A stretch of 64,000 nt of DNA, from assembly GCA_016188005.1 (NCBI GenBank), contig JACPIQ010000121.1:11866-75865 (forward strand), given 5' to 3'. The notes under the pieces are model-generated. The model was given only the letters and a program-made list of their open reading frames with translations. It searched no databases and had not been told where the DNA came from. Shown here piece after piece: positions 1-64,000 of this stretch (positions within the stretch are counted from its first letter, which is position 1; each line of letters starts with the position of its first letter). Source of the stretch: Candidatus Rokuibacteriota bacterium. GTDB lineage: Bacteria > Methylomirabilota > Methylomirabilia > Rokubacteriales > CSP1-6. A program made the position numbers and the translations under genes.

Positions 1-282
1 CGGTTCAATTCACTGTCAGGTAGCCCCAAGGAGCGGGTGACGCTGCCTTCGAGAGAAGGTGAGAAGCCGGGAGAGACGCGCAGGGGTTCCCCGCTGTTCC
101 TCACGCTAGACAAACTCGCCAACGGGCGGTTGGCGCTGATCTGGTGTCTTTTCCGCTCTCCGCTGGCACCCGACGGCCGGATCAGAGTGGGACCGACAGA
201 TTACCCCGCGCCGGACCTTTCGCGGTCAATCATCGACGAGATGCTTGGGCAGCCGTTCTGGGCGTCCCACCGCATTGCGTGA
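1..282 (+). CDS. 3' end of an upstream ORF entering from the window edge (no start codon in window); possibly the preceding cas gene (cmr1/cas6?), identity unknown
   Basis: Frame 1 is open from nt 1 to the TGA at 280-282, 15 nt upstream of cas10. The track ORF 37..282 is the GTG-initiated part of it. No recognisable motif. Confidence 0.2.
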   Translation, partial: RFNSLSGSPKERVTLPSREGEKPGETRRGSPLFLTLDKLANGRLALIWCLFRSPLAPDGRIRVGPTDYPAPDLSRSIIDEMLGQPFWASHRIA

Positions 283-296
283 GAAGGAAGGGCAAT

Positions 297-3083
297 ATGG
301 ACCGCGAGCTGGCAGAGAAGAAGATCGAAGCGCTGCTCCACGATCCTCCAGGCAAGGCGCCGACCCTTTGGTACCGGAGTCACGAGGCGTTCTCCGCGGG
401 GCTCATCGAGCTGGTGCTCGGGCGGCCGCCACGCCACGAGGAGGTTGTCCGGAAGGCGGACCGGCTGGCGTCCGCCGTGGATCGCGTGGTGCTTCGGGAC
501 CCGGTCTCGTACCGCGTGGATTTCCTCCGCGAGCCGGTGATCGCGCACACCTTGTCGGGGACGCCCTACCGCCTCGCCAGCCTGACGAACGAGCGACCGG
601 AACACTTCGAGGCCGAGCAGCGTGGGGTGCTGGAACGGCTGGTGCACGACGCGGGCGGCAAGGGCAGCGAGCCCGAGCGCTTCTACTGGTACGTGTGGCG
701 CGGCCTCGAGCCGGCCCTCCGCGCGCGGGGTGAGGTCGGAAAGCTGTGGAGCTATCTTCCCGCCGACACGCGGGTACCGGACCACGGGATCTGGGACCAC
801 ATGAGGGTGACAGCGGCATTCGCCGGGGCCCTGCCCGAACCGGCGCTCGTGCTTTTCTCCTTCGGGCCGGTGCAGCCGCTGATCGAGGCGGCGCGGCGGA
901 CGGGGGACCTGTGGGCGGGGAGCTTCCTGCTTTCCTGGCTCGCGTGGTCGGCGATGCGCGACCTGGTCACGGAACTTGGCGCCGACGCCGTGCTCTTCCC
1001 GGACCTCTTCGCCCAGCCGCTCGTCGATGGCTGGCTCCGCGAGCAGCGCGGATGGAACGGGATCCCTGGCCTCGCAGAGCGACGAGGCGGGAGCCCTGTG
1101 GCCTCGCTTCCCAATCGGTTCCTCGCGCTGGTGCCCAGCGCCTCCGCCGAGAGGCTGGCACGGGCGAGCGAGGCGGGGCTCCGCGCGGCTGCGGCGGAAT
1201 TTGTCCGCGGCGGTGCCGGAGGATTGGCGGGTTCGGACCAAGCGCGGGCTGATGAGTGGGGGGAACGGGCGGTCCAGCAGGCCGCACGGACATTCGCGTG
1301 TCACTGGTTCGTCCAGCCGTGGGTCACCGACCCCGCAGATCTCAGGCGGCTGTCGCTGAACAGCGGGGGCACCTCCATGGCGCTCTTCTGGGAGACGATG
1401 GATGCGCTGGCCCAAGCCCAGCTTTACCGCCCGAACCTCGGCAGCCACTTCGCCGCGCAGAGCGCTCTTGTTGAGGTGGGCCACGCGGCCACAAAAGCGA
1501 CGCGCCGATTCAGCCAAATCGATGAGCGAGGTAGTCGCTGCACGGTGTGCGGCGTCCAGGAGGCGCTCTGGACGCGCGATGCAGAGCGTCCGGCGGCCAG
1601 AGCCTCGGGCGTCCGGCGCGGCGAGCGGCTCTGCGGCCTCTGCGCGGCCCGGCGGCTCGCACCGAAGAGCGCGTGGGCTGAGCGTGAGGCTGGCCGGACC
1701 GTGATCTTTCCGTCGACACACAACCTGGCCGCGGGCCGCTTCTTCCGTGAGGTGCTGGACTGCCTCCGCGGTGAGGGCCGCGACGGGGGCAAAGCGCCCG
1801 AGCAGTCCATCGTGGACGCCGTCCGGTTGGTCGTCGATGCTGCCGGAGAGGGCGATCGGCAGGCCTACGCGACCCCGGCGCTGATGCGAGCCGCCAGGCA
1901 ATGTGGCCGCCACGCCGATCTGGCCGAGGCTTTCGTCAAGCTTCCGGCCGAGCTGCTGGACCCGGCGACGCTCGATCCTCAGCAGGTGCGCGACGGTGCC
2001 CCGGAAGAGCTCGGATTCAACCCTGCGGCCGCGGCCCGCCTCCGGCAGGCGTTGACCGCCCTGCGAGAGGCGCGTCGAGCGGCCGGGATCCAGGCGCCAC
2101 GCAAGTACTACGGGGTTCTCGTCATGGACGGCGACCGGATGGGCCAGTGGCTGGCCGGGGAGCGGGCGCCGGAGATCCGCGAGGTGCTGCACCCGGGAGC
2201 GCGACCGCTGGAGGCGGCCGTGCTGCTGAGCCGCCGGCGACCGCTGTCGATGGCCCATCAGATCGCGGTGAGCCGTGCGCTGAACCAGTTCTCGCTCGAC
2301 ATCGTGGGGCCCGTGATCGAGCAGGTGCACGGCGGGGTGGTCGTCTATGCGGGCGGCGACGATGCCCTGGCGATGCTACCTCTGGATTCGGTCCTTCCGT
2401 GCCTCCGGGACTTGCGGCGCCTGTACTCGGGGCTGCCGCTGGCGGGCGACAGCCTTGCTCGGGGAGACGGATGGGAGAGCGAGCGCGGCCATGTCCGGCG
2501 GGGAGATCGTCTGTGGCGCGTGATGGGGGAGCGGGCGACGTCCTCGACCGGAGTGGCGATCGCGCACGAGAAGTGGCCCTTGCGGCACGCGCTCCAGACC
2601 GCGCGCGAGATGGAGCGGCTCGCCAAGGACGGGCTCGGCCGGAACGCGGTGGCCATCGCCGTGCTGCGACGCTCGGGAGGGCACGAGCGCTTCGCCGCCC
2701 GTTGGGGCGAGGAGGACATGGTCAGGGACCCGGACCCGCTCGCCGTGCTGGAGGAAGTCGCGACTGTGATCGGGCGTGGCCTCGTGAGCCGGCGCTTCGC
2801 TTACGCGCTGCGCGAGGAGGCGCGCGTGCTGTGGAGTCTCGGGGAGGCGCTTGCCGAGAGGGCCTTCTGGCTCCTGCAGCGGCATCGCCGAAGGGATGCC
2901 GACGGCCTGGAGGACGGCAGGATGAAGAAGGCCGCTCTCGGCCTCCAGGACCTCGCTACATGGCTCACCGCTACGCCGCAGCGGGCTCCGTTCGAAGAGG
3001 CCGGACCGCCGGGACTTGACCGCTTCGTTGCGGGCGTCGGGCTGGCCGAGTTCATCGCGCGAGGCGGGGAGGCCGGGGAATGA
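297..3083 (+). CDS. cas10: Cas10/Cmr2 large subunit of type III-B effector (HD nuclease motif + two palm/cyclase domains)
   Basis: RBS GAAGGAAGG precedes ATG 297. N-terminal LLHDPPGK matches the Cas10 HD motif. Treble-clef Zn finger CTVCG...CGLC. First palm FSFGPVQPLIEAARRTGDLWAGSFLLSWL. Second palm carries GGDD (VVVYAGGDDALAML). Length 929 aa. Confidence 0.9.
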   Translation: MDRELAEKKIEALLHDPPGKAPTLWYRSHEAFSAGLIELVLGRPPRHEEVVRKADRLASAVDRVVLRDPVSYRVDFLREPVIAHTLSGTPYRLASLTNERPEHFEAEQRGVLERLVHDAGGKGSEPERFYWYVWRGLEPALRARGEVGKLWSYLPADTRVPDHGIWDHMRVTAAFAGALPEPALVLFSFGPVQPLIEAARRTGDLWAGSFLLSWLAWSAMRDLVTELGADAVLFPDLFAQPLVDGWLREQRGWNGIPGLAERRGGSPVASLPNRFLALVPSASAERLARASEAGLRAAAAEFVRGGAGGLAGSDQARADEWGERAVQQAARTFACHWFVQPWVTDPADLRRLSLNSGGTSMALFWETMDALAQAQLYRPNLGSHFAAQSALVEVGHAATKATRRFSQIDERGSRCTVCGVQEALWTRDAERPAARASGVRRGERLCGLCAARRLAPKSAWAEREAGRTVIFPSTHNLAAGRFFREVLDCLRGEGRDGGKAPEQSIVDAVRLVVDAAGEGDRQAYATPALMRAARQCGRHADLAEAFVKLPAELLDPATLDPQQVRDGAPEELGFNPAAAARLRQALTALREARRAAGIQAPRKYYGVLVMDGDRMGQWLAGERAPEIREVLHPGARPLEAAVLLSRRRPLSMAHQIAVSRALNQFSLDIVGPVIEQVHGGVVVYAGGDDALAMLPLDSVLPCLRDLRRLYSGLPLAGDSLARGDGWESERGHVRRGDRLWRVMGERATSSTGVAIAHEKWPLRHALQTAREMERLAKDGLGRNAVAIAVLRRSGGHERFAARWGEEDMVRDPDPLAVLEEVATVIGRGLVSRRFAYALREEARVLWSLGEALAERAFWLLQRHRRRDADGLEDGRMKKAALGLQDLATWLTATPQRAPFEEAGPPGLDRFVAGVGLAEFIARGGEAGE

Positions 3084-4240
3084 CAACAACGTTCATCGAG
3101 CCCTGCGACATCGTGTTCTTCAGGGACGACCTGCCCTTTGGCGACCAGGGCAGCCAGGTTGCGCGTTGCCAGTTTCCACCGCGACCGTCCGTCATTGCTG
3201 GCGCCCTCCGCACCCGGATGCTGGTGGACCAGCAGGTGGATTTCGACGCCTTCGCCGCCGGCGCGGTGTCGGAGTTGGTTGCGCGCGAGTTCGGTCGTGC
3301 ACGGCGGGAAGGCGATGGGTCAACCCTCGACGGCGGGGCGTTCAGGCTGGTTGGCCTCTGGCTCGGGCAGATCGGTGGGGATCACCCTGGCGCGTGCTTC
3401 CGTGCCGGCCGAGACCTGGTCGCCGGCGGCAAGCAGGCGGTGGAGGGTACGCCAGCGCTGCTCGCGCCGTCGGCCCGAGGGGCGGGCGGAGGCGTGTCGT
3501 CGCTGCCGGCACTCGAACCGGTCGGTGTGCGGCTGGGCTCGACGCCGATCGATGGCTGGCTCCGCGGCCCCGACTACGCGCGGTACCTCGCCGGGACCGC
3601 GCCGCCCTCGCCAGAGCAGGTCGTCCGCTGGCGAGACGTGCTGGACTGGGACTACCGCGTGGGCATCGGCCTGGATGAGGGCGCGCGGACCGTCGACGAG
3701 GGGCGCCTGTTCAGCAGCCGCGGCGCCGTCCTGCGCCCGGGCTGGGGATTCGTCGCTCAGGTCGACGGGTGCTCCGCGGTGCCCACGTCAGGGCTGATGA
3801 GACTCGGCGGGGACGGCCGCATGGCGCGGCTCGCGCCCTGGCCTGTCGCGGAGCCCGACTGGTCGGGCGCCCGCGGCGCGGTCGTCGGCGAGAGGAGGTT
3901 CCGCTGGGTGCTGCAGACGCCCGCGATCTTCACGGGTGGCTGGCTGCCGGCACCCGTCCGTGAGGAGGCAGGCCGGCTCGTTTGGGAGCGCGACGGGTTC
4001 CGGGCGCGTCTCGTGAGCGCGTCCATCGGCGCGCCGGAACTCGCGGGCGGCTGGGACTTGGTGCGGCGAGGGCCAAAGCCCTTCCGCCTCATGGTCCTGG
4101 CGGGCAGCGTCTACTGGTTCGAGATCGAGCAGGGGAGCGGGGAGGACGCCTGGCGGCTGTTCCACGGCCAGAGCGTCTCAGACGAGCGCGCTAACGAGGG
4201 GTTCGGGATCATTCACGTGGGAGGGTGGGCGCATGTATGA
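3080..4240 (+). CDS. cmr3: Cmr3 (type III-B RAMP subunit)
   Basis: ATGA overlap with the cas10 stop. N-terminus IEPCDIVFFRDDLPFG...FPPRPSVIAGALR is the typical Cmr3 start. Confidence 0.8.
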   Translation: MTTTFIEPCDIVFFRDDLPFGDQGSQVARCQFPPRPSVIAGALRTRMLVDQQVDFDAFAAGAVSELVAREFGRARREGDGSTLDGGAFRLVGLWLGQIGGDHPGACFRAGRDLVAGGKQAVEGTPALLAPSARGAGGGVSSLPALEPVGVRLGSTPIDGWLRGPDYARYLAGTAPPSPEQVVRWRDVLDWDYRVGIGLDEGARTVDEGRLFSSRGAVLRPGWGFVAQVDGCSAVPTSGLMRLGGDGRMARLAPWPVAEPDWSGARGAVVGERRFRWVLQTPAIFTGGWLPAPVREEAGRLVWERDGFRARLVSASIGAPELAGGWDLVRRGPKPFRLMVLAGSVYWFEIEQGSGEDAWRLFHGQSVSDERANEGFGIIHVGGWAHV

Positions 4241-5180
4241 GAGAGCGATGCTGATGTTCCTGTACGCGAACTCGCCGGTTCATTTCGGCGCCGGGGTGAG
4301 CCTCGGCGCGGTGGACCTCCCGGTGCAGCGCGAGCGGCACACGGGCTATCCCATGGCGCAGGGCTCGGGGCTCAAGGGCGCCATCCGTCACCATGTCGCC
4401 GGTCGGGCCACGGGCGACGAAAGGGAGGCCAGCCAGTGGGTGTTCGGGCCAGACGGCGAGGACCGCCAGGCGAGCGCACACGCCGGGGCGGTGGCCTTCG
4501 GCGACGGCCGTCTCCTGCTTTTCCCCGTGAGGAGTCTGGTCGGGACCTTTGCCTACTGCACGAGCGTGGTAGCGCTCGGTCGCCTTCGCCGCGACGCGGA
4601 GCTGCTCGGTGCAGGTATCGACTGGGCCGTGCCGTCAACGCCCCCCGATGGCACGGCCTGGGTGACAGGTCAGGACGCGCTGGCCTCGGGCAAGGTCGTG
4701 CTCGAGGACTTCGATCTCAAGGGTGAGGTGAGCGAGGACCTCCGGAAGGTGGCGGCCTGGATCGGAGCGTGCGCGCTGCCGGTGGCTCCGGCCTTCGAGC
4801 ACTTCCGGAAGCGGATCGAGACGCACCTGGTCGTGCTCAACGACGACCTCTTTGCGCATCTCACTCGCCTGGCCACCGTCGTCGAGCCCCACGTCAAGAT
4901 CGACGACGACACCGGCACGGCATCAGGGAGTGCGTTCTTCTATGCGGAGCACCTGCCGCCGGATTCTCTGATGTGGAGCCTGGTGGGTGTCGGGCGGCCG
5001 CACGTCCGAAGGAACGGCGATGACGGTGCCGACCTGGCACGGCTCGGTATCGCCGACGCCGGCGGGGTGGGCCGCTGGCTCAGGGAGCGGCTGGACGGGA
5101 AGCCCCTGCAGGTTGGCGCCGAGGCGACCACGGGCCGCGGGCTCGTCCACGTCCGGCTCGTCACGGAGGGGCAGCCATGA
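4233..5180 (+). CDS. cmr4: Cmr4 (Cas7-family backbone RAMP, target-RNA cleaving subunit)
   Basis: LYANSPVHFGAGVSLGAVDLPVQRE (catalytic Asp present) and GSGLKGAIRH G-rich loop. Overlaps cmr3 by 8 nt. Confidence 0.85.
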   Translation: MYERAMLMFLYANSPVHFGAGVSLGAVDLPVQRERHTGYPMAQGSGLKGAIRHHVAGRATGDEREASQWVFGPDGEDRQASAHAGAVAFGDGRLLLFPVRSLVGTFAYCTSVVALGRLRRDAELLGAGIDWAVPSTPPDGTAWVTGQDALASGKVVLEDFDLKGEVSEDLRKVAAWIGACALPVAPAFEHFRKRIETHLVVLNDDLFAHLTRLATVVEPHVKIDDDTGTASGSAFFYAEHLPPDSLMWSLVGVGRPHVRRNGDDGADLARLGIADAGGVGRWLRERLDGKPLQVGAEATTGRGLVHVRLVTEGQP

Positions 5181-5542
5181 AGAGCCGGGAACTCGAGCGC
5201 GCGCAGCACATCCAGAGCTGCCTCGACGGGCTCAGCGGCGGCGATCTTCTGACGAAGTACACCGACCGGCTGAAGGGCGCGCCCGCCGAACTGATGGACA
5301 ACGGCCTGCTGCAGACGCTCGCGTTCTTCCACTCGAAGAAGGAGGTCGAGTACGGAAGGATTGCTGGTGACATCGAGGGCTGGCTGGCGAAGTGCGGCCT
5401 CCTCGCTGCGCAGGATTCTCCCAGGGCGCTCGCGGCGCTCGACGCCGCCCCCTACCGACGCTGCAGCGAGGAGGCGATCGCGTGGCTCAACCTGGCCAAG
5501 CGCCTCGCGGCGGCTCGCGTGACCATGCGAGGCCCGTCGTGA
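5177..5542 (+). CDS. cmr5: Cmr5 small helical subunit
   Basis: 121-aa alpha-helical protein (RAQHIQSCLDGL...DNGLLQTLAFFHSK) in the canonical position. ATGA overlap with cmr4. Confidence 0.75.
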   Translation: MKSRELERAQHIQSCLDGLSGGDLLTKYTDRLKGAPAELMDNGLLQTLAFFHSKKEVEYGRIAGDIEGWLAKCGLLAAQDSPRALAALDAAPYRRCSEEAIAWLNLAKRLAAARVTMRGPS

Positions 5543-6858
5543 GCCCGCCCTCGCCGGGCCGGGGCCGGCCGGGGCCACCCGGCGGTCAGGGGCGAGGCCC
5601 CGGCCGGGGTGGGGCGCCCCCGCCTGCCGGTGGCGAGCCCGCACTGCGCCGGGCGCTGCGGGATGGCGTCGAGAATCTGATGAAGGTCCCGCAGATCCGT
5701 CGCCAGATCTCACCCGGCTTCTACTTCCAGCGATGCCTCCAGATCTGGCAGCCCGACCTGCGCCAGATCGACAAGCAGCAGAAGGCGTCTGCCATGGCGC
5801 CGCTGGAAGGACGCAACGGGCAGGCCATCACAGGCGACGCGGCCCTGCATGCGGCGCTCCTCGCCCGCCAGGCGGCTGCCTTCGCGGGACTCCGCGATCG
5901 ATTCCCCGGGATCGGGTGGCGGCTCCAGAGCCTGACGCCGTTCGTCACCGGGATTGGACAGCCGCATCCGCTCGAGAACGGGTTCGCGTTTCTCAAGCCG
6001 TACGGGCTGCCGTATCTCGCCGCATCCGGGGTGAAGGGGGCGGTCAGAGCAGCTTGCCTGAGCGTCTGGCGCGAACGGCACGGCAGCGACGCGGAAGCCG
6101 TCCGGCGGCTGTCAAAGCATTACTTCGGCAGCGAGGACAAGGAGATCGAACGCGGACGGGCGGTGGAGCACACCCGCGGGGCGCTCGTGTTCTTCGACCT
6201 GCTGCCAGAGCCGCCTGCGGCCGGGAAGAAGCCGCTCTTCCGGCTGGACGTGGTTAACCCCCATTACGCCAACTACTACGGCGGGCAGAAGGGGGACGTG
6301 CCGGCGGACTGGTACTCGCCGGTGCCCACCTACTTCCTGACCCTGCGAGACGATCTCGCCTGGACCCTTCGCGTGATCTACGCTCCGGTGCGGCCGCAGG
6401 ACGCGCGCCCCGACTGGCTCGGCGAGGTGGGGCCCGGGATCGAGCGTGCGCTCACCGAGGGCGGGCTCGGAGCGAAGAAGACGTGGGGGTACGGGCTCTT
6501 CGCGCTTCGGCGCGAGGAGGAGATTCAGGGCGAGGCTGTCGGCGCCGGGCCCGACCGCGCGGCCGCGTTGCAGAGCAGACCCCCAGCGACGCCGCCGGTG
6601 GCCACACCGGCGCAGGAGAAGACCACCAGCGCCCGTGCCGCAGAGGACGTCATCCGCACGCTCAGGGCGAACGACGTCAGGTCACGGCTGTCAGCGATCG
6701 AGCAGTACGTCCGGGGGGCTTCGCCGGAGGAGCGGCCTGTTCTCCTCGACCTCCTGGATCGCCGGCTCCATGAGCTGGGGCTGAAGAACAGGGAGGTCGC
6801 GGAGATGCTCCAGCGAGTGCGCACGCGCATCAATCCGCCGGCGGACAGCAATGCCTGA
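5539..6858 (+). CDS. cmr6: Cmr6 (Cas7-family RAMP) with Gly/Pro-rich N-terminal extension (alternative start ATG 5680)
   Basis: GLPYLAASGVKGAVRAA G-loop and C-terminal TWGYGLF. GTGA overlap with the cmr5 stop. The track start 5392 would overlap cmr5 by 150 nt and is rejected. Confidence 0.8.
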   Translation: MSPPSPGRGRPGPPGGQGRGPGRGGAPPPAGGEPALRRALRDGVENLMKVPQIRRQISPGFYFQRCLQIWQPDLRQIDKQQKASAMAPLEGRNGQAITGDAALHAALLARQAAAFAGLRDRFPGIGWRLQSLTPFVTGIGQPHPLENGFAFLKPYGLPYLAASGVKGAVRAACLSVWRERHGSDAEAVRRLSKHYFGSEDKEIERGRAVEHTRGALVFFDLLPEPPAAGKKPLFRLDVVNPHYANYYGGQKGDVPADWYSPVPTYFLTLRDDLAWTLRVIYAPVRPQDARPDWLGEVGPGIERALTEGGLGAKKTWGYGLFALRREEEIQGEAVGAGPDRAAALQSRPPATPPVATPAQEKTTSARAAEDVIRTLRANDVRSRLSAIEQYVRGASPEERPVLLDLLDRRLHELGLKNREVAEMLQRVRTRINPPADSNA

Positions 6859-8137
6859 CCCGGAGCAGGCCACGACCGGGGCCGGGGCGGCACGGGCGCT
6901 GGTCGTCCCCGTCGGCGGCACACCGGGGGCGCCGCTGCGGGCCATCCAGGAGGTCGCGCCGCGGTGGGTCGCCTTCGTCGCGAGCCGTGACACCGTCACG
7001 AACATCGGCGAGATCGAGCGGCTGCTCGGGCGCCAGCTGTCCTGGAAGCGGGTGATCACGACGCCGGACCCCCAGGACCTGAACGCGACGTACCGGCAGA
7101 TCGCGATGGAACTGCCGCGTGTCCTCGCGGAGTGGGGCGTCTCGTGGCCGCAGGTGACGGTGGACCTCACCGGGGGAACGAAGGTGATGACGGCGGCGCT
7201 GATGCTGGCCACGATCCACCGCGCGCAGCGCTACCTCTACGTCGGCGGGGAGGAGCGGGACCGCGGCGGCACGGGCGTTGTGGTCGCGGGCCGGGAACGA
7301 CCGGTCCAGGCCATCAACCCGTGGGAGCAGTTGGCCACCGACAGTCTCAGGCAGTTCGCGTGGGCCTTCAACCGCCTCCAGTTCGCCGGTGCGATCGCGA
7401 CTGCTCGGCAGGCCGCCGAGCGGGCGGGGATCGAGCGCCGGGCGTACCTGCGGGCTCTGGCCACGCTGGCCGAAGGCTTCGCCGCCTGGGACCGCTTCGA
7501 CTACAAGCGCGCCCAGGGCCTGGTCGGGAGATGCGTCGCCGCCCTGGCCCAGGAGTGGGCGCACGCCGAGACCCACCGCCCGCTGATCGCCCAGCTCGAG
7601 CGGTGCAAGCGGGCGATCGATGACCTGCTTGCGACGGCTCGCCAGGAGGCCCCGTCTCGACTGCTGCTCCAGGATCTGCTGGCCAACGCCATCAGGCGCG
7701 GCGAGGTCGAGCAGCGCTATGACGATGCCGTGGCGCGCCTCTACCGCTTCGTGGAGGGCCTGGCGCAGCAGGCTCTCTGGGACGACTGCCACGTCTCCAC
7801 TGGGGCCGTTCCCATGGAGGCGCTCCCCGAGATCGGAGAGTTCGGAGATCTCCGGCGACAGGCTGCGGCGGCCGGCAGGCGCACCGTGGCGATCCCGCTA
7901 CAGCGCGCCTACGAGCTGCTGCAGGCGAATGGGCATGCCCTCGGCGCGGCGTTGTCCCGCGTCCAGCGAGACGGCCGGCTCGGCAAGTGCCTGGTCGCGA
8001 GGAACCGAAGCCTCCTGGCGCACGGCACGGAGCCGGTCGGCAAGGAGACGTTTGAGCGATTGCGCGACGAGTGCCTGGAACTGGGCGGCTGGAGCCGCGG
8101 GGGCCTGATCACGTTTCCAGCGCTGCCCGAGGACTGA
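6851..8137 (+). CDS. csx1: Csx1/Csm6-family CARF-HEPN cyclic-oligoadenylate-activated ribonuclease
   Basis: N-terminal CARF domain (LVVPVGGTPGAPL, DLTGGTKVMTAAL). C-terminal HEPN motif R-x4-6-H (LVARNRSLLAHG). ATG overlaps the cmr6 stop. Confidence 0.8.
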   Translation: MPDPEQATTGAGAARALVVPVGGTPGAPLRAIQEVAPRWVAFVASRDTVTNIGEIERLLGRQLSWKRVITTPDPQDLNATYRQIAMELPRVLAEWGVSWPQVTVDLTGGTKVMTAALMLATIHRAQRYLYVGGEERDRGGTGVVVAGRERPVQAINPWEQLATDSLRQFAWAFNRLQFAGAIATARQAAERAGIERRAYLRALATLAEGFAAWDRFDYKRAQGLVGRCVAALAQEWAHAETHRPLIAQLERCKRAIDDLLATARQEAPSRLLLQDLLANAIRRGEVEQRYDDAVARLYRFVEGLAQQALWDDCHVSTGAVPMEALPEIGEFGDLRRQAAAAGRRTVAIPLQRAYELLQANGHALGAALSRVQRDGRLGKCLVARNRSLLAHGTEPVGKETFERLRDECLELGGWSRGGLITFPALPED

Positions 8138-8256
8138 CCCTCCGGCGGGGCGAGTGATGACGCGCGCGCTAATCGACCGGCGTGGGGTGGAGGCCCAGCG
8201 GCTGGAGCCGTGCGGCGAGGGTGATCTCGTGGCCGCCGGGGCGGAGACGGGGACCG

Positions 8257-10143
8257 ATGGCAGCTAACACCCGGTTCGTCGGAGGCACCGCCCACCACCT
8301 CCTCGCCAGCGTGGCCGAAGGCGCCCGGGCCGGGAGCGCCGAGGCGCTCGCGCGTGTGCGGGAGGCCGTGGCCGCGCGCCGCGCCGAGCGGGGCGGACAC
8401 GACGAGTGGGCGCGCCTCTGCGAGGAGGCCGGGGAGTTCGGGCTGGCGCTGTCCGAGTACCAGCTGGCGATCCGCGACGACCCGGACGACGCGGATGCCC
8501 TCGGGCGCCTGGCCGCGCTCTACGAGGAGCGTGGCGAGCCGGAGCACGCGGTCGAGTGCGCCGAGCGGCGCTTCCGCCTGCGCCCCGAGGACATCGGGGC
8601 GCTGGGGGCGCTGATCGACCTGCTCATCGGCGCGGGGGCGTTGGAGCGGGCGGGTGAGGTCGTCGAGTCGGCCCGGGGGCGGATCGATCCGGTCCAGGTG
8701 GACGCCGTGGCCGGCCGGCTCCGGACGGCGCGCAGCGTCCTGGACGACGAGGAGGAGGGCGATGCCGAGGAGCCGGCGGCGCCCACGGATGCCGATGTGG
8801 TGCGCTTTGCCCACCTCTTCGCCGGCCGCGAGAACGTCTACGCTCGGCAGTGGTGGAACCAGGATGGGCGCGGCGGGTACACGCCGGTGCACGAGCCGTT
8901 CACCTTCCAGGTGGCGCGCAACCACCTCCTCGGCAACGTTACCGTCGGCACCTACCCGATCCGGCTCGACGGCACGGCCACCTTTTTCGCCGTGGATCTC
9001 GACATCACCAAGCGCGCCCTGGAGACGGCACGCTCGAGCGTGGCCGAAGCGCGGCGGCTCCGCGACCTGGTCGCACGCGAGGCCCGCCGGATGCTGGATG
9101 ACCTCGCGGTGCTGGGCCTGCCCGCGGTGCTCGAGGACTCCGGCTACAAGGGGCGGCACCTGTGGGTGTTCCTGGAGGCCCCCGAGGACGCCGCGGTCCT
9201 GCGGCAGCTGGGCTCACTTCTCCTGGGAGCCTGCGGACCCACCTCGCCCGATCTCCACGCCGAGTTCTTCCCCAAGCAGGCCAGCACGGGCGCAGGCATC
9301 GGCAACCTGATCAAGCTGCCGCTGGGCATCCATCGCCGGACGGGTCGCTGGAGCCGGATCTTCCGGGCCGACGGCCTCGCCGAGCCCGCGCCGCACGCGG
9401 CGCTGCGCCAGCACCCGCGGGTGTCCCGAGAGGCGCTGCACGCGGCCATCGCCGCGCTGAAGCGCCGCGAGTCGGGACCGCGGCCGGCGGCGCCGGAGGC
9501 CGGGGAGGGCGCCGAGCAGGCGCCCGCATGGACGGCGGCGGACTTCGACACGCATCCCGAGGTGGGCCACCTGATGGGACACTGCCCGGTCCTGGTGGCC
9601 CTGCGAGACAAGGCTGAGAAGAATCGGCGCCTGACCCACGACGAGCAGGTCGTCCTGGCTCACACCGTGGGTCACAGCGGGGCGGGCGTCCTGGCCGTGA
9701 ACTACCTGCTGGACCGCTGCGTGGACGTGGCCCCGACGGCGGCGCTCAGGACGCCCCTCTCGGGCAACCCGATGTCGTGCGCGAAGATCCGCAAGCGAAT
9801 CCCGCACGTGAGCGGATCGGTGGCGTGCAACTGCCGCTTCGACTTCGCCCAAGACCACTACCCGACCCCGCGCCTGCACCTGCGAACGCTCGATCCGGCC
9901 GCGCTGGCGCAGCCCGCGCCCCGCGTCGAACCGGCGTGGGACCCGGCCGAGCGGGCGCGCCTCCTCGGCGGCCTGCGCCGACGCCAGGCTGAACTGGAGC
10001 GGGAAAGCAAGACGGTCGAGGGGGAGCTGCTCTGCCACCTCGAGCGCTCGGGGCTCGACATCCTCGAGCTCGATGAGGGAGTCTTCCGCGTGCGCCGCGA
10101 TGGGATCGTGGCGGCGCTCGAGTGGGAGCCGAAGACGGCGTGA
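8257..10143 (+). CDS. CRISPR-associated primase-polymerase (CAPP-like): N-terminal TPR-like domain + archaeo-eukaryotic primase (AEP/PrimPol) + PriCT-like + Cys/His knuckle
   Basis: AEP motif I FFAVDLD, motif II SGYKGRHLWVF, then GIGNLIKLPLGIH. PriCT-like segment GHCPVLVALRDKAEKNRRLTHDEQVVLAHTVG and CAKIRKRIPHVSGSVACNC. N-terminal ~190 aa form TPR-like helices. RBS GGAGACGGGGA precedes ATG 8257. The 3' end overlaps the cas1 start. Confidence 0.7.
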   Translation: MAANTRFVGGTAHHLLASVAEGARAGSAEALARVREAVAARRAERGGHDEWARLCEEAGEFGLALSEYQLAIRDDPDDADALGRLAALYEERGEPEHAVECAERRFRLRPEDIGALGALIDLLIGAGALERAGEVVESARGRIDPVQVDAVAGRLRTARSVLDDEEEGDAEEPAAPTDADVVRFAHLFAGRENVYARQWWNQDGRGGYTPVHEPFTFQVARNHLLGNVTVGTYPIRLDGTATFFAVDLDITKRALETARSSVAEARRLRDLVAREARRMLDDLAVLGLPAVLEDSGYKGRHLWVFLEAPEDAAVLRQLGSLLLGACGPTSPDLHAEFFPKQASTGAGIGNLIKLPLGIHRRTGRWSRIFRADGLAEPAPHAALRQHPRVSREALHAAIAALKRRESGPRPAAPEAGEGAEQAPAWTAADFDTHPEVGHLMGHCPVLVALRDKAEKNRRLTHDEQVVLAHTVGHSGAGVLAVNYLLDRCVDVAPTAALRTPLSGNPMSCAKIRKRIPHVSGSVACNCRFDFAQDHYPTPRLHLRTLDPAALAQPAPRVEPAWDPAERARLLGGLRRRQAELERESKTVEGELLCHLERSGLDILELDEGVFRVRRDGIVAALEWEPKTA

Positions 10144-11192
10144 GCCGGCTGGCGCTGATGGAGCAGGGCGTGGCGCTGGGTGTGGACGGCGAGGTGCTGA
10201 CCATCGAGCGCGGCGACCGCGTGATCGACCGGGTGCGCGTCGCGGAGATCGACCAGGTCCTGGCTTTCGGGGCGATCACCCTGCTGCCCGGCGCCGTCGC
10301 ACTGCTGCTGCGGCGCGGCATCGACACCGTCTACCTGACGGCGCGCGGCCGCTACCGGGGGCGGCTGGTGGGCGGCTTCAACCGGAATGTCGAGCGGAGG
10401 CTCGCCCAGTTCGAGCGGCTCCGGAGTGGGCCCACCGCAGTGGATCTGGCGCGGAGGATCGTTGCCGGGAAGATCGCCAACCAGCGGGCGCTCCTCCTGC
10501 GCGCCCAGCGGGAGCACCAGCAGCCGGAACTGGCCCAGGTCGCCGGGCAGATGCGGCGGGCCATGGACAGCCTGCCCGCTGCGGATGACCTGGATCGGAT
10601 CCGCGGCGCCGAGGGCCAGGCCTCGGCGGCCTACTTCGGCGCCTTCGGGCGGTGCCTCCGGAACCCGGCCTTCACGTTCAGCGTCCGGACTCGCCGGCCG
10701 CCGCGCGATCCCGTCAATGCGCTCCTGAGCTTCGGCTACGCCATGCTGACGACCGTGGTGGAGTCCGCAGTGCTGCGCGCCGGGCTCGACCCCATGCTAG
10801 GCTCGCTCCACGCCCCGGAGTTCGGGCGGCCGTCGCTGGTGCTGGACCTCATGGAAGAGTTCCGTCCCGTGCTGGTGGACGCCCTGGCGCTCCGGCTCGT
10901 GAACCGGCGCGCGGTGGCGCGCGAGGACTTCGAGGAGTTCGTCGAGGAGCCCGGCGACCCGCTCGGGGAAGCAGAGAGGGAGGAAGACGGCACTGCCCCC
11001 GCCGTCTGGCTCGGAGAGACGGGACGGCGTATCTTCTTCCGGGCGTGGGGCCGGCGCCTGCGCGAGACGCACTGGTACGAGTCCAGGCGCCAGACGCTGA
11101 CCTTCGAGCAGATTGTGCGGCAGCAGGTCTATCATCTGGTGAGGGTGCTCATGGGCGAGGACACGGCGTACTATCCCTTCACGGTCAGGTAG
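10122..11192 (+). CDS. cas1: Cas1 integrase
   Basis: Typical Cas1 N-terminus (LALMEQGVALGVDGEVLTIERGDRV...VLAFGAITLLPGAVALLLRRGIDTVYL) and length. The start may be GTG 10140 or ATG 10158. Confidence 0.9.
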   Translation: MGAEDGVSRLALMEQGVALGVDGEVLTIERGDRVIDRVRVAEIDQVLAFGAITLLPGAVALLLRRGIDTVYLTARGRYRGRLVGGFNRNVERRLAQFERLRSGPTAVDLARRIVAGKIANQRALLLRAQREHQQPELAQVAGQMRRAMDSLPAADDLDRIRGAEGQASAAYFGAFGRCLRNPAFTFSVRTRRPPRDPVNALLSFGYAMLTTVVESAVLRAGLDPMLGSLHAPEFGRPSLVLDLMEEFRPVLVDALALRLVNRRAVAREDFEEFVEEPGDPLGEAEREEDGTAPAVWLGETGRRIFFRAWGRRLRETHWYESRRQTLTFEQIVRQQVYHLVRVLMGEDTAYYPFTVR

Positions 11193-11196
11193 GGCA

Positions 11197-11484
11197 ATGG
11201 GATCCCGGCACCTCGTGATCAGCTACGACGTGACCGATGACCGGATCCGCGCGCGGCTGGCCAAACGGCTGCGAGGGTACGTGGACCGAGTCCAGAAGAG
11301 CGTGTTCGAGGGCCCCGTCGAGGAGGGGCGGCTGGAGGACCTTCGGGCGGGGATCCGGCAGGCCATAGACCAGGAGGCGGACTCGGTTAGGGTCTACAGC
11401 CTGTGCGCCCGGTGCCAGGGGGCGACGGAGATCATAGGCACGGGCGTGTACGTCGAGCGGGAGGAGGGCGATGTCATCGTCTGA
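11197..11484 (+). CDS. cas2: Cas2
   Basis: LVISYDVTDDRIRARLAKRLRGYVDRVQKSVFEG...DSVRVYSL, 95 aa, lies immediately after the cas1 stop. Confidence 0.9.
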   Translation: MGSRHLVISYDVTDDRIRARLAKRLRGYVDRVQKSVFEGPVEEGRLEDLRAGIRQAIDQEADSVRVYSLCARCQGATEIIGTGVYVEREEGDVIV

Positions 11485-11700
11485 TGGGCGCGGATCTCGA
11501 CGGGCCAGGGGGGCGTCGCGGAAGTGGGCATCCCTCCTCACCTGGGCCATGACGATCCGCGCGAGCTGTAAGGGCTTGAACGGGAACACGTGTTCGGCTG
11601 ACCGGGCGCGTGCGGGGAGGGGGTGGTCCGCGACGAGAGGCAGGGATCCGCGCTCGACAGTGCTCGATGTCCCGTGCGACGAGGGTTTGGCAGGCGCGGG
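11485..11700 (+). promoter_or_regulatory. CRISPR leader (216 bp between cas2 and the first repeat), unusually GC-rich
   Basis: Sits between the cas2 stop and repeat 1. The degenerate repeat is at the opposite end of the array, which places the leader here. Confidence 0.5.
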
Positions 11701-12404
11701 GACCGAATGGACGCCCCGAACGAAAGGGGATTACGACGCGCGCAATTCCTCTAATACGTACATGCTGCACGACCGAATGGACGCCCCGAACGAAAGGGGA
11801 TTACGACGAGCCGGATCTCGTTCTGTCCAACGCGGATGAGAGACCGAATGGACGCCCCGAACGAAAGGGGATTACGACCGCGTGATCAGGAGGATGGGCA
11901 TGATCAGGCTGGGAGACCGAATGGACGCCCCGAACGAAAGGGGATTACGACTCGAACAACGGCTCGCACTCCCACTCCTCGACCTCGACCGAATGGACGC
12001 CGCGAACGAAAGGGGATTACGACCTTGGCCATTCTTCCAGTCGCGAGCCGAGGGAGTCGCCGACCGAATGGACGCCCCGAACGAAAGGAGATTACGACCC
12101 CCATCAGCGTCGGTCCCGGCTTTGCCGCGCGCCGGCGAGCTGACCGAATGGACGCCCCGAACGAGGGGGATTACGACCACCTGCGCCTCCAGGTGCCGGA
12201 TGCGGTCGGCGGGACCGAATGGACGCCCCGAACGAAAGGGGATTACGACATCGGGCCGGCCATGAGTCACGCCTCCAAGGTGCTGCGTGGGAGACCGAAT
12301 GGACGCCCCGAACGAAAGGGGATTACGACGTCCATCAGCGCGCCGAGGCCGAGGGTGGCGAGACACAGACCGAATGGACGCCCCGAACGAAAGGGGCGTC
12401 CAGA
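11701..12404 (+). CRISPR. CRISPR array: 9 repeats + 1 degenerate terminal repeat; consensus GACCGAATGGACGCCCCGAACGAAAGGGGATTACGAC (37 bp); spacers 33,34,36,35,38,43,35,43,38 bp
   Basis: Repeats start at 11701, 11771, 11842, 11915, 11987 (CC>CG), 12062 (GGG>GAG), 12142 (36 bp, AAAG>GG), 12213, 12293, and a degenerate copy at 12368 (29/37 match). Same strand as the cas genes. The 3' 8 nt ATTACGAC would give the crRNA 5' tag. Confidence 0.95.
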
Positions 12405-12502
12405 TCCGAGAGGCGGCGCCGCCGACTCGGCCATGGGGGCGGGACACTCGCGGAACGGGCGGCCGCCTTCGGTGTTTCGCCTGCGCGCGGCGGCGCGAGA
12501 TC

Positions 12503-12527
12503 GGCCGGGCTCGCACGCGGCCTTTTT
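12503..12527 (+). terminator. Weak hairpin + T-tract downstream of the array (possible array terminator)
   Basis: GGCCGGGCTCGCACGCGGCC followed by TTTTTCGG. Confidence 0.25.
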
Positions 12528-12689
12528 CGGTCAAGGCGAGCGAGGATCCGTGAGAAGATCGGGCCGCTCGCCGCGCCGCGGGATCGGCGAGGCGAGCCGA
12601 CGCTCTCCACGGGGTACTGTGGCGGGGGCGTCAGCCGGCACGGAGTGGACTTGCGCTGCCGCCCGGGGGGAGCGCCGGGGGGGACGAGG

Positions 12690-14141
12690 ATGACGAAGGG
12701 GCACGACGTCGTCGTCGTGGGATGCGGCATCGCCGGGCTGGCGGCGGCGGCCAGCGCCACCGAGGCCGGAACGCGGGTCGCTCTGCTCGAACGGGCGTCG
12801 CGGGATGAGCGCGGCGGCAACTCGCGCTACACGGAGTCCTACTTCCGGATGCGATCCGAGAGCCAGGTGTCCGAGGACTTCCAGTCTGGCCTGGAGGCCA
12901 ATGCCGGCGGATACCTGGATCCGGAGCTGGTGAAATCGGTTCTCAAGTCGCCCGATCAGTGGCCGCCCCTGCTGCGGTCGCTCAGCTTTGTCGATCCCGA
13001 GCTGATCGCCGAGTTCGCGCGCGAGGTTCCGGGGGCCGTCGCCTGGCTGAAGCGGTCCGGCGTGCGCTTCGAGCTCCTGCCCACGCAGTTCATCACCCAG
13101 ACCACGCCCCGCCTCCTTCCGGTGGGCGGGGGCCTCGCCATCGTCGAGGCGCTGGCCGAGCTGGCCGAGCGCCAGGGTGTCGCCTTCCACTACGAGACCA
13201 CCGCCCTCTCGCTCTTGACGGGGGACGATGGCTCCGTGGTGGGCGTCCAGGCACGCTCCAGGGCCGCGGGGAGCATGGAGTTCCGCGGCCAGGTGGTCCT
13301 GGCCTGTGGAGGGTTCGAGGGGAACCCGGAGATGCTCACCCAGTACCTCGGGCCGGGTGCCCATTTCGTGAGGCCCGTGGCGCGCGGCGGCCACTACAAC
13401 AAGGGCGAGGGGATCCGGATGGCCCTGGCTCTCGGTGCGGCCCCCGCGGGGGAGTACGGGAGCTTCCACGCAGAGCCCATCGACCCTCGCTCCGGGGCCT
13501 CCGAGCCGTCCATCATGATCTTCCCCTACGGTATCCTGGTCAACCGCCGGGGCGAGCGCTTCGTGGACGAGGGGGCGGACCGGGTGGACCGGATCTACGA
13601 GGAGGTGACGCGCGCGATCTGGCGGCAGCCTCAGGGCATTGCCTATTGCGTGTGCGACGCGCGGGTGCGGGAGATCCCGGGCTACATGCGCGCCATCAGG
13701 ACCGACCAGCCGGCCGTCGAGGCCGACAGCCTGCGGGCCCTCGCGGAGAAGCTGGAGCTGCCCGTGGAGGTCTTCGAGGCCACCGTCCGCCGCTACAACG
13801 CGGCCGCCGAGCCCGGCCCCTTCGACCCCATGGGGCTCGACGGCCTGCGCACGCGGGGGCTCGTGCCCGCCAAGAGCAACTGGGCCGTGCCGCTGGAGCG
13901 GGCGCCGTTCTTCGCCTACCCCATCATCTCCTCTGTGGTGTTCACCTTCGGGGGGCTCAAGGTCACGCCCCGGGGAGAGGTGATCAACGCCGACGGGGAC
14001 CTCATCCGCGGCCTGTACGCGGCGGGGGAGGTCATCGGCATGTACTACGGCTCCTATCTGGGCAGCACCTCGGTGCTCAAGAGCCTGGTGTTCGGGCGCA
14101 TCGCCGGCGCGGTGGCCGCAGGAGCGCCGCGTCGCTCGTGA
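12690..14141 (+). CDS. FAD-dependent tricarballylate dehydrogenase (TcuA)-like / fumarate-reductase-flavoprotein-family oxidoreductase
   Basis: N-terminal FAD fold HDVVVVGCGIAGLAAA...LLERASRDERGGNS. 484 aa. The track start 12219 lies inside the CRISPR array and is rejected. Confidence 0.75.
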   Translation: MTKGHDVVVVGCGIAGLAAAASATEAGTRVALLERASRDERGGNSRYTESYFRMRSESQVSEDFQSGLEANAGGYLDPELVKSVLKSPDQWPPLLRSLSFVDPELIAEFAREVPGAVAWLKRSGVRFELLPTQFITQTTPRLLPVGGGLAIVEALAELAERQGVAFHYETTALSLLTGDDGSVVGVQARSRAAGSMEFRGQVVLACGGFEGNPEMLTQYLGPGAHFVRPVARGGHYNKGEGIRMALALGAAPAGEYGSFHAEPIDPRSGASEPSIMIFPYGILVNRRGERFVDEGADRVDRIYEEVTRAIWRQPQGIAYCVCDARVREIPGYMRAIRTDQPAVEADSLRALAEKLELPVEVFEATVRRYNAAAEPGPFDPMGLDGLRTRGLVPAKSNWAVPLERAPFFAYPIISSVVFTFGGLKVTPRGEVINADGDLIRGLYAAGEVIGMYYGSYLGSTSVLKSLVFGRIAGAVAAGAPRRS

Positions 14142-14183
14142 CGCGAGGCGTGGCCGCTCTCCGTCTCCCAAGAGGACTGACCC

Positions 14184-15008
14184 ATGGCGAGCAGTGACAT
14201 CCGGATCTGGCATCAGAGCTTCACCGTCCTCGAGAAGCTTCCCGACTATGCCGCCGCCCTCCGCGCGCACATGGCGAAGGTCTCGCGTCCGGGCACGGAG
14301 GTCGTGCTGCACGGCATGCACCCGGAGACCTACGCGACGGAGTACCCCGGAGCCGACATCCGCTTCGGCTATCTCTACCTGCTCCATGCCCATCAGTTCG
14401 CCGTCAACGGGCTCGCGGCCCAGCGCCAGGGATTCGACGCCTACGCCATCAGCACGCTGCCCGACCCCGTGCTCCGGGAGACGCGGAGCCTGGTGGAGAT
14501 CCCCGTGGTGGGGTACGGCGAGGCCGCGATGCACCTGGCCTGCTTCCTGGGGCAGCGCTTCGGGATCCTCGTGTTCATCGACGCGCTGGTGCCGCGCCTC
14601 GAGGAGAACGCCCGCCGCTACGGGCTTGCCGGGCGGATGGCGGGGGTGCGCCACGCGGGGTTCCAGTTCAGCGACGTGGCGGCGGCGTTCGCCAACCCGC
14701 GTCCGATCGTGGAGCGCTTCCAGGAGGCCGCCCGGCGGATGATCGCCGACGGGGCCGACGTGCTGATCCCCGGCGAGGCGGTGCTTTGCGTGCTTCTCGC
14801 CTCGCAGGGGGTGAGCCGCGTGGACGACGTGCCGGTGGTCGATGCGCTGGCCGCCACGGTGAAGATGGCGGAGGCGCTGGTGGACCTGCGCCGGATCACC
14901 GGGCTCGAGGCGAGCCGGAAGGGGCACTTCGCCGCGGCGCCGCCCCGCGGAAGGGTCGAGGAGCTGCTTCGCTTCTACGGGCTGGACCGATTCGGGCACC
15001 AGACGTGA
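14184..15008 (+). CDS. Asp/Glu/hydantoin-racemase-family protein
   Basis: Two-lobe racemase-like signature: DAYAISTLPDP...VGYGEAAM, then DVLIPGEAVLCVLL. Confidence 0.5.
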   Translation: MASSDIRIWHQSFTVLEKLPDYAAALRAHMAKVSRPGTEVVLHGMHPETYATEYPGADIRFGYLYLLHAHQFAVNGLAAQRQGFDAYAISTLPDPVLRETRSLVEIPVVGYGEAAMHLACFLGQRFGILVFIDALVPRLEENARRYGLAGRMAGVRHAGFQFSDVAAAFANPRPIVERFQEAARRMIADGADVLIPGEAVLCVLLASQGVSRVDDVPVVDALAATVKMAEALVDLRRITGLEASRKGHFAAAPPRGRVEELLRFYGLDRFGHQT

Positions 15009-15039
15009 ACCAGGGCTGTTTCACGGGAGGGAAGGCGCC

Positions 15040-15990
15040 ATGAGCAGGACACGAGCATGGATCGTCGCCGCTGTCGCGCTGGCCGCGACCGCGGCCGGAG
15101 CCGGGCCGGCGGCCGCGCAGCAGGTCGTGGTGGTGTCGGGCCCGATCGGGGGCGTCTGGTACCCCGTCGCCAGCGGCATGGCCGAGATCCTCCAGAACAA
15201 GGTGGGGGTCACGGTGACGCAGCAGCCGGGCGGCGGCATCTCGAACGTGTTCAACGTGGCCGCGGGCAAGGCGCAGCTGGGCTTCACGACCGCTGACGCC
15301 GCCGGGGCCGCCTTCGCCGGGGCGGGGGACTTCAAGGGCAAGGCGACGCCGAACCTCAGGCTCGTCGGGGTGCTGTACGGCCAGCAGTACAACCTGGCCG
15401 TCTTCGCCGACAGCCCGATCAGGAAGGTCCAGGACCTCAAGGGCCGCGCCCTCGTGACGACGCCCCGCGGCTCGTCCACGGAGCTCATGACCCGGCGCGT
15501 GCTGGAGGCCCACGGGCTGAGCTACGAGGACCTCAAGAAGGTCAACTACGGGAGCAACACCGACGGCGTGAACATGATGAAGGACGGGCACGCCGAGGTG
15601 ATGTCGCACCTCATCACGAACCCCGCGGCCTACCTCATGGATCTGGCCTCCGCCAAGCCGATCCGGCTGATCTCGCTCGACCCCGCGGCCGTCGACCGCC
15701 TGGTGAAGTTCCCCGGGTACACGCGGGCGACGATCAAGGCGGGGATCTACAAGGGCCAGGACCAGGAGGCGCTGACGCTCAACTCGCCCGTCATGCTCGT
15801 GACGCGGGCGGAAATGGCCGAGGACCTCGTCTACAAGCTCACCAAGGCGCTCTTCGAGAACCGCGCCCAGCTCGTGAACGTGCACAAGGTCATGGAGCAC
15901 TTCGTTGCCCAGGACGCGGCCCGGGACCCCGTTGTCCCGGTCCATGCGGGTGCCCTGAAGTACTACAGAGAGGTGGGCGCTGTCCGATAA
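15040..15990 (+). CDS. TAXI-family TRAP transporter solute-binding protein
   Basis: Signal peptide followed by QQVVVVSGPIGGVWYPVASGMAEIL, typical of TAXI receptors. Confidence 0.8.
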   Translation: MSRTRAWIVAAVALAATAAGAGPAAAQQVVVVSGPIGGVWYPVASGMAEILQNKVGVTVTQQPGGGISNVFNVAAGKAQLGFTTADAAGAAFAGAGDFKGKATPNLRLVGVLYGQQYNLAVFADSPIRKVQDLKGRALVTTPRGSSTELMTRRVLEAHGLSYEDLKKVNYGSNTDGVNMMKDGHAEVMSHLITNPAAYLMDLASAKPIRLISLDPAAVDRLVKFPGYTRATIKAGIYKGQDQEALTLNSPVMLVTRAEMAEDLVYKLTKALFENRAQLVNVHKVMEHFVAQDAARDPVVPVHAGALKYYREVGAVR

Positions 15991-16108
15991 GCCGCCGCTC
16001 GGCGCGCGGCTCGACGAGGCCCGGGGCGTCCACGAGGCGGCCCGGCTCGAGACGCCGGCCTTCTCCCGGCCCGGCGGCTGGGCGGGGCAGGTCGTTCGCG
16101 CTCTCGCG

Positions 16109-17947
16109 GTGGCCTTCTCGCTGTACCAGCTCTACACCGCTGCTTTCGGAGCCTTCGAGCAGTCCATCCAGCGCTCGGTGCACCTGGCGTTCGGCCTGGC
16201 GCTGCTCGGGCTGACCTACCCGCTCCGGCGCCGGGGTGCCGGGACGGCGGGGGCCCCGCCGCTGGCGGACTGGGTGTTCGCCCTCCTCGGGGCCCTGTCG
16301 TCACTGTACCTGGTCCTCCAGTACGAGCGGCTGACGACCCGGATCTCCATGGTGACGCCCCTCGAGACCCTGGATCTGGCGGCCGGGGTGATTCTCACCG
16401 TCGTGGTGCTCGAGGCCTGCCGCCGGACGGTGAGCCTGGGCCTGGCGCTGGTGGCGGTCGGCTTCATCGTCTACGGGTTCGTCGGGTGGCTGATCCCGGG
16501 CCGCTTCGGGCATCCCGGCTTCCTCTTCGATCAGCTCGTCGAGGTCGTCTTCCTGTCCAGCGAGGGGATCTTCGGGATTCCCCTCGGAGTCTCCGCCACC
16601 TACGCCTTCCTGTTCATCGTCTTCGGCGGCTTCCTCATGCGCCTCGGGCTGATGTCTTTCTTCGCCGACCTGGCGCTGGCGCTGGCCGGGGCCACCTCCG
16701 GCGGGCCCGCCAAGGTCGCCATCGTCTGCAGCGCCCTCTTCGGGACCATCAGCGGCAGCGGCATCGCCAACGCCATCACGACGGGGAGCTTCACGGTCCC
16801 GCTCATGGTGCGCGCGGGCTACCGGCCCCACTTCGCGGCCGGCGTCGAGTCCGCGGCGTCCATGGGCGGCAACATCATGCCTCCCGTCATGGGGGCCGCC
16901 GCCTTCATCATGGCGGACTTCCTCGGCGTGCCCTATCAGCAGGTGGCGGTGGCCGCCATCATCCCCGCCGTCCTCTACTTCTTCGGGGCCGGGGCGATCG
17001 TGCACTTCGAGGCGCTCAAGCGGGGGATCCCCCGCATTCCCCGCGCCGAGCTGCCCCCCCTCGGCCGCGTGCTCCGCGAGCGGGCCTACCTGGCCATCCC
17101 CGTCGCGGGGCTGATCTACTTTCTCATGAGCGGGCGGAGCGCCATCTTCGCCGGCTTCTGGGCCACGGTGCTGACCATCCCCGTGAGCTACCTGCGCCGG
17201 GAGACCCGGATCACGCCGCGGAAGATCGTGGAGGCGCTGGAGTGGGCGGCCCTGACGGCGTTGCCCGTGATCACGGCGTGCGCCGTCGTGGGCATCATCC
17301 TCGGACTCGTCGCGCAGACGGGCGTGGGCGTGAAGATGGCCAGCGCGATCCTGGCCCTCGCCTATGGCAACATGTTCGTCACGCTGGTCCTGGCCATGCT
17401 CGCCTCGCTGCTCCTGGGGACGGGCCTGCCCACGACCCCGACCTACATCATCACGGCGGCGCTCACGGCGCCCGCCCTGGTGAAGTTCGGGCTGCCGCCG
17501 CTGGCGGCGCACTTCTTCGTCTTCTACTACGGGATCCTTGCCGACATCACGCCTCCCACGGCCATCGCCCCGTACGCGCTCTCGGCCATCGCCCGGTCGG
17601 ACCCGAACCGGACGTGCTGGGCCGCGTGCCTGGTGGCCCTGTCCGGCTTCATCGTTCCGTTCATCTTCGCCTACGAGCCCGCCATGCTCGACCCGCTCAT
17701 GGCATGGCCCGGGACCAGCGCGTACCGGGTCGTCGGCGTGGCGCTCTCGGCGGTGCTCGGCGTGCTCATGCTGAGCGCCGCCCTCATCGGCTGGCTGCGC
17801 AGACGCGCCACCATGCTGGAGCGGCTGCTGCTCCTCGCAGGAGCCGTCGCGCTCATCACGCCCGGGCTCGCGACCGATGTCGCGGGCCTGTCGATGCTCG
17901 CCCTGGTGCTGGCGCTGCAGGCCTGGCGCGGGCGCGCCCGCCCCTGA
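16109..17947 (+). CDS. TRAP transporter fused permease (TAXI-type DctQM fusion)
   Basis: Polytopic membrane protein with the TRAP 4TM/12TM-fusion pattern. Paralogous to the partial ORF at 62439. Confidence 0.8.
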   Translation: MAFSLYQLYTAAFGAFEQSIQRSVHLAFGLALLGLTYPLRRRGAGTAGAPPLADWVFALLGALSSLYLVLQYERLTTRISMVTPLETLDLAAGVILTVVVLEACRRTVSLGLALVAVGFIVYGFVGWLIPGRFGHPGFLFDQLVEVVFLSSEGIFGIPLGVSATYAFLFIVFGGFLMRLGLMSFFADLALALAGATSGGPAKVAIVCSALFGTISGSGIANAITTGSFTVPLMVRAGYRPHFAAGVESAASMGGNIMPPVMGAAAFIMADFLGVPYQQVAVAAIIPAVLYFFGAGAIVHFEALKRGIPRIPRAELPPLGRVLRERAYLAIPVAGLIYFLMSGRSAIFAGFWATVLTIPVSYLRRETRITPRKIVEALEWAALTALPVITACAVVGIILGLVAQTGVGVKMASAILALAYGNMFVTLVLAMLASLLLGTGLPTTPTYIITAALTAPALVKFGLPPLAAHFFVFYYGILADITPPTAIAPYALSAIARSDPNRTCWAACLVALSGFIVPFIFAYEPAMLDPLMAWPGTSAYRVVGVALSAVLGVLMLSAALIGWLRRRATMLERLLLLAGAVALITPGLATDVAGLSMLALVLALQAWRGRARP

Positions 17948-17989
17948 GCGCTCCGGCTTCAGGCCCCTGTCAGCGACGCTGCCGCGGCC

Positions 17990-18754
17990 TCACGTGACCA
18001 TCCGGCCGCCGTCCACGTAGATGATCTGTCCCGTCAGGTAATCGGCCGCCGGAGAGGCGAGGAAGAGGGCGACCCCCGCGACGTCGGCCGGGGTGCCCAT
18101 CCGGCCCATGGGGATCCGGGCCAGGATGGTCTGCCGCTGCTCCGGGATGGCCAGGACATCGGCGTTCAGGTCCGTGGGGACGGCGCCCGGCGCGATGGTG
18201 TTGACCAGGACGCCCTGGGCGGCCCACTCGAGGGCGAGCATGCGGCTGAACTGCCAGATCGCAGCCTTCGTCGCTCCATACACGGTACTCTTCCAGGCGC
18301 CCGCGGCCGCCGAGGTCGAGGAGATGTTGATGATGCGGCCGCTCCTGGCGGCGACCATCGCCTCGCCGAGGGCCTGACAGCACAGGATGACCCCCTTGAC
18401 GTTGATGCCGAGCATGGCGTCGCACTCCTCCTCGGTCAGCTCGAGGAGCGCTTTCCTGGCCAGGACCCCTGCGCTGTTCACCAGGACGTCGATGCGACCC
18501 GCCTCGCCCAGGCAGGCGTCCCGGAAGGCGCGGACCGAGCCCCGGTCGGTGACATCCAGAGGCTGGAAGCGCACGGCCCCGCCGCCCGACCGAAGGCGCT
18601 GCGCCAGCGCCTCGCCCGCCTTGGCGTCCCGCGACCCCATCCACACCGTGGCCCCGGCGCCCGCGAACGCCTCGACGATGCCCCGGCCGATGCCGCGCGT
18701 GCCCCCCGTCACCGCCACCACTGTCCCGCGCATGTCCCACGTCACGCTCGCCAT
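17990..18754 (-). CDS. SDR-family oxidoreductase
   Basis: VAVTGGTRGIGRGI Rossmann motif and Y-x3-K (YGATKAA). Start at MASVTWDM (18754) rather than the longer ORF. Confidence 0.8.
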   Translation of the reverse strand: MASVTWDMRGTVVAVTGGTRGIGRGIVEAFAGAGATVWMGSRDAKAGEALAQRLRSGGGAVRFQPLDVTDRGSVRAFRDACLGEAGRIDVLVNSAGVLARKALLELTEEECDAMLGINVKGVILCCQALGEAMVAARSGRIINISSTSAAAGAWKSTVYGATKAAIWQFSRMLALEWAAQGVLVNTIAPGAVPTDLNADVLAIPEQRQTILARIPMGRMGTPADVAGVALFLASPAADYLTGQIIYVDGGRMVT

Positions 18755-19060
18755 GTCGTCTGTCACCCCGCCTTTCGCCTGGACGGCTGCCCACCTGTCA
18801 TGACCCTGTCCCGCGTCCCGCCCCGCCCGGGCCCAGCCGAGCCTCTCCCGCGACGTGACGGCATCCGCCGCTCGGTACCAGGGCGGGCGCCACCGGCGCC
18901 ACGGGACAGGCGCCAAGCCGGCGAACATATTGGCATGCACGTCCATGCGAAGGGAAGCGGGAGATGGGGGGCAAGTTTTCTCTTGATCGGCGGCGAGGAT
19001 AAGTTCATCCTTCGGGGTGCTGTTGACCGTTTAGTCAGTTTGAACGCCGGGTCGAATCCC

Positions 19061-19771
19061 ATGGTGAGATGGACCGACGAGTCCGCCGAAAAGAAACAGC
19101 GCCACGAGCTCCGGCGGGAGACCATCCTGCAGGCGGCGGCCCACTGCTTCAACAGGAAGGGCTACCGCGGGACGACCATCGGGGCCATCGCCCAGGAGCT
19201 CGGGGTCAGCAAGGCCGCCCTGTACTACTACGTGGAGAGCAAGGAAGAGGTGCTCTTCCTGTGTCACCAGGCCTCCATGGATCTCGGGATGGAGGGCCTG
19301 CGGCGGGCGGAGGCGCTGGGGGGGACGGCTGGCGAGAGACTTCGCGCGGCGCTGGGATACTTCATCGAGCAGATGGCGGAGAACCTGAAGGGGTGCTTCG
19401 TGATGCTCGAGGGGGGCATGCTGAGCCCGCGGCTCCACCGTCAGGTCGTCAGGCGACGGGACGAATACGAGCATCGGCTCCGCGATCTCGTCGCCGAGGG
19501 AGTCGCCTCCGGGGCGTTCGTGCCGTGCAATCCGAAACTGGTCGTGTTCGCGATCCTCGGAGCCGTGAACTGGGTGCAGAAGTGGTACTCGCCTGACGGC
19601 GAGGTGGCGGCGAAGGACATCGCCGAGACGTTCGCGGCCTTTCTGACGCGTGGCCTCGAGCGGCGAGGCGTGGAGGTCCCCCTCGACACGGGCGGCGAGG
19701 CGAGGGTGCCCATCACCGCTGCCGAGGGGTTCCGCATGAGGACTCGGGCCAACGGAGGGAACCATGTTTGA
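19061..19771 (+). CDS. TetR-family transcriptional regulator
   Basis: HTH segment RRETILQAAAHCFNRKGYRGTTIGAIAQELGVSKAALYYY. Confidence 0.8.
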   Translation: MVRWTDESAEKKQRHELRRETILQAAAHCFNRKGYRGTTIGAIAQELGVSKAALYYYVESKEEVLFLCHQASMDLGMEGLRRAEALGGTAGERLRAALGYFIEQMAENLKGCFVMLEGGMLSPRLHRQVVRRRDEYEHRLRDLVAEGVASGAFVPCNPKLVVFAILGAVNWVQKWYSPDGEVAAKDIAETFAAFLTRGLERRGVEVPLDTGGEARVPITAAEGFRMRTRANGGNHV

Positions 19772-21461
19772 CAAGGGCTTTCTCGAGCAGTTGCGGCAAC
19801 GGCAGGCAGCCTGGACCGCCGCCCATCAGGGATCCTTCGAGACGGAAGTCAAGAAGGAATTCGTGTCCGAGGCGGGCGTGGTCACCCGACGCCTCTACAC
19901 CCCTCTCGACCTGGCCGACCAGGGGGTCGACTACTTCGAGGATGTCGGGTTCCCGGGGGATTTCCCGTTCACGCGAGGCCTCTCCCCCGTGGGGTACCGG
20001 GCCGGGCTGTGGAAGATCGCTCAGTACTCCGGTCAATCGACCCCCGAGGAATGCAACGCGCTCTGGCGGGATCTCGCCGCTGCCGGGCTCAATACCGTGT
20101 ATGCCGCCTACGACCTGCCCACCCAGCTCGGCTACGACCCCGATCATCCCATGGCGGAAGGCGAGGTGGGGCGGACGGGGGTGTCGCTGGTGTCGCTCCG
20201 TGACTGGGAGATCGCCTTCGACGGCATCGACCTCGGCAAGACGATGGTGAGCACGGTCTGCAATGCGCCGGGGGCCCTCGTCATCGCCATGAACCTGCTC
20301 ACGGCCCAGCGGCAGGGCGTGGACCTCAAGACGCTGCAGGGCAGCTCGCAGAACGACATCCTCAAGGAGTACACGTCGCGCGGCAACGTCATCTTCCCGC
20401 CCGAGCCCTCCATGCGCCTCGTGGTGGACACGCTCGCCTACTGCTCGTCCGTGGCGCCCAACTTCTATCCCATCACGGTGTGCTCGGTGCACCAGTCGGA
20501 GTTCGGCGCGAACCATGTCCACGAGGTGGCCTTTGCCCTCGCCGACGGCATCGCCTACGTGGAGAGCGCCGTCAACCGTGGCATCGACGTCGACGTGATC
20601 GGCCCCGGGATCATGTGGACGACGAGCCACGACCACCACGCCTTCTTCCACGAGATCGCCAAGCTCCGCGCCATGCGGCGGCTCTGGGCCAAGATCATGC
20701 GGGGCCGGTTCAAGGCGCGGAAGCCCGAATCCATGATGTGTCGCCTGTACTCATCGGTCGGCGGCACGAGCCTGATGAAGGAGCAGTACCTGAACAATAT
20801 CGCCCGCAGCGCCCTGGCGGCCCTGGCCGGCGCCCTGGCCGGTGCGCAGCGGATCGACTTGCGGACGTACGACGAGCAGTGGGGCATTCCCACGAAGGAT
20901 GCCGAGATCACCAACATCAGGTGCCAGCAGATCGTCGGGTACGAGTGCGGGGTCGGCGAGACGGTCGACCCGCTGGCCGGCTCGTACTACGTCGAGTGGC
21001 TCACGAACGAGATGGAAGGACGCTTCGCCGCCGAGATCGAGAAGGTCGACCAGATGGGCGGCACCCTCCGGGCCATCGAGAACGGGTACATCAAGCGGAC
21101 CATGCTGGAGGACGCGTACAAGTACCAGCTCGGCGTGGAGACGGGGGAGATCCCGCGGGTCGGCCACAACATGTTCCGGCAGGAGAACGACCAGAGCCGG
21201 CCGGTCCGGGTGTACCGGGCGGACCCGTCGGTCGAGCAGCGGAGAATCGAGGCGGTCAAGGAGCTCCGCCGGACGCGGCACGACCGGGAAGTCAGCCGAG
21301 CGCTCAAGGGGCTCCGCGCGGCGGCGGCCGAGCCGGCGACGGCGGACAACAACCTCATGCCCGCGATCATCGAGGCGGTGCAGGCCTACGCGACCATCGG
21401 GGAGATGTGCGACGTGCTCCGGGACGTGTGGGGCGAGTTCAGGGAACCGAAGGTCTTCTAG
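19764..21461 (+). CDS. Acyl-CoA (methylmalonyl-CoA/isobutyryl-CoA-type) mutase large catalytic subunit
   Basis: FTRGLSPVGYRAGLWKIAQYSG, NTVYAAYDLPTQLGYDPDHP and QNDILKEYTSRGN are MCM-family motifs. Overlaps the tetR stop by 8 nt. Confidence 0.85.
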   Translation: MFDKGFLEQLRQRQAAWTAAHQGSFETEVKKEFVSEAGVVTRRLYTPLDLADQGVDYFEDVGFPGDFPFTRGLSPVGYRAGLWKIAQYSGQSTPEECNALWRDLAAAGLNTVYAAYDLPTQLGYDPDHPMAEGEVGRTGVSLVSLRDWEIAFDGIDLGKTMVSTVCNAPGALVIAMNLLTAQRQGVDLKTLQGSSQNDILKEYTSRGNVIFPPEPSMRLVVDTLAYCSSVAPNFYPITVCSVHQSEFGANHVHEVAFALADGIAYVESAVNRGIDVDVIGPGIMWTTSHDHHAFFHEIAKLRAMRRLWAKIMRGRFKARKPESMMCRLYSSVGGTSLMKEQYLNNIARSALAALAGALAGAQRIDLRTYDEQWGIPTKDAEITNIRCQQIVGYECGVGETVDPLAGSYYVEWLTNEMEGRFAAEIEKVDQMGGTLRAIENGYIKRTMLEDAYKYQLGVETGEIPRVGHNMFRQENDQSRPVRVYRADPSVEQRRIEAVKELRRTRHDREVSRALKGLRAAAAEPATADNNLMPAIIEAVQAYATIGEMCDVLRDVWGEFREPKVF

Positions 21462-21473
21462 AGGAGAGCGGGT

Positions 21474-21887
21474 ATGGGGACTCGGGTCGCGGCTCGGCGA
21501 ATTCGCGTGCTGCTTGTCAAGACGGGGCTGGACGGCCACGATCGCGGAGTGCTGGTGGTCGCCAAGGCCCTGAGCCGGGCGGGGATGGAGGTCATCTACG
21601 GCGGGCTCCACCTCCGCCCCGTGCAGATCGCCAAGATGGCCGCGGAGGAATCGGTGGACGTGGTGGGGCTCAGCAGCCTGTCGGACAATCATCGGGCGCT
21701 GGTGCCGCGGATCATCCAGGAGCTGAAGACCGTGGGCCTGGACGATGTGCTGGTGCTCCTGGGCGGGTTCATCCAGGACGAGGATGTGCCGGTGATGAAG
21801 GCTGCTGGCGTCGCGGAGGTGTTCGGCGTCGGCACTCGGCTGGAGGACATCGCGACGTACATCCAGACGCACGTCCGGGCGGGATGA
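21474..21887 (+). CDS. Cobalamin (B12)-binding domain subunit of acyl-CoA mutase
   Basis: RVLLVKTGLDGHDRGVLVVAKAL...DVVGLSSLSDNHRALVP (DxHxxG B12-binding motif). Confidence 0.85.
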   Translation: MGTRVAARRIRVLLVKTGLDGHDRGVLVVAKALSRAGMEVIYGGLHLRPVQIAKMAAEESVDVVGLSSLSDNHRALVPRIIQELKTVGLDDVLVLLGGFIQDEDVPVMKAAGVAEVFGVGTRLEDIATYIQTHVRAG

Positions 21888-21938
21888 TGTCGGACGGCGT
21901 CGGACCAGGGGCCACCGTCGAGGGTGTGCGCATGAACA

Positions 21939-22130
21939 TTGCCAGGTGGCTCGAGCGTGGTTCTCAAGGCGGGGCAAGCGGCCACCGTGGAGGAGGTCAT
22001 CACGGACTGTCGAAGCAAGATCGCGGCGTTCAAGGTTCCCCGGGTCATCGAGTTGGTCCGGGAGCTTCCGAAGACTGCCACGGGGAAGATCCTCCGGCGC
22101 AGTCTGCGGGAGCACACTCCAGCCTCGTAG
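21939..22130 (+). pseudogene. Remnant: C-terminal ~60 codons of an AMP-dependent acyl-CoA synthetase (gene fragment)
   Basis: VVLKAGQAATVEEVITDCRSKIAAFKVPRVIELVRELPKTATGKILRRSL is the conserved C-terminus of adenylate-forming enzymes. No upstream adenylation domain remains. Confidence 0.55.
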
Positions 22131-22144
22131 AGAAGGAGGACGGT

Positions 22145-23234
22145 ATGCGAAGCGTTCCTGCAGCACGTCGGGAGTGGGGATACGTGGCTGCCGCGGTCCT
22201 GCTGGCGCTCGGCGCCGCGCGCCTTCGCCGAGACCGCGCGCATGGCCACCGACGAGGTCAACGCGCGGGGCGGGGTGGACGGCGTCAAGATCCGGCTCAT
22301 CGTGGAGGACACGGCGGCCGACCCGAAGCAGGGTATCGCGGCCTTCCAGAAGCTCGTCTCGGTGGACCGCGTGCCCATCGTCTCGAGCGCGTGGAGCACG
22401 GTCATCATGGCCACGGCCCCCGTGGCGGACCGCGAGAAGGTGCTCCTCATCAACCACGGCGCCAACGCCCCGTCGATCCGCGGCGCCGGCAAGCTGCTGA
22501 TCAGCTTCTTCCCCCTGGCGGACCTGGACATCAAGCATCTGGCCCGCTACGCGGCCACGAAGCTCGGCAAGAAGCGGGGCGCGGTCATGTATGTCAACAA
22601 CGACACCGGCCGCCTCAACGCCAAGGTCTTCCAGGAGAACTTCGAGGCCGCGGGCGGCAAGATCGTCGCCGTCGAGAGCCACGAGGCCGACGCCATCGAG
22701 TTCGGGGCGCAGGCCGCGAAGATGCGCGCCGCCCAGCCCGACATCATCCACATCCCGTCGCTGGTCCAGGAAGCGCCCCGGATCGTCAAGCAGTTCCGGG
22801 AGATGGGAATCAAGGCGCAGTTCACCAGCTACTCGGTGGCCGAGAGCAAGGAGATGCTGAGCGTCGCGGGCGAGGCCGCCGACGGCCTGCTCTACACCTC
22901 GCTGGCTCCGCCGGCGGACCAGCCTGGGCCCAAGGCGCTCATCGACCGGTACAAGGCGACGTACAAGAAGGACCCGGTGGCCACCGCATACCTCATGTAC
23001 GTGTGGGACCTCCACAACACGGTCCTCCCGGAGGCGATCCGCTACGCCAAGAAGCAGGGGTGGGGGTACAGCGGCGAGGCCATCCGGCGCGCGATGCTGA
23101 CGCAGAAGGCCTACGACACGAAGGCGAGCGGCAAGACCGTGTTCGAGGGTGACGGCACTGTGAACAAGGTCGTCTACCTGAAGCGGGTCAACGTCAAGGA
23201 GAAGAAGTTCGAGTACGCGGCGACGCTGGACTAG
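22145..23234 (+). pseudogene. Branched-chain-amino-acid-type (LivJ-like) ABC substrate-binding protein, apparently frameshifted/internally deleted near the N-terminus
   Basis: Strong RBS GAAGGAGGA precedes ATG 22145, which encodes a signal peptide MRSVPAARREWGYVAAAVLLALGAA in frame 2. The mature domain (ATDEVNARGGVDGVKIRLIVEDTAADPKQGI...) is in frame 0 from 22242. About 25 residues that normally sit between the signal peptide and this segment are missing. Confidence 0.5.
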
Positions 23235-23313
23235 GCGCTCCGCTGCGCGGATGGACGCCTGAGCTCAAGGACCCGGCGAACGGCCACCGAGAGAAGACTG
23301 GAGGGAGATCCTC

Positions 23314-24198
23314 GTGGAGTTGCTGCTTCAGCTGCTGTTCAACGGGGTCGTCGTGGGGGCGGTGTACGGGCTGCTGGCCGTCGGCTTCGGACTGATCTTC
23401 ACGACGACCCGGATCTTTCACTTCGCCCACGGCGCGGTGTACACCCTCGGGGGGTACATCGTGTATTCTCTCACCACCACGCTCGAGTGGCCGCTGGCCG
23501 TGGCCATCGTGGTCGCCATGGGCGTCTGTGGCGTGCTCAGCGGCGGGATCGAGGTGGCGATCTACCGCCCGCTCCGGGCGAGAGGCGCCTCCCCCCTGGT
23601 CGTGCTCATCGCCTCGCTGTCCATCCTGATGCTCGCGCAGAACCTGCTCGCGATCTTCTACGGGAACGAGATCCGGAGCCTGGCCGGTGCCGTGGTGTTC
23701 TCGGGCTTCGAGGCCGGTCCGATCTGGGTCACGTCCATCCAGCTCATCACGATCGCGACCTGCGCCGTGATGTTCGGGCTGCTCAAGCTGTTTCTCCGCT
23801 ATAGCCGCTACGGAAAGATCATCCGGGCGCTGGCCAACAACTACGAGGCCGCGCGGATCATCGGCGCCGACGCGGACCGCACGTTTCTCGTGACCTTCGT
23901 CGTCGGCGGGATCCTGGTGGTCCCGGCCGCCGTGCTGGTCGGCATGCTCACCGGGCTCAAGCCGTTCGGGGGGACGTCGGCCGTGCTGGTGGCCGCGATC
24001 GCGGTGATCGTCGGGGGGATGGGGAGCATCATGGGCGCGGCCCCGGGGGCCTTGATCGTCGGCATCAGCGAGAATCTCGCGGTGTGGCGGATCGCGACGG
24101 AATGGCAGACGGCTGTCGCGTTCTCGGTGCTGCTGCTGTTCATCGTGTTCAAGCCCACGGGATTCTTCGGTCAGAGGGTCCGGAAGATGGAAGTCTGA
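23314..24198 (+). CDS. livH: Branched-chain amino acid ABC transporter permease (LivH-like)
   Basis: Polytopic permease of the liv family, first in a livHMGF gene order. Confidence 0.8.
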   Translation: MELLLQLLFNGVVVGAVYGLLAVGFGLIFTTTRIFHFAHGAVYTLGGYIVYSLTTTLEWPLAVAIVVAMGVCGVLSGGIEVAIYRPLRARGASPLVVLIASLSILMLAQNLLAIFYGNEIRSLAGAVVFSGFEAGPIWVTSIQLITIATCAVMFGLLKLFLRYSRYGKIIRALANNYEAARIIGADADRTFLVTFVVGGILVVPAAVLVGMLTGLKPFGGTSAVLVAAIAVIVGGMGSIMGAAPGALIVGISENLAVWRIATEWQTAVAFSVLLLFIVFKPTGFFGQRVRKMEV

Positions 24199-24201
24199 GT
24201 C

Positions 24202-25089
24202 GTGGGCACATTCCTCCTTCACCTGCTGGTGCTCACGAACATCTACGTGATTCTCGGTGTCTCCTACAACCTGTTGATCGGGTACGCGGGCCTGTTCTCC
24301 ATCGCGCACGCGGCGTTCTTCGGGGTCGGCGCGTACGTGTCCATGGTCGTGGTGCTCAGCCTGGGCTGGCCGTACCTCGTCGGACTCGCGGCGGCGGTGG
24401 TCATCGCCGCCGTCGTGAGTGGCGTGCTCGCGTTTCCCGCGCTGCGGGTCTCGGGGGATTACCTGGTCATCGCCTCCCTCGGATTCCAGGTGATCATCTT
24501 CAACGTGTTCATGAACTGGGAGTCCGTGACCGGGGGGCCCGCCGGCGTCCCGGGGATCCCGAGGCCGGGCGTGCTGGTGTGGACGGTGGAGTCGCCGCTG
24601 GCGTTTGGCGTGGTCAGCAGCCTGATGGCGGCGGCCGCGTACCTGTTCGTCCGCCGGGTCGTGTCCTCGCCGTTCGGCCGGGTGCTGCGGGCCATCCGGG
24701 AGGACGAGGTGGTGACCCAGGCGCTGGGCAAGAACGTCACGGGCGTCAAGGTCGTGGTGTTCATGGTGTCCGGTGGCGTGGCGGCGACGGCGGGGAGCCT
24801 GTTCGCGCATTACACCACCTACATCAACCCGTACTTCTTCACGCTGGAGGAGTCGATCCTGATTCTCTCCGTGGTGATCGTGGGAGGCGCGGGGAACCTC
24901 ACCGGGTCCATCCTCGGTGCCGTGGTCCTGACGCTCCTGCCGCAGGCCTTGCGGCTGGTGGAGCTGCCGGAAGCGCTTGCGGCCAACCTGCGCCAGATCA
25001 TCTATGCCGCGCTCCTGGCGGGGTTCATGTTCTTCCGCCCGCAGGGGATCCTCGCGGAGCGGACCCTGACACTCGCCGGGAAGGACTGA
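24202..25089 (+). CDS. livM: Branched-chain amino acid ABC transporter permease (LivM-like)
   Basis: Polytopic permease. ATGA overlap with the next gene. Confidence 0.8.
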   Translation: MGTFLLHLLVLTNIYVILGVSYNLLIGYAGLFSIAHAAFFGVGAYVSMVVVLSLGWPYLVGLAAAVVIAAVVSGVLAFPALRVSGDYLVIASLGFQVIIFNVFMNWESVTGGPAGVPGIPRPGVLVWTVESPLAFGVVSSLMAAAAYLFVRRVVSSPFGRVLRAIREDEVVTQALGKNVTGVKVVVFMVSGGVAATAGSLFAHYTTYINPYFFTLEESILILSVVIVGGAGNLTGSILGAVVLTLLPQALRLVELPEALAANLRQIIYAALLAGFMFFRPQGILAERTLTLAGKD

Positions 25090-25847
25090 TGGAGCGCCTC
25101 CTGAGGGTGGAGGAGGTGTCGAAGAACTTCGCCGGGATCCAGGCGGTCAGCGGGCTGTCCGTCTCGCTGGAAGAGGGGCGGATCGCCGGGCTGATCGGAC
25201 CCAACGGCGCCGGCAAGACGACTCTCTTCAACCTCATCACCGGGTTTCACGCCGTCACCTCAGGGCGGATCTTCTACCGCGACGCCGACATCACCGGGCT
25301 GGCGCCGTACCGGATCGCGGGCCAGGGGATCGCGCGCTCGTTTCAGGACCTGCGCCTGTACACCAAGATGACGGTGCTGGAGAACTGCCTGGTCGCGCAG
25401 CCCCGGCAGGCGGGCGAGCGATTGCGCAACGTGTACCTCCGACCCGGCTGGGTGCGCCGGCAGGAGCGCGAGTGCCGGCAGCGGGCCATGGAGCACCTGA
25501 CGTACGTGGGTCTCCAGGGGCAGGCGGACCGGAAGGCCGAGGACCTGGCGTACGGGGAGCAGAAGCTCCTGGCCATCGCCCGGCTCCTCGCCACCGAGGC
25601 GAACCTGCTGCTCCTCGATGAGCCGACCTCCGGGCTGGATCGTGGATCGTTGAGCGACATGATCCAGGTGATCAAGGGGCTCGTCGGCCAGGGGAAGACG
25701 ATCTGCGTCATCGAGCACAACCTGGACGTGGTGCGCGCGGTATCGGACTGGGTGGTCTTCATGGATCAAGGGAAGGCCCTGGCGAGCGGAGAGCCGGAGG
25801 CCGTCCTGGCCGACCGATCCCTGGCGGAGATCTACTTTGGCGTCTGA
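25089..25847 (+). CDS. livG: ABC transporter ATP-binding protein (LivG-like)
   Basis: Walker A GPNGAGKTT, signature LAYGEQKLLAIARLL, and LLLDEP. Confidence 0.85.
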   Translation: MERLLRVEEVSKNFAGIQAVSGLSVSLEEGRIAGLIGPNGAGKTTLFNLITGFHAVTSGRIFYRDADITGLAPYRIAGQGIARSFQDLRLYTKMTVLENCLVAQPRQAGERLRNVYLRPGWVRRQERECRQRAMEHLTYVGLQGQADRKAEDLAYGEQKLLAIARLLATEANLLLLDEPTSGLDRGSLSDMIQVIKGLVGQGKTICVIEHNLDVVRAVSDWVVFMDQGKALASGEPEAVLADRSLAEIYFGV

Positions 25848-26562
25848 GGCATCGAGGGCGCTCCTGGAGCTGACGGAAGTCCGGGCCAGCTACGGCAAGA
25901 AGCAGGTCCTCTCGGGCGTGAATCTCGCCGTGCGGGTGGGAGAGATCGTGGCGCTGATCGGCCACAACGGCGCCGGAAAGTCCACGACGCTCAAGACCGT
26001 CCACGGCTTGCTGCCGACCGGTGGGGGCCACATCTCGTTCGACGGACGGCCCATCGAGCACCGAAGCGTGAACCGGAACGTCCGGACCGGGATCAGCCTG
26101 GTGCCGCAGGGACGATTCGTGTTCTCGGAGCTGCCCGTCGGCGAGAACCTGGAGGTCGCGGCCTTCGTGCTCAAGGTGTCGGCGGAGGAGATCCGCGTGC
26201 GGATGGCGGCGGTGTTCGGGCTGTTCCCCGCGTTGGCCGAGAAGCGCCGGGAGCTGGCGGGGGCGCTCAGCGGCGGGCAGCAGCAGATGCTCGCGATCGG
26301 GATGGCCCTGATGCAGAAGCCGAGGCTCCTGTTGCTCGACGAGCCGTCGATCGGCCTGGCTCCGCTCCTCGTCCAGCAGGTGATGGAATCGGTGCTCAGG
26401 ATCCGGGACACATTCAACACCTCGGTCCTGATCGTCGAGCAGAACGTGCGACAGGTCCTGCGGGTCTCGGAGCGCGTGTTCGTGATGAAGCTCGGGAAAG
26501 TGGTCCTGGAAGCGCCGTCGGCCGAGCTCCTGTCGCGCCAGGATCTCTGGGATCTCTTCTGA
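25837..26562 (+). CDS. livF: ABC transporter ATP-binding protein (LivF-like)
   Basis: Walker A GHNGAGKST, LSGGQQQMLAIGMAL, LLLDEPS. TTG start at 25837. Confidence 0.85.
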   Translation: MASEASRALLELTEVRASYGKKQVLSGVNLAVRVGEIVALIGHNGAGKSTTLKTVHGLLPTGGGHISFDGRPIEHRSVNRNVRTGISLVPQGRFVFSELPVGENLEVAAFVLKVSAEEIRVRMAAVFGLFPALAEKRRELAGALSGGQQQMLAIGMALMQKPRLLLLDEPSIGLAPLLVQQVMESVLRIRDTFNTSVLIVEQNVRQVLRVSERVFVMKLGKVVLEAPSAELLSRQDLWDLF

Positions 26563-26652
26563 GGTCGCACGGGCACGGGGAGGTGCCGGGCCTCCGCCCC
26601 GGCGCGACGGGGCGTGGTCCTCATCAGGCCTGCTGTGAAAGGGCGAGCGCAC

Positions 26653-27693
26653 ATGGCTAACCGGCTGCAATTCGGGATCTACATGGCGGTGGCGGACCCT
26701 CCCGACGGCAAGGCGCTGGTTCGGCGCGTGGAGGAGACGCGCCGGGAGGCGGAGCTCGCGGAGCAGTGTGGGTTCGATTTCTGCCTGGTGGGCGAGCATC
26801 ATCAGGATCCGGATGGATTCCTGCCGTCCCCCCTCCTGCTGCTCGCCGCCATCGCGGCAAGGACCGAGCGGCTCCGGCTCGGGACGGGCGTCCTGCTGCT
26901 TCCTCTCCAGCACCCCTTCAAGGTGGCGGAGGACGCCGCCACGCTGGACGTCATCTCGAACGGCCGCTGCATCCTGGGCGTCGGGGCGGGCTATCAGCCG
27001 CGGGACTTCACGCCCTTCGGCGTCCCGACAGCGCAGCGCGGGTCGCTCCTGGACGAGGGCTTGCAGATCATCCGCGCCTGCTGGACCGAGGAGGCGTTCA
27101 GCTTCAAGGGGCGACACTTCGTGCTCCAGGATGTCAGCCAGCGCCCCCGGCCGGTGCAGAAGCCCCACCCGCCGATCTGGGTTGGCGGCTCCAGCCAGAA
27201 GGCCCTCGAGCGTGCGGCTCGGTGGGGAGACGCCTGGGTGACGGATCCGCTGCAGCACCTGGCGGTCATCAAGCCGCAGCAGGCGCAGTACCGGAGGCTG
27301 GCCGAAGGCCAGCACAGGCGCCCGTGTACCGTCCTCATGCGCGACGCGTGGGTGGCCCGGACCCGCCGGGACGCCTACGAGGAGGCAGCGGGGAACATGC
27401 TGCACATGTTCCGCTATTACTGGAGGAACAAGGCCTTCGTGGACGAGCTGGATCCGGCGCTGCGGGGTATTGCCGCCGAGTCGGACCTGACCTTCGACGG
27501 GATGGCCGAGGACCGTGTTCTTCTCGGGTCAGCGGCCGACTGCGTCGCGCAGATCAAGCGCTGGCGGGAGGAGACCGGGGCGGAGTGCCTCGTCCTCAGG
27601 CTCCGGCAGGCGCATGCGGACGGGCCGCCCCACGAGAAGATCATGTCGGCGCTCCGGATCTTCGGAGAGGAAATCATCGGACAGTTTGCATGA
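26653..27693 (+). CDS. Luciferase-like (LLM class) flavin-dependent oxidoreductase
   Basis: LQFGIYM...GFDFCLVGEHHQ...GVGAGY, typical of the LLM family. Confidence 0.8.
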   Translation: MANRLQFGIYMAVADPPDGKALVRRVEETRREAELAEQCGFDFCLVGEHHQDPDGFLPSPLLLLAAIAARTERLRLGTGVLLLPLQHPFKVAEDAATLDVISNGRCILGVGAGYQPRDFTPFGVPTAQRGSLLDEGLQIIRACWTEEAFSFKGRHFVLQDVSQRPRPVQKPHPPIWVGGSSQKALERAARWGDAWVTDPLQHLAVIKPQQAQYRRLAEGQHRRPCTVLMRDAWVARTRRDAYEEAAGNMLHMFRYYWRNKAFVDELDPALRGIAAESDLTFDGMAEDRVLLGSAADCVAQIKRWREETGAECLVLRLRQAHADGPPHEKIMSALRIFGEEIIGQFA

Positions 27694-28562
27694 CACGATG
27701 TGCCCCGACGGCCCTCGCCCATCCCGCCCGGCGGGGCGGCGAGGCCGGCACGACCCAGGAGGAACGAGCGTTGGCGACGTACAAGGACATCTTCTACGAG
27801 AAGAAGGACCACGTGGCGCGCATCACAATCAACCGCCCGAAGCAGTACAACGCCTTCACGGGTGACACGCTGAAGGAGATGACGCTGGCCTTCGAGGCCG
27901 CCGGTGGGGACGGCGAGGTGGGGGTGGTCGTCCTCACCGGGACCGGGGAGAAGGCGTTCTCCGCCGGGGGCGACGTGAACTGGGAGAAGGAGGGCGGACT
28001 CGAGCGGCAGATCCTCGAGCCGTACTTGATGCACCAGACGGTGTCCCAGTGCCCGAAGCCCGTCATCGCCCGCGTCAACGGCTACTGCATCGGCGGGGCC
28101 AACCACCTGGCCTACTTCTGCGATTTCACCATTGCCGCCGAGCACGCCATCTTCGGCCAGAACGGGCCCCGGGTGGGCAGTCCCGCGTGCGGCGCCATCG
28201 TGAGCTACCTCACGCGAGTGATCGGCGCCAAGCGCGCGCGCGAGATGTGGATGCTCTCCCGCCGATACAGCGCGAAGCAGGCGCTGGAGATGGGGCTGAT
28301 CAACGCGGTGGTGCCGATGGACAGGCTCGACGAGGAAGTGGACAAGTGGTGTCAGGAGCTCCTGGCGCTGTCGCCCACGTGCTTGCGGATCCTCAAGGCA
28401 TCGTTCGTCGAGGAGTTCAGCTATCTCTCCGGACAGGGAGACCAGCTGCGGCGGTATCTGACCAACCGCGAGTTCTGGGAGGAGGAGCAGCAAGAGGGGG
28501 CGCGCGCGTTTCTCGAGAAGCGGCCTGCGGACTTCTCGAAGTTCCGCCGGGCGGACCGCTGA
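27690..28562 (+). CDS. Enoyl-CoA hydratase/isomerase (crotonase) family protein, MenB-like
   Basis: YKDIFYEKKDHVARITINRP...AFSAGGDV...GYCIGGANHLAYFCDFTIAAE. Confidence 0.8.
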   Translation: MTRCAPTALAHPARRGGEAGTTQEERALATYKDIFYEKKDHVARITINRPKQYNAFTGDTLKEMTLAFEAAGGDGEVGVVVLTGTGEKAFSAGGDVNWEKEGGLERQILEPYLMHQTVSQCPKPVIARVNGYCIGGANHLAYFCDFTIAAEHAIFGQNGPRVGSPACGAIVSYLTRVIGAKRAREMWMLSRRYSAKQALEMGLINAVVPMDRLDEEVDKWCQELLALSPTCLRILKASFVEEFSYLSGQGDQLRRYLTNREFWEEEQQEGARAFLEKRPADFSKFRRADR

Positions 28563-28610
28563 CGGACCAGGACAGGTGAGGACCCGAGGCGCGGGCAGGG
28601 AGCGACCCCG

Positions 28611-30005
28611 TTGACGAGCCGTGCGAGCTGGGACCAGGAGGTGGACGTGCTGGTGATCGGGGCCGGCGGCTGCGGGCTCGTCGCTGCCATCGCCGCCCAC
28701 GACGCCGGCGTGCCCGGGGTGGCCGTCGTCGAGAAGTCCCCGCGACTTCGCGGCGATACCTCGATGAGCACGGGCTCGGTGGCGGCCGCGGGCACCCGGT
28801 TCCAGCGGGCGGCGGGGATCGAGGACTCGGCGGAATCGATGCTCGAGGACTTCATGCGCCTGACTGGTCCCCACGAGATGAGCGGGCTCTGTCGCGTGCT
28901 CGTGCGGGAGTCGGCCGGCCTGGTCGAGTGGCTGGTGGACGAGGTCGGAGCGCGCCTGGAGATCATCACTGCGTATCGCCACGTCGGCCACTCCGTCCCG
29001 CGGCTGCATGGACCGAGATCGCGGCGAGGTCAGGACCTGGTCGATGATCTGCTGCGCGCGGCGGAGAAGCGCGGGATCCCCGTGGCGCTGGCGAACCCCG
29101 TGCAGGACCTGGTCGCGGATGAGGCGGGTGCCGTGATCGGCGCGGTGGTGCGCGGCGATCGCACGCGGGGGACGCGGATCGGCGCTCGCAAGGTCATCGT
29201 CGCGACCAACGGGTTCGGAGCCAATGCCGAGATGATGCGCACCTACTGCCCGGAGATGGCCGGTGCCCAGTACTTCGGGGCGGAGGGGAGCACCGGCGAG
29301 GCGGTGCTCTGGGGGCGCCAGGTGGGGGCTGGATTCGCGAACATGGCGGCCTACCTGGGGTACGCCGCCGTGGCGTACCCGCACGGCTCGCTGCTGTCGT
29401 GGACGACGATCGAGAAGGGAGGGGTCGTCGTGAACGCCCGCGGGGAGCGGTTCGGCGATGAGTCGGTGGGCTATTCGGGCTTCGCCGGCGCGGTCATGCG
29501 GCAGCCGGCCCCGACCTTCGCGATCTTCGACGAGCGCATCCGCGAGGTCGCGGCGCAGGAAGAGGAGTTCGGCAAGCTCCTCGAGATGGGCGGTGCCACG
29601 CGCGCCACGTCGATCGGCGGCCTGGCCGCCGCGACCGGGCTCGATGGAGAGGCGCTCGACGCGACCCTGCTGGCGTACAACCAGGCTGCGCGGGCCCGCA
29701 CGGCGGACCGCTTCAGCCGGTCCAGCTTCGGTCTGGCTCCTCTCGGGCCGCCCTACTTCAGCTGTCGGATCGTGCCTGGTCTGTTCAACACCCAGGGGGG
29801 CCTCACGGTCGACGCCGGGGGCCGCGTGCTACGCCCCGACGGGCACGCGATCCCCAACCTGCTGGCCGGCGGCGGTGCCGCCGCCGGCATCGCGGGGCAC
29901 ACCGGGGGCGCCGGCTACGCCTCGGGCAGCGGCCTGCTCGCTGCGCTCGGTGTGGGTCGGCTGGCCGGCCGCACAGCTGCGCGCGAGATCCAGGGCCGTG
30001 CCTGA
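28611..30005 (+). CDS. FAD-binding dehydrogenase (fumarate reductase / 3-ketosteroid-dehydrogenase-like flavoprotein)
   Basis: VDVLVIGAGGCGLVAAIAA...EKSPRLRGDTSMSTG. Paralog of the 12690 flavoprotein. Confidence 0.7.
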   Translation: MTSRASWDQEVDVLVIGAGGCGLVAAIAAHDAGVPGVAVVEKSPRLRGDTSMSTGSVAAAGTRFQRAAGIEDSAESMLEDFMRLTGPHEMSGLCRVLVRESAGLVEWLVDEVGARLEIITAYRHVGHSVPRLHGPRSRRGQDLVDDLLRAAEKRGIPVALANPVQDLVADEAGAVIGAVVRGDRTRGTRIGARKVIVATNGFGANAEMMRTYCPEMAGAQYFGAEGSTGEAVLWGRQVGAGFANMAAYLGYAAVAYPHGSLLSWTTIEKGGVVVNARGERFGDESVGYSGFAGAVMRQPAPTFAIFDERIREVAAQEEEFGKLLEMGGATRATSIGGLAAATGLDGEALDATLLAYNQAARARTADRFSRSSFGLAPLGPPYFSCRIVPGLFNTQGGLTVDAGGRVLRPDGHAIPNLLAGGGAAAGIAGHTGGAGYASGSGLLAALGVGRLAGRTAAREIQGRA

Positions 30006-30025
30006 CGGGACGAGGAGGCCTGTTC

Positions 30026-31195
30026 ATGACTAAGAGGGTCGCCATCGTCGGCACGGGAATGACGCCGTCGGGAACCAGCGCCATGCCCTCCTGGGACCTC
30101 TTCGCGACGGCGGCCAAGGAGGCGGTCGGAGAGGCGGGCCTGCCGCTCTCGCGCATCGAAGCCCTGCACCTCGGCAATGTCTACAGCGACTTCACCGAGG
30201 CGCAGACGAACATGGCGCCCAAGGTGCTGTCGGCCATGGGGGTCCAGAGCCTCATCCCCTGCGTCCGGTACGAGGCCGCCTGCGCGAGCGCGAGCATCGC
30301 GTTCCGCCAGGGGTATCTGAACATCCTCAGCGGCATGTACGATGTCGTGCTCGTCGGCGGGACCGAGCGCCTCCGGGCGGTGCCCGGCAGTGTCGTCCAG
30401 CAGGCCATGGCGACCTCCATGGATCTGACCGAGCGAAGCGCCGGGCTGACCTTCGCGGCCTACTGGGCCTACGTCGCCAGGGCGTACGCCCGAAAGCACG
30501 GGCTCACCGAGACGCGACTCCAGGAGCTCCTCGCGCATATCTCCGTGAAGAACCACTGCCACGGTGCCGTCAACGGGAAGGCTCACCTCCAGAGGGAGGT
30601 GACGCTCGAGGACGTCATGAGCAGCCCGCTGGTGGCGCCGCCGCTCCGGGTCATGGATTGCAGCCCGTTCTCTGACGGGGCGGCCGCGCTGGTGCTCGCC
30701 TCGGAGGACGCCGCCGCGCACTGCGCGAAGCCCATCTGGATCGCCGGATCAGGGCAGGCCTCCGGCGGCTTCGCGATCGCGGAGCACGCGGATCTCGCCG
30801 CCAACCCCGCCATCGGCAAGGCCGCCGCCGACGCGTACCGACAGGCGGGCCTGGGACCGGCCGATATCGATGTCGCGGAGGTGCACGATTGCGTGAACAT
30901 CCACGAGGTCGTGTGCCTCGAGAGCGCGGGGTTCTTCAAGGAGGGCGAGGGAATCCGCGCCGCAGAGGAGAGGCGGACCTACTTCGACGGAGATGTCCCC
31001 GTCAACCTGTCGGGTGGTCTCAAGGCGCGGGGCCATCCGGTCGGGGCGACGGGGGCCTATCAGCTCTGCGAGATCGCGCGCCTGCTGCGTGGAGACTTCC
31101 AGGGGAAGCAGGCCCGGGACCCGGAAGTCGGGCTCACCGTCAACGTGGGTGGGACCGGCACCGCGGTGACGGTGAACATACTGCGCAAGGGGTGA
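30026..31195 (+). CDS. Thiolase-like protein, SCP-x / lipid-transfer-protein type (pairs with DUF35)
   Basis: VAIVGTGMTPSG, with the catalytic Cys/His regions characteristic of nonspecific-LTP thiolases. Followed by a DUF35 gene. Confidence 0.8.
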   Translation: MTKRVAIVGTGMTPSGTSAMPSWDLFATAAKEAVGEAGLPLSRIEALHLGNVYSDFTEAQTNMAPKVLSAMGVQSLIPCVRYEAACASASIAFRQGYLNILSGMYDVVLVGGTERLRAVPGSVVQQAMATSMDLTERSAGLTFAAYWAYVARAYARKHGLTETRLQELLAHISVKNHCHGAVNGKAHLQREVTLEDVMSSPLVAPPLRVMDCSPFSDGAAALVLASEDAAAHCAKPIWIAGSGQASGGFAIAEHADLAANPAIGKAAADAYRQAGLGPADIDVAEVHDCVNIHEVVCLESAGFFKEGEGIRAAEERRTYFDGDVPVNLSGGLKARGHPVGATGAYQLCEIARLLRGDFQGKQARDPEVGLTVNVGGTGTAVTVNILRKG

Positions 31196-31202
31196 CCCGG
31201 TC

Positions 31203-31598
31203 ATGGCTCGAGTGTCGGACCAGCCTTTCTCTTATTGCTTCCGCTGCCGGACGTGTGCGTACACGAGCGCAGTGGTCAAAGCCGTCTGCCCGAGCTGCGG
31301 CACCAGCGGGGCGATGGCTCCGGAGGCCGCGACCGGCGGCCACGTCGTGGACTTCGTGCCCGTCCTGTACCCGCCGGAGAACCTGAAGGGCCTGGGACGC
31401 TACGTCAGCGTGCTCGTCAGGCTGGACAACGGCTGCCAGGTGTTCGGCGTGTTCCGGGGCGACCCGGAGCGCATCCGGGTCGGCACCCCGGTGGTCGTCT
31501 CGCAGGGCGACGCGGCCGAGAAGGTCCCGTTCTTCGACGTGGCCACACCGACGCCGGATGCCGAGACATGCTCCAGCAGAACTTCGCCTACCTCGTAG
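31203..31598 (+). CDS. Zn-ribbon + OB-fold (DUF35) protein, thiolase partner
   Basis: CxxC...CPSC zinc ribbon, then an OB-fold region. Position directly after the SCP-x thiolase. Confidence 0.7.
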   Translation: MARVSDQPFSYCFRCRTCAYTSAVVKAVCPSCGTSGAMAPEAATGGHVVDFVPVLYPPENLKGLGRYVSVLVRLDNGCQVFGVFRGDPERIRVGTPVVVSQGDAAEKVPFFDVATPTPDAETCSSRTSPTS

Positions 31599-33133
31599 AC
31601 AAGAGGCGGGAGGTGTGCGCGCAGGACGTCGCCGTGGTCGAGGCGCACAGCGGCAGGCGACACACCTACGACGACCTCTGCCGTCGCGCGCGCGCCCTCG
31701 CCGCCGGGTTGCAGGCTGAAGGGATCAGGCGGGGCGACTGCATCTGCTGTCTGACGGGCAACACCGTGGAGTACCTCCATCTCTTCCTGGCCGCCGCCCG
31801 GCTGGGTGCCATGGTGAGCCCGATCAACCACCGCCTGTCGTCATCGGACGCGGGGCGAATCCTCGCCGATGCCCGGCCCCGGGTCTTCGTGTTCGACCGA
31901 GCGCTCGACGGCCTGGCCAGGGAGCTCGTCGGTGACGGCAGCCAGTTCGGCAGGGTCCTCTCCTTCGGGGACGGCGACTCCCGCTGGGCCGACGACCTGG
32001 AGACGTGGGTGGCCCGGTACCCGGACGACGCCGGAGAGATCGCCGGCGATTCGGAGGACCCGCTGCTCCTGCTGTACACGGCTGGATCGACGGGGACGCC
32101 GAAGGGCGTGCCGCTCAGGCAGAGCCACCTCTTCTTCAACGCGATCAACTGGATCATCGATGTCGGCATCGGCAAGCGCGACTACGGCCTCACGGTGATC
32201 CCGCTCTTTCACATCGGCGGCCACATGCTGTGGACCCTGCCCCATCTCATCGTGGGGGGGCGGGTGCTCCTGCAGCGGCGGTTCGAGCCGGAGGAGACCT
32301 TGCGTCTCCTGTCGCAGGAGCGGATCACGAATGCCTTTCTCCTGCCGACGATGCTGAAGATGATGCTGGCCGTTCCGGGCTGGCGCGAGTACGACCTCGG
32401 CAGCCTCCGCTTCATCGGGGCCGGAGGCGAGCCCGTGCCGGAGCGGATCACGCGGGCATTCGCGGAGATCGGCATCCCGGTCCTGAACGCCTACGGTCTC
32501 ACGGAGACCTCGGACGGCACGACCGTGCTTCGGCCCGAGCACGCGGCCACGAAGCCCGCGAACTGCGTGGGCAAGCCGTTGACCATGGTGGATGTGCGGA
32601 TCGTCGACGGGGCGGGCCGGGACGTCGGACCCGGGGTCGAAGGCGAGCTGCTCCATCGGGGGCCGTCGGTCGTGGATGCGTACTGGAAGAAGCCCGAGGA
32701 GACCGGCAGGGCGTTCCGCGACGGCTGGTTCCGGACGGGCGACCGGGCGGTTCGCGACGAGGAAGGCTTCATTCATTTCCTGGGCCGAAAGGACGAGTTG
32801 ATCATCACGGGCGGTGAGAACGTGTATCCGGCCGAGGTGGAGGAAGCGATCCTGAGCCACCCGGGGGTCGCGGACGTGGCCGTCGTCGGCGTGCCCGACG
32901 AGCAGTGGGGGCAGACGATCAAGGCGATCATCGCGCCCAGGGGCGGCGTCACCCTGTCCGAAGGGGAGATCGCCGAGCACCTGAAGGGGAGACGGAGTCG
33001 CTTCAAGCGGCCGCGGATCGTCGAGTTCACGGACGCGTTGCCGAAGATGGGCAGTGGCAAGCTCGACCGTGTCAGGATCCGAGTGCTCTACGCGGCAGGC
33101 GCGGACGGGCGGACGCCGCCGTTGACGCCATGA
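31568..33133 (+). CDS. AMP-dependent acyl-CoA synthetase/ligase
   Basis: LLYTAGSTGTPKGV, YGLTETS, and C-terminal GKLDR. Confidence 0.85.
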   Translation: MLQQNFAYLVDKRREVCAQDVAVVEAHSGRRHTYDDLCRRARALAAGLQAEGIRRGDCICCLTGNTVEYLHLFLAAARLGAMVSPINHRLSSSDAGRILADARPRVFVFDRALDGLARELVGDGSQFGRVLSFGDGDSRWADDLETWVARYPDDAGEIAGDSEDPLLLLYTAGSTGTPKGVPLRQSHLFFNAINWIIDVGIGKRDYGLTVIPLFHIGGHMLWTLPHLIVGGRVLLQRRFEPEETLRLLSQERITNAFLLPTMLKMMLAVPGWREYDLGSLRFIGAGGEPVPERITRAFAEIGIPVLNAYGLTETSDGTTVLRPEHAATKPANCVGKPLTMVDVRIVDGAGRDVGPGVEGELLHRGPSVVDAYWKKPEETGRAFRDGWFRTGDRAVRDEEGFIHFLGRKDELIITGGENVYPAEVEEAILSHPGVADVAVVGVPDEQWGQTIKAIIAPRGGVTLSEGEIAEHLKGRRSRFKRPRIVEFTDALPKMGSGKLDRVRIRVLYAAGADGRTPPLTP

Positions 33134-33254
33134 CGGGCTGCCGCGCGCGCGAAGGCGTGGTCCGCATGCTTCTGACCACATATGACGTAGGCTGCGAGGA
33201 CGGGAACACGGGGACGGCGTGCCCCTCGGCCCGATCCTGGAAAGGCTCGATCGC

Positions 33255-34535
33255 ATGACGGCGAATCCGATGAAGCCCTGCGTGGCCGTGGTCAAGAGCG
33301 AGGACGTCGCCCTCGGGGTTCGGCGGGCCGTGGAGCATGTCGAGGCGGCGGAAGGGGTGCGCGTCCGGGGCACGGTGCTGGTGAAGCCCCTGTGGGACTA
33401 CTACTCGCTCGGCTGGGATGCCGGCCTGCGGGAGCCGCCAGCGGGCTGGAGCGAGGCAGGCGGCCTCTTCCAGCCGTACACGGACCCCCGGGTGGTCGCG
33501 GCCCTGGTGCGGCTCTTCCTGGAGCGCGGCGCCGCGCGAGTCGTCGTGGGCGACGGGCCGTTGCACGAGACCCCGGCCAGATGGTTTGCCGAGCGGACGG
33601 GCATGGACCGGGTGGTCAGGGAGGCCGGGGGGGAGCTCGCATACTTCGACGAGGAGCCCCTGGTCGAGGTCGCCGTGCCGGACGCGCGGGTCTTGCCGAC
33701 GATCCAGCTCCCCAGGGTGGCCCTCGAGTGCGACCTGTTCGTGAACGTTCCCAAGCTCAAGACACACCCGATGCACGGATTGACCGCCGGGTTCAGCAAC
33801 CTCTACGGCCTCCTGCCCCACGAGGAGAGGCATCGGATCCTGAAACAGCCGCAGTTCTCCTTCGCGATGATCGACGTGATGAAGCTGTTCCGGGAGAAGG
33901 CGCTGACGGTGGTGGATGCGGTGATTGCCATGGAGGGGGATGGGCCCCGGCTCGGCAATCCGGTCCGGATGGACGTGGTGCTGGCGGGGCGCGATCCCGT
34001 GGCCGCGGACACCATCGCGGCGATGGTGGCGGGCTTCGATCCGATCGAGGGTCCACTGGAGGTGATCCCCGCCGCACGGCATGCCGGGCTGGGCGTCGGG
34101 GACCCCGCGATGATCGAGATCAGGGGCGAGAGCGTCGCCGCAGTGGCCCGGCCGCTGGAGCGGACCGCGCACCCGTGGATCCACCCGAGCCCCAATGTGA
34201 AGACCTACGCCGGAGGGGACTCGTGCGGAGCCCGACCCTGGATCCAGTACACGCCGATGCCCTGGGAGATCGAGGCGGGGAAGCGATACGCGCTGGTGCT
34301 GGGCCGCACGCCGGCCGTCCCGAAGGACCTCGACGTCGATGAGGTGTGGGTGCTCGGGGATGTCACGCTGAAGTCGGTGAAGGTGAAGAGCCTCGAGGCC
34401 CGGGGCATCCGCGTCAGGGTCGTTCCCGGCTGCCCTCCCGCCCGGCTCAAGGAGTACCTCAGGCTCCACAAGTGGGAGTACCCTGTGGAGCAGGTGCGCT
34501 GCAAGTACGAGTGCTGCGCCTCGATGCGCGGCTGA
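33255..34535 (+). CDS. DUF362 domain protein with Cys-rich C-terminal extension (paralog 1)
   Basis: VLVKPLWDY...VVVGDGPLHET...DLFVNVPKLKTHPMHGLTAGFSNLYGL matches the DUF362 fold. C-terminal SCGARPW...PGCPP...CKYECC. Confidence 0.65.
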   Translation: MTANPMKPCVAVVKSEDVALGVRRAVEHVEAAEGVRVRGTVLVKPLWDYYSLGWDAGLREPPAGWSEAGGLFQPYTDPRVVAALVRLFLERGAARVVVGDGPLHETPARWFAERTGMDRVVREAGGELAYFDEEPLVEVAVPDARVLPTIQLPRVALECDLFVNVPKLKTHPMHGLTAGFSNLYGLLPHEERHRILKQPQFSFAMIDVMKLFREKALTVVDAVIAMEGDGPRLGNPVRMDVVLAGRDPVAADTIAAMVAGFDPIEGPLEVIPAARHAGLGVGDPAMIEIRGESVAAVARPLERTAHPWIHPSPNVKTYAGGDSCGARPWIQYTPMPWEIEAGKRYALVLGRTPAVPKDLDVDEVWVLGDVTLKSVKVKSLEARGIRVRVVPGCPPARLKEYLRLHKWEYPVEQVRCKYECCASMRG

Positions 34536-34575
34536 CGTCGGAGGCTCTGATGACTCACAGGGAGGATGGCGGGCG

Positions 34576-35886
34576 ATGACGAAGGAAGGGCTGACCGGGA
34601 AGTCCGTCGTGTCGATGGCGCAGGACGCCGACCCCCACCGCGCGGTGGCCGGCGCGCTGGACCTGATCGGCGGCGCAGGCCACCTCCTCCGGGGCGCCAG
34701 GACGGTGCTGATCAAGCCCAACGTCGGCTATTACTCGCTGGGCGTGGAGACCGGGCTCAAGACGCTCCCGGAAGGCTTCGACCCCGACGGGAACTTCCTG
34801 CCATCCACGGACAAGAGGGTGGTCGGAGCGCTCGTCCGGCTGTTCAAGGAGGCGGGGGCGGAGCGGGTGGTGGTGGCGGATGCGCCCGTGCACGAGACCG
34901 ACGGGGCATGGGTCTTCGCGCGCACCGGCCTGGCGGAGGCGGTCACCGCCGCGGGCGGCGAGATGCGCGACCTCGCGCTGGAGCCCAAGGTCAAGGTCGA
35001 GGTGCCGGGCGGGACGGTGCTCAAGACGATCAAGGTGCCGAAGGTGGTCATGGACGCCGACCTCTTCGTCAACGCTCCCAAGCTCAAGACCACGCGCGTC
35101 GGGCTCCTGACCCTCGCCTTCAAGAACATGTTCGGCGTCCTCCTGCACGAGGACCGCCACCCGTATCACCGTCTCCCGGAGCACTACTACGTCCTCGCCG
35201 ACCTGGTGAAGCTCGTGAAGGGCCGCGACCTGACCGTGGTCGACGCCGTGATCGCCATGGACGGCTACGGGCCGCGGTTCGGAGATCCGGTCCAGATGGA
35301 CCTCGTCATCGCCGGCCGCGACCCCGTGGCCACGGAGGCCGTCGCCTCCATGGTGGCGGGCTTCTCGCCCGCCGAAGGCCCCATCGAGGTGCTCCCGGTC
35401 GCCGAGCGCGAGGGCCTTGGAACCCGTGATCTCGCCGCGATCGAGGTGCGGGGCACGCAGATCCAGGAGGTGCGGCGGAGCTTCAAGCGGCCGCCGATGC
35501 CGTGGCTCCACCTGGACCCGCGGGTGAAGACCTACCCGGGAGGGACCTGCTGGGGGTGCGGGCTCTGGATGCAGTACAGCCCCATCCCCTCGGAGCTCGA
35601 GGACGGGCGACGCTACGCCCTCGTCACGGGCCAGGCCCCCGCCCTCCCGGACAGGCTCGACGCCGACGAGGTGTGGCTCCTGGGCAACTGCGCGATCGAG
35701 TCGGTGAGCATCGGAAAGCTGCGAAAGAAGGGGCACAAGGTGGTGTCCCTGCCTGGCTGCAACCCGTATCGCCTGGAGCCGTACCTCGAGGTTCACAAGT
35801 GGGAAGCGCCGTACTCGCCCGTGTGCCGCCATCCGTGCTGCCGGCCCGGCAAGGTCGAGAAGGAGCCCGCCTCGCCCCGCGCGTGA
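34576..35886 (+). CDS. DUF362 domain protein with Cys-rich C-terminal extension (paralog 2)
   Basis: VLIKPNVGY...VVVADAPVHETD...DLFVNAPKLKTTRVGLLTLAFKNMFGV. C-terminal CWGCGLW...PGCNP...CRHPCC. Roughly 45% identical to the upstream paralog. Confidence 0.65.
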   Translation: MTKEGLTGKSVVSMAQDADPHRAVAGALDLIGGAGHLLRGARTVLIKPNVGYYSLGVETGLKTLPEGFDPDGNFLPSTDKRVVGALVRLFKEAGAERVVVADAPVHETDGAWVFARTGLAEAVTAAGGEMRDLALEPKVKVEVPGGTVLKTIKVPKVVMDADLFVNAPKLKTTRVGLLTLAFKNMFGVLLHEDRHPYHRLPEHYYVLADLVKLVKGRDLTVVDAVIAMDGYGPRFGDPVQMDLVIAGRDPVATEAVASMVAGFSPAEGPIEVLPVAEREGLGTRDLAAIEVRGTQIQEVRRSFKRPPMPWLHLDPRVKTYPGGTCWGCGLWMQYSPIPSELEDGRRYALVTGQAPALPDRLDADEVWLLGNCAIESVSIGKLRKKGHKVVSLPGCNPYRLEPYLEVHKWEAPYSPVCRHPCCRPGKVEKEPASPRA

Positions 35887-35954
35887 CGGCACGGCGGCGG
35901 CGCGGGGGCTCCTGACCGGCGGACCGGAGGCGCCGCCTCGATGACCGCGCGGGG

Positions 35955-36620
35955 CTACCGGGCCCGAGGGCGGCGGTACTCGCGCGCCGAGGCGGGGAGA
36001 GCGATTCCTGCGGCCAGGCGCGGGTCCGGGACAGGCGGCTGGACCGCGAGCCGGAGAGGGAGCACTCCCGCCCAGCAAGGCAGCGCGTAGTCCTCCTCGT
36101 CGTCGAGCGGCGGGCCAGTCCGGATCTTCGCCGAGGCCTCGCTGATGGGCAGCCGCAAGACCATGGTGGCCCGCAGCTCCTTGACGCTCGGCTGGCGCAC
36201 CTCACGCCAGCGGCCGGGCAGCACGTGCTCGCTGACCGCCTCGAGGCCCTCCAGCCGCTCGGCCGGGTCCGTGACCTCGACGGCGGTACCGAGCACGACC
36301 ACCGAGCGGTAGTTCATCGAGTGGTGGTAGGCCGAGCGGGCCAGGACGAGCCCATCCAGGATCGTCACGGTCACGCAGACGGGAACTCCGTCTCGCAACG
36401 AGCGGAGCATGCGGCTGGCGGCCGAGCCGTGGAGGTAGAGCCGGTCTCCGATGCGCCCGTAGTTGGTGGGGATCACGTAGGGCTGCCCCTTCACCACGAA
36501 TGCCACGTGACAGACCAGGCCCTCGTCGAGGATGGCCTCGATGGTGGCCCGGTCGTAGGCCGCGCGCTCTGGCACCCGCCGTACCTGCGTCCGCTCGCTG
36601 GGAGCATTGGCCCCGGTCAT
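35955..36620 (-). CDS. Pyridoxamine 5'-phosphate oxidase-family FMN-binding protein
   Basis: Split-barrel PNPOx-like segment GLVCHVAFVVKGQPYVIPTNYGRIGDRLYLHGS. Confidence 0.7.
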   Translation of the reverse strand: MTGANAPSERTQVRRVPERAAYDRATIEAILDEGLVCHVAFVVKGQPYVIPTNYGRIGDRLYLHGSAASRMLRSLRDGVPVCVTVTILDGLVLARSAYHHSMNYRSVVVLGTAVEVTDPAERLEGLEAVSEHVLPGRWREVRQPSVKELRATMVLRLPISEASAKIRTGPPLDDEEDYALPCWAGVLPLRLAVQPPVPDPRLAAGIALPASAREYRRPRAR

Positions 36621-36822
36621 GTTCCTGGCTCCTCCTCTCGGAATGTCCCCCCGGCCCCCCGGCGATGAGGCCCGGGCCGGCCGGGTGGTCAACCCGAGCC
36701 TACTCGAACAATGGCCTTGACGGGAGGGCCACTTTCTGACAAACGATCGAGCGACTGGCTGCCGCGCTCGCCCCCGACGATCGAGACACCGAGAGGCCGT
36801 GACCGCCTGGACTGGAGCTGCC

Positions 36823-38247
36823 ATGACGCCATCCGATCTCTGCTGGACCCCGGCGACGGAACTGCGCTCCCTGATCCGCGCGCGGGCGCTGTCGCCGGTG
36901 GAGCTGATGCAGACGACGCTCGAGCGCATCGAGCGGCTCAACCCGCGGCTCAACGCCTTCTGCACGCTGGCCCCGGAGAAGGCGCTCGAGGCGGCGCACA
37001 GGGCGGAGCAGGCGGTGGCCCGCAGTGAGGCGCTGGGCCCGCTCCACGGCATCCCGGTCTCGGTCAAGGACCTGGCCCTGGCGGCCGGGATTCGCTTCAT
37101 GTCGGGGTCGGTCATCTTCGAGGGACGCGTGGCGGGTCAGGACGCGCCTTTCGTCCGGCGCCTCAGGGCGGCGGGGGCCATCGTCGTGGGCAAGACCGCG
37201 ACGCCAGAGTTCGGCTGGAAGGCGCTCGGCGACAGCCCGCTCACCGGGATCACGCGCAATCCGTGGAATACGGCGATGACGACCGGCGGCTCGAGCGCGG
37301 GGGCGGCGGCTGCAGCCGCGGCGGGCCTGGGCCCGCTCCACCATGGCTCGGACGGCGCGGGCTCCATCCGCATCCCGTCCGCCTTCTGCGGCATCTTCGG
37401 CTTCAAGCCCTCCTATGGTCGGGTGCCGCAGTGGCCGGTGTCCAACAACGACTACTCGACCCATCACGGCCCCATGACGCGCACGGTGGCCGATGCCGCG
37501 CTGATGCTCTCGGCCATGGCCGGGCCCGACGAGTGGGACCGCACCTCGCTGGACGGCGCGCCGGCAGACTACGTGGGCCGCCTGCGCGAGCCGGTCCGCG
37601 GCCTTCGCGTGGCGTGGAGTCCCACGCTGGGCGGGCTGCGCGTGGACGCCCAGGTCGCGGCCGTCGTGGCACGCGCCGTGCGGGCCTTCGAGGAACTGGG
37701 CTGCGCCGTGGAGGAAGTGGACTCGGGCTTCCCCGAGTCGGGCCCGCTCATCCGCGGCATCTGGTCGGCCCACGAGGCGGGCAACTACGGGCCGTACGTG
37801 GCCGAGTGGGGCCCGCGCATGGACCCGGGGCTCCTGGCCTGCATCGAGGACGGTCTGCGCCTCGGCCTCGTGGACTACGCCCGGCTCCGCGGCGAGAAGA
37901 TGGCCTACTGGGACGCGCTCCGCCCCCTCTTCGAGCGCTTCGACCTCCTGCTCACGCCAGCCGTGTCGGTGCCGGCCTTCGAGGTCAGCCGGCTCAACCC
38001 CGAGGGCTGGCCGCAGCACGCCTGGGACTGGTTCCCCTGGGCCTCGTTCAGCTATCCGTTCAACTTCACCGGCCAGCCGGCGGCGACGCTGCCCTGCGGC
38101 TTCACCGGGGGCGGGATGCCCGTCGGGCTACAGCTGGTCGGCCGCCGCTTCGCCGACCTCACGGTGCTCCAGGCCGCCGCGGCCTTCGAGGAGGCGCGTC
38201 CCTGGGGAGGGCGCCGGCCGCCCGTGGACGGGGTTGCGGCCGGCTGA
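36823..38247 (+). CDS. Amidase (amidase-signature family)
   Basis: GGSSAGAAAAAAAGLGPLHHGSDGAGSIRIPSAFCGIFGFKPSYGRV is the amidase-signature sequence with the Ser-cisSer-Lys triad. Confidence 0.85.
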   Translation: MTPSDLCWTPATELRSLIRARALSPVELMQTTLERIERLNPRLNAFCTLAPEKALEAAHRAEQAVARSEALGPLHGIPVSVKDLALAAGIRFMSGSVIFEGRVAGQDAPFVRRLRAAGAIVVGKTATPEFGWKALGDSPLTGITRNPWNTAMTTGGSSAGAAAAAAAGLGPLHHGSDGAGSIRIPSAFCGIFGFKPSYGRVPQWPVSNNDYSTHHGPMTRTVADAALMLSAMAGPDEWDRTSLDGAPADYVGRLREPVRGLRVAWSPTLGGLRVDAQVAAVVARAVRAFEELGCAVEEVDSGFPESGPLIRGIWSAHEAGNYGPYVAEWGPRMDPGLLACIEDGLRLGLVDYARLRGEKMAYWDALRPLFERFDLLLTPAVSVPAFEVSRLNPEGWPQHAWDWFPWASFSYPFNFTGQPAATLPCGFTGGGMPVGLQLVGRRFADLTVLQAAAAFEEARPWGGRRPPVDGVAAG

Positions 38248-38329
38248 TCGCGCGGCGCGGCAGCCTCCACTCTGAAGGGCGCCCGGTGGCCCGACCGGCG
38301 CCGGAAGACGTGCTCACCTGAACCTGGAG

Positions 38330-39157
38330 GTGGCGACGATGTCGGAGGGAGCGCATACGGCGGAGAGGCGGTACGTGACGCTGCGGCTGGAGCGGGACGG
38401 TGCGGTGGACTGGCTCACCCTCCACCGGCCCGAGCAGCTCAACGCCATGGACAACTGCATGTGCGACGAGCTGCAGGACTACTTCGCCGGCCTCCGCACG
38501 CGGCACGCCACGCGTGTCGTCGTCCTGCGCGGCGCCGGCCGCGCGTTCTGCGCGGGGTTCGACCTCAAGGCGCCGCAGGAGGTCTCGGCCGGGCCCGCGC
38601 CGGGGCTGCGGGCGCAGCGGCGGGTGACCGAGGTGATCCTCAGCATGAGGCGCTGCCCGCAGCCCATCATCTGCCTCGTCCACGGCGCGGCCGCGGGCGG
38701 TGGATTCGCCCTGGCGCTGGCCTCCGACATCCGTCTCGCCGCCCCCAGCGCCCGCATGAACGTGGGGATGGTGCTCCTGGGGCTCACGGGCTGCGATGCC
38801 GGGATCAGCTACTTCCTGCCCCGCGCGGTGGGGACCTCGGTGGCCGCCGAGCTGATGATGACGGGACGCTTCATCGGGGCCGAGCGGGCGCTGCGGGTCG
38901 GCCTCGTCTCCGACGTCGTCCCCGAAGAGGGGCTGGAGGCTGCGGGGGGTGCCCTGGCGGCGGAGATGCTGCGGACGGCTCCGCTCGGGCTCAGGCTCAC
39001 CAAGGAGGGGCTCGGCCTGGCGCTCGACGCCCCGAGCCTCGAGGCCGCCATCGCCATCGAGGACCGGGGGCAGATCCTCTGCGCCTCGGGGGGATATTTC
39101 CGGGAGGGGATCGCCGCCTTCCGTGAGGGGCGCGCCCCCTCGTACCCCGAGGAATGA
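38330..39157 (+). CDS. Enoyl-CoA hydratase/isomerase family protein
   Basis: Crotonase fold: RVVVLRGAGRAFCAGFDL...VHGAAAGGGFALALASD. Confidence 0.8.
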   Translation: MATMSEGAHTAERRYVTLRLERDGAVDWLTLHRPEQLNAMDNCMCDELQDYFAGLRTRHATRVVVLRGAGRAFCAGFDLKAPQEVSAGPAPGLRAQRRVTEVILSMRRCPQPIICLVHGAAAGGGFALALASDIRLAAPSARMNVGMVLLGLTGCDAGISYFLPRAVGTSVAAELMMTGRFIGAERALRVGLVSDVVPEEGLEAAGGALAAEMLRTAPLGLRLTKEGLGLALDAPSLEAAIAIEDRGQILCASGGYFREGIAAFREGRAPSYPEE

Positions 39158-39192
39158 CAGCGGTGCCGCCTGGCACAGAGAGGTCATGACCC

Positions 39193-39660
39193 ATGCCGAA
39201 GACCTATCGCGGGAGAACCTGGGACGAGCTGACCGTGGACCAGGAATTCTGGACCGGCGGCCGCACAGTGACGGAGGGGGACGTCCTCGGCTTCTCGGGC
39301 CTCACGGGGGACTTCAACCCGCTGCATACCGACGAGGAGTTCGCCCGCGCCGCGAGCCCCTTCGGCACCCGGGTGCCGCACGGACCGCTGGTCCACGACA
39401 TGTACCTCGGGCTGCTGGACCGCCTGGGCCTCGTGGAGGGGACGGCGCTGGCCTTCCTCGAGCTCCGGTGGAAGTTCCTGGCGCCGGTGCTGGTCGGTGA
39501 CTCCGTCCATGCCCGCGTGCGGATCCGGGAGAAGCGCGAGCTGAAGAAGCCGGACCGCGGCATCGTCACCTTCGCGATCACCCTCTTCAACCAGCGGTCG
39601 GAGCCCGTGCAGGAGGGCGAGCACACGCTCCTGATGCTCAGACGCCCCGGCGCCGCCTGA
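39193..39660 (+). CDS. MaoC-like (R)-specific enoyl-CoA hydratase/dehydratase (hot-dog fold)
   Basis: GDFNPLHTDEEFA is the MaoC signature. Confidence 0.8.
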   Translation: MPKTYRGRTWDELTVDQEFWTGGRTVTEGDVLGFSGLTGDFNPLHTDEEFARAASPFGTRVPHGPLVHDMYLGLLDRLGLVEGTALAFLELRWKFLAPVLVGDSVHARVRIREKRELKKPDRGIVTFAITLFNQRSEPVQEGEHTLLMLRRPGAA

Positions 39661-39756
39661 GCCCGCCGCTGATCCGCTCCTGAGGGCGCCGCGCGCCCGG
39701 CCTCCGCAGGCGGCGATGTCGGAATGCAAGACCTGACCCCCCGGTTGCCTCATCAA

Positions 39757-39811
39757 ATTGAGCCAAATGGTTGATTGATCGCTCCGACAACCCCGACTAC
39801 CGTGGCTCAAT
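39757..39811 (+). promoter_or_regulatory. Inverted repeat ATTGAGCCA-N37-TGGCTCAAT in an AT-rich intergenic region upstream of the MoaD-like/molybdoenzyme genes (candidate operator/promoter)
   Basis: Perfect 9-bp arms lie inside the only markedly AT-rich intergenic stretch of the window (39700-39834). Confidence 0.25.
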
Positions 39812-39834
39812 CTCGGTCACCTACTTACAAGAAT

Positions 39835-40149
39835 ATGAGTACCCGGGTCGTCTTCATGGGAGTGATCGCGACCGTGACGGGACGGAAGGAACTGGTCCTG
39901 GAGACCCGGCCCGGCGCGACACTACGCCAGGTGCTGGATGACCTCGAGTCGCGGTTCGGCCCGGACTTCGGCCGCCGCGTGTTTCGCTCGCAGACCCCGC
40001 CCCGTCCCCTCCAGATGCACACGCGGATCTTCGTGGACAGCGCGCTGCAAGCCGACGAGAGCCTGGACCGGCCGCTGCCGACAGGCGGCGACGGACAGGG
40101 ATCGCCGGAGGTCCTCATCTATCTCATGCCGGCGGCGAGCGGCGGGTAG
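39835..40149 (+). CDS. MoaD/ThiS-like beta-grasp small protein with C-terminal Gly-Gly
   Basis: 104 aa ending ...YLMPAASGG*. VFMGVIATVTGRKELVLE...ATLRQVLDDLES has a MoaD-like layout. Confidence 0.55.
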   Translation: MSTRVVFMGVIATVTGRKELVLETRPGATLRQVLDDLESRFGPDFGRRVFRSQTPPRPLQMHTRIFVDSALQADESLDRPLPTGGDGQGSPEVLIYLMPAASGG

Positions 40150-40176
40150 CAGGGGAAGCCGACGAGAGGAGAAGCC

Positions 40177-42777
40177 ATGAACGCATCGAAGAGCGCGGGC
40201 CAGGGGGCGACGAACGGCCCCGCGGCGCAGGAAGACCGCTGGATCCCCTCGGCGTGCACCATCTGCTACGGCGGGTGCTCCATCCTCGCCCACCGCGTGA
40301 ACGGCACCATCGTGAAGATCGAGGGGAACCCCGCGAGCCCGGTGGGCAAGGGACGCATCTGCGCCAAGGGATTGTCGGGGATCATGATCCTCTACGATCC
40401 GAACCGGGTGAACACCCCGCTGCGCCGCACGAATCCGAAGAAGGGCATCGGTGTGGACCCGGGCTGGAAGCCCATCTCCTGGGAGGAGGCGCTGGAGGAG
40501 ATCACGGTCCGCATGGAGAAGATCCGTGCCGAGGACCCCCGCCAGCTGATGATCCAGGTGACGACGACGCTGGCGCCGTCCTCGCTCCTCTTCTTCACCT
40601 TCGGCTGGGCCTTCGGGACGCCCAACATGTGGGTTGCGGGCGGCGGGATCCACTGCGGCAACGGGGCCCATGCCGTGGGCGGCATCATGCACGCCTCCTG
40701 GTCGCTGGTGCCGGACTTCGAGCACTGTAACTACGCGCTCTACTTCGGCGCCTCCAAGGGGCACGGGGCCGGGCACGCCTCCACGCCCAACATGGAGCTG
40801 GCCGCCGATGCCCGCGCGCGGGGCATGCGCATGGTGGTGGTGGACCCCATGTGCAACTTCGCCGCGGCCAAGGCCAGCGAGTGGGTGCCGATCCGCGTCG
40901 GGACGGACGCGGCGCTGGCTCTCGCCATGGTCAATGTGCTCCTGAACGACCTGGGGATCTACGATGCGGAGTATCTCAGGCGGCACACCAACGGCCCGTA
41001 CCTCGTCAGGCCCGACGGCCGCCACGCCCGGGATGCCGCCTCGGGCAAGCCGCTCGTCTGGGACGTCGCGACGGGGACGGCCCGGCCCCACGACGACAAG
41101 TCGGTCGGCGAGGCTGCCCTCCTCGGCGAGTACGAGGTGAGTGGCGAGAGGTGCCGGCCGGCCTTCGCGCTCCTCAAGGAGCACGTCAAGCAGTTCACGC
41201 CGGAGTGGCAGGAGAGGCTCACCAGCGTGCCCGCGGCGCAGGCCCGGCGCCTGGCCCGGGAGTTCGGCGAGGCCGCGCGCGTGGGCAGCACCATCGTCCT
41301 GGACGGCGTGCGGCTGCCCTACCGGCCGGCCGCCGCCATCTACTTCCGCGGCGCCCAGGGGCACAAGAACTCCTCGCACATCTGCTTCGCGGTGGATCTC
41401 CTGAACCAGATCGTCGGGGCCGCCGACGTGGTGGGCGGGGCGCTGGGCTTCAACCCGGTCTGCCACGGCCACCCGGACACGGGCCGGCCGCGCTACGTCC
41501 CGCGCGCGGAGAGGGACGGGCTCATGACGCCGGGGACGTGGATGCTGCCACACCTGCCGTACCCGCCCGCCGAGCCCCGGCACCCCGACTCCATGGGCTT
41601 CATCGAGACCTACCCGCTCTCCCACGTCTCGCCGCTCATGGCCTCCGCCGACCAGGCCAAGTGGTGGGAGCGCTTCGAGCTGCCCTACCGGCCGAAGATG
41701 ATGATCAACTACGGCGCCAACTCGCTCATGAGCGTCGGCAACAAGGACACGGTGGCCGAGACGCTCGCCCGGTTCGACTTCATCGTCTCCTTCGATCTTT
41801 TCCTGAACGAGTTCTCCGACTTCGCCGACATCATCCTGCCCGACGGCTCCTATCTCGAGGTGCTCGACCCGCGGCCCAACTTCCCGTTCATCTTCAATCA
41901 CCCGGCGGGCCGGGGGCAGTGGGGGTGGCCCATCCGCCAGCCGGTGGCGCCCCTCACCCACGAGCGCAGGAGCGCGCGCGAGGTGCTGCTGGGCCTCGGC
42001 TACCGCATGGGGCTCGGGCCCGAGCTGAACATGGCGCTCAACGTCTTCTACGGACTCGACGGCCCGCAGATGCTCGACCCGACGAGGACCTACACCTTCG
42101 AGGAGATCACGGACCGCGAGCTCCAGCACAAGTTCGGCCCCCAGCACGGCCTCGAGTGGTTCAAGGAGCACGGGGTCATCACCTGGCCGAAGAAGGTCGA
42201 GGAGGTGTACTGGCGCCCCTTCGTGGACGTGCGCGTGCCGATCTACTGGGAATTCATGCTGGACCTCGGAGAGAAGATCCGCGCGGTGACGGAGCCCCGG
42301 GGCATGCGTTTCGACCGCGCCTACTATAGCCCTCTCCCGCAGTGGATCGCCTGCCCCTCCCACGAGGTCGAGGACCCGGCCTACGACCTCTACGCCTTCT
42401 ACTACCGGGATGTCCTCCACACCAACGGCTTCACCATGGAGAACCCGTGGCTGGACGAAGCCTCGCGCATGGACCCGTACTCCTACACCATCGCGCTCAA
42501 CACCCAGACGGCGCGCGCCCGCGGGATCAAGGACGGCGACACGATCTGGGTGGAGTCGGCGGCAGGCCGCCGCGTCGCGGGCAAGGTCCGGCTCACCGAG
42601 GGCATCCACCCCGAGGGCGTGGGCATCGCTGCCTGCGCCGGTCACTGGACCAGGCATCAGCCCATCGCTCAGGGCAAGGGGGTGTTCTTCAACGAGCTGC
42701 TGGAGGTGGACTTCGAGCACACGAGCCCGGTGAACCTGAACCTGGACCTCTGCGCCAAGGTGAGGGTGGGCCGATGA
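40177..42777 (+). CDS. Molybdopterin oxidoreductase catalytic subunit (CISM, PsrA/TtrA/ArrA-like), no Tat signal
   Basis: N-terminal C-x2-C-x3-C-x~27-C [4Fe-4S] motif (CTICYGGCSILAH...GRICAKG). Molybdopterin-binding domains span 866 aa. The N-terminus lacks an RRxFLK motif. Confidence 0.8.
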   Translation: MNASKSAGQGATNGPAAQEDRWIPSACTICYGGCSILAHRVNGTIVKIEGNPASPVGKGRICAKGLSGIMILYDPNRVNTPLRRTNPKKGIGVDPGWKPISWEEALEEITVRMEKIRAEDPRQLMIQVTTTLAPSSLLFFTFGWAFGTPNMWVAGGGIHCGNGAHAVGGIMHASWSLVPDFEHCNYALYFGASKGHGAGHASTPNMELAADARARGMRMVVVDPMCNFAAAKASEWVPIRVGTDAALALAMVNVLLNDLGIYDAEYLRRHTNGPYLVRPDGRHARDAASGKPLVWDVATGTARPHDDKSVGEAALLGEYEVSGERCRPAFALLKEHVKQFTPEWQERLTSVPAAQARRLAREFGEAARVGSTIVLDGVRLPYRPAAAIYFRGAQGHKNSSHICFAVDLLNQIVGAADVVGGALGFNPVCHGHPDTGRPRYVPRAERDGLMTPGTWMLPHLPYPPAEPRHPDSMGFIETYPLSHVSPLMASADQAKWWERFELPYRPKMMINYGANSLMSVGNKDTVAETLARFDFIVSFDLFLNEFSDFADIILPDGSYLEVLDPRPNFPFIFNHPAGRGQWGWPIRQPVAPLTHERRSAREVLLGLGYRMGLGPELNMALNVFYGLDGPQMLDPTRTYTFEEITDRELQHKFGPQHGLEWFKEHGVITWPKKVEEVYWRPFVDVRVPIYWEFMLDLGEKIRAVTEPRGMRFDRAYYSPLPQWIACPSHEVEDPAYDLYAFYYRDVLHTNGFTMENPWLDEASRMDPYSYTIALNTQTARARGIKDGDTIWVESAAGRRVAGKVRLTEGIHPEGVGIAACAGHWTRHQPIAQGKGVFFNELLEVDFEHTSPVNLNLDLCAKVRVGR

Positions 42778-43379
42778 GATACGGGATGGTGATCGACCTC
42801 AAGCGCTGCTTCGGCTGCTACGGGTGCCAGCTGTCCTGCAAGGCCGAGCACGCGACCCCCCCCGGCGTCTTCTTCGCCCGGGTGGTCAAGCGCGAGTCGG
42901 GCACGTACCCGAACGTGAGGAAGGTCTTCCTGCCCCTGCTCTGCATGCACTGCGAGACCCCGCCCTGCGAGGCGGTGTGCCCCACGGGGGCCACCTCCAA
43001 GCGGCCCGACGGCATCGTGGACATCGACCGCGAGGTCTGCGTGGGCTGTCGCTACTGCATGCAAGCCTGCCCCTACGAGGCGCGCTACTTCCACGCGAAG
43101 ACACGCTACTACTTCGGCGCCCAGGGGCCCACCGAGTACGAGGCCGTGGGCTACGCCAAGCACCCCACGGGCGTGGTGATGAAGTGCAACTTCTGTGCGC
43201 ACCGGCTCGCGCGCGGGGAAGAGCCGTCCTGCGTGCTCACGTGCCCCACCCACGCACGCACCTTCGGCGACCTCGACGACCCGCAGAGTGCCGTGAGCCG
43301 GCTCATCAAGGAGCGGGGCGGCGAGCCGCTCCACCCGGAGCTTGGCACCGGGCCCTCGGTCTACTACCTGCCCGCCTGA
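42774..43379 (+). CDS. 4Fe-4S ferredoxin-type iron-sulfur subunit (PsrB/DmsB-like)
   Basis: Four Cys clusters (CFGCYGCQLSC, CMHCETPPC, CVGCRYCMQAC, CNFCAHR). ATGA overlap with the alpha subunit. Confidence 0.8.
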   Translation: MRYGMVIDLKRCFGCYGCQLSCKAEHATPPGVFFARVVKRESGTYPNVRKVFLPLLCMHCETPPCEAVCPTGATSKRPDGIVDIDREVCVGCRYCMQACPYEARYFHAKTRYYFGAQGPTEYEAVGYAKHPTGVVMKCNFCAHRLARGEEPSCVLTCPTHARTFGDLDDPQSAVSRLIKERGGEPLHPELGTGPSVYYLPA

Positions 43380-43394
43380 CCGCCGGAGGCCGCC

Positions 43395-44294
43395 ATGAGC
43401 GTGTTCACGGATCCCTTCGATCGGCTGATGGACGATCTCCAGGAAACCGCCCGCCCCCAGCGCGAGTGGGTGGACGGGCGGGGGCTCCTGCTCATCGCGG
43501 GGCACTTCCTCTCCGGCGTGGGCGCGGGCGGCTGGGCCTTCTCGAGCGCGCTGGGCTTCCTGCCGGGGGAGATCACGAGCCTCATCGTGGTCGGGCTCGG
43601 CGGGCTCGCGCATCTGCTCTTCCTCGGCCGCCCCGAGCGCTTCTGGCGCATGGTCAGGGTCCGGTCCTCGTGGGTGGGGCGCGGCTTCGTGGGGCTGAAC
43701 ATCCTGATGGCGGCCGGGGTGGTGTCCCTCGCCCTGCGCGCTACGGGTCTCGGCGGCGGCGGGTGGGCCAGCGCGGTCTGGGGGCTGTCGCTGGTGGGCG
43801 CGGGCATCGTCATGCTCTACAAGGGCAATGTCTATGCCGTCTGCCGCGCGATCCCGTTCTGGAACTCCTCGCTGCTGCCCGTCCTCTACGTGGCCTATGC
43901 GCTCCGCGGGGGAACGGCGCTCCTGCTGCTCTTCCTGCCCTGGACGCCGCTCAGCGCCGACCACGGGCTCATCGAGGTGCTGGAGCTGTGGATCGGGCTC
44001 TCGGCGGGCGTCTGCATCCTCTTCTACCTGACGATCATGGCGAACTCCTCGGTGGGGGCGCGGCGCTCGGTGGAGGACCTCCTCCGGGGCCGCGTGGCGG
44101 CGGCGTTCTACGGGGGCGTGGTGGCCGTGGGCTTCGTGATCCCGGTGGCCATCGGTCTGCTCAACGCGGTGACCCCCGTGTCCATGGGCGTCCTGGCCCT
44201 GGTGGGGCTCGCCTCGCTGGTGGGTGACTTCTACGTGAAGTACGCCATCGCCAAGGCCGGCCGCTACCTGCCGCATGTCTACCAGGCCCGGTGA
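43395..44294 (+). CDS. NrfD/PsrC-like integral membrane anchor subunit
   Basis: 299-aa polytopic membrane protein immediately after the alpha and beta subunits. Confidence 0.6.
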   Translation: MSVFTDPFDRLMDDLQETARPQREWVDGRGLLLIAGHFLSGVGAGGWAFSSALGFLPGEITSLIVVGLGGLAHLLFLGRPERFWRMVRVRSSWVGRGFVGLNILMAAGVVSLALRATGLGGGGWASAVWGLSLVGAGIVMLYKGNVYAVCRAIPFWNSSLLPVLYVAYALRGGTALLLLFLPWTPLSADHGLIEVLELWIGLSAGVCILFYLTIMANSSVGARRSVEDLLRGRVAAAFYGGVVAVGFVIPVAIGLLNAVTPVSMGVLALVGLASLVGDFYVKYAIAKAGRYLPHVYQAR

Positions 44295-44304
44295 CGGCCA
44301 GCGC

Positions 44305-44874
44305 ATGAAAGAGATCCGCTTCCACGGACGGGGTGGGCAGGGCGCCGCGACGGCGGCGGAGATCCTGGCCGCCGCACTGGTCCGCGACGGCCGATACGCC
44401 GCCGCGTTCCCGATGTTCGGGTTCGAGCGACGCGGCGCTCCGGTGACGGCCTTCCTCCGCTTCGACTCGGCGCCCATCCGCGAGCGCACCCAGGTCTATG
44501 CCCCGGACTGCCTCATCGTGCTGGACCCCGGTCTCGCGCGCGGCGGAGCGATCTTCGAAGGGCTGAGGCCGGGGGGCACGCTGCTGGTGAACGGGACCAT
44601 GCTGCCGCCGTTGCCGTCGGAAATCGAGGTCGGCCTGGCCGGCACCGTCCGCGCCGGGGCCATCGCCCAGGAGGAGCTGGGGCGTCCCGCGGCCAACACG
44701 GCCATGCTCGGGGCCCTGGCGCGGCTCACGGGCTGGGTGTCGCGCGAGAGCCTGCTCGGCGTCCTGCCGGACTACGTGGACGGGGAGGCGCTCCCGGGGA
44801 ACCGCCGCGCCGTGGAGCGCGGGTATGCGGAGCTGCGGGTGGCGGCCGGGGAGACGACGCATGCGCTTCCGTAG
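44305..44874 (+). CDS. porG: 2-oxoacid:ferredoxin oxidoreductase gamma subunit
   Basis: MKEIRFHGRGGQGAATAAEILA is the canonical POR/KOR gamma N-terminus. Confidence 0.8.
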   Translation: MKEIRFHGRGGQGAATAAEILAAALVRDGRYAAAFPMFGFERRGAPVTAFLRFDSAPIRERTQVYAPDCLIVLDPGLARGGAIFEGLRPGGTLLVNGTMLPPLPSEIEVGLAGTVRAGAIAQEELGRPAANTAMLGALARLTGWVSRESLLGVLPDYVDGEALPGNRRAVERGYAELRVAAGETTHALP

Positions 44875-45130
44875 CCCGTTCGAGGGCGCCTGGGCCGATC
44901 CAGAGACGATACACACGATCCGCACCGGCGACTGGCGGCGGGAGCGGCCCCTGACGCGCGAGGGGCGCTGCTCGCACTGCGGGCTCTGCTTCCTCTTCTG
45001 CCCCACGGGCTGTGTGCGCGACCGCGGGCGCCACTTCTCGGCTGACCTCGACTTCTGCAAGGGATGCGGCGTCTGCGCGCGCGTCTGCCCCGGGTCGGCC
45101 ATCGTCATGGTGGAGGAGGCCGGGGCATGA
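44861..45130 (+). CDS. porD: 2-oxoacid:ferredoxin oxidoreductase delta subunit (2x[4Fe-4S] ferredoxin)
   Basis: CSHCGLCFLFCP and CKGCGVCARVCP cluster motifs. Confidence 0.75.
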   Translation: MRFRSPFEGAWADPETIHTIRTGDWRRERPLTREGRCSHCGLCFLFCPTGCVRDRGRHFSADLDFCKGCGVCARVCPGSAIVMVEEAGA

Positions 45131-46314
45131 CGACGACAGCGCTGCGCGTGATGGACGGCAACAAGGCGGCGGCGGTCGGCGTCATCCTCTGCCGACCCGA
45201 CCTCGTCGCCTCCTACCCGATCTCGCCGCAGACCCCGCTGCTCGAGGCCCTCTACCGCGCCCGGGCCGAGGGGCGCCTCGAGGCCGACACCGTGGAGGTC
45301 GAGGGAGAGAACTCCGCGCTCTCCGCGGCCATCGGCGCCGCGGCCGCGGGCGGGCGCGCCTTCACGGCGACCTCGTCCATGGGCCTCATGTTCATGTACG
45401 ACGCCTACCTCTTCGCCTCCGGCCAGCGGGTGCCCGTGGTGATGACCGTGGCGACGCGCGAGCAGTCGGCGCCCCACACGGTGTCCAGCGGGCAGCAGGA
45501 CATCATGATGGTGAAGGACGGGGGCTGGGTGCAGCTCATCGCCGAGTCCTGCCAGGAGATCCTCGACTCCATCCTCGTGGCCTATCGCCTCGCCGAGGAC
45601 CCGCGCGTGCAGCTGCCGGTCAATGTCTCCTACGACGGCTATTACCTCTCGCATCTCTCGGAGCCCGTAGCCGTGCCCGAGCAGGGGGCGGTGGACCGCT
45701 TCCTCGCTCCCGTTGGAGGGGGCAAGCGCCCGGTCCTCTCCGCGGCGGCCCCGCTCACCTTCGGGGCCTTCATCGTGGGCGACCTCTACGCCGGGTACCG
45801 CTACAAGCACTGCCAGGCCATGCAGGCGGCGCTGGACCTCGCCGACGGGCTCGACGGCGAGTTCCTGGCGGCCTTCGGCCGCGAGTACGGCGGCAGCCTC
45901 GAGGCCTACCGCGTGGAGGATGCCGAGATCCTCATGGTCGCCATGGGCAGCCACTCGGGCACGCTCAAGGTGGCCGTGGACAGGCTGCGTGACGAGGGTG
46001 TGGCCGTGGGGCTGGCGCGCGTGCGCATGTTCCGGCCCTTCCCCCGCGCGCGCCTCGCCGCCCTGCTGCGCGGCCGGAGGGCCGTGGGCGTGGTGGACCG
46101 CTCGGTCTCCTTCGGCTGGAACGCCGGCCATCTCTTCGTGGACGTCAAGGCGGCGGCGGCCGACCTGGAGGCGCGGGTCCCCATGGTCAACTTCATCGGC
46201 GGGCTCGCCGGCACCGATCTCAGGCGCGAGATGCTCGAGGCGGCGGTCAGGACGACGCTGGCCCGGGGCCGGGGCGAGCCGGGCCCCGAAGTGGTCTGGC
46301 TCAACCTCGAGTAG
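45127..46314 (+). CDS. porA: 2-oxoacid:ferredoxin oxidoreductase alpha subunit
   Basis: MDGNKAAAVGVILCRPDLVASYPISPQT is the POR alpha N-terminus. Confidence 0.8.
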   Translation: MTTTALRVMDGNKAAAVGVILCRPDLVASYPISPQTPLLEALYRARAEGRLEADTVEVEGENSALSAAIGAAAAGGRAFTATSSMGLMFMYDAYLFASGQRVPVVMTVATREQSAPHTVSSGQQDIMMVKDGGWVQLIAESCQEILDSILVAYRLAEDPRVQLPVNVSYDGYYLSHLSEPVAVPEQGAVDRFLAPVGGGKRPVLSAAAPLTFGAFIVGDLYAGYRYKHCQAMQAALDLADGLDGEFLAAFGREYGGSLEAYRVEDAEILMVAMGSHSGTLKVAVDRLRDEGVAVGLARVRMFRPFPRARLAALLRGRRAVGVVDRSVSFGWNAGHLFVDVKAAAADLEARVPMVNFIGGLAGTDLRREMLEAAVRTTLARGRGEPGPEVVWLNLE

Positions 46315-46317
46315 CCC

Positions 46318-47574
46318 ATGGCCGCCACCCTCCGCCACGTGATCATCGGCGCCGGCACCGCGGCGCTGGCCGCCGTCGAGGCCATCCGCGTCGGCCGCCC
46401 CGCAGACCCCATCACGCTTCTCAGCGCCGAGCCGGAGGCGCCGTACTCCCCCACGGTGCTGCCGCATCTGCTGGCGGGACGGATCGACGAGTCGCGGATC
46501 GCGCTCCGCCCCGCGGCGTTCTTCGGGACCCGGGGCTGCCGGCTGCTCGCCGGCACGCCGGCGGTGGCGCTCTGCGCCGACCGGCGCGTATTGCGTCTGG
46601 CCGGGGGCGGCGAGCTCGAGTTCGACCGGCTCCTGGTGGCCTCGGGCTCCGAGCCCATCGTGCCTGCCCTCGACAATCCTGACGCCGTGCCGGTTCACAC
46701 GTTCACGCGACTGGCCGATCTCCGCGTGCTCCGCGCCGCGCTGGGAGGCACCTCGCGTGTCGCGGTCCTCGGCGCGGGCCTCATCGGCATGGAGCTGGCC
46801 GAGGCGATCGTTCACCGATGGCCCGGCGCCCGGATCACGGTGGTGGAGCAGGAGCGGCAGGTGCTGCCACGGGCCTTCTGCCGCGAGGATGCCAGGGCCG
46901 TGGAGGACCTGTTCGAGAGCCAGGGCGTCGGGTTCAGGCTGGGCTGCCGGGCCGTGGCGCTCGGGCGGCGTGACGGGGCGGCCCTGTTGACGCTCTCGGA
47001 TGGCGGCTGCGTGGAGGCCGATCTGGTCGTGGCGTGTGTCGGGGTGAAGCCGCGCCTCGGGTTCCTCGCCGGCGCCGGGCTCGCGGTGCGCCGCGGGATC
47101 GTCGTCGACAGGCGGATGGCGACGAGCGCTGCGGGCATCCACGCTGCGGGCGACGTCGCCGAGGGCCCGGGCGCCGACGGGACCATCGGCTGTCACGCGG
47201 TGCTGCCCACGGCGGCGGGGCAGGGACGCGTGGCCGGGGCGAACATGGCCGGGCGTGCTGTCGAGCACGAGGGGTGGCTGCCCGCCAATGTCTTTTCCTT
47301 CTTCGGCCGGCTCCTCGTGAGCGCCGGCGCCACCGAGGCGGTCGGACGACAGACGCGCCTCGGGCAGGCGTCCGGTGCAGGACGGGGCCGGCTCGTGCTC
47401 GATGGAGACAGGCTCGTGGGCGCCTCGTTTGCGGGCATGCCGGCCGATCCCGGCGCTCTCTGCTGGCTGATCCGCGAGCGCGTGCCGGTGAGGGCCCAGG
47501 CCGAGCTGCTCCTGTCCCGCCCGCTCGAGGCAGCCCGATGGCTCTGCGCCCGGGCCCAGCGGGGGACCGCGTGA
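46318..47574 (+). CDS. FAD-dependent pyridine nucleotide-disulfide oxidoreductase (ferredoxin:NAD(P)+ reductase-like) embedded in the POR operon
   Basis: Two Rossmann motifs (VIIGAGTAALAA and VAVLGAGLIGMELAE) plus the GD motif HAAGDVAE. Confidence 0.75.
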   Translation: MAATLRHVIIGAGTAALAAVEAIRVGRPADPITLLSAEPEAPYSPTVLPHLLAGRIDESRIALRPAAFFGTRGCRLLAGTPAVALCADRRVLRLAGGGELEFDRLLVASGSEPIVPALDNPDAVPVHTFTRLADLRVLRAALGGTSRVAVLGAGLIGMELAEAIVHRWPGARITVVEQERQVLPRAFCREDARAVEDLFESQGVGFRLGCRAVALGRRDGAALLTLSDGGCVEADLVVACVGVKPRLGFLAGAGLAVRRGIVVDRRMATSAAGIHAAGDVAEGPGADGTIGCHAVLPTAAGQGRVAGANMAGRAVEHEGWLPANVFSFFGRLLVSAGATEAVGRQTRLGQASGAGRGRLVLDGDRLVGASFAGMPADPGALCWLIRERVPVRAQAELLLSRPLEAARWLCARAQRGTA

Positions 47575-48917
47575 CGGCAGTGACGGCGCCGCCCGCGCTC
47601 CGCGACACGCTCTGCATCGAGTGGGGGGCGTGCCCGCCCGGCTGCCGCGACTGCGTCGAGGCCTGTGCTTTGGCGCGCGGCGTGGCGCGGGTCACGGCGC
47701 TGGACCTGGCGGAGGTGTCCTTCCACGGCGCGCTGACGTGCGGGCAATGCGGGGAGCCGGCCTGCCGGGACGCGTGCCCTACCGGCGCCATCGTGCGCGA
47801 GGAGTCGGGCGTGGTTCGCCTCGATCAGGAGCGCTGTGTCGGCTGCGGCGCCTGCGCGGGGGCCTGCGCCTGGGGCGGAATCACGCTGGACGCGGTCACC
47901 GGTCGCGCGTCCAAGTGCGACACCTGCGGCGGCCGGCCCGCGTGCGCCCTGGCCTGCACGACCGGCCGCCTCCGGTGGGTGGAAACCTCGGCGCTGGCGC
48001 GACGGCTCGGCCATCCCGATCCCTTCACGCAGGGCGTGAGCCTCTGCCCGGGCTGTGCGGCGGAGCTGGGCTTCCGCACGGCCTTTCGCGCCATCGGCCC
48101 GGACGCCGTGGTCTTCGCCGCCCCCGGCTGCGCCTGCATGCTCGCCTGCGGCCTCGGCACTGCCGCCACGACGCGGCTGCCCAGCGTCATGTCACTCATG
48201 ACCAATGTCCCGTCGCTCATGACCGGGGTGGCGCGCCAGCTGCGCCGCTCAGGCGCCAGGACGCGGGCGGTGGCCTTCGTGGGAGACGGCACGACCGCGG
48301 ATGTGGGGTTCCAGCCCCTGTCGGGCGCGGCGGAGCGGGGCGAGCCGATCGTCTACATCTGCTACGACAACGAAGGGTACATGAACACGGGCGCTCAGCG
48401 CAGCAGCACGACGCTCCAGGGGGCGCGGACCATGACGACGCCCGTCGGTCCGGGGCAGGCGGGAAAGAGGCAGGTGCCCAAGGACGTGGCCGTGCTCATG
48501 GCGATGCACGGCGCGGCCTACGTGGCCACGGCCAGCGTGTCGCATCCGGAGGACTTCGCGGCCAAGCTCGAGCGCGCGCTTGCCGCGGAGGACGGGCTCG
48601 CCTACATCCATCTCTATGCCCCCTGCCACGTGGGCTGGCAGGCCCCGATGGACGCCGCGGTGGAGATCGCCCGGATGGCCGTCCTGACGCGTGTCTTCCC
48701 CCTCTGGGAGGCGCGGCGCGGCCGCTTCCGACTGACGCATCCCATCGCCCACCCCCGCCCGCTCGGGGACTTCGCGGGGCTGATGGGCCGCCTCCGTCAT
48801 CTCGACGAGGACGGGCTGCGCGCGCTTGGCCGGGCGGTGGAGGAGCGCTACCGCCGGGTCGAGGCCCTCTGCGCCGCGCTGCCATGGCAGGAGCCGGGCG
48901 CGGCGGGTGGGCGATAA
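47571..48917 (+). CDS. porB: Fusion of an N-terminal multi-[4Fe-4S] ferredoxin domain with the 2-oxoacid:ferredoxin oxidoreductase beta (TPP-binding) subunit
   Basis: N-terminal ~140 aa with several Cys clusters (CPPGCRDCVEAC, CGQCGEPACRDACP, CVGCGACAGAC, CDTCGGRPACALAC). Then the PorB TPP domain (GCAAELGFR...VGDGTTADVGF...YICYDNEGYMNTG). GTGA overlap with the upstream gene. Confidence 0.8.
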   Translation: MTAVTAPPALRDTLCIEWGACPPGCRDCVEACALARGVARVTALDLAEVSFHGALTCGQCGEPACRDACPTGAIVREESGVVRLDQERCVGCGACAGACAWGGITLDAVTGRASKCDTCGGRPACALACTTGRLRWVETSALARRLGHPDPFTQGVSLCPGCAAELGFRTAFRAIGPDAVVFAAPGCACMLACGLGTAATTRLPSVMSLMTNVPSLMTGVARQLRRSGARTRAVAFVGDGTTADVGFQPLSGAAERGEPIVYICYDNEGYMNTGAQRSSTTLQGARTMTTPVGPGQAGKRQVPKDVAVLMAMHGAAYVATASVSHPEDFAAKLERALAAEDGLAYIHLYAPCHVGWQAPMDAAVEIARMAVLTRVFPLWEARRGRFRLTHPIAHPRPLGDFAGLMGRLRHLDEDGLRALGRAVEERYRRVEALCAALPWQEPGAAGGR

Positions 48918-48918
48918 C

Positions 48919-49638
48919 GTGTTCAACCGGACGATCCCGCTCTGGTACCAGCTGGCGCAGATGCTCCGCGCCGAGATTCTCGCGGGTACCCTGGCCGCAG
49001 GGGAGCGCGTGCCCGCCGAGGTGGCGCTGGCCCGCCGCTACGAGGTGAGCGTGGTGACGGTGCGCCAGGCACTGCGGGCGCTGGAGGACGAGTCGCTGAT
49101 CTCGCGCCAGCGTGGGCGCGGCACCTTCGTGACGCCGGGGCCGCATCACCGCAAGGAGCTGCGGCTGATGGGCTCCATCCAGTCCGTCATCGCCCAGCAG
49201 TACAGCGAGGAAACGGAGGTGCTCGAGCAGAGCACGGTGCCCGTGCCGCCGGCGCTGGCGCGACACTTCCCGGGGGAGCGCGATCTCTGCTTCTTCCGGC
49301 GGCTCAGGCGTGACCAGGGCGTACCCCTGTCCTATGCGCTCAACTACGTCCGGCCCGAGTACGGCGGCCAGATCGACCCCGCGATGCTCCGGCGGGACCC
49401 GATGCTGAAGATCGTGCGGGACGTGCTCGGGGTGAAGCTCTCCGATGTGCAGATCTCCATCGAGGCGCGGCGCGCGCAGCAGGACATCGCCGGGCCCCTG
49501 GGTGTGGACATCCTGAGCCCCGTGCTCTTCTTCTCGGGCGTGGTGTTCGACCTCGCGCGGCGCGTGGTGGATGTGGCCTGGATCTACTACCGGGCCGACC
49601 GTTTCACCTTCACCCTGGACGTGGACGTGAGGAGCTGA
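48919..49638 (+). CDS. GntR-family (HutC/UTRA subfamily) transcriptional regulator
   Basis: wHTH LWYQLAQMLRAEILAGTLAAGERVPAEVALARRYEVSVVTVRQAL followed by a UTRA-like C-terminal domain. Confidence 0.8.
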   Translation: MFNRTIPLWYQLAQMLRAEILAGTLAAGERVPAEVALARRYEVSVVTVRQALRALEDESLISRQRGRGTFVTPGPHHRKELRLMGSIQSVIAQQYSEETEVLEQSTVPVPPALARHFPGERDLCFFRRLRRDQGVPLSYALNYVRPEYGGQIDPAMLRRDPMLKIVRDVLGVKLSDVQISIEARRAQQDIAGPLGVDILSPVLFFSGVVFDLARRVVDVAWIYYRADRFTFTLDVDVRS

Positions 49639-49725
49639 TGAGCCCCGCAGAAGACCTTTGGCGCGAGGCGCCAGGGCCCGGAGGGCAGGGCCCCGGCGTC
49701 AGCCGGCTCCGGGATCGTCGGTAGG

Positions 49726-50586
49726 ATGGGGTGCGGCGCGCCGTTTGCGGTCACCGTCGACGGACTGGCGCTTGCGCTGGCCGACTGGAGGGGAGGGGAC
49801 GGCGGTCGCCCGATGCTGCTGCTGCATTCGCTGGCGGCGCATCTGCACTGGTGGGATTGGGCGGCGCCGTTCTGGGCGGCGCGGCGTCGCGTGGTCGCGC
49901 TGGACTTCAGAGGCCATGGCGCGAGCGCGCATGCCACGCCGCCCGCCTACGGCTTCGAGGAGCACGCACGGGATGTGGAGGGCGTGCTGTCGGCGCTTGG
50001 CCTCGGGCCCGGGGTGCTGGTGGGCCACTCCATGGGTGCCTACGTGGGAGCGGTGGTGGCCGCCCGCCGTCCCGATCTCGTCGGCGCGCTGGTGATCGCC
50101 GACATGCTGTCCGCCTGGACGCCGGAGCAGGCGGCGGCCGCCGGGCGCCAGGCCGCCCGGCCGCCGGTCGACTTCGCGACGCGAGCGGAGGCCGGAGCAC
50201 GCTTCAGGCTCCAGCCGCCCGACACCACCGCGACGCCGGAGATGCTGCGCCACCTCGGCGAGAGCGGCGTCCGGGAGGTGGCTCCTGGCGCCTGGCGGCT
50301 TGCCTTCGACCGCGGCGTGTTCGGCCATCCTCCGGTGGACCCGTGGCCCGTACTCCCCGGACTCCGGTGTCCCACGCTGGTGCTCCACGGAGAGGGGAGC
50401 CGGGTGATGGACCGGGTGGCCGCCGAGCGTGTCGGCGCGGCGATTCCCCGCGCGACCGTCGTCACGTTGCCCGGCGCCTTCCACCACCTCGGGCTGGACC
50501 AGCCGGCGTCTTTCGCCGAAACCGTGGACGAGTGGTTGACCACCATCAGTTCAAGGACCCGGGCGGCACGGTCCGGGGGAGGATGA
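49726..50586 (+). CDS. Alpha/beta hydrolase fold protein
   Basis: LVGHSMGAYV nucleophile elbow and LLLHS oxyanion region. Confidence 0.75.
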   Translation: MGCGAPFAVTVDGLALALADWRGGDGGRPMLLLHSLAAHLHWWDWAAPFWAARRRVVALDFRGHGASAHATPPAYGFEEHARDVEGVLSALGLGPGVLVGHSMGAYVGAVVAARRPDLVGALVIADMLSAWTPEQAAAAGRQAARPPVDFATRAEAGARFRLQPPDTTATPEMLRHLGESGVREVAPGAWRLAFDRGVFGHPPVDPWPVLPGLRCPTLVLHGEGSRVMDRVAAERVGAAIPRATVVTLPGAFHHLGLDQPASFAETVDEWLTTISSRTRAARSGGG

Positions 50587-50587
50587 C

Positions 50588-52552
50588 ATGGAGCCGAGTG
50601 GGCCGGGCGTGAAGAAGTACGGGCATCTCTTCGAGCCGTTCCGCGTGGGCAGGTTCACGCCGCGGAACCGCGTCAAGTACGCGGCCTGCTCCGTGTCCAA
50701 CTTCAACACCGAGGACGGCTTCATCACTGACCGCGAGTACGCGCGCATGGACGTCATCGCCCGCACGGGGTGCGGGCTCATCACCAACCAGGGCGCCTAC
50801 CCGGACCCGCGGGGCGAGGGCAAGGCCTACATGCGCCAGATCGCCCTCTGCGATGACCGCTACGTGCCCGGCCTCAGGAAGATCGCCGACATGCTGCACG
50901 CCGGAGGGGCCGTGGCCATCCAGCAGATCCTGCACGGCGGCCGCTACGGCGGCATCAACCTGGCCTACGCGCTGCAGCCCTCGGCCACGCCGCAGACGCT
51001 GCGCCACTTCCGCAAGCCCAAGGAGATGTCGGTGGAGGAGATCCACGACATCATCCGGCAGCATGCGGACGCCGCCACGCGAGCCATGGACGCGGGCTTC
51101 GACGGGGTGGAGCACACGGCCTTCATGGGCTATCTCCTCGCCAACTTCCTGTCGAGCTTCACCAACAAGCGGGAGGACCGGTACGGCGGCTCGGTGGAGA
51201 ATCGCGCCCGCTTCCTCATCGAGCTGCTGGAGGCCACGCGCCGCGCCATCGGCCGGGACGCCCTGCTGGTCGTGCGGCTGAACGGCGAGGAGCTGATGGA
51301 CGAGTTCGGCGGCTCCACGCCCGAGGAGTGCGTGGAGTTCATGCGGCTGGCCGAGCAGGCCGGCGTGGACATGCTCAGCATCGTGGTGGGCTGGCACGAG
51401 GCGCGCAAGGGGGCGCTCGGGCGGGACGTGCCCACCGACGGCTGGCTGCCACTGGCCGTCCGCGCCAAGGCCGCCGTGAAGATCCCGGTGGCCTTCGGCC
51501 CGCGCTTCGGCGACCCGGTCATGGCCAACGAGGCCATCGCCGCCGGCAAGATGGAGCTCTGGGAGGTGTGCCGGCCCTTCCTCGCCGACCCGATGCTGCT
51601 GCAGAAGACGGCCGAGGACCGCGTGGAGGAGATCCGGCCCTGCGTGGGTGGGCTCCTGTGTCTCTCGCGCATGTTCCGCGATCTGCCCTACAACTGCGCC
51701 ATGAACCCCAGGCTGTCGCACGAGTACGAGCCGCAGTACGAGGTGCGCCCCGCGCCCACGCCCAAGCGGGTGCTCGTGGTGGGCGGGGGGCCGGCGGGGC
51801 TCGAGGCGGCCAGGATCGCCGCCGAGCGCGGCCATCAGGTCACGCTGGTGGAGAGGCGCGGGAGGCTCGGCGGGCAGCTCGTCCACGCCTCGAGGGAGGT
51901 GGACGGCGGCTACATCTGGCTCCGGCTCATCCGCTACTACGAGACGCAGCTGGCCCGCTACGGCGTGGAGGTCCGACTCGGCCAGGAGATGACCCGCGAG
52001 CTGTGCGACAGGATGAAGCCCGACGCCATCGTCGTGGCCACCGGCGCCGCCCTCGAGATCCAGGGGCGCTACCCGGTGGATGGCGGCGTGCTGCTCGACG
52101 TGTACGACGTGCTGGAGGACCGCGTCCCGGTGGGGCAGCGGGTGGTCGTCCTGAGCGGGGAACGCGCGGGACTCGTCTGCGCCGAGTCCCTGTCGGCCCA
52201 GGGCAAGCGCGTGACCGTCGTGGAGGCCGGCGACAGGATCGCCTCGGACGTCATCCCCACCTTCCGGTGGCGGCACATGGCCTGGGTGAAGGAGTACGGC
52301 ATCGAGACCGTGACCGGCGCCCGCGTGGAGGCAGTCACCGCCGGCGGGGTGGCCGTGATCGGCAAGGACGGGGCGCGACGGGTGATCCCTGCCGACAGCG
52401 TGATCGCCGCGGGCCCCCGGGGCTCGGTGCAGGGGCTCGTGGACGGGCTCGAGTTCTCGGGTGACGAGCTGTACATCGCCGGCGACGTGATCCGCCCCCG
52501 GGCGGTCCACAACGCGGTGCGGGAGGGGTTCCTGGCCGGGGTGCGCATCTGA
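50588..52552 (+). CDS. Old-yellow-enzyme-type NADH:flavin oxidoreductase fused to an FAD/NAD(P)-binding domain (2,4-dienoyl-CoA reductase FadH-like)
   Basis: N-terminal TIM-barrel OYE domain, a Cys cluster (CVGGLLCLSRMF...C), then a Rossmann motif VLVVGGGPAGLEAA. Confidence 0.8.
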   Translation: MEPSGPGVKKYGHLFEPFRVGRFTPRNRVKYAACSVSNFNTEDGFITDREYARMDVIARTGCGLITNQGAYPDPRGEGKAYMRQIALCDDRYVPGLRKIADMLHAGGAVAIQQILHGGRYGGINLAYALQPSATPQTLRHFRKPKEMSVEEIHDIIRQHADAATRAMDAGFDGVEHTAFMGYLLANFLSSFTNKREDRYGGSVENRARFLIELLEATRRAIGRDALLVVRLNGEELMDEFGGSTPEECVEFMRLAEQAGVDMLSIVVGWHEARKGALGRDVPTDGWLPLAVRAKAAVKIPVAFGPRFGDPVMANEAIAAGKMELWEVCRPFLADPMLLQKTAEDRVEEIRPCVGGLLCLSRMFRDLPYNCAMNPRLSHEYEPQYEVRPAPTPKRVLVVGGGPAGLEAARIAAERGHQVTLVERRGRLGGQLVHASREVDGGYIWLRLIRYYETQLARYGVEVRLGQEMTRELCDRMKPDAIVVATGAALEIQGRYPVDGGVLLDVYDVLEDRVPVGQRVVVLSGERAGLVCAESLSAQGKRVTVVEAGDRIASDVIPTFRWRHMAWVKEYGIETVTGARVEAVTAGGVAVIGKDGARRVIPADSVIAAGPRGSVQGLVDGLEFSGDELYIAGDVIRPRAVHNAVREGFLAGVRI

Positions 52553-52556
52553 CCCC

Positions 52557-53327
52557 ATGAGCGATCTATTCTCCATTCGTGGCAAGGTGGCGCTGGTGAC
52601 CGGCGGCTCGCGCGGCATCGGGCTGATGATCGCGCGCGGCTTCGTGGAGGCCGGGGCGCGCGTCTACATCTCCTCTCGCAAGAAGGAGGTCTGCGACCAG
52701 GTGGCCGCGGAGCTGTCGGCCACAGGGAGCTGCGTGTCGCTGCCGGCCGATCTGTCCAGCGGGGCGGAGGGGCGGCGGGTCGCGCAGGAGATCGGGACCC
52801 GCGAGCCGGCGCTGCACATCCTCGTGAACAACGCTGGCGCTACCTGGGGCGCCCCGCTCCAGGAGTACCCGGAGTCGGCGTGGGACAAGGTGCTGGCCAT
52901 CAACGTCAAGGCGGTGTTTCACCTGACGCAGGCCCTGCTCCCGCTGCTGGAGAAGGCCGCGCGGCCCGGCGATCCGGCGCGCGTGATCAACGTGGGCTCC
53001 ATCGACGGGCTCCGCGTGCCGCTGTGGGAGTCGTACGCCTACTCCGCGAGCAAGGCTGCCGTGCACCACCTCACGCGCGCCCTGGCGGTGCAGCTGGGCA
53101 GCCGGCGCATCACGGTCAATGCGATCGCTCCCGGCCCCTTCGAGAGCAAGATGATGGCCGAGACCCTGAAGCAGCTCGGCGAGGTCATCGTGGCGGCCTG
53201 CCCGCTCGGGCGCATCGGCGAGCCGGAGGACATGGCGGGGGCGGCGATCTTCCTCGCTTCCCGCGCCGGCGCCTACGTGACCGGCCAGGTCCTCGCCGTG
53301 GACGGGGGGCTGTCCATCCGCCCGTAA
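52557..53327 (+). CDS. SDR-family oxidoreductase (FabG-like)
   Basis: ALVTGGSRGIGL, NNAG, and YSASKAA. Confidence 0.85.
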   Translation: MSDLFSIRGKVALVTGGSRGIGLMIARGFVEAGARVYISSRKKEVCDQVAAELSATGSCVSLPADLSSGAEGRRVAQEIGTREPALHILVNNAGATWGAPLQEYPESAWDKVLAINVKAVFHLTQALLPLLEKAARPGDPARVINVGSIDGLRVPLWESYAYSASKAAVHHLTRALAVQLGSRRITVNAIAPGPFESKMMAETLKQLGEVIVAACPLGRIGEPEDMAGAAIFLASRAGAYVTGQVLAVDGGLSIRP

Positions 53328-53476
53328 CGACTCGGGCGCCATGACGCCCACGGCGGACATCGTCATCCCCGGCTCCTCGTGACGGCGCCGGGAGGGTGCC
53401 CGACCCGCCGGGTGCGGCCCTGGCGCTCCTGCGCTATGCTGATGGCATGCCGACACGACCAGGGAGGATGATGACC

Positions 53477-53986
53477 ATGCGCACGATCTTGATCGCAGCC
53501 ACTGTCCTGGCGTTTCTCTCACCCGCCCTCGTCGCCGAGGCGCAGATGAAGCCGATGGCACCTCCGGCCCCCGCCCAGGGCCAGGCGCCGGCAGCCTCGC
53601 AGCCGTCTGACCAGCAGTCCCAGCACCACCCGCAGGCGGCGCAGCAGAAGGCGCAGCCGAAGGCCCAGCAGAAGCCGCAACAGCAGCCTCAGCACACGAT
53701 GATGGGCGGCATGATGGGCCAGGGCATGATGGGTGGCATGATGATGTGCCCGATGATGGGGCACGCGATGATGGGCGGTCAGGGCATGCAGGGCATGATG
53801 GGGCAGGGGATGATGGGTGGCCAGGGGATGCCGGGCATGACGCGCGGAAGCGGCACGATGCGCGGCCCCCTCGACATGTCGGACCCCAAGGCCGCCGCCC
53901 GGACGCTCCGGCTCCGCGGCGATCTCATGAAAGCCATGGGCGAGGTCATGCTCAAGCACGCCGAGGCCCTCGCGCAGGAGAAGTAG
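53477..53986 (+). CDS. Secreted methionine-rich low-complexity protein (MGxGMM repeats), putative metal (Cu(I))-binding
   Basis: RBS GGAGG 9 nt upstream of ATG 53477. Signal peptide MRTILIAATVLAFLSPALVAEA. Q/P-rich linker. Then MMGGMMGQGMMGGMMMCPMMGHAMMGGQGMQGMMGQGMMGGQGMPGM and a C-terminal helix. Confidence 0.5.
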   Translation: MRTILIAATVLAFLSPALVAEAQMKPMAPPAPAQGQAPAASQPSDQQSQHHPQAAQQKAQPKAQQKPQQQPQHTMMGGMMGQGMMGGMMMCPMMGHAMMGGQGMQGMMGQGMMGGQGMPGMTRGSGTMRGPLDMSDPKAAARTLRLRGDLMKAMGEVMLKHAEALAQEK

Positions 53987-54022
53987 GCCGGGTCCCCGCG
54001 CCCGGCGGTTCCCCGGGACTCC

Positions 54023-55036
54023 TCAGCCGGTCAGGAGGACGGCCGTTCCCTGCACCCGGTCCTGCGCCAGGTCCTGGAGGGCGCGGTTGGCGTCGGTCAG
54101 CGCGTAGCGCGTCACGCGCGGGCGGATCGGGATGGCCGCGGCCTCGCGGAGCAGCGCTTCGCCGTCCTCGCGGGTGTTGGCGGTGACGCTCCGGAGCGTC
54201 TTCTCCCAGAAGAGGTGGCGCTCGTAGCCGAGCCCCGGCACGTCCGTCATGTGGATGCCCGCCAGTGCCAGCGTCCCGCCCTTGTCGAGGGCCTCCAGTG
54301 CCGTCGGGACGATCTCGCCGGCGGGGGCGAAGACGATGGCGGCGTCCACCTTCTCGGGGGGGCGCTCGTCGGGGCCGCCCGCCCAGCGGGCGCCGAGGTC
54401 CAGCGCGAGCCTCCGGTGGGCCGGGTCGCGCGTCACGACGTACACGGCGCAGCCCCAGGAGCGCGCGACCTGGATGGCGACATGCGCCGAGGAGCCGAAA
54501 CCGTAGAGCGCCAGCCGCCCGCCGCGGGGCACACCCGAGCGACGCAGCGCCCGGTAGCCGATGATCCCCGCGCAGAGGAGCGGCGCCGTCTCGGCATCGT
54601 CAAAACCGGCCGGGATCCGATAGGCGAAGGCCGCGGGCACCGTCGTCGCTTCGGCGTAGCCGCCGTCGTGGGTCCAGCCGGTGTAGGTCGAGCCCTCGCA
54701 GAGATTCTCTCGCCCCGAGGCGCAGAAGCGGCAGCGGGCGCACGTGGAGCGCAGCCACGCGATCCCGACGCGGTCGCCCACGGCCAGACGCGAGACCCCC
54801 GCGCCCAGGGCCTCCACCACGCCCACCGCCTGGTGGCCGGGGATGAGGGGCAGCCGCCGTGGCGGCAGGTCGCCCTCGATGACGTGCAGATCGGTGCGGC
54901 AAGCGGCGCAGGCGCTCACGCGGACGCGCACCTCGCCCCGGTCAGGCTCGGGGCGCGGGAGATCGGCGAGGCGAAGCGGCGAGGAGGCGATGGACGCCTG
55001 GGCCGAGAGCACCATGGCCCGCATCGTGGCGCGCAT
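54023..55036 (-). CDS. Zinc-dependent alcohol dehydrogenase (MDR family)
   Basis: [12 protein letters not shown], structural-Zn cysteines C-x2-C-x2-C-x7-C ([15 protein letters not shown]), and Rossmann motif [13 protein letters not shown]. Confidence 0.85.
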
Positions 55037-55051
55037 GGGTGGGACTCGTGG

Positions 55052-58000
55052 TCAGCCGAGGGCGGCGAGGCTCTCGCGGCAGCGCTTGGCGAGGGGGCGC
55101 ATCCCCAGCTCCTCGGCGAGGTCCCGCGCCTGCTCGTAGTGCCGGGCGGCGCTGTCGCGGTCGCCGCGGTGGCGGCAGACCTCGCCGAGAATCCAGAGCG
55201 CCCGGGCCTCGGCCGACCGCTCCGCGAGGCGATGGGCGAAGGCGATGGCCTCGCGGGCAGAGGCCTCCGCCAGGTCCAGCTCGCCGGCGTGGAGCTGGGC
55301 CTCCGCCACGTGGCGGACGTGATCGCCACGCTCGACGAGGGCCGCCGCCTTTTCCTGGAGCTCGACGCACTCCCGGGCTGCCGCGATCGCCTCCTGATGG
55401 CGCCCCGTCAAGGAGTAGGCGGAGGAGGCCGCCCCGAGGGCCCGCATGAGCTGCCCCGCGAACTTCCGCTCCCGGCAGATCGCGACCGCCCCTTCCAGCA
55501 CCCCGAGGGCCTCTCCGGCCCTGCCCCTCTCGGTGAGGAGCCGGCCCCGGGCGATCATGAGCGGCACCTCGCTGTAGAGATGCCTGGCGGCCTGGACGAC
55601 GCGCTCGCCGCGCTCGATGAGGGCCAGCGCCCGCTCCGGATCTCCCATTGCCAGCAGGCACAGCGCCCCGAGCGCGCAGGAACCACAGTAGGGGAGGCCC
55701 GACAGCCCGAATCGCTCCGTGGCCCGCGGCCCTTCCAGGCGCTCGATGACGCGGCTGAAATGCTCGAGGGCCAGCGGGTACTGGCCGACGGCCAGGTGGG
55801 CGCAGCCAATGTAATAGTGCCCGGTGACGAGGAGCCCCAGATCCCCGCGCCGCTCGGCGGTCTCGAGGCCGCGCCGCCCGTAGGCGATGGCCTCGCGCTG
55901 CTCCCCCTTGGCCCAGTGGTACTGGGTGAAGAACGAGTAGACCACGTCGAGGCGGTCCGTCTCGCCGTGCCGCGTGGCGAGCCCCTCGGCCTCCTTGAAG
56001 ATCTCGAAGAGGCGGTCCAGCTGTCCCGCGCGCCAGAGCGGGGCGCGGAGCGCGAGGCGCACGTCCACGCCGAGGCGGCCGGTCTCGGGGCTCTCGGGCA
56101 GCCGGCCGAGGGCCTCGAGGGCCTGCTCGTAGAACTCGACAGCGCGCGCGTCCGTGCAGAGGGCCGCCGCGCGGTCCCCGGCCTGCCTGGCGTAGCGGGC
56201 GGCCTTCGGCCACACCTCGCCGCGGACGAAGTGATGGGCCAGCTCCTCGACGTGCTCCTCGACACGGTCCGCGTGCAGCTCCTCGATGGTGGCGCCGATG
56301 CGGGCGTGGAGGTCCCGGCGCCGCGCGAGGAGGATGGACTCGTAGGCCACGTCCTGGGTGAGGACGTGCTTGAAGACGTACTCGAGGTCGGCGGCACCCA
56401 TCTTCTCGTAGACAAACTCCAGCGCCTTGAGATCCCCCAGCGCGCGCTCAACGCGATCCGTCGCCTCGGCGACGCGCCGGAGGAGGCGGAGGGCGAACTC
56501 GCGGCCGATCACCGAGGCGATCTGCACCGTGCGCTTCTGCTCCTCGCCGAGCCGGTCGATGCGCGCGGCGATCAGGTCCTGGACGCGGTCGGGCACCACG
56601 ATGGCGGAGGCCGGGCACGCCAGCGTGAGCCGGCCGCCCTCGGGATGCACGGCGCCGCTCTCCACCAGCGCGCGACCGATCTCCTCGAGGAAGAAGGGAT
56701 TGCCCTCGGCCTTGCGCGCGATGATCGCCGCCAGCTCGTCCGGGAGGTCCCCGATGCCCAGCGTGGCGCGGACCAGCCGGTGGGCGTCGGCGTCCTCCAG
56801 CGGCTCGAGGACGAGCCGGGTGATGTAGGTGTGCTCGGGGAAGCGCGGCCGGTACGAGGGGCGCCAGGTCAGCACCAGGAGGATCGCCTCGCCGGCGATG
56901 CCGTTGATCAGCTCCGCCAGGTAGTCCTCGGAGGCGCTGTCGATCCACTGCAGATCCTCCACCACCAGCACCACGGGTCGCCGCTGGCTCGACCGGCGAG
57001 TGAGCTGGCTGATGGCGCGGAATATCCGCGCGCGGCGCTCGACCGGATCCATGGCGGCGATGGCGGGATCGCCCGGGTCCACGGAGAGCGCATAGCGCAG
57101 GTACGGGGCCAGCTCGCCGGGCGGCTCGCCCAGCGCCTTGAGGCCCCGCGTGACCTTCTCGATGATGGCTGACTCGCTGTCCGCCTCGCTGACAGCGAAG
57201 CCCTGACGGAGGCAGTCGGCGATCGGGAGCATCGCCGTGGACTGCCCGAAGGAGAGACAGCGTCCCTCCAGCCAGGTCGCCGCTCCTCCCGCCTGGCGGC
57301 GAAGCTCCAGCAGCAGCCGGGACTTGCCGATGCCGGCCTCGCCCACGAGGGACACCACCTGGCCGCGGCCGGCCCGGGCGGCGCTCCAGGCCCGCGCGAG
57401 CGTGCCGAGCGCCTCGCGGCGCCCCAGCAGCGGCGTCAGGGGCCGGCTCTCGGCCACGCTCCTGGGTTCGCCCAGCGCCCAGGCCGCCACGGGCTCGGCG
57501 CGGTTCTTGAGCACGACCGTGCCGAGGGAAGTCAGGTGGAAGTACGGCTCGATGAGCCGGCGCGTGGTATCGGCCAGGACGACCTGGCCCGGCTCGGCCA
57601 TCTGCTGCATCCGCGCGGCGACGTTCGTGGTGTCGCCGACGGCGGTGTAGTCCATGCGCAGGTTGTCGCCGATGGCCGCGACCACCACGAGCCCGGTGTT
57701 GAGTCCCAGGCGCACGCGGAAGTCCACACCGCGCCGGCCCTTGAGCTCCTCGCGGTAGGCTCCGAGCGCGCGCTGCATCCCCAGGGCTGCCAGTGCCGCC
57801 CGCCGGGCGTGGTCCTCGTGGGCGACCGGGGCGCCGAAGAGCGCCATGAGCCCGTCGCCCAGGAACTGGTTCACCGTGCCCTCGTAGCGGTGCACCGACG
57901 CGAGCATGAGCTCGAAGGCGCGGTTCATGAGGGTGTGGACCTCCTCCGGGTCGAGGCGCTCCGCCAGCGAGGTGAAGCCCGAGACGTCCGCGAAGAGGAC

Positions 58001-58327
58001 GGTGACCTGCTTCCGCTCGCCCTGGAGCGCCGTCCTGTCCTTGAGGATGCGCTCGGCCAGGTGCTGGGGGGTGTAGCCGCTGGGAGCCGCGCGACGCCGG
58101 TCGTCCTCGGAGCCGAGGCCGGCGTCGCGCGGGGCCGGGGGCGGATCGGCCGCGGCGCCCACGCCGCCCGCCAGGCGCGCGCCGCAGTCGCCGCAGAACT
58201 TCTTGCCGGGGGAGAGGCGGGCCCCGCAGGCCGGGCAGACGGTGTCCAGGCGCGCGCCGCACTCCTCGCAGAACTTGGCGCCGGGGCGCGTGGCGGCTCC
58301 GCAGGCTGAGCAGGCCATCCGGGTCAT
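55052..58327 (-). CDS. Multidomain signalling protein: double zinc-ribbon + class III adenylyl/guanylyl cyclase + STAND/AAA NTPase + TPR repeats
   Basis: N-terminus CSACG...CEECG / CPACG...CGDCG. Cyclase domain ([14 protein letters not shown]...[11 protein letters not shown]...[16 protein letters not shown]). P-loop [11 protein letters not shown]. Long C-terminal TPR region. 1092 aa. Confidence 0.8.
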
Positions 58328-58410
58328 TGTGCCACGGTGGGGCCGACGAGAGAAGGCTTGCGGCCCCGTCACGCAGCGGGGTAGGCTACCGGATGGCGGT
58401 AGCGCCGCAG

Positions 58411-58540
58411 CGGGGTGACCCGACCGTCTGGCCCACGGTCAACATGCGGCAGCATGGGCGGGGAGAGGGGGAGACGCTGGCGGAGCGAGGTGACGCGACC
58501 CTCTCGCCCACGGTCAACATGCGGCAGCATGTTGAAGATG
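58411..58540 (+). repeat. Copy A of a ~130-bp duplicated cis-element (two ~40-bp boxes TTGACGCGACC-N-TCGCCCACGGTCAACATGCGGCAGCATG) in the divergent intergenic region upstream of the thiolase gene
   Basis: About 93% identical to copy B at 59790..59920. Box 1 holds IR GACCGT-N7-ACGGTC. Box 2 holds IR CAACATG-N6-CATGTTG. Ends ~17 nt before ATG 58558. Confidence 0.4.
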
Positions 58541-58557
58541 GTAGATGGAGACCAGTC

Positions 58558-59745
58558 ATGAGCGGACTCGGCGGGAAGGTTGCCATCATCGGCACCGGCA
58601 CGATCAAGTTCGGAGAGAACTTCCATCAGAGCCTCACCGACATGATCTTCGAGGCCGTCACCCTCGCCCTGGCCGACGCCGGCATCGAGCGCGGCCGGCT
58701 CCAGGCCGGCTGGCTCGGCTGCTACGAACCGATGCTCTACGGCTTCGAGGGCAATTCCGGCGCCTTCGTCTCAGACCCGCTCAATCTCTTCCCCATTCCC
58801 GTCACGCGCGTGGCGGCCTACTGCGCCACGGGGATCGAGGCCGTGCGCAACGCGGCGCTGGCCGTGGCCTCGGGGGAGTACGACGTCGTGCTGGCGGTGG
58901 GTGCGGAGAAGATGCGGGAGGTGCCCTCCCGCGGGTCGCTGGTGGCACAGGCCGTGAACCGCGGACACCCGTTGCTGGCCAAGGGGCGCACGGCACCCGG
59001 CATGTTCGGGCTGCTGGCCGCGCGCTACTTCAAGGAGTACGGCGCCGGGGAGGAGGCGCTCGGGGCCGTGGCAATCAAGAACCACTACCACGGCTCCCTC
59101 AACCCGAAGGCGCATTTCCAGAAGGAGATCACGGCCGAGCAGCACGCCCGCGCGCCGAGGGTGGCCGAGCCGCTCGGGCTCTTCGACTGCTGCCCCACCA
59201 CGGACGGGGCCGCGGCGGCCATCCTCACCCGCGCCGAGCTGGCGCCGACATTCACCGACAGATACTCGATCATCCGCGGTATCGCCTGTGCGGTGACCGC
59301 CGGCTACTGGAACACGCAGTTCGACCCGTCGTGGAACTTCACCTCGTTCCGCGCCACGCGCGAGGCTGCCAGGGCCGCCTACACCATGGCCGGGGTGACC
59401 AATCCCGCGAAGCAGATCAAGGTGGCCGAGTGCCACGACTGCTTCACCATCACCGAGATCGTGAACTACGAGGACCTGGGCTTCTTCGAGCCCGGGGCCG
59501 GCTGGCGTGCCGCCCAGAGCGGCGCGACGCGGCTCGGGGGCTCGCTGCCCGTGAACACGTCGGGTGGGCTCAAGTCGTGCGGCCACCCCATTGGCTCCTC
59601 GGGCGTGCGGATGATCAACAACATCCACGACCAGCTCCTGGGCCGTGCCGGGAAGATGCAGGTCCCTGGCGCCGACATGGGGCTGGCGCACAACCTCGGC
59701 GGTCCCGGCGCGGTCTCGGCCGTGGCCGTGCTCTCCCAGCCGTAA
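58558..59745 (+). CDS. Thiolase-like protein (SCP-x / nonspecific lipid-transfer-protein thiolase type), second copy
   Basis: KVAIIGTGTIKFGE N-terminus and thiolase C-terminal motifs (CHDCFTITEI, NTSGGLKSCGHPIGSSG). Paralog of the 30026 gene. Confidence 0.8.
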   Translation: MSGLGGKVAIIGTGTIKFGENFHQSLTDMIFEAVTLALADAGIERGRLQAGWLGCYEPMLYGFEGNSGAFVSDPLNLFPIPVTRVAAYCATGIEAVRNAALAVASGEYDVVLAVGAEKMREVPSRGSLVAQAVNRGHPLLAKGRTAPGMFGLLAARYFKEYGAGEEALGAVAIKNHYHGSLNPKAHFQKEITAEQHARAPRVAEPLGLFDCCPTTDGAAAAILTRAELAPTFTDRYSIIRGIACAVTAGYWNTQFDPSWNFTSFRATREAARAAYTMAGVTNPAKQIKVAECHDCFTITEIVNYEDLGFFEPGAGWRAAQSGATRLGGSLPVNTSGGLKSCGHPIGSSGVRMINNIHDQLLGRAGKMQVPGADMGLAHNLGGPGAVSAVAVLSQP

Positions 59746-59789
59746 CGGACGTTCGCGCGCGGCTGGCGCCGGGCGGAGCCCCGGCGCGG

Positions 59790-59920
59790 CGGGTTGACGC
59801 GACCGTCTCGCCCACGGTCAAGATGCGCCAGCATGGGTGAGGAGAGGGGGAGACGCTGGCGCAGCGAGTTGACGCGACCCTCTCGCCCACGGTCAACATG
59901 CGGCAGCATGTTGAAGATAA
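59790..59920 (+). repeat. Copy B of the duplicated ~130-bp two-box cis-element, upstream of the small basic-tailed ORF
   Basis: Same two-box structure as copy A. Followed by RBS AAGGGAGG and ATG 59932. Confidence 0.4.
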
Positions 59921-59931
59921 GGGAGGCAGAG

Positions 59932-60333
59932 ATGGCGGAGCTCACGCGGCGCTACATCGTCATGCCGATGGCCACCGAGGCCCCGTTCGACCCGTTGGAC
60001 CCGGAGGCGGTGTTCGTCCTCAAGCCCCGGAAGGACCCGGCGGCGCTCAGGGCGCTTCAGGCGTACCGCGACCACTGCTACCCGGAACTGCGCCGAGATC
60101 TCGACGCCTGGATCGAGACGATCAAGGCGAGCCCCGTGGTCCGCGGTGGGGTCGGGGAGAGGAACGCCCGGTACCTGGCCTCCCGGCCCCAGCCTGCAAG
60201 CGCGCCCGCGCAGGGCTCCGCCGTGCCTGCCGCCCGCCCGACCCGGGCCGGGGTCAAGCCCAAGCCCAGGCCTCGGGCAAAGCATCAGGGACGGAAGGCC
60301 AAGCCACCGTCGCGGAAGAGGAAGCAGCACTAA
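59932..60333 (+). CDS. Hypothetical small protein with Lys/Arg/Pro-rich basic C-terminal tail
   Basis: Good RBS. 134 aa. Tail VKPKPRPRAKHQGRKAKPPSRKRKQH. No recognisable catalytic motif. Confidence 0.45.
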   Translation: MAELTRRYIVMPMATEAPFDPLDPEAVFVLKPRKDPAALRALQAYRDHCYPELRRDLDAWIETIKASPVVRGGVGERNARYLASRPQPASAPAQGSAVPAARPTRAGVKPKPRPRAKHQGRKAKPPSRKRKQH

Positions 60334-60470
60334 CCGTCAGCGGCCCGAGAGGTATTCCCGCAGCCTGCCCGAAGGCCCCGGCGTGGAGGGCATCGCCCTG
60401 CGGGAGATGCCGGGCGCTGGCTTGCGCTCGCGGTCATCCGGCCGCTATCCTTAGCCTGGAGGGCAGGCCA

Positions 60471-61418
60471 ATGGTCGAACGGAGCACGGCCAGGGTGCCC
60501 GCGTCACCCAGGGTCCCGTACTGGATGCGGGCCAGCCGCGGGCGCAGCCGACCCCACCTCGAGATCCTCAGCGAGGAGGATGCCAGCCCCGCCGTCCGCG
60601 AGTGTTTCGACGAGATCACCGCCACCCTCGGCTTCCCGGTCGTCAACGTCATCTTCCGCGCCTTCGCCAGGTACCCGCGCTTCCTCGCCCTGTCCTGGGA
60701 CCTCCTCAAGCCCAACGTGCTCACCCAGGACCTCTTCGACAAGACCCAGGTGCTCCGCCGTCAGGCGCAGCTCGTGGTGCGCGAGGGGCTCGGCGTCGGG
60801 GACCACCGGGCGGTGCTCCGGATGCGTGGCTCCTCCGACGACGCGCTCGGTCGAATCCGCGCCGTCCTCGACTTCTTCCTCTACGGGGACCCATTCCTCC
60901 TGCTCATCGCCTCGGCGCTGCAGTCCTCGCTGTCGGGGCACCCGCTTTCCGGCAAGCCGTGGGCGCACCTGCTGCCGCTGCACACCAATCCCACCCGCTT
61001 CCAGGAGCTCAGGCTCACGGAGATGGAGGAGGCGCCTCCCGCGGTCCAGACGATCTACAGCGAGATCATGCAGGCCCACGGGGGGACCTTCGTCCCGACG
61101 GACTACCGCGCGCTGGGGCGCTGGCCCGAGTGCCTGGCCGTGGTGTGGCAGGACTGGAGGCAGCGCATGCAGAACCCGGCCTACGAGGCCGGGGTCCGGC
61201 AGCTCAACGAGCTGGCCCTGGCGCTGGCCCAGGACCTGCCCTTCGGCTTCGCGCTGTCCCCCCAGACCCTTGTGCGGGCCGGCTTTACTCCCCTCCAGGT
61301 TTCCGATATCCTGGCGACGGTCGACTTCTTTCAGGGCCTCCTGCCGGCGCTCATCGTGAACATCACCGCGTTCAGGATCGGCCTCGAGGGGAGCGGCCGG
61401 CCGGCACCCGGCGCCTGA
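60471..61418 (+). CDS. DehI-like (group I DL-2-haloacid dehalogenase family) two-repeat helical protein
   Basis: Internal pseudo-repeats AVRECFDEITATLGFPVVNVIFRAFARYPRFLALSWDLL and AVQTIYSEIMQAHGGTFVPTDYRALGRWPECLAVVWQDW resemble the DehI pseudo-dimer motifs. Confidence 0.45.
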   Translation: MVERSTARVPASPRVPYWMRASRGRSRPHLEILSEEDASPAVRECFDEITATLGFPVVNVIFRAFARYPRFLALSWDLLKPNVLTQDLFDKTQVLRRQAQLVVREGLGVGDHRAVLRMRGSSDDALGRIRAVLDFFLYGDPFLLLIASALQSSLSGHPLSGKPWAHLLPLHTNPTRFQELRLTEMEEAPPAVQTIYSEIMQAHGGTFVPTDYRALGRWPECLAVVWQDWRQRMQNPAYEAGVRQLNELALALAQDLPFGFALSPQTLVRAGFTPLQVSDILATVDFFQGLLPALIVNITAFRIGLEGSGRPAPGA

Positions 61419-61450
61419 GGCCTCGCACCCGCAGTCAGCGGAGGAGCGTC

Positions 61451-62434
61451 ATGCACTGGCACGCTCTCGTAGCGGCAACCGTCGCCCTCGGCCTGGCGCT
61501 GTCCGCCCCCGCCCCCGCCCAGGCGCAGAAGAAGCGACTGGCCATGGGCTGCACCCAGACGGCTTCCAGCCACTACGCCTACTGCGTCGGGGCGGCGAAG
61601 GCCATCAACCTGGCCGTCCCTGACGTGGACGTCTCGGTGGTGGAGACCGGCGCCACCGTGGACAACATGAAACGGATGCAGAAGGGCACTCTCGACTATG
61701 GCCTGGTGACGCCGGAGCAGGTCTATCTGGGCTGGAAGGGCATGGAGAACTGGAAGGATGCTCCCTTCCCGGACATCCGGATGATGTGGATGTACACCGT
61801 CTCCGCGAACTACGTCATCGTCCGGGAGGAGACCGGGATCAAGAGCCTGCAGGAGATCGCCGGCAAGAAGTTCAACCCCGGCATCCGGGGCTCGGCGACG
61901 GAGAAGATGACCGAGACGGTGCTCGCCGACCTTGGGATCAAGGCGGACTGGCAGCGCATGGGGACCTCCGATGCCGTGGACGCCATGAAGGACAAGCGCA
62001 TCGTCGGGTACGCCAAGACGGGCAACGGCTTCGCGCTGGACGCCTCGACGATGGACATCGCCACGCAGGCGCCCATCCGGGTGCTGCCGTTCACCGAGGA
62101 GGAGATGAAGAAGTCCAAGGCCGCGCATCCGTACATCCCCTGGATCAAGGTGCCGGCCGGCTCGCTCAAGGGCCTGGGCGAGTTCTGGACCCCGGCGATC
62201 ATCGTGGGCTTCTCGGCGCCCAAGTCCTTCCCGAGCGACACGGTGTACAAGATCGTGAAGGCGGTGTCGGAGGGGATCGAGCACCAGAAGGCGGCCTTCA
62301 AGGGGACCACCGGCGACATCCCGAAGCTCACCGCCGAGGTCTCCCAGTCGCCGCTCCACGCCGGCGCTGTCAAGTATCTCCGGGAGAAGGGCATCAAGGT
62401 CCCCGACCACCTCATTCCCCCCGAGGCCAAGTAA
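61451..62434 (+). CDS. TAXI-family TRAP transporter solute-binding protein (second copy)
   Basis: Signal peptide followed by a TAXI-like mature domain. Paralog of 15040..15990. Confidence 0.8.
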   Translation: MHWHALVAATVALGLALSAPAPAQAQKKRLAMGCTQTASSHYAYCVGAAKAINLAVPDVDVSVVETGATVDNMKRMQKGTLDYGLVTPEQVYLGWKGMENWKDAPFPDIRMMWMYTVSANYVIVREETGIKSLQEIAGKKFNPGIRGSATEKMTETVLADLGIKADWQRMGTSDAVDAMKDKRIVGYAKTGNGFALDASTMDIATQAPIRVLPFTEEEMKKSKAAHPYIPWIKVPAGSLKGLGEFWTPAIIVGFSAPKSFPSDTVYKIVKAVSEGIEHQKAAFKGTTGDIPKLTAEVSQSPLHAGAVKYLREKGIKVPDHLIPPEAK

Positions 62435-62438
62435 GGGC

Positions 62439-64000
62439 GTGGCCCCGGCTGAAGCCCCCGGCGCTCCGGGGGTCGAGCCGGACGGTCTCCCCGGTCCGAT
62501 CAAGGGCGACGAGCCCGACGCGAGAACGCTCACCGGGGTGCTGAACGGCGCCGTGGCGCTGGTCGCCGGGGCCTTCGCCCTGTTTCACATCGCCACCGCG
62601 GCCCCGTTCGTGGGGTCGTTCCCCGACCTGATCCAGCGCTCGGCTCACCTGGCCTTCGCCTTCGTCCTCTGCTTCCTCCTCTACCCCGCCTGGCCCGGGC
62701 GCTCCTCGGCCCGCCGACCCTCGGCGCTGGACGTCGCCCTGGCAGCGGCCGCGATCGTCGCGCTGGTTTACATCATCCGGCACTACGACTGGATCATGGA
62801 GAACCCCGGCGACTCGACGCGCACGGGCGTGATCCTGGGCACCGTGCTGACCGTGCTGACGCTGGAGGCCGCGCGGCGCACCATCGGCCTCGTCTTCACC
62901 GCGCTCGGCGTCGTCGCCATCGCCTACGCCTATCTCGGGGCCTCGATCCCCGGCGCGTGGGGCCACCGGGGCTTCGGCTGGGTGACGATCCAGGAATCGC
63001 TGTATCTCTCCACGCAGGGGATTCTCGGCAACGTGACCGGAATCTCGGCGACGCTCGTGGCGGTGTTCCTCGTCTTCGGCGCCATCCTCTACCACACGGG
63101 GGGAGGGGAGACGTTCGTGGACCTGGCGAAGCTCGTCGCCGGGCGCTCCCACGGCGGCCCCGCCAAGGTCTCCGTCTTCTCCTCCGCCTTCTTCGGCACC
63201 ATCTCGGGCTCGGCCGTCGCCAACGTGGTGGTGGACGGCATCTTCAACATCCCGCTGATGAAGCGCATGAAGTACCGGGCCGAATTCGCGGCGGCGGTGG
63301 AAGCGACGGCATCCTCCGGGGGGCAGATCATGCCGCCGGTGATGGGGGCGGGAGCCTTCATCATGGCCGAGCTGCTGCAGATCTCCTATGCCCAGGTGGC
63401 CATCGCCGCCGCGCTGCCGGCCCTCCTCTACTACCTCGGCTGCGGCGCCGCGATCCACTTCGAGGCCCGGCGCCTCAACCTCGGCACCATCCCGCGCGCG
63501 CTCATCCCGCGGGCGCGGGAAGTCTTCGCGTGGCGGCGCTCGGCCGCCCTCTTCATCCCGGTGATCCTGCTCACCTACTTCCTCCTCCAGGGGTACACGG
63601 CCCAGACCTCGACGTTCTGGTCGATCATCGCCTCGCTGGTCATCTTCATCCTCTCGGGCTCCTCCCTGGCGGACTGCCGCGCGCGCCTCCTGGGGCTCTG
63701 GCGGGCGCTGGAAGCGGGGGGCAAGGGGATCGTGCTCGTCGCCACCCTGATCGCGGCGGCGGGCATCGTGATCGGGATGATCAACCTGACCGGCGCCGGC
63801 GTGAAGCTGTCCGAGCTCATCATCGGCACGGCCGGCGGCAGTCTCTTCGGGGCGCTCTGCCTGGCGATGATCGTCTGTCTCATCCTGGGGATGGGCCTGC
63901 CGACGACGGCGGCCTACGTGCTGGCCGCCTCCGTGGTGGCGCCGGCCCTGATCAAGCTGGGCGCGCTGCCCCTGGCCGCACACCTCTTCGTGTTCTACTT
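62439..64000 (+). CDS. TRAP transporter fused permease (second copy), 3'-truncated by window end
   Basis: Open frame from GTG 62439 to the window end. Strong paralogy to 16109..17947 (for example SAVANVVVDGIFNIPLMKR...GGQIMPPVMGAGAFIMAELL). Confidence 0.75.
   Translation, partial: MAPAEAPGAPGVEPDGLPGPIKGDEPDARTLTGVLNGAVALVAGAFALFHIATAAPFVGSFPDLIQRSAHLAFAFVLCFLLYPAWPGRSSARRPSALDVALAAAAIVALVYIIRHYDWIMENPGDSTRTGVILGTVLTVLTLEAARRTIGLVFTALGVVAIAYAYLGASIPGAWGHRGFGWVTIQESLYLSTQGILGNVTGISATLVAVFLVFGAILYHTGGGETFVDLAKLVAGRSHGGPAKVSVFSSAFFGTISGSAVANVVVDGIFNIPLMKRMKYRAEFAAAVEATASSGGQIMPPVMGAGAFIMAELLQISYAQVAIAAALPALLYYLGCGAAIHFEARRLNLGTIPRALIPRAREVFAWRRSAALFIPVILLTYFLLQGYTAQTSTFWSIIASLVIFILSGSSLADCRARLLGLWRALEAGGKGIVLVATLIAAAGIVIGMINLTGAGVKLSELIIGTAGGSLFGALCLAMIVCLILGMGLPTTAAYVLAASVVAPALIKLGALPLAAHLFVFY

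Follow-up and report, generated by a model that had tools for sequence, protein, structure and literature searches.

Two adjacent genes in the 64,000-nucleotide stretch of DNA analysed here (the window) are each preceded by almost the same non-coding sequence. Do they share a control site of their own, or do they carry two copies of something more widely distributed? Alignment within the window defines a 137-nt direct repeat with 92% identity between copy A (58403-58539) and copy B (59782-59918), both on the forward strand. Each copy contains two boxes of ~42 nt spaced 75 nt apart: A1 (58415-58456) and A2 (58490-58539) in copy A, and B1 (59794-59835) and B2 (59869-59918) in copy B, all in forward orientation. 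This bears out the first-pass annotation, which had described a near-identical pair of sequences, each duplicated internally. The 40-nt box has exactly four matches in the 64-kb window (58417, 58492, 59796 and 59871), against a chance expectation of 0.00. All 11 mismatches between the copies fall within the first 88 nt, which would have a probability of ~0.008 if they were evenly spread, (88/137)^11. The last 49 nt (58491-58539 in copy A) are identical, that is, box A2 matches box B2 at 100% from 58491 on. The upstream box A1 carries the core CCCACGGTCAACATGC with an incomplete right palindrome arm (GCATGGGC), and the palindrome of B1 is incomplete as well; the dyad GACCGT-N7-ACGGTC reported earlier is found in the upstream box of both copies. 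The second reported dyad, CAACATG-N6-CATGTTG, is present in the downstream box, but its fuller extent is a perfect 9-bp inverted repeat with a 4-nt centre, TCAACATGC-GGCA-GCATGTTGA, predicted to form a stem-loop at 58514-58535 in copy A and at 59893-59914 in copy B (both on the forward strand).

Both copies end just before a start codon, as had been noted. Copy A lies between a predicted promoter and the ribosome-binding site of a thiolase gene (58558-59745, forward strand), ending 18 nt before its start. Copy B lies in the spacer between the thiolase gene and a small open reading frame (ORF) for a 133-amino-acid conserved hypothetical protein (59932-60333, forward strand); it abuts the Shine-Dalgarno sequence AAGGGAGG (59919-59926) and ends 13 nt before the start. 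The thiolase is SCP-x-type and matches Pfam Thiolase_N and Thiolase_C_1, and the small ORF has >1000 homologues, including a 100% match to the Rokubacteria MAG protein HYV93_23715. The Pfam matches and the number of homologues establish that both downstream genes are real. The view that the element is non-coding, non-random and placed directly 5' of two adjacent genes is thus supported.

Judged by sequence, the two window copies are members of a dispersed family in uncultured soil Rokubacteria and not a private pair. Pattern scans with the exact core matched two GTDB Methylomirabilota MAGs and 26 metagenome contigs. The family core, CCCACGG-TCAACATGC-N4-GCATGTTGA-GGAT, precedes eight or more different loci on contigs of related Rokubacteria/Methylomirabilota. 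Because most members were retrieved by a pattern that demands the core, its invariance is partly a retrieval effect; the only members free of this bias are L063, L064-66, L034 and the second box of L022, and the diverged copies in L063 and L064-66 came from unbiased, protein-anchored retrieval. The unit spans ~70 nt and comprises a variable 5' part (GCGG-TTGACn-nnACC-N7/8), the invariant core (CCCACGG followed by TCAACATGC-N4-GCATGTTGA) and a purine/AU-rich 3' tail, GGAT(G/A)AAT(G/A)AC. In the window the unit is tandemly duplicated with a 75-nt period, and the resulting 137-nt block is present twice.

The contexts are the thiolase leader; the thiolase-small ORF junction; an hbd-(acyl-CoA dehydrogenase)-branched-chain amino-acid binding protein series; a B12-binding-type mutase-subunit-like gene (identified by eye from its C-terminal translation) followed by an acyl-CoA dehydrogenase gene; an FAH-family gene; an SDR gene; a hemD-like gene followed by hemB; and tRNA-Gln/prs (L024), the sole antisense case. 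All copies lie between genes, with the upstream stop codon falling inside the variable 5' part only in L025, and most are intercistronic, 20-75 nt from a co-directional upstream gene. Copy number per genome looks low: each of the two MAGs yielded one locus, and the 64-kb window has four boxes distributed over two loci. The first-pass annotation had reasoned that many dispersed copies at random positions would indicate a mobile or REP-like repeat. The copies are indeed dispersed and REP-like, but their positions relative to genes are not random. One match (L005), apparently within the coding sequence of an unrelated genome, was treated as a chance match, as L004 and L006 are presumed to be; a scan for the tail motif in viral contigs gave no matches. 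The contig of L003 is labelled Nitrosocosmicus, yet it is identical to Rokubacteria-like contigs and is probably mis-binned.

Comparison with orthologous thiolase loci (84-93% protein identity) clarifies how the window acquired its copies. A sigma-70-type promoter of the thiolase operon is predicted at 58358-58387 on the forward strand (TTGCGG at 58358-58363, an 18-nt spacer and TAGGCT at 58382-58387), with a predicted transcription start near 58394. The pattern TTGCGG-N17/18-TAGGCT also occurs 5' of the orthologous thiolase in L034, L037, L043, L049 and L052 with unrelated spacer sequence, and the promoter is thereby kept in six lineages, the window included. Wherever the element is absent, the leader is short: the distance from the -10 hexamer to the ATG is 23-43 nt in the orthologous loci compared with ~170 nt in the window. 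nhmmer did not find the element at the thiolase orthologues L037-L052 or at distant small-ORF loci. L034, the closest syntenic relative that keeps the thiolase, retains a decayed half box at site A, and its site B has no box. The short, element-free leaders behind the same promoter identify copy A as an insertion into the thiolase 5' leader, and the conserved promoter upstream places it within the predicted transcript leader. By the same comparison, copy B is an insertion into the intercistronic spacer between thiolase and small ORF, which measures 11-31 nt in L037, L049 and L052, 85 nt without a box in L034 and 186 nt in the window. Conservation in relatives is therefore divided: the element is missing from the thiolase and small-ORF orthologues, but at the hbd-binding-protein junction it persists in lineages with up to ~10% divergence between their binding proteins.

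The perfect 9-bp hairpin is the only structure that the alignment supports. Across 19 distinct sequences, the nine stem pairs are formed in 98.8% of cells, and the hairpin appears in the minimum-free-energy fold of all eight contexts tested. The arms are invariant and free of G-U variation, and the loop varies (GACA, GCCA, GGCA, CGCA, AACA, GACC and GAAGA); a single lineage, L064-66, has a 5-nt loop between intact arms in place of the usual 4 nt. Constraint on the boxes also shows when copies are compared: A2 equals B2 whereas the remainder of copies A and B differs at 11 positions, and window copy B and its L033 orthologue have kept their boxes alike around a scrambled spacer. Since the stem never varies, there are zero compensatory pairs that could demonstrate an RNA helix; the same perfect palindrome in DNA would be just as expected of a protein-binding site or a single-stranded-DNA hairpin. 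Rfam returned nothing at gathering threshold for the whole window and nothing credible for 58300-60000 at E up to 10, where the best sub-threshold match had E = 0.41. The earlier suggestion of a structured 5' leader fits the position of copy A, which lies in the predicted leader behind a conserved promoter; copy B occupies an intercistronic spacer. Two further structures were rejected. An outer helix between the C-rich 5' flank and the GGAT tail or Shine-Dalgarno sequence, suggested by individual folds, is paired in 66% of cells with covariation no better than in shuffles. The window and L001 can form an alternative hairpin between the 5' TTGAC and GGTCAAC, but half of the copies have a degenerate TTGAC motif, and the hairpin is thus no conserved switch.

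The hairpin lies close to where translation of the downstream gene begins. It ends 6-34 nt before the downstream start (82 nt in L027), and the element has the sense orientation in seven of the eight contexts. In L011 and L014, the sole Shine-Dalgarno-like sequence of the gene is the element's own GAGG. We therefore favour, with a probability of roughly 0.55, a REP/MIRU-like, co-transcribed, low-copy intergenic repeat that is restricted to the Rokubacteria/Methylomirabilota clade and acts post-transcriptionally next to the ribosome-binding site. Both copies are insertions into non-coding DNA that would be transcribed, and we infer that the element is transcribed together with the gene it precedes and works at the RNA level, not as an operator for a dedicated regulator. 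With its 9-bp stem-loop abutting the Shine-Dalgarno region, and at some loci supplying the GAGG, the element would set mRNA stability or processing as well as translation initiation of the downstream cistron, a role also proposed for transcribed REP and MIRU elements. Against the repeat reading, a regulon would likewise account for the preponderance of acyl-CoA and amino-acid catabolic genes downstream, and the number of copies per genome, which looks low, is atypical for REPs.

The element would then be a new repeat of an already known kind. REPs are defined as extragenic, usually transcribed, palindromic sequences that seldom overlap coding sequence and are able to form stem-loops, 14-40 nt long in E. 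coli, with a common consensus and multiple copies, and they may influence how stable an mRNA is and how strongly neighbouring cistrons are expressed relative to one another (PMC12306157). Like REPs and BIMEs, our element is extragenic, sits in operon spacers, has a predicted stem-loop with a shared consensus, occurs in several copies across related contigs and carries signs of spread and of homogenization by gene conversion. It differs in that its 22-nt palindrome, which has one consensus, is embedded in a conserved unit of ~70 nt with a non-palindromic conserved flank, and in that its copies look few where REPs number hundreds. Moreover, it lies 5' of genes by the ribosome-binding site and nearly always in the sense orientation, whereas REPs mostly follow stop codons in either orientation. 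Modular intergenic repeats near gene starts that are co-transcribed and have stem-loop potential include BOX of Streptococcus pneumoniae, whose boxB modules are internally repeated, and the Correia elements of Neisseria, which have terminal inverted repeats and target duplications; both are present in ~100 or more copies. The element resembles them in its modular build, repeated modules, stem-loop potential and location by gene starts, but it has no sequence relationship to either and lacks terminal inverted repeats and target duplications of the Correia type. None of the consensus sequences of sigma-54, IHF, dif/Xer, parS or attC fitted when compared by eye.

A further parallel is the mycobacterial interspersed repetitive unit (MIRU), which PMC12548453, citing Supply et al. 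1997, describes as 40-100 nt long, often in tandem arrays, intercistronic, in the same orientation as the flanking genes and located at start codons. Our element is likewise intercistronic, has a unit of 40-100 nt, follows the orientation of the gene in seven of eight contexts, sits at start codons, is prone to tandem duplication and, at many loci, contains a short ORF ending at or near the downstream start. The likeness is one of description, the phylum is a different one, and the short ORF of the element has no link to an upstream stop and is not kept in the window copies. The perfect hairpin is the hallmark of our element and, to our knowledge, not part of the MIRU description.

What can be said for an operator? 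The palindrome TCAACATGC-N4-GCATGTTGA could be bound by a global transcription factor; a TetR-, GntR- or IclR-type protein repressing acyl-CoA and branched-chain amino-acid catabolism is one example. The factor would act as a roadblock downstream of promoters or before internal promoters, and the copies would then constitute its regulon. The perfect 9-bp dyad has a size typical of operators, its arms are invariant without G-U variation, and the inverted copy in L024 displays the same dyad, its arms being self-complementary. The targets are also mostly catabolic (the thiolase, two acyl-CoA dehydrogenases, the FAH-family and SDR genes, and the Liv-type binding protein next to hbd), although hemB and tRNA-Gln/prs fall outside such a logic. 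However, ~30 nt of non-palindromic flank on either side of the palindrome is homologous between copies, indicating that the sites arose by copying and not by convergence. A change of the centre from 4 to 5 nt with intact arms, as in L064-66, would misphase a dimer; invariant arms around a loop of variable sequence and length therefore appear to fit a stem-loop better than a dimer operator. Relatives carry no copy of the element at the orthologous promoters of these genes, and a symmetric operator needs no orientation, yet the sense orientation prevails in seven of the eight contexts. No regulator gene adjoins the repeat: the divergent neighbour of copy A encodes a cyclase-AAA-TPR protein in which no DNA-binding domain was detected, and the nearest helix-turn-helix gene found, of the GntR/UTRA type (48826-49638), is 9 kb upstream. 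We consider a global operator unlikely. The narrower proposal of the first-pass annotation, a shared operator or upstream activating sequence for a dedicated regulator, is not supported in view of the same features, namely the box at eight or more unrelated loci, no counterpart at the orthologous thiolase and small-ORF loci, a palindrome that tolerates an altered centre length and the lack of an adjoining regulator gene.

A bolder version of the repeat reading takes the element to be a portable leader cassette of hairpin and Shine-Dalgarno/AU-rich tail, with an 8-codon upstream ORF at many loci, which would have copied itself to the starts of catabolic operons in Rokubacteria and placed them under one post-transcriptional control, for example by an RNA-binding protein or by ribosome hand-over. 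It would be an independently evolved counterpart of MIRUs with a regulatory stem-loop; we regard this as speculative and rather unlikely. A related proposal rests on the short ORF itself. A reading frame (MRQHVEDE*) starts at the ATG of the hairpin's 5' arm and stops at or just before the downstream start, which would permit termination-reinitiation, the insertion being either harmless or regulatory. In 15 of 18 sense-oriented terminal boxes, this ORF has 5-33 codons and ends -4 to +24 nt from the downstream start; it overlaps the start by ATGA in L014, L027 and L063 (3 of the 18 boxes) and leaves a gap of 1-3 nt in L008, L011, L020, L022 and L030. Codon 9 remains a stop (TGA, TAA or TAG) despite differing tail sequences. 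MIRUs are described as inserting at start codons with a -4 coupling (PMC12548453, citing Supply et al. 1997). Yet the box ATG lacks a Shine-Dalgarno sequence and is buried in the stem, the peptide is unconserved (the loop insertion in L064 shifts the frame to MRRAC*), and an AT-rich tail by a ribosome-binding site easily yields stop codons. The ORF never overlaps the stop codon of the upstream gene among the 18 boxes, unlike the ORFs of MIRUs. The window copies show no -4 overlap either: in copy A the ORF continues in frame into the thiolase, and in copy B, as in L002, it runs out of frame across the small ORF for 154-506 codons. A start-codon repeat working through this ORF thus seems improbable to us.

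The spread of the REP/MIRU-like repeat looks recombinational from the arrangement of its copies. In L008, L022 and L027, a 57-78-nt duplicate of the hbd 3' end follows the element, and the two hbd ends evolve in concert. Small tandem duplications occur at the element in L003, L019, L064 (two units) and the window; the 75-nt period recurs in L002/L033, where the thiolase is deleted, and the remaining loci have only one unit. The element would accordingly have spread by duplication or gene conversion, dragging flanking gene fragments along, and not through a transposase. We also considered the G-rich inter-box spacer as a decayed copy of the start region of the small ORF, with its ribosome-binding site and initial codons; the alignment is marginal (9/500 and 46/500 shuffles), and were the spacer such a remnant, copy A might possibly derive from copy B.

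The opposite view holds that the element is a selfish REP- or MITE-like repeat without host function, mobilized as single-stranded DNA by a Y1 transposase (RAYT or IS200/IS605-type) that reads the hairpin, with the orientation bias reflecting replication-strand bias. The conserved hairpin, preceded on its 5' side by conserved sequence (CCCACGG), is indeed reminiscent of REPs and of IS200/IS605 ends. Moreover, the family is dispersed, lineage-restricted and polymorphic for presence and absence, and a ~12-nt motif, GCnGCnnGTTGAC, occurs three times per unit in forward, inverted and forward orientation. Against this, neighbouring gene fragments are carried along and tandem duplications are seen, which points to recombination, and the copy number seems low (one locus per MAG in two MAGs and two in 64 kb). 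No inverted repeats join the element ends, those found being internal (the palindrome, the boxes with the G-rich spacer, and TTGAC/GTCAA), and comparison of filled with empty sites revealed no evident short duplication at the borders. The retention at the hbd-binding-protein junction described above also argues against a purely selfish repeat, to which we give little credence.

Least probable of all is a mobile promoter, in which the 5' TTGACn and a downstream hexamer would drive any gene behind the element. The window repeat does resemble the putative mobile promoters of Matus-Garcia, Nijveen and van Passel 2012 (PMC3575422), whose operational definition asks for 80% identity or more across 50 nt or more in front of unrelated genes: it is 92% identical over 137 nt upstream of the non-paralogous thiolase and 133-amino-acid genes, is not tied to a known insertion sequence, has no Rfam match and in many copies contains a TTGAC-like hexamer. 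However, that hexamer is degenerate in half of the copies with no -10-like hexamer 16-19 nt after it, a TTGnnn-N16-19-TAnnnT scan of 27 locus instances (duplicates included) matched only L022 and L030 (TTGCCG-N18-TAACCT, ending 7 nt before the core), a scan of 58000-60300 with an E. coli-type consensus found no promoter, most copies lie within intercistronic spacers behind a co-directional gene, and copy A has a separate conserved promoter upstream.

What appeared to be a shared cis-element of two adjacent genes is thus the local view of a small repeat family that has been copied into leaders at the 5' ends of genes and into spacers between cistrons in an uncultured soil phylum. For annotation, ORFs that begin at the hairpin ATG, such as the ORF of 506 amino acids at 59898, and the thiolase ORF extended through the A2 box ATG at 58519 should be treated as artefacts. 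Such repeats also flag recombination-prone sites, as illustrated by the loss of the thiolase gene in L002/L033 and by the repeated 3' end of hbd. If the module of hairpin and ribosome-binding site does tune the downstream cistron, operons in these bacteria would be rewired by the copying of leaders and not of promoters. In Rokubacteria, for which we know of no genetics, the element would then offer a handle on post-transcriptional control.

The pair of near-identical repeats that the first-pass annotation had described upstream of two adjacent genes proved real. Repeat search and alignment delimit a 137-nt direct repeat of 92% identity, spanning window positions 58403–58539 (copy A) and 59782–59918 (copy B). 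A 40-nt box pattern has exactly four matches in the 64-kb window (58417, 58492, 59796 and 59871), where none is expected by chance; each copy is therefore made up of a pair of boxes at a 75-nt interval. In both copies the downstream (terminal) box contains a 9-bp inverted repeat, perfect on either side of a 4-nt centre: TCAACATGC-GGCA-GCATGTTGA (58514–58535 and 59893–59914). All 11 mismatches between the copies fall within the first 88 nt, and the final 49 nt, comprising the terminal box, are identical. Copy A ends 18 nt before the start codon of the thiolase gene (58558–59745; Pfam Thiolase_N and Thiolase_C_1), and copy B ends 13 nt before a 133-aa ORF (59932–60333), which is a real gene with more than 1,000 homologues, including one 100% match from a Rokubacteria MAG. 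The divergent gene upstream encodes a zinc-ribbon/adenylate-cyclase/AAA/TPR protein. High-GC artefact ORFs that begin inside the repeat were recorded at 59898–61418 and 58327–59745: the first, of 506 aa, begins at the box ATG, and only its 3′ part, from about 60636, is the true DehI-domain gene; the second, of 472 aa, is the thiolase gene extended upstream.

Elsewhere, the window carries a type III-B CRISPR-Cas locus (144–12412) encoding Cmr2/Cas10, Cmr3, RAMP proteins and a Csm6-HEPN protein. These are followed by a gene for an AEP-TOTE primase-domain protein (8182–10143) that overlaps the start of cas1 (10122–11192), then cas2 and an array of ten copies of a 37-nt repeat (11691–12412). The joining of a primase-polymerase gene to cas1-cas2 is unusual. 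A 225-nt repeat of 71% identity (33903–34127 and 35230–35454) lies inside two adjacent ORFs of about 437 aa (33219–34535 and 34576–35886), probably tandem paralogues. An ORF at 53396–53986 with no Pfam match encodes a Met/Gly-rich repeat (GMMGQGMMGG...), visible as 12–42-nt tandem repeats.

The box is a family, not a pair. Scanning its 20-base core against one genome per GTDB species located it in two Methylomirabilota/Rokubacteria MAGs, and a metagenome scan added 26 contigs. Of the two MAG loci, L002 is the syntenic locus from Rokubacteria GWC2_70_16, and L001 has a single box at a different site, between hbd (3-hydroxyacyl-CoA dehydrogenase) and the gene for a Tat-signal solute-binding protein. 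The aligned consensus reaches well past the search pattern: cGGnTTGaCnnnACCn(7-8)CCCACGG-TCAACATGC-NNNN-GCATGTTGA-GGAT(G/A)AAT(G/A)AC. Besides the two window sites, the contexts are hbd to binding protein and hbd to acyl-CoA dehydrogenase, which probably share one ancestral locus; a B12-binding-type mutase-subunit-like gene (called by eye on its C-terminal translation, without a Pfam check) to a different acyl-CoA dehydrogenase; an FAH-family gene; an SDR gene; a hemD-like gene to hemB; and tRNA-Gln/prs. The hairpin ends 6–34 nt from the start codon (82 nt in L027). The first-pass annotation had held that copies scattered at random relative to genes would point to a dispersed repeat rather than a regulatory site; further loci do exist in relatives, but their placement is non-random, near start codons and co-oriented with the downstream gene in every context except tRNA-Gln/prs. 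Searching with an HMM built from the instances added only two half boxes, both in the fetched loci; in the window it turned up no additional degenerate copy. L003 (DASRWT010000106.1), labelled Candidatus Nitrosocosmicus, is identical to the Rokubacteria-like contigs L016 and L018 over ~140 nt around the element, and was probably mis-binned into an archaeal MAG. No account of a comparable repeat in Rokubacteria or Methylomirabilota emerged from our literature search.

Orthologous loci, retrieved via their proteins, place both window copies relative to transcription signals. Thiolase orthologues of 84–93% identity from four lineages (L037–42, L043–48, L049–51 and L052) have no element, contrary to the conservation in relatives anticipated for a regulatory site. 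They show TTGCGG or TTGGAG, an unrelated 17–18-nt spacer and TAGGCT or TACCCT, then just 23–43 nt to the ATG. The window has TTGCGG-N18-TAGGCT at 58358–58387, yet ~170 nt to the ATG, and the 137-nt repeat accounts for the difference; copy A therefore lies in the predicted 5′ leader, 3′ of the promoter. The spacer between the thiolase gene and the small ORF measures 11–31 nt in L037, L049 and L052 and 85 nt, with no box, in L034; in the window it reaches 186 nt, which puts copy B in the intercistronic spacer, directly 5′ of the Shine-Dalgarno sequence. L034, the closest syntenic relative retaining the thiolase gene (order: cyclase, thiolase, small ORF, FAH, DehI), keeps the promoter along with a decayed half box (CCCACGGaCAgCATGCG) that lacks the right arm, and has a small tandem repeat of its own. 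Distant small-ORF homologues have no box and ordinary TTGCGn-N17-TACnCT promoters. Both window copies are thus insertions into spacers that are predicted to be transcribed. In two related genomes, L002 and L033, a 1.2-kb deletion (window 58393–59625) begins 5 nt past the −10 hexamer and extends into the 3′ end of the thiolase gene, removing copy A and ~90% of that gene; copy B remains, and the small ORF now sits behind the thiolase promoter (L002 1500–2100, L033 2620–3000).

We saw no terminal inverted repeats and no short target duplications. Instead, copies occur within locally duplicated sequence: a tandem unit of 75 nt in the window and L002/L033, 20 nt at L003, 9 nt at L019, and, at both L064 and L022, a second unit that is degenerate. 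At the hbd–binding-protein junction of L008, L022 and L027, the terminal 57–78 nt of hbd recur as a second copy after the element (cores on the minus strand at 1715–1738, 4109–4132 and 171–194, respectively). Each is near-identical to the first copy within its lineage, and they differ between lineages, a pattern that indicates concerted evolution. The second copy begins at an internal ATG (MAGRLGRKTGRGFYDYSAK, then stop), and L020 retains it in partly deleted form. In the window, copies A and B have the same spacer version, unlike that of L033, and an identical terminal box; copying may have run in either direction between them. Overall, the pattern is what duplication and gene conversion would leave, the route long proposed for repetitive extragenic palindromes (REPs; Higgins et al. 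1988, as cited in PMC12306157), and not what transposition would leave.

The 3′ arm continues into GAGGAT. Genes with their own AGGAGG have it after the tail (L001, L007, L021, L025, L064 and the window); at the L011 acyl-CoA dehydrogenase and L014 FAH-family genes, which lack one, the element's GAGG is the sole Shine-Dalgarno-like sequence, 4–11 nt from the ATG. In most copies an eight-codon ORF, MRQHVEDE plus stop, begins at an ATG within the 5′ arm, with the stop kept as TGA, TAA or TAG, −4 to +24 nt from the downstream start. This recalls mycobacterial interspersed repetitive units (MIRUs), which, according to PMC12548453, insert at start codons and carry an internal ORF that is coupled. 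Such coupling is a minor rival here: the box ATG has no Shine-Dalgarno sequence and sits in the stem, the peptide is frameshifted in L064, and the box ORF reads in frame into the thiolase in copy A but crosses the small ORF out of frame in copy B.

RNAalifold and pair counts back one structure alone, the 9-bp hairpin, whose pairs are formed in 98.8% of cells (n = 19 distinct sequences) and which appears in the minimum-free-energy fold of all eight contexts tested. The arms are invariant except for one T→G in two sequences, and therefore show no covariation. Most members were found with a core-requiring pattern, so the hbd–binding-protein junction was also retrieved by protein alone. This yielded two lineages with diverged copies that the pattern had missed, both with intact arms: L063 has CCGCGG in place of CCACGG and the loop GACC, and in L064–66 the loop is 5 nt long (GAAGA) and the tail differs. 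In a third lineage, where an acyl-CoA dehydrogenase gene lies upstream, the spacer is 34 nt and the element is absent. Copy B and its L033 orthologue agree in their boxes; the G-rich spacer that separates these boxes is scrambled. Perfect arms around a centre varying in sequence and length would be expected of a stem-loop, not of a dimeric DNA-binding protein. Of the two original proposals, the leader element stands, with copy A 3′ of a conserved promoter, but the operator pair for a dedicated regulator is not supported: half-site spacing varies, the site is not kept at thiolase and small-ORF orthologues, and the nearest regulator gene found, of GntR/UTRA type, lies 9 kb away. A riboswitch fared no better, with no Rfam match and no covariation. 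Some folds also suggested an outer helix between the tail and the C-rich 5′ flank, but it failed the pair count. The window's G-rich spacer (GGAGAGGGGGAGACG) is complementary to the boxes' C-rich segment (copy A, 58460–58469/58499–58508, 10 nt at 90%; copy B, 59798–59813/59846–59861, 16 nt at 81%), pairing that may be specific to this lineage because the L033 spacer differs.

Among known kinds, the element resembles REPs in being extragenic and palindromic, with one consensus for its 22-nt palindrome and several copies across the two window loci and relatives; this covers most of the operational definition in PMC12306157. It departs from them in lying 5′ of genes in sense orientation, in the length of its unit and in a copy number that appears low. 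Like MIRUs in position, it does not have their coupled ORF; it also falls within the similarity criterion for putative mobile promoters (PMC3575422) but lacks promoter hexamers. We favor, at a probability of roughly 55% for the reading as a whole, a lineage-restricted REP/MIRU-like hairpin repeat that has been copied into leaders and intercistronic spacers adjoining ribosome-binding sites; that it forms a family and was inserted is well supported. There it would be co-transcribed with the downstream gene and would most likely affect the stability of the mRNA or how the downstream cistron is translated.
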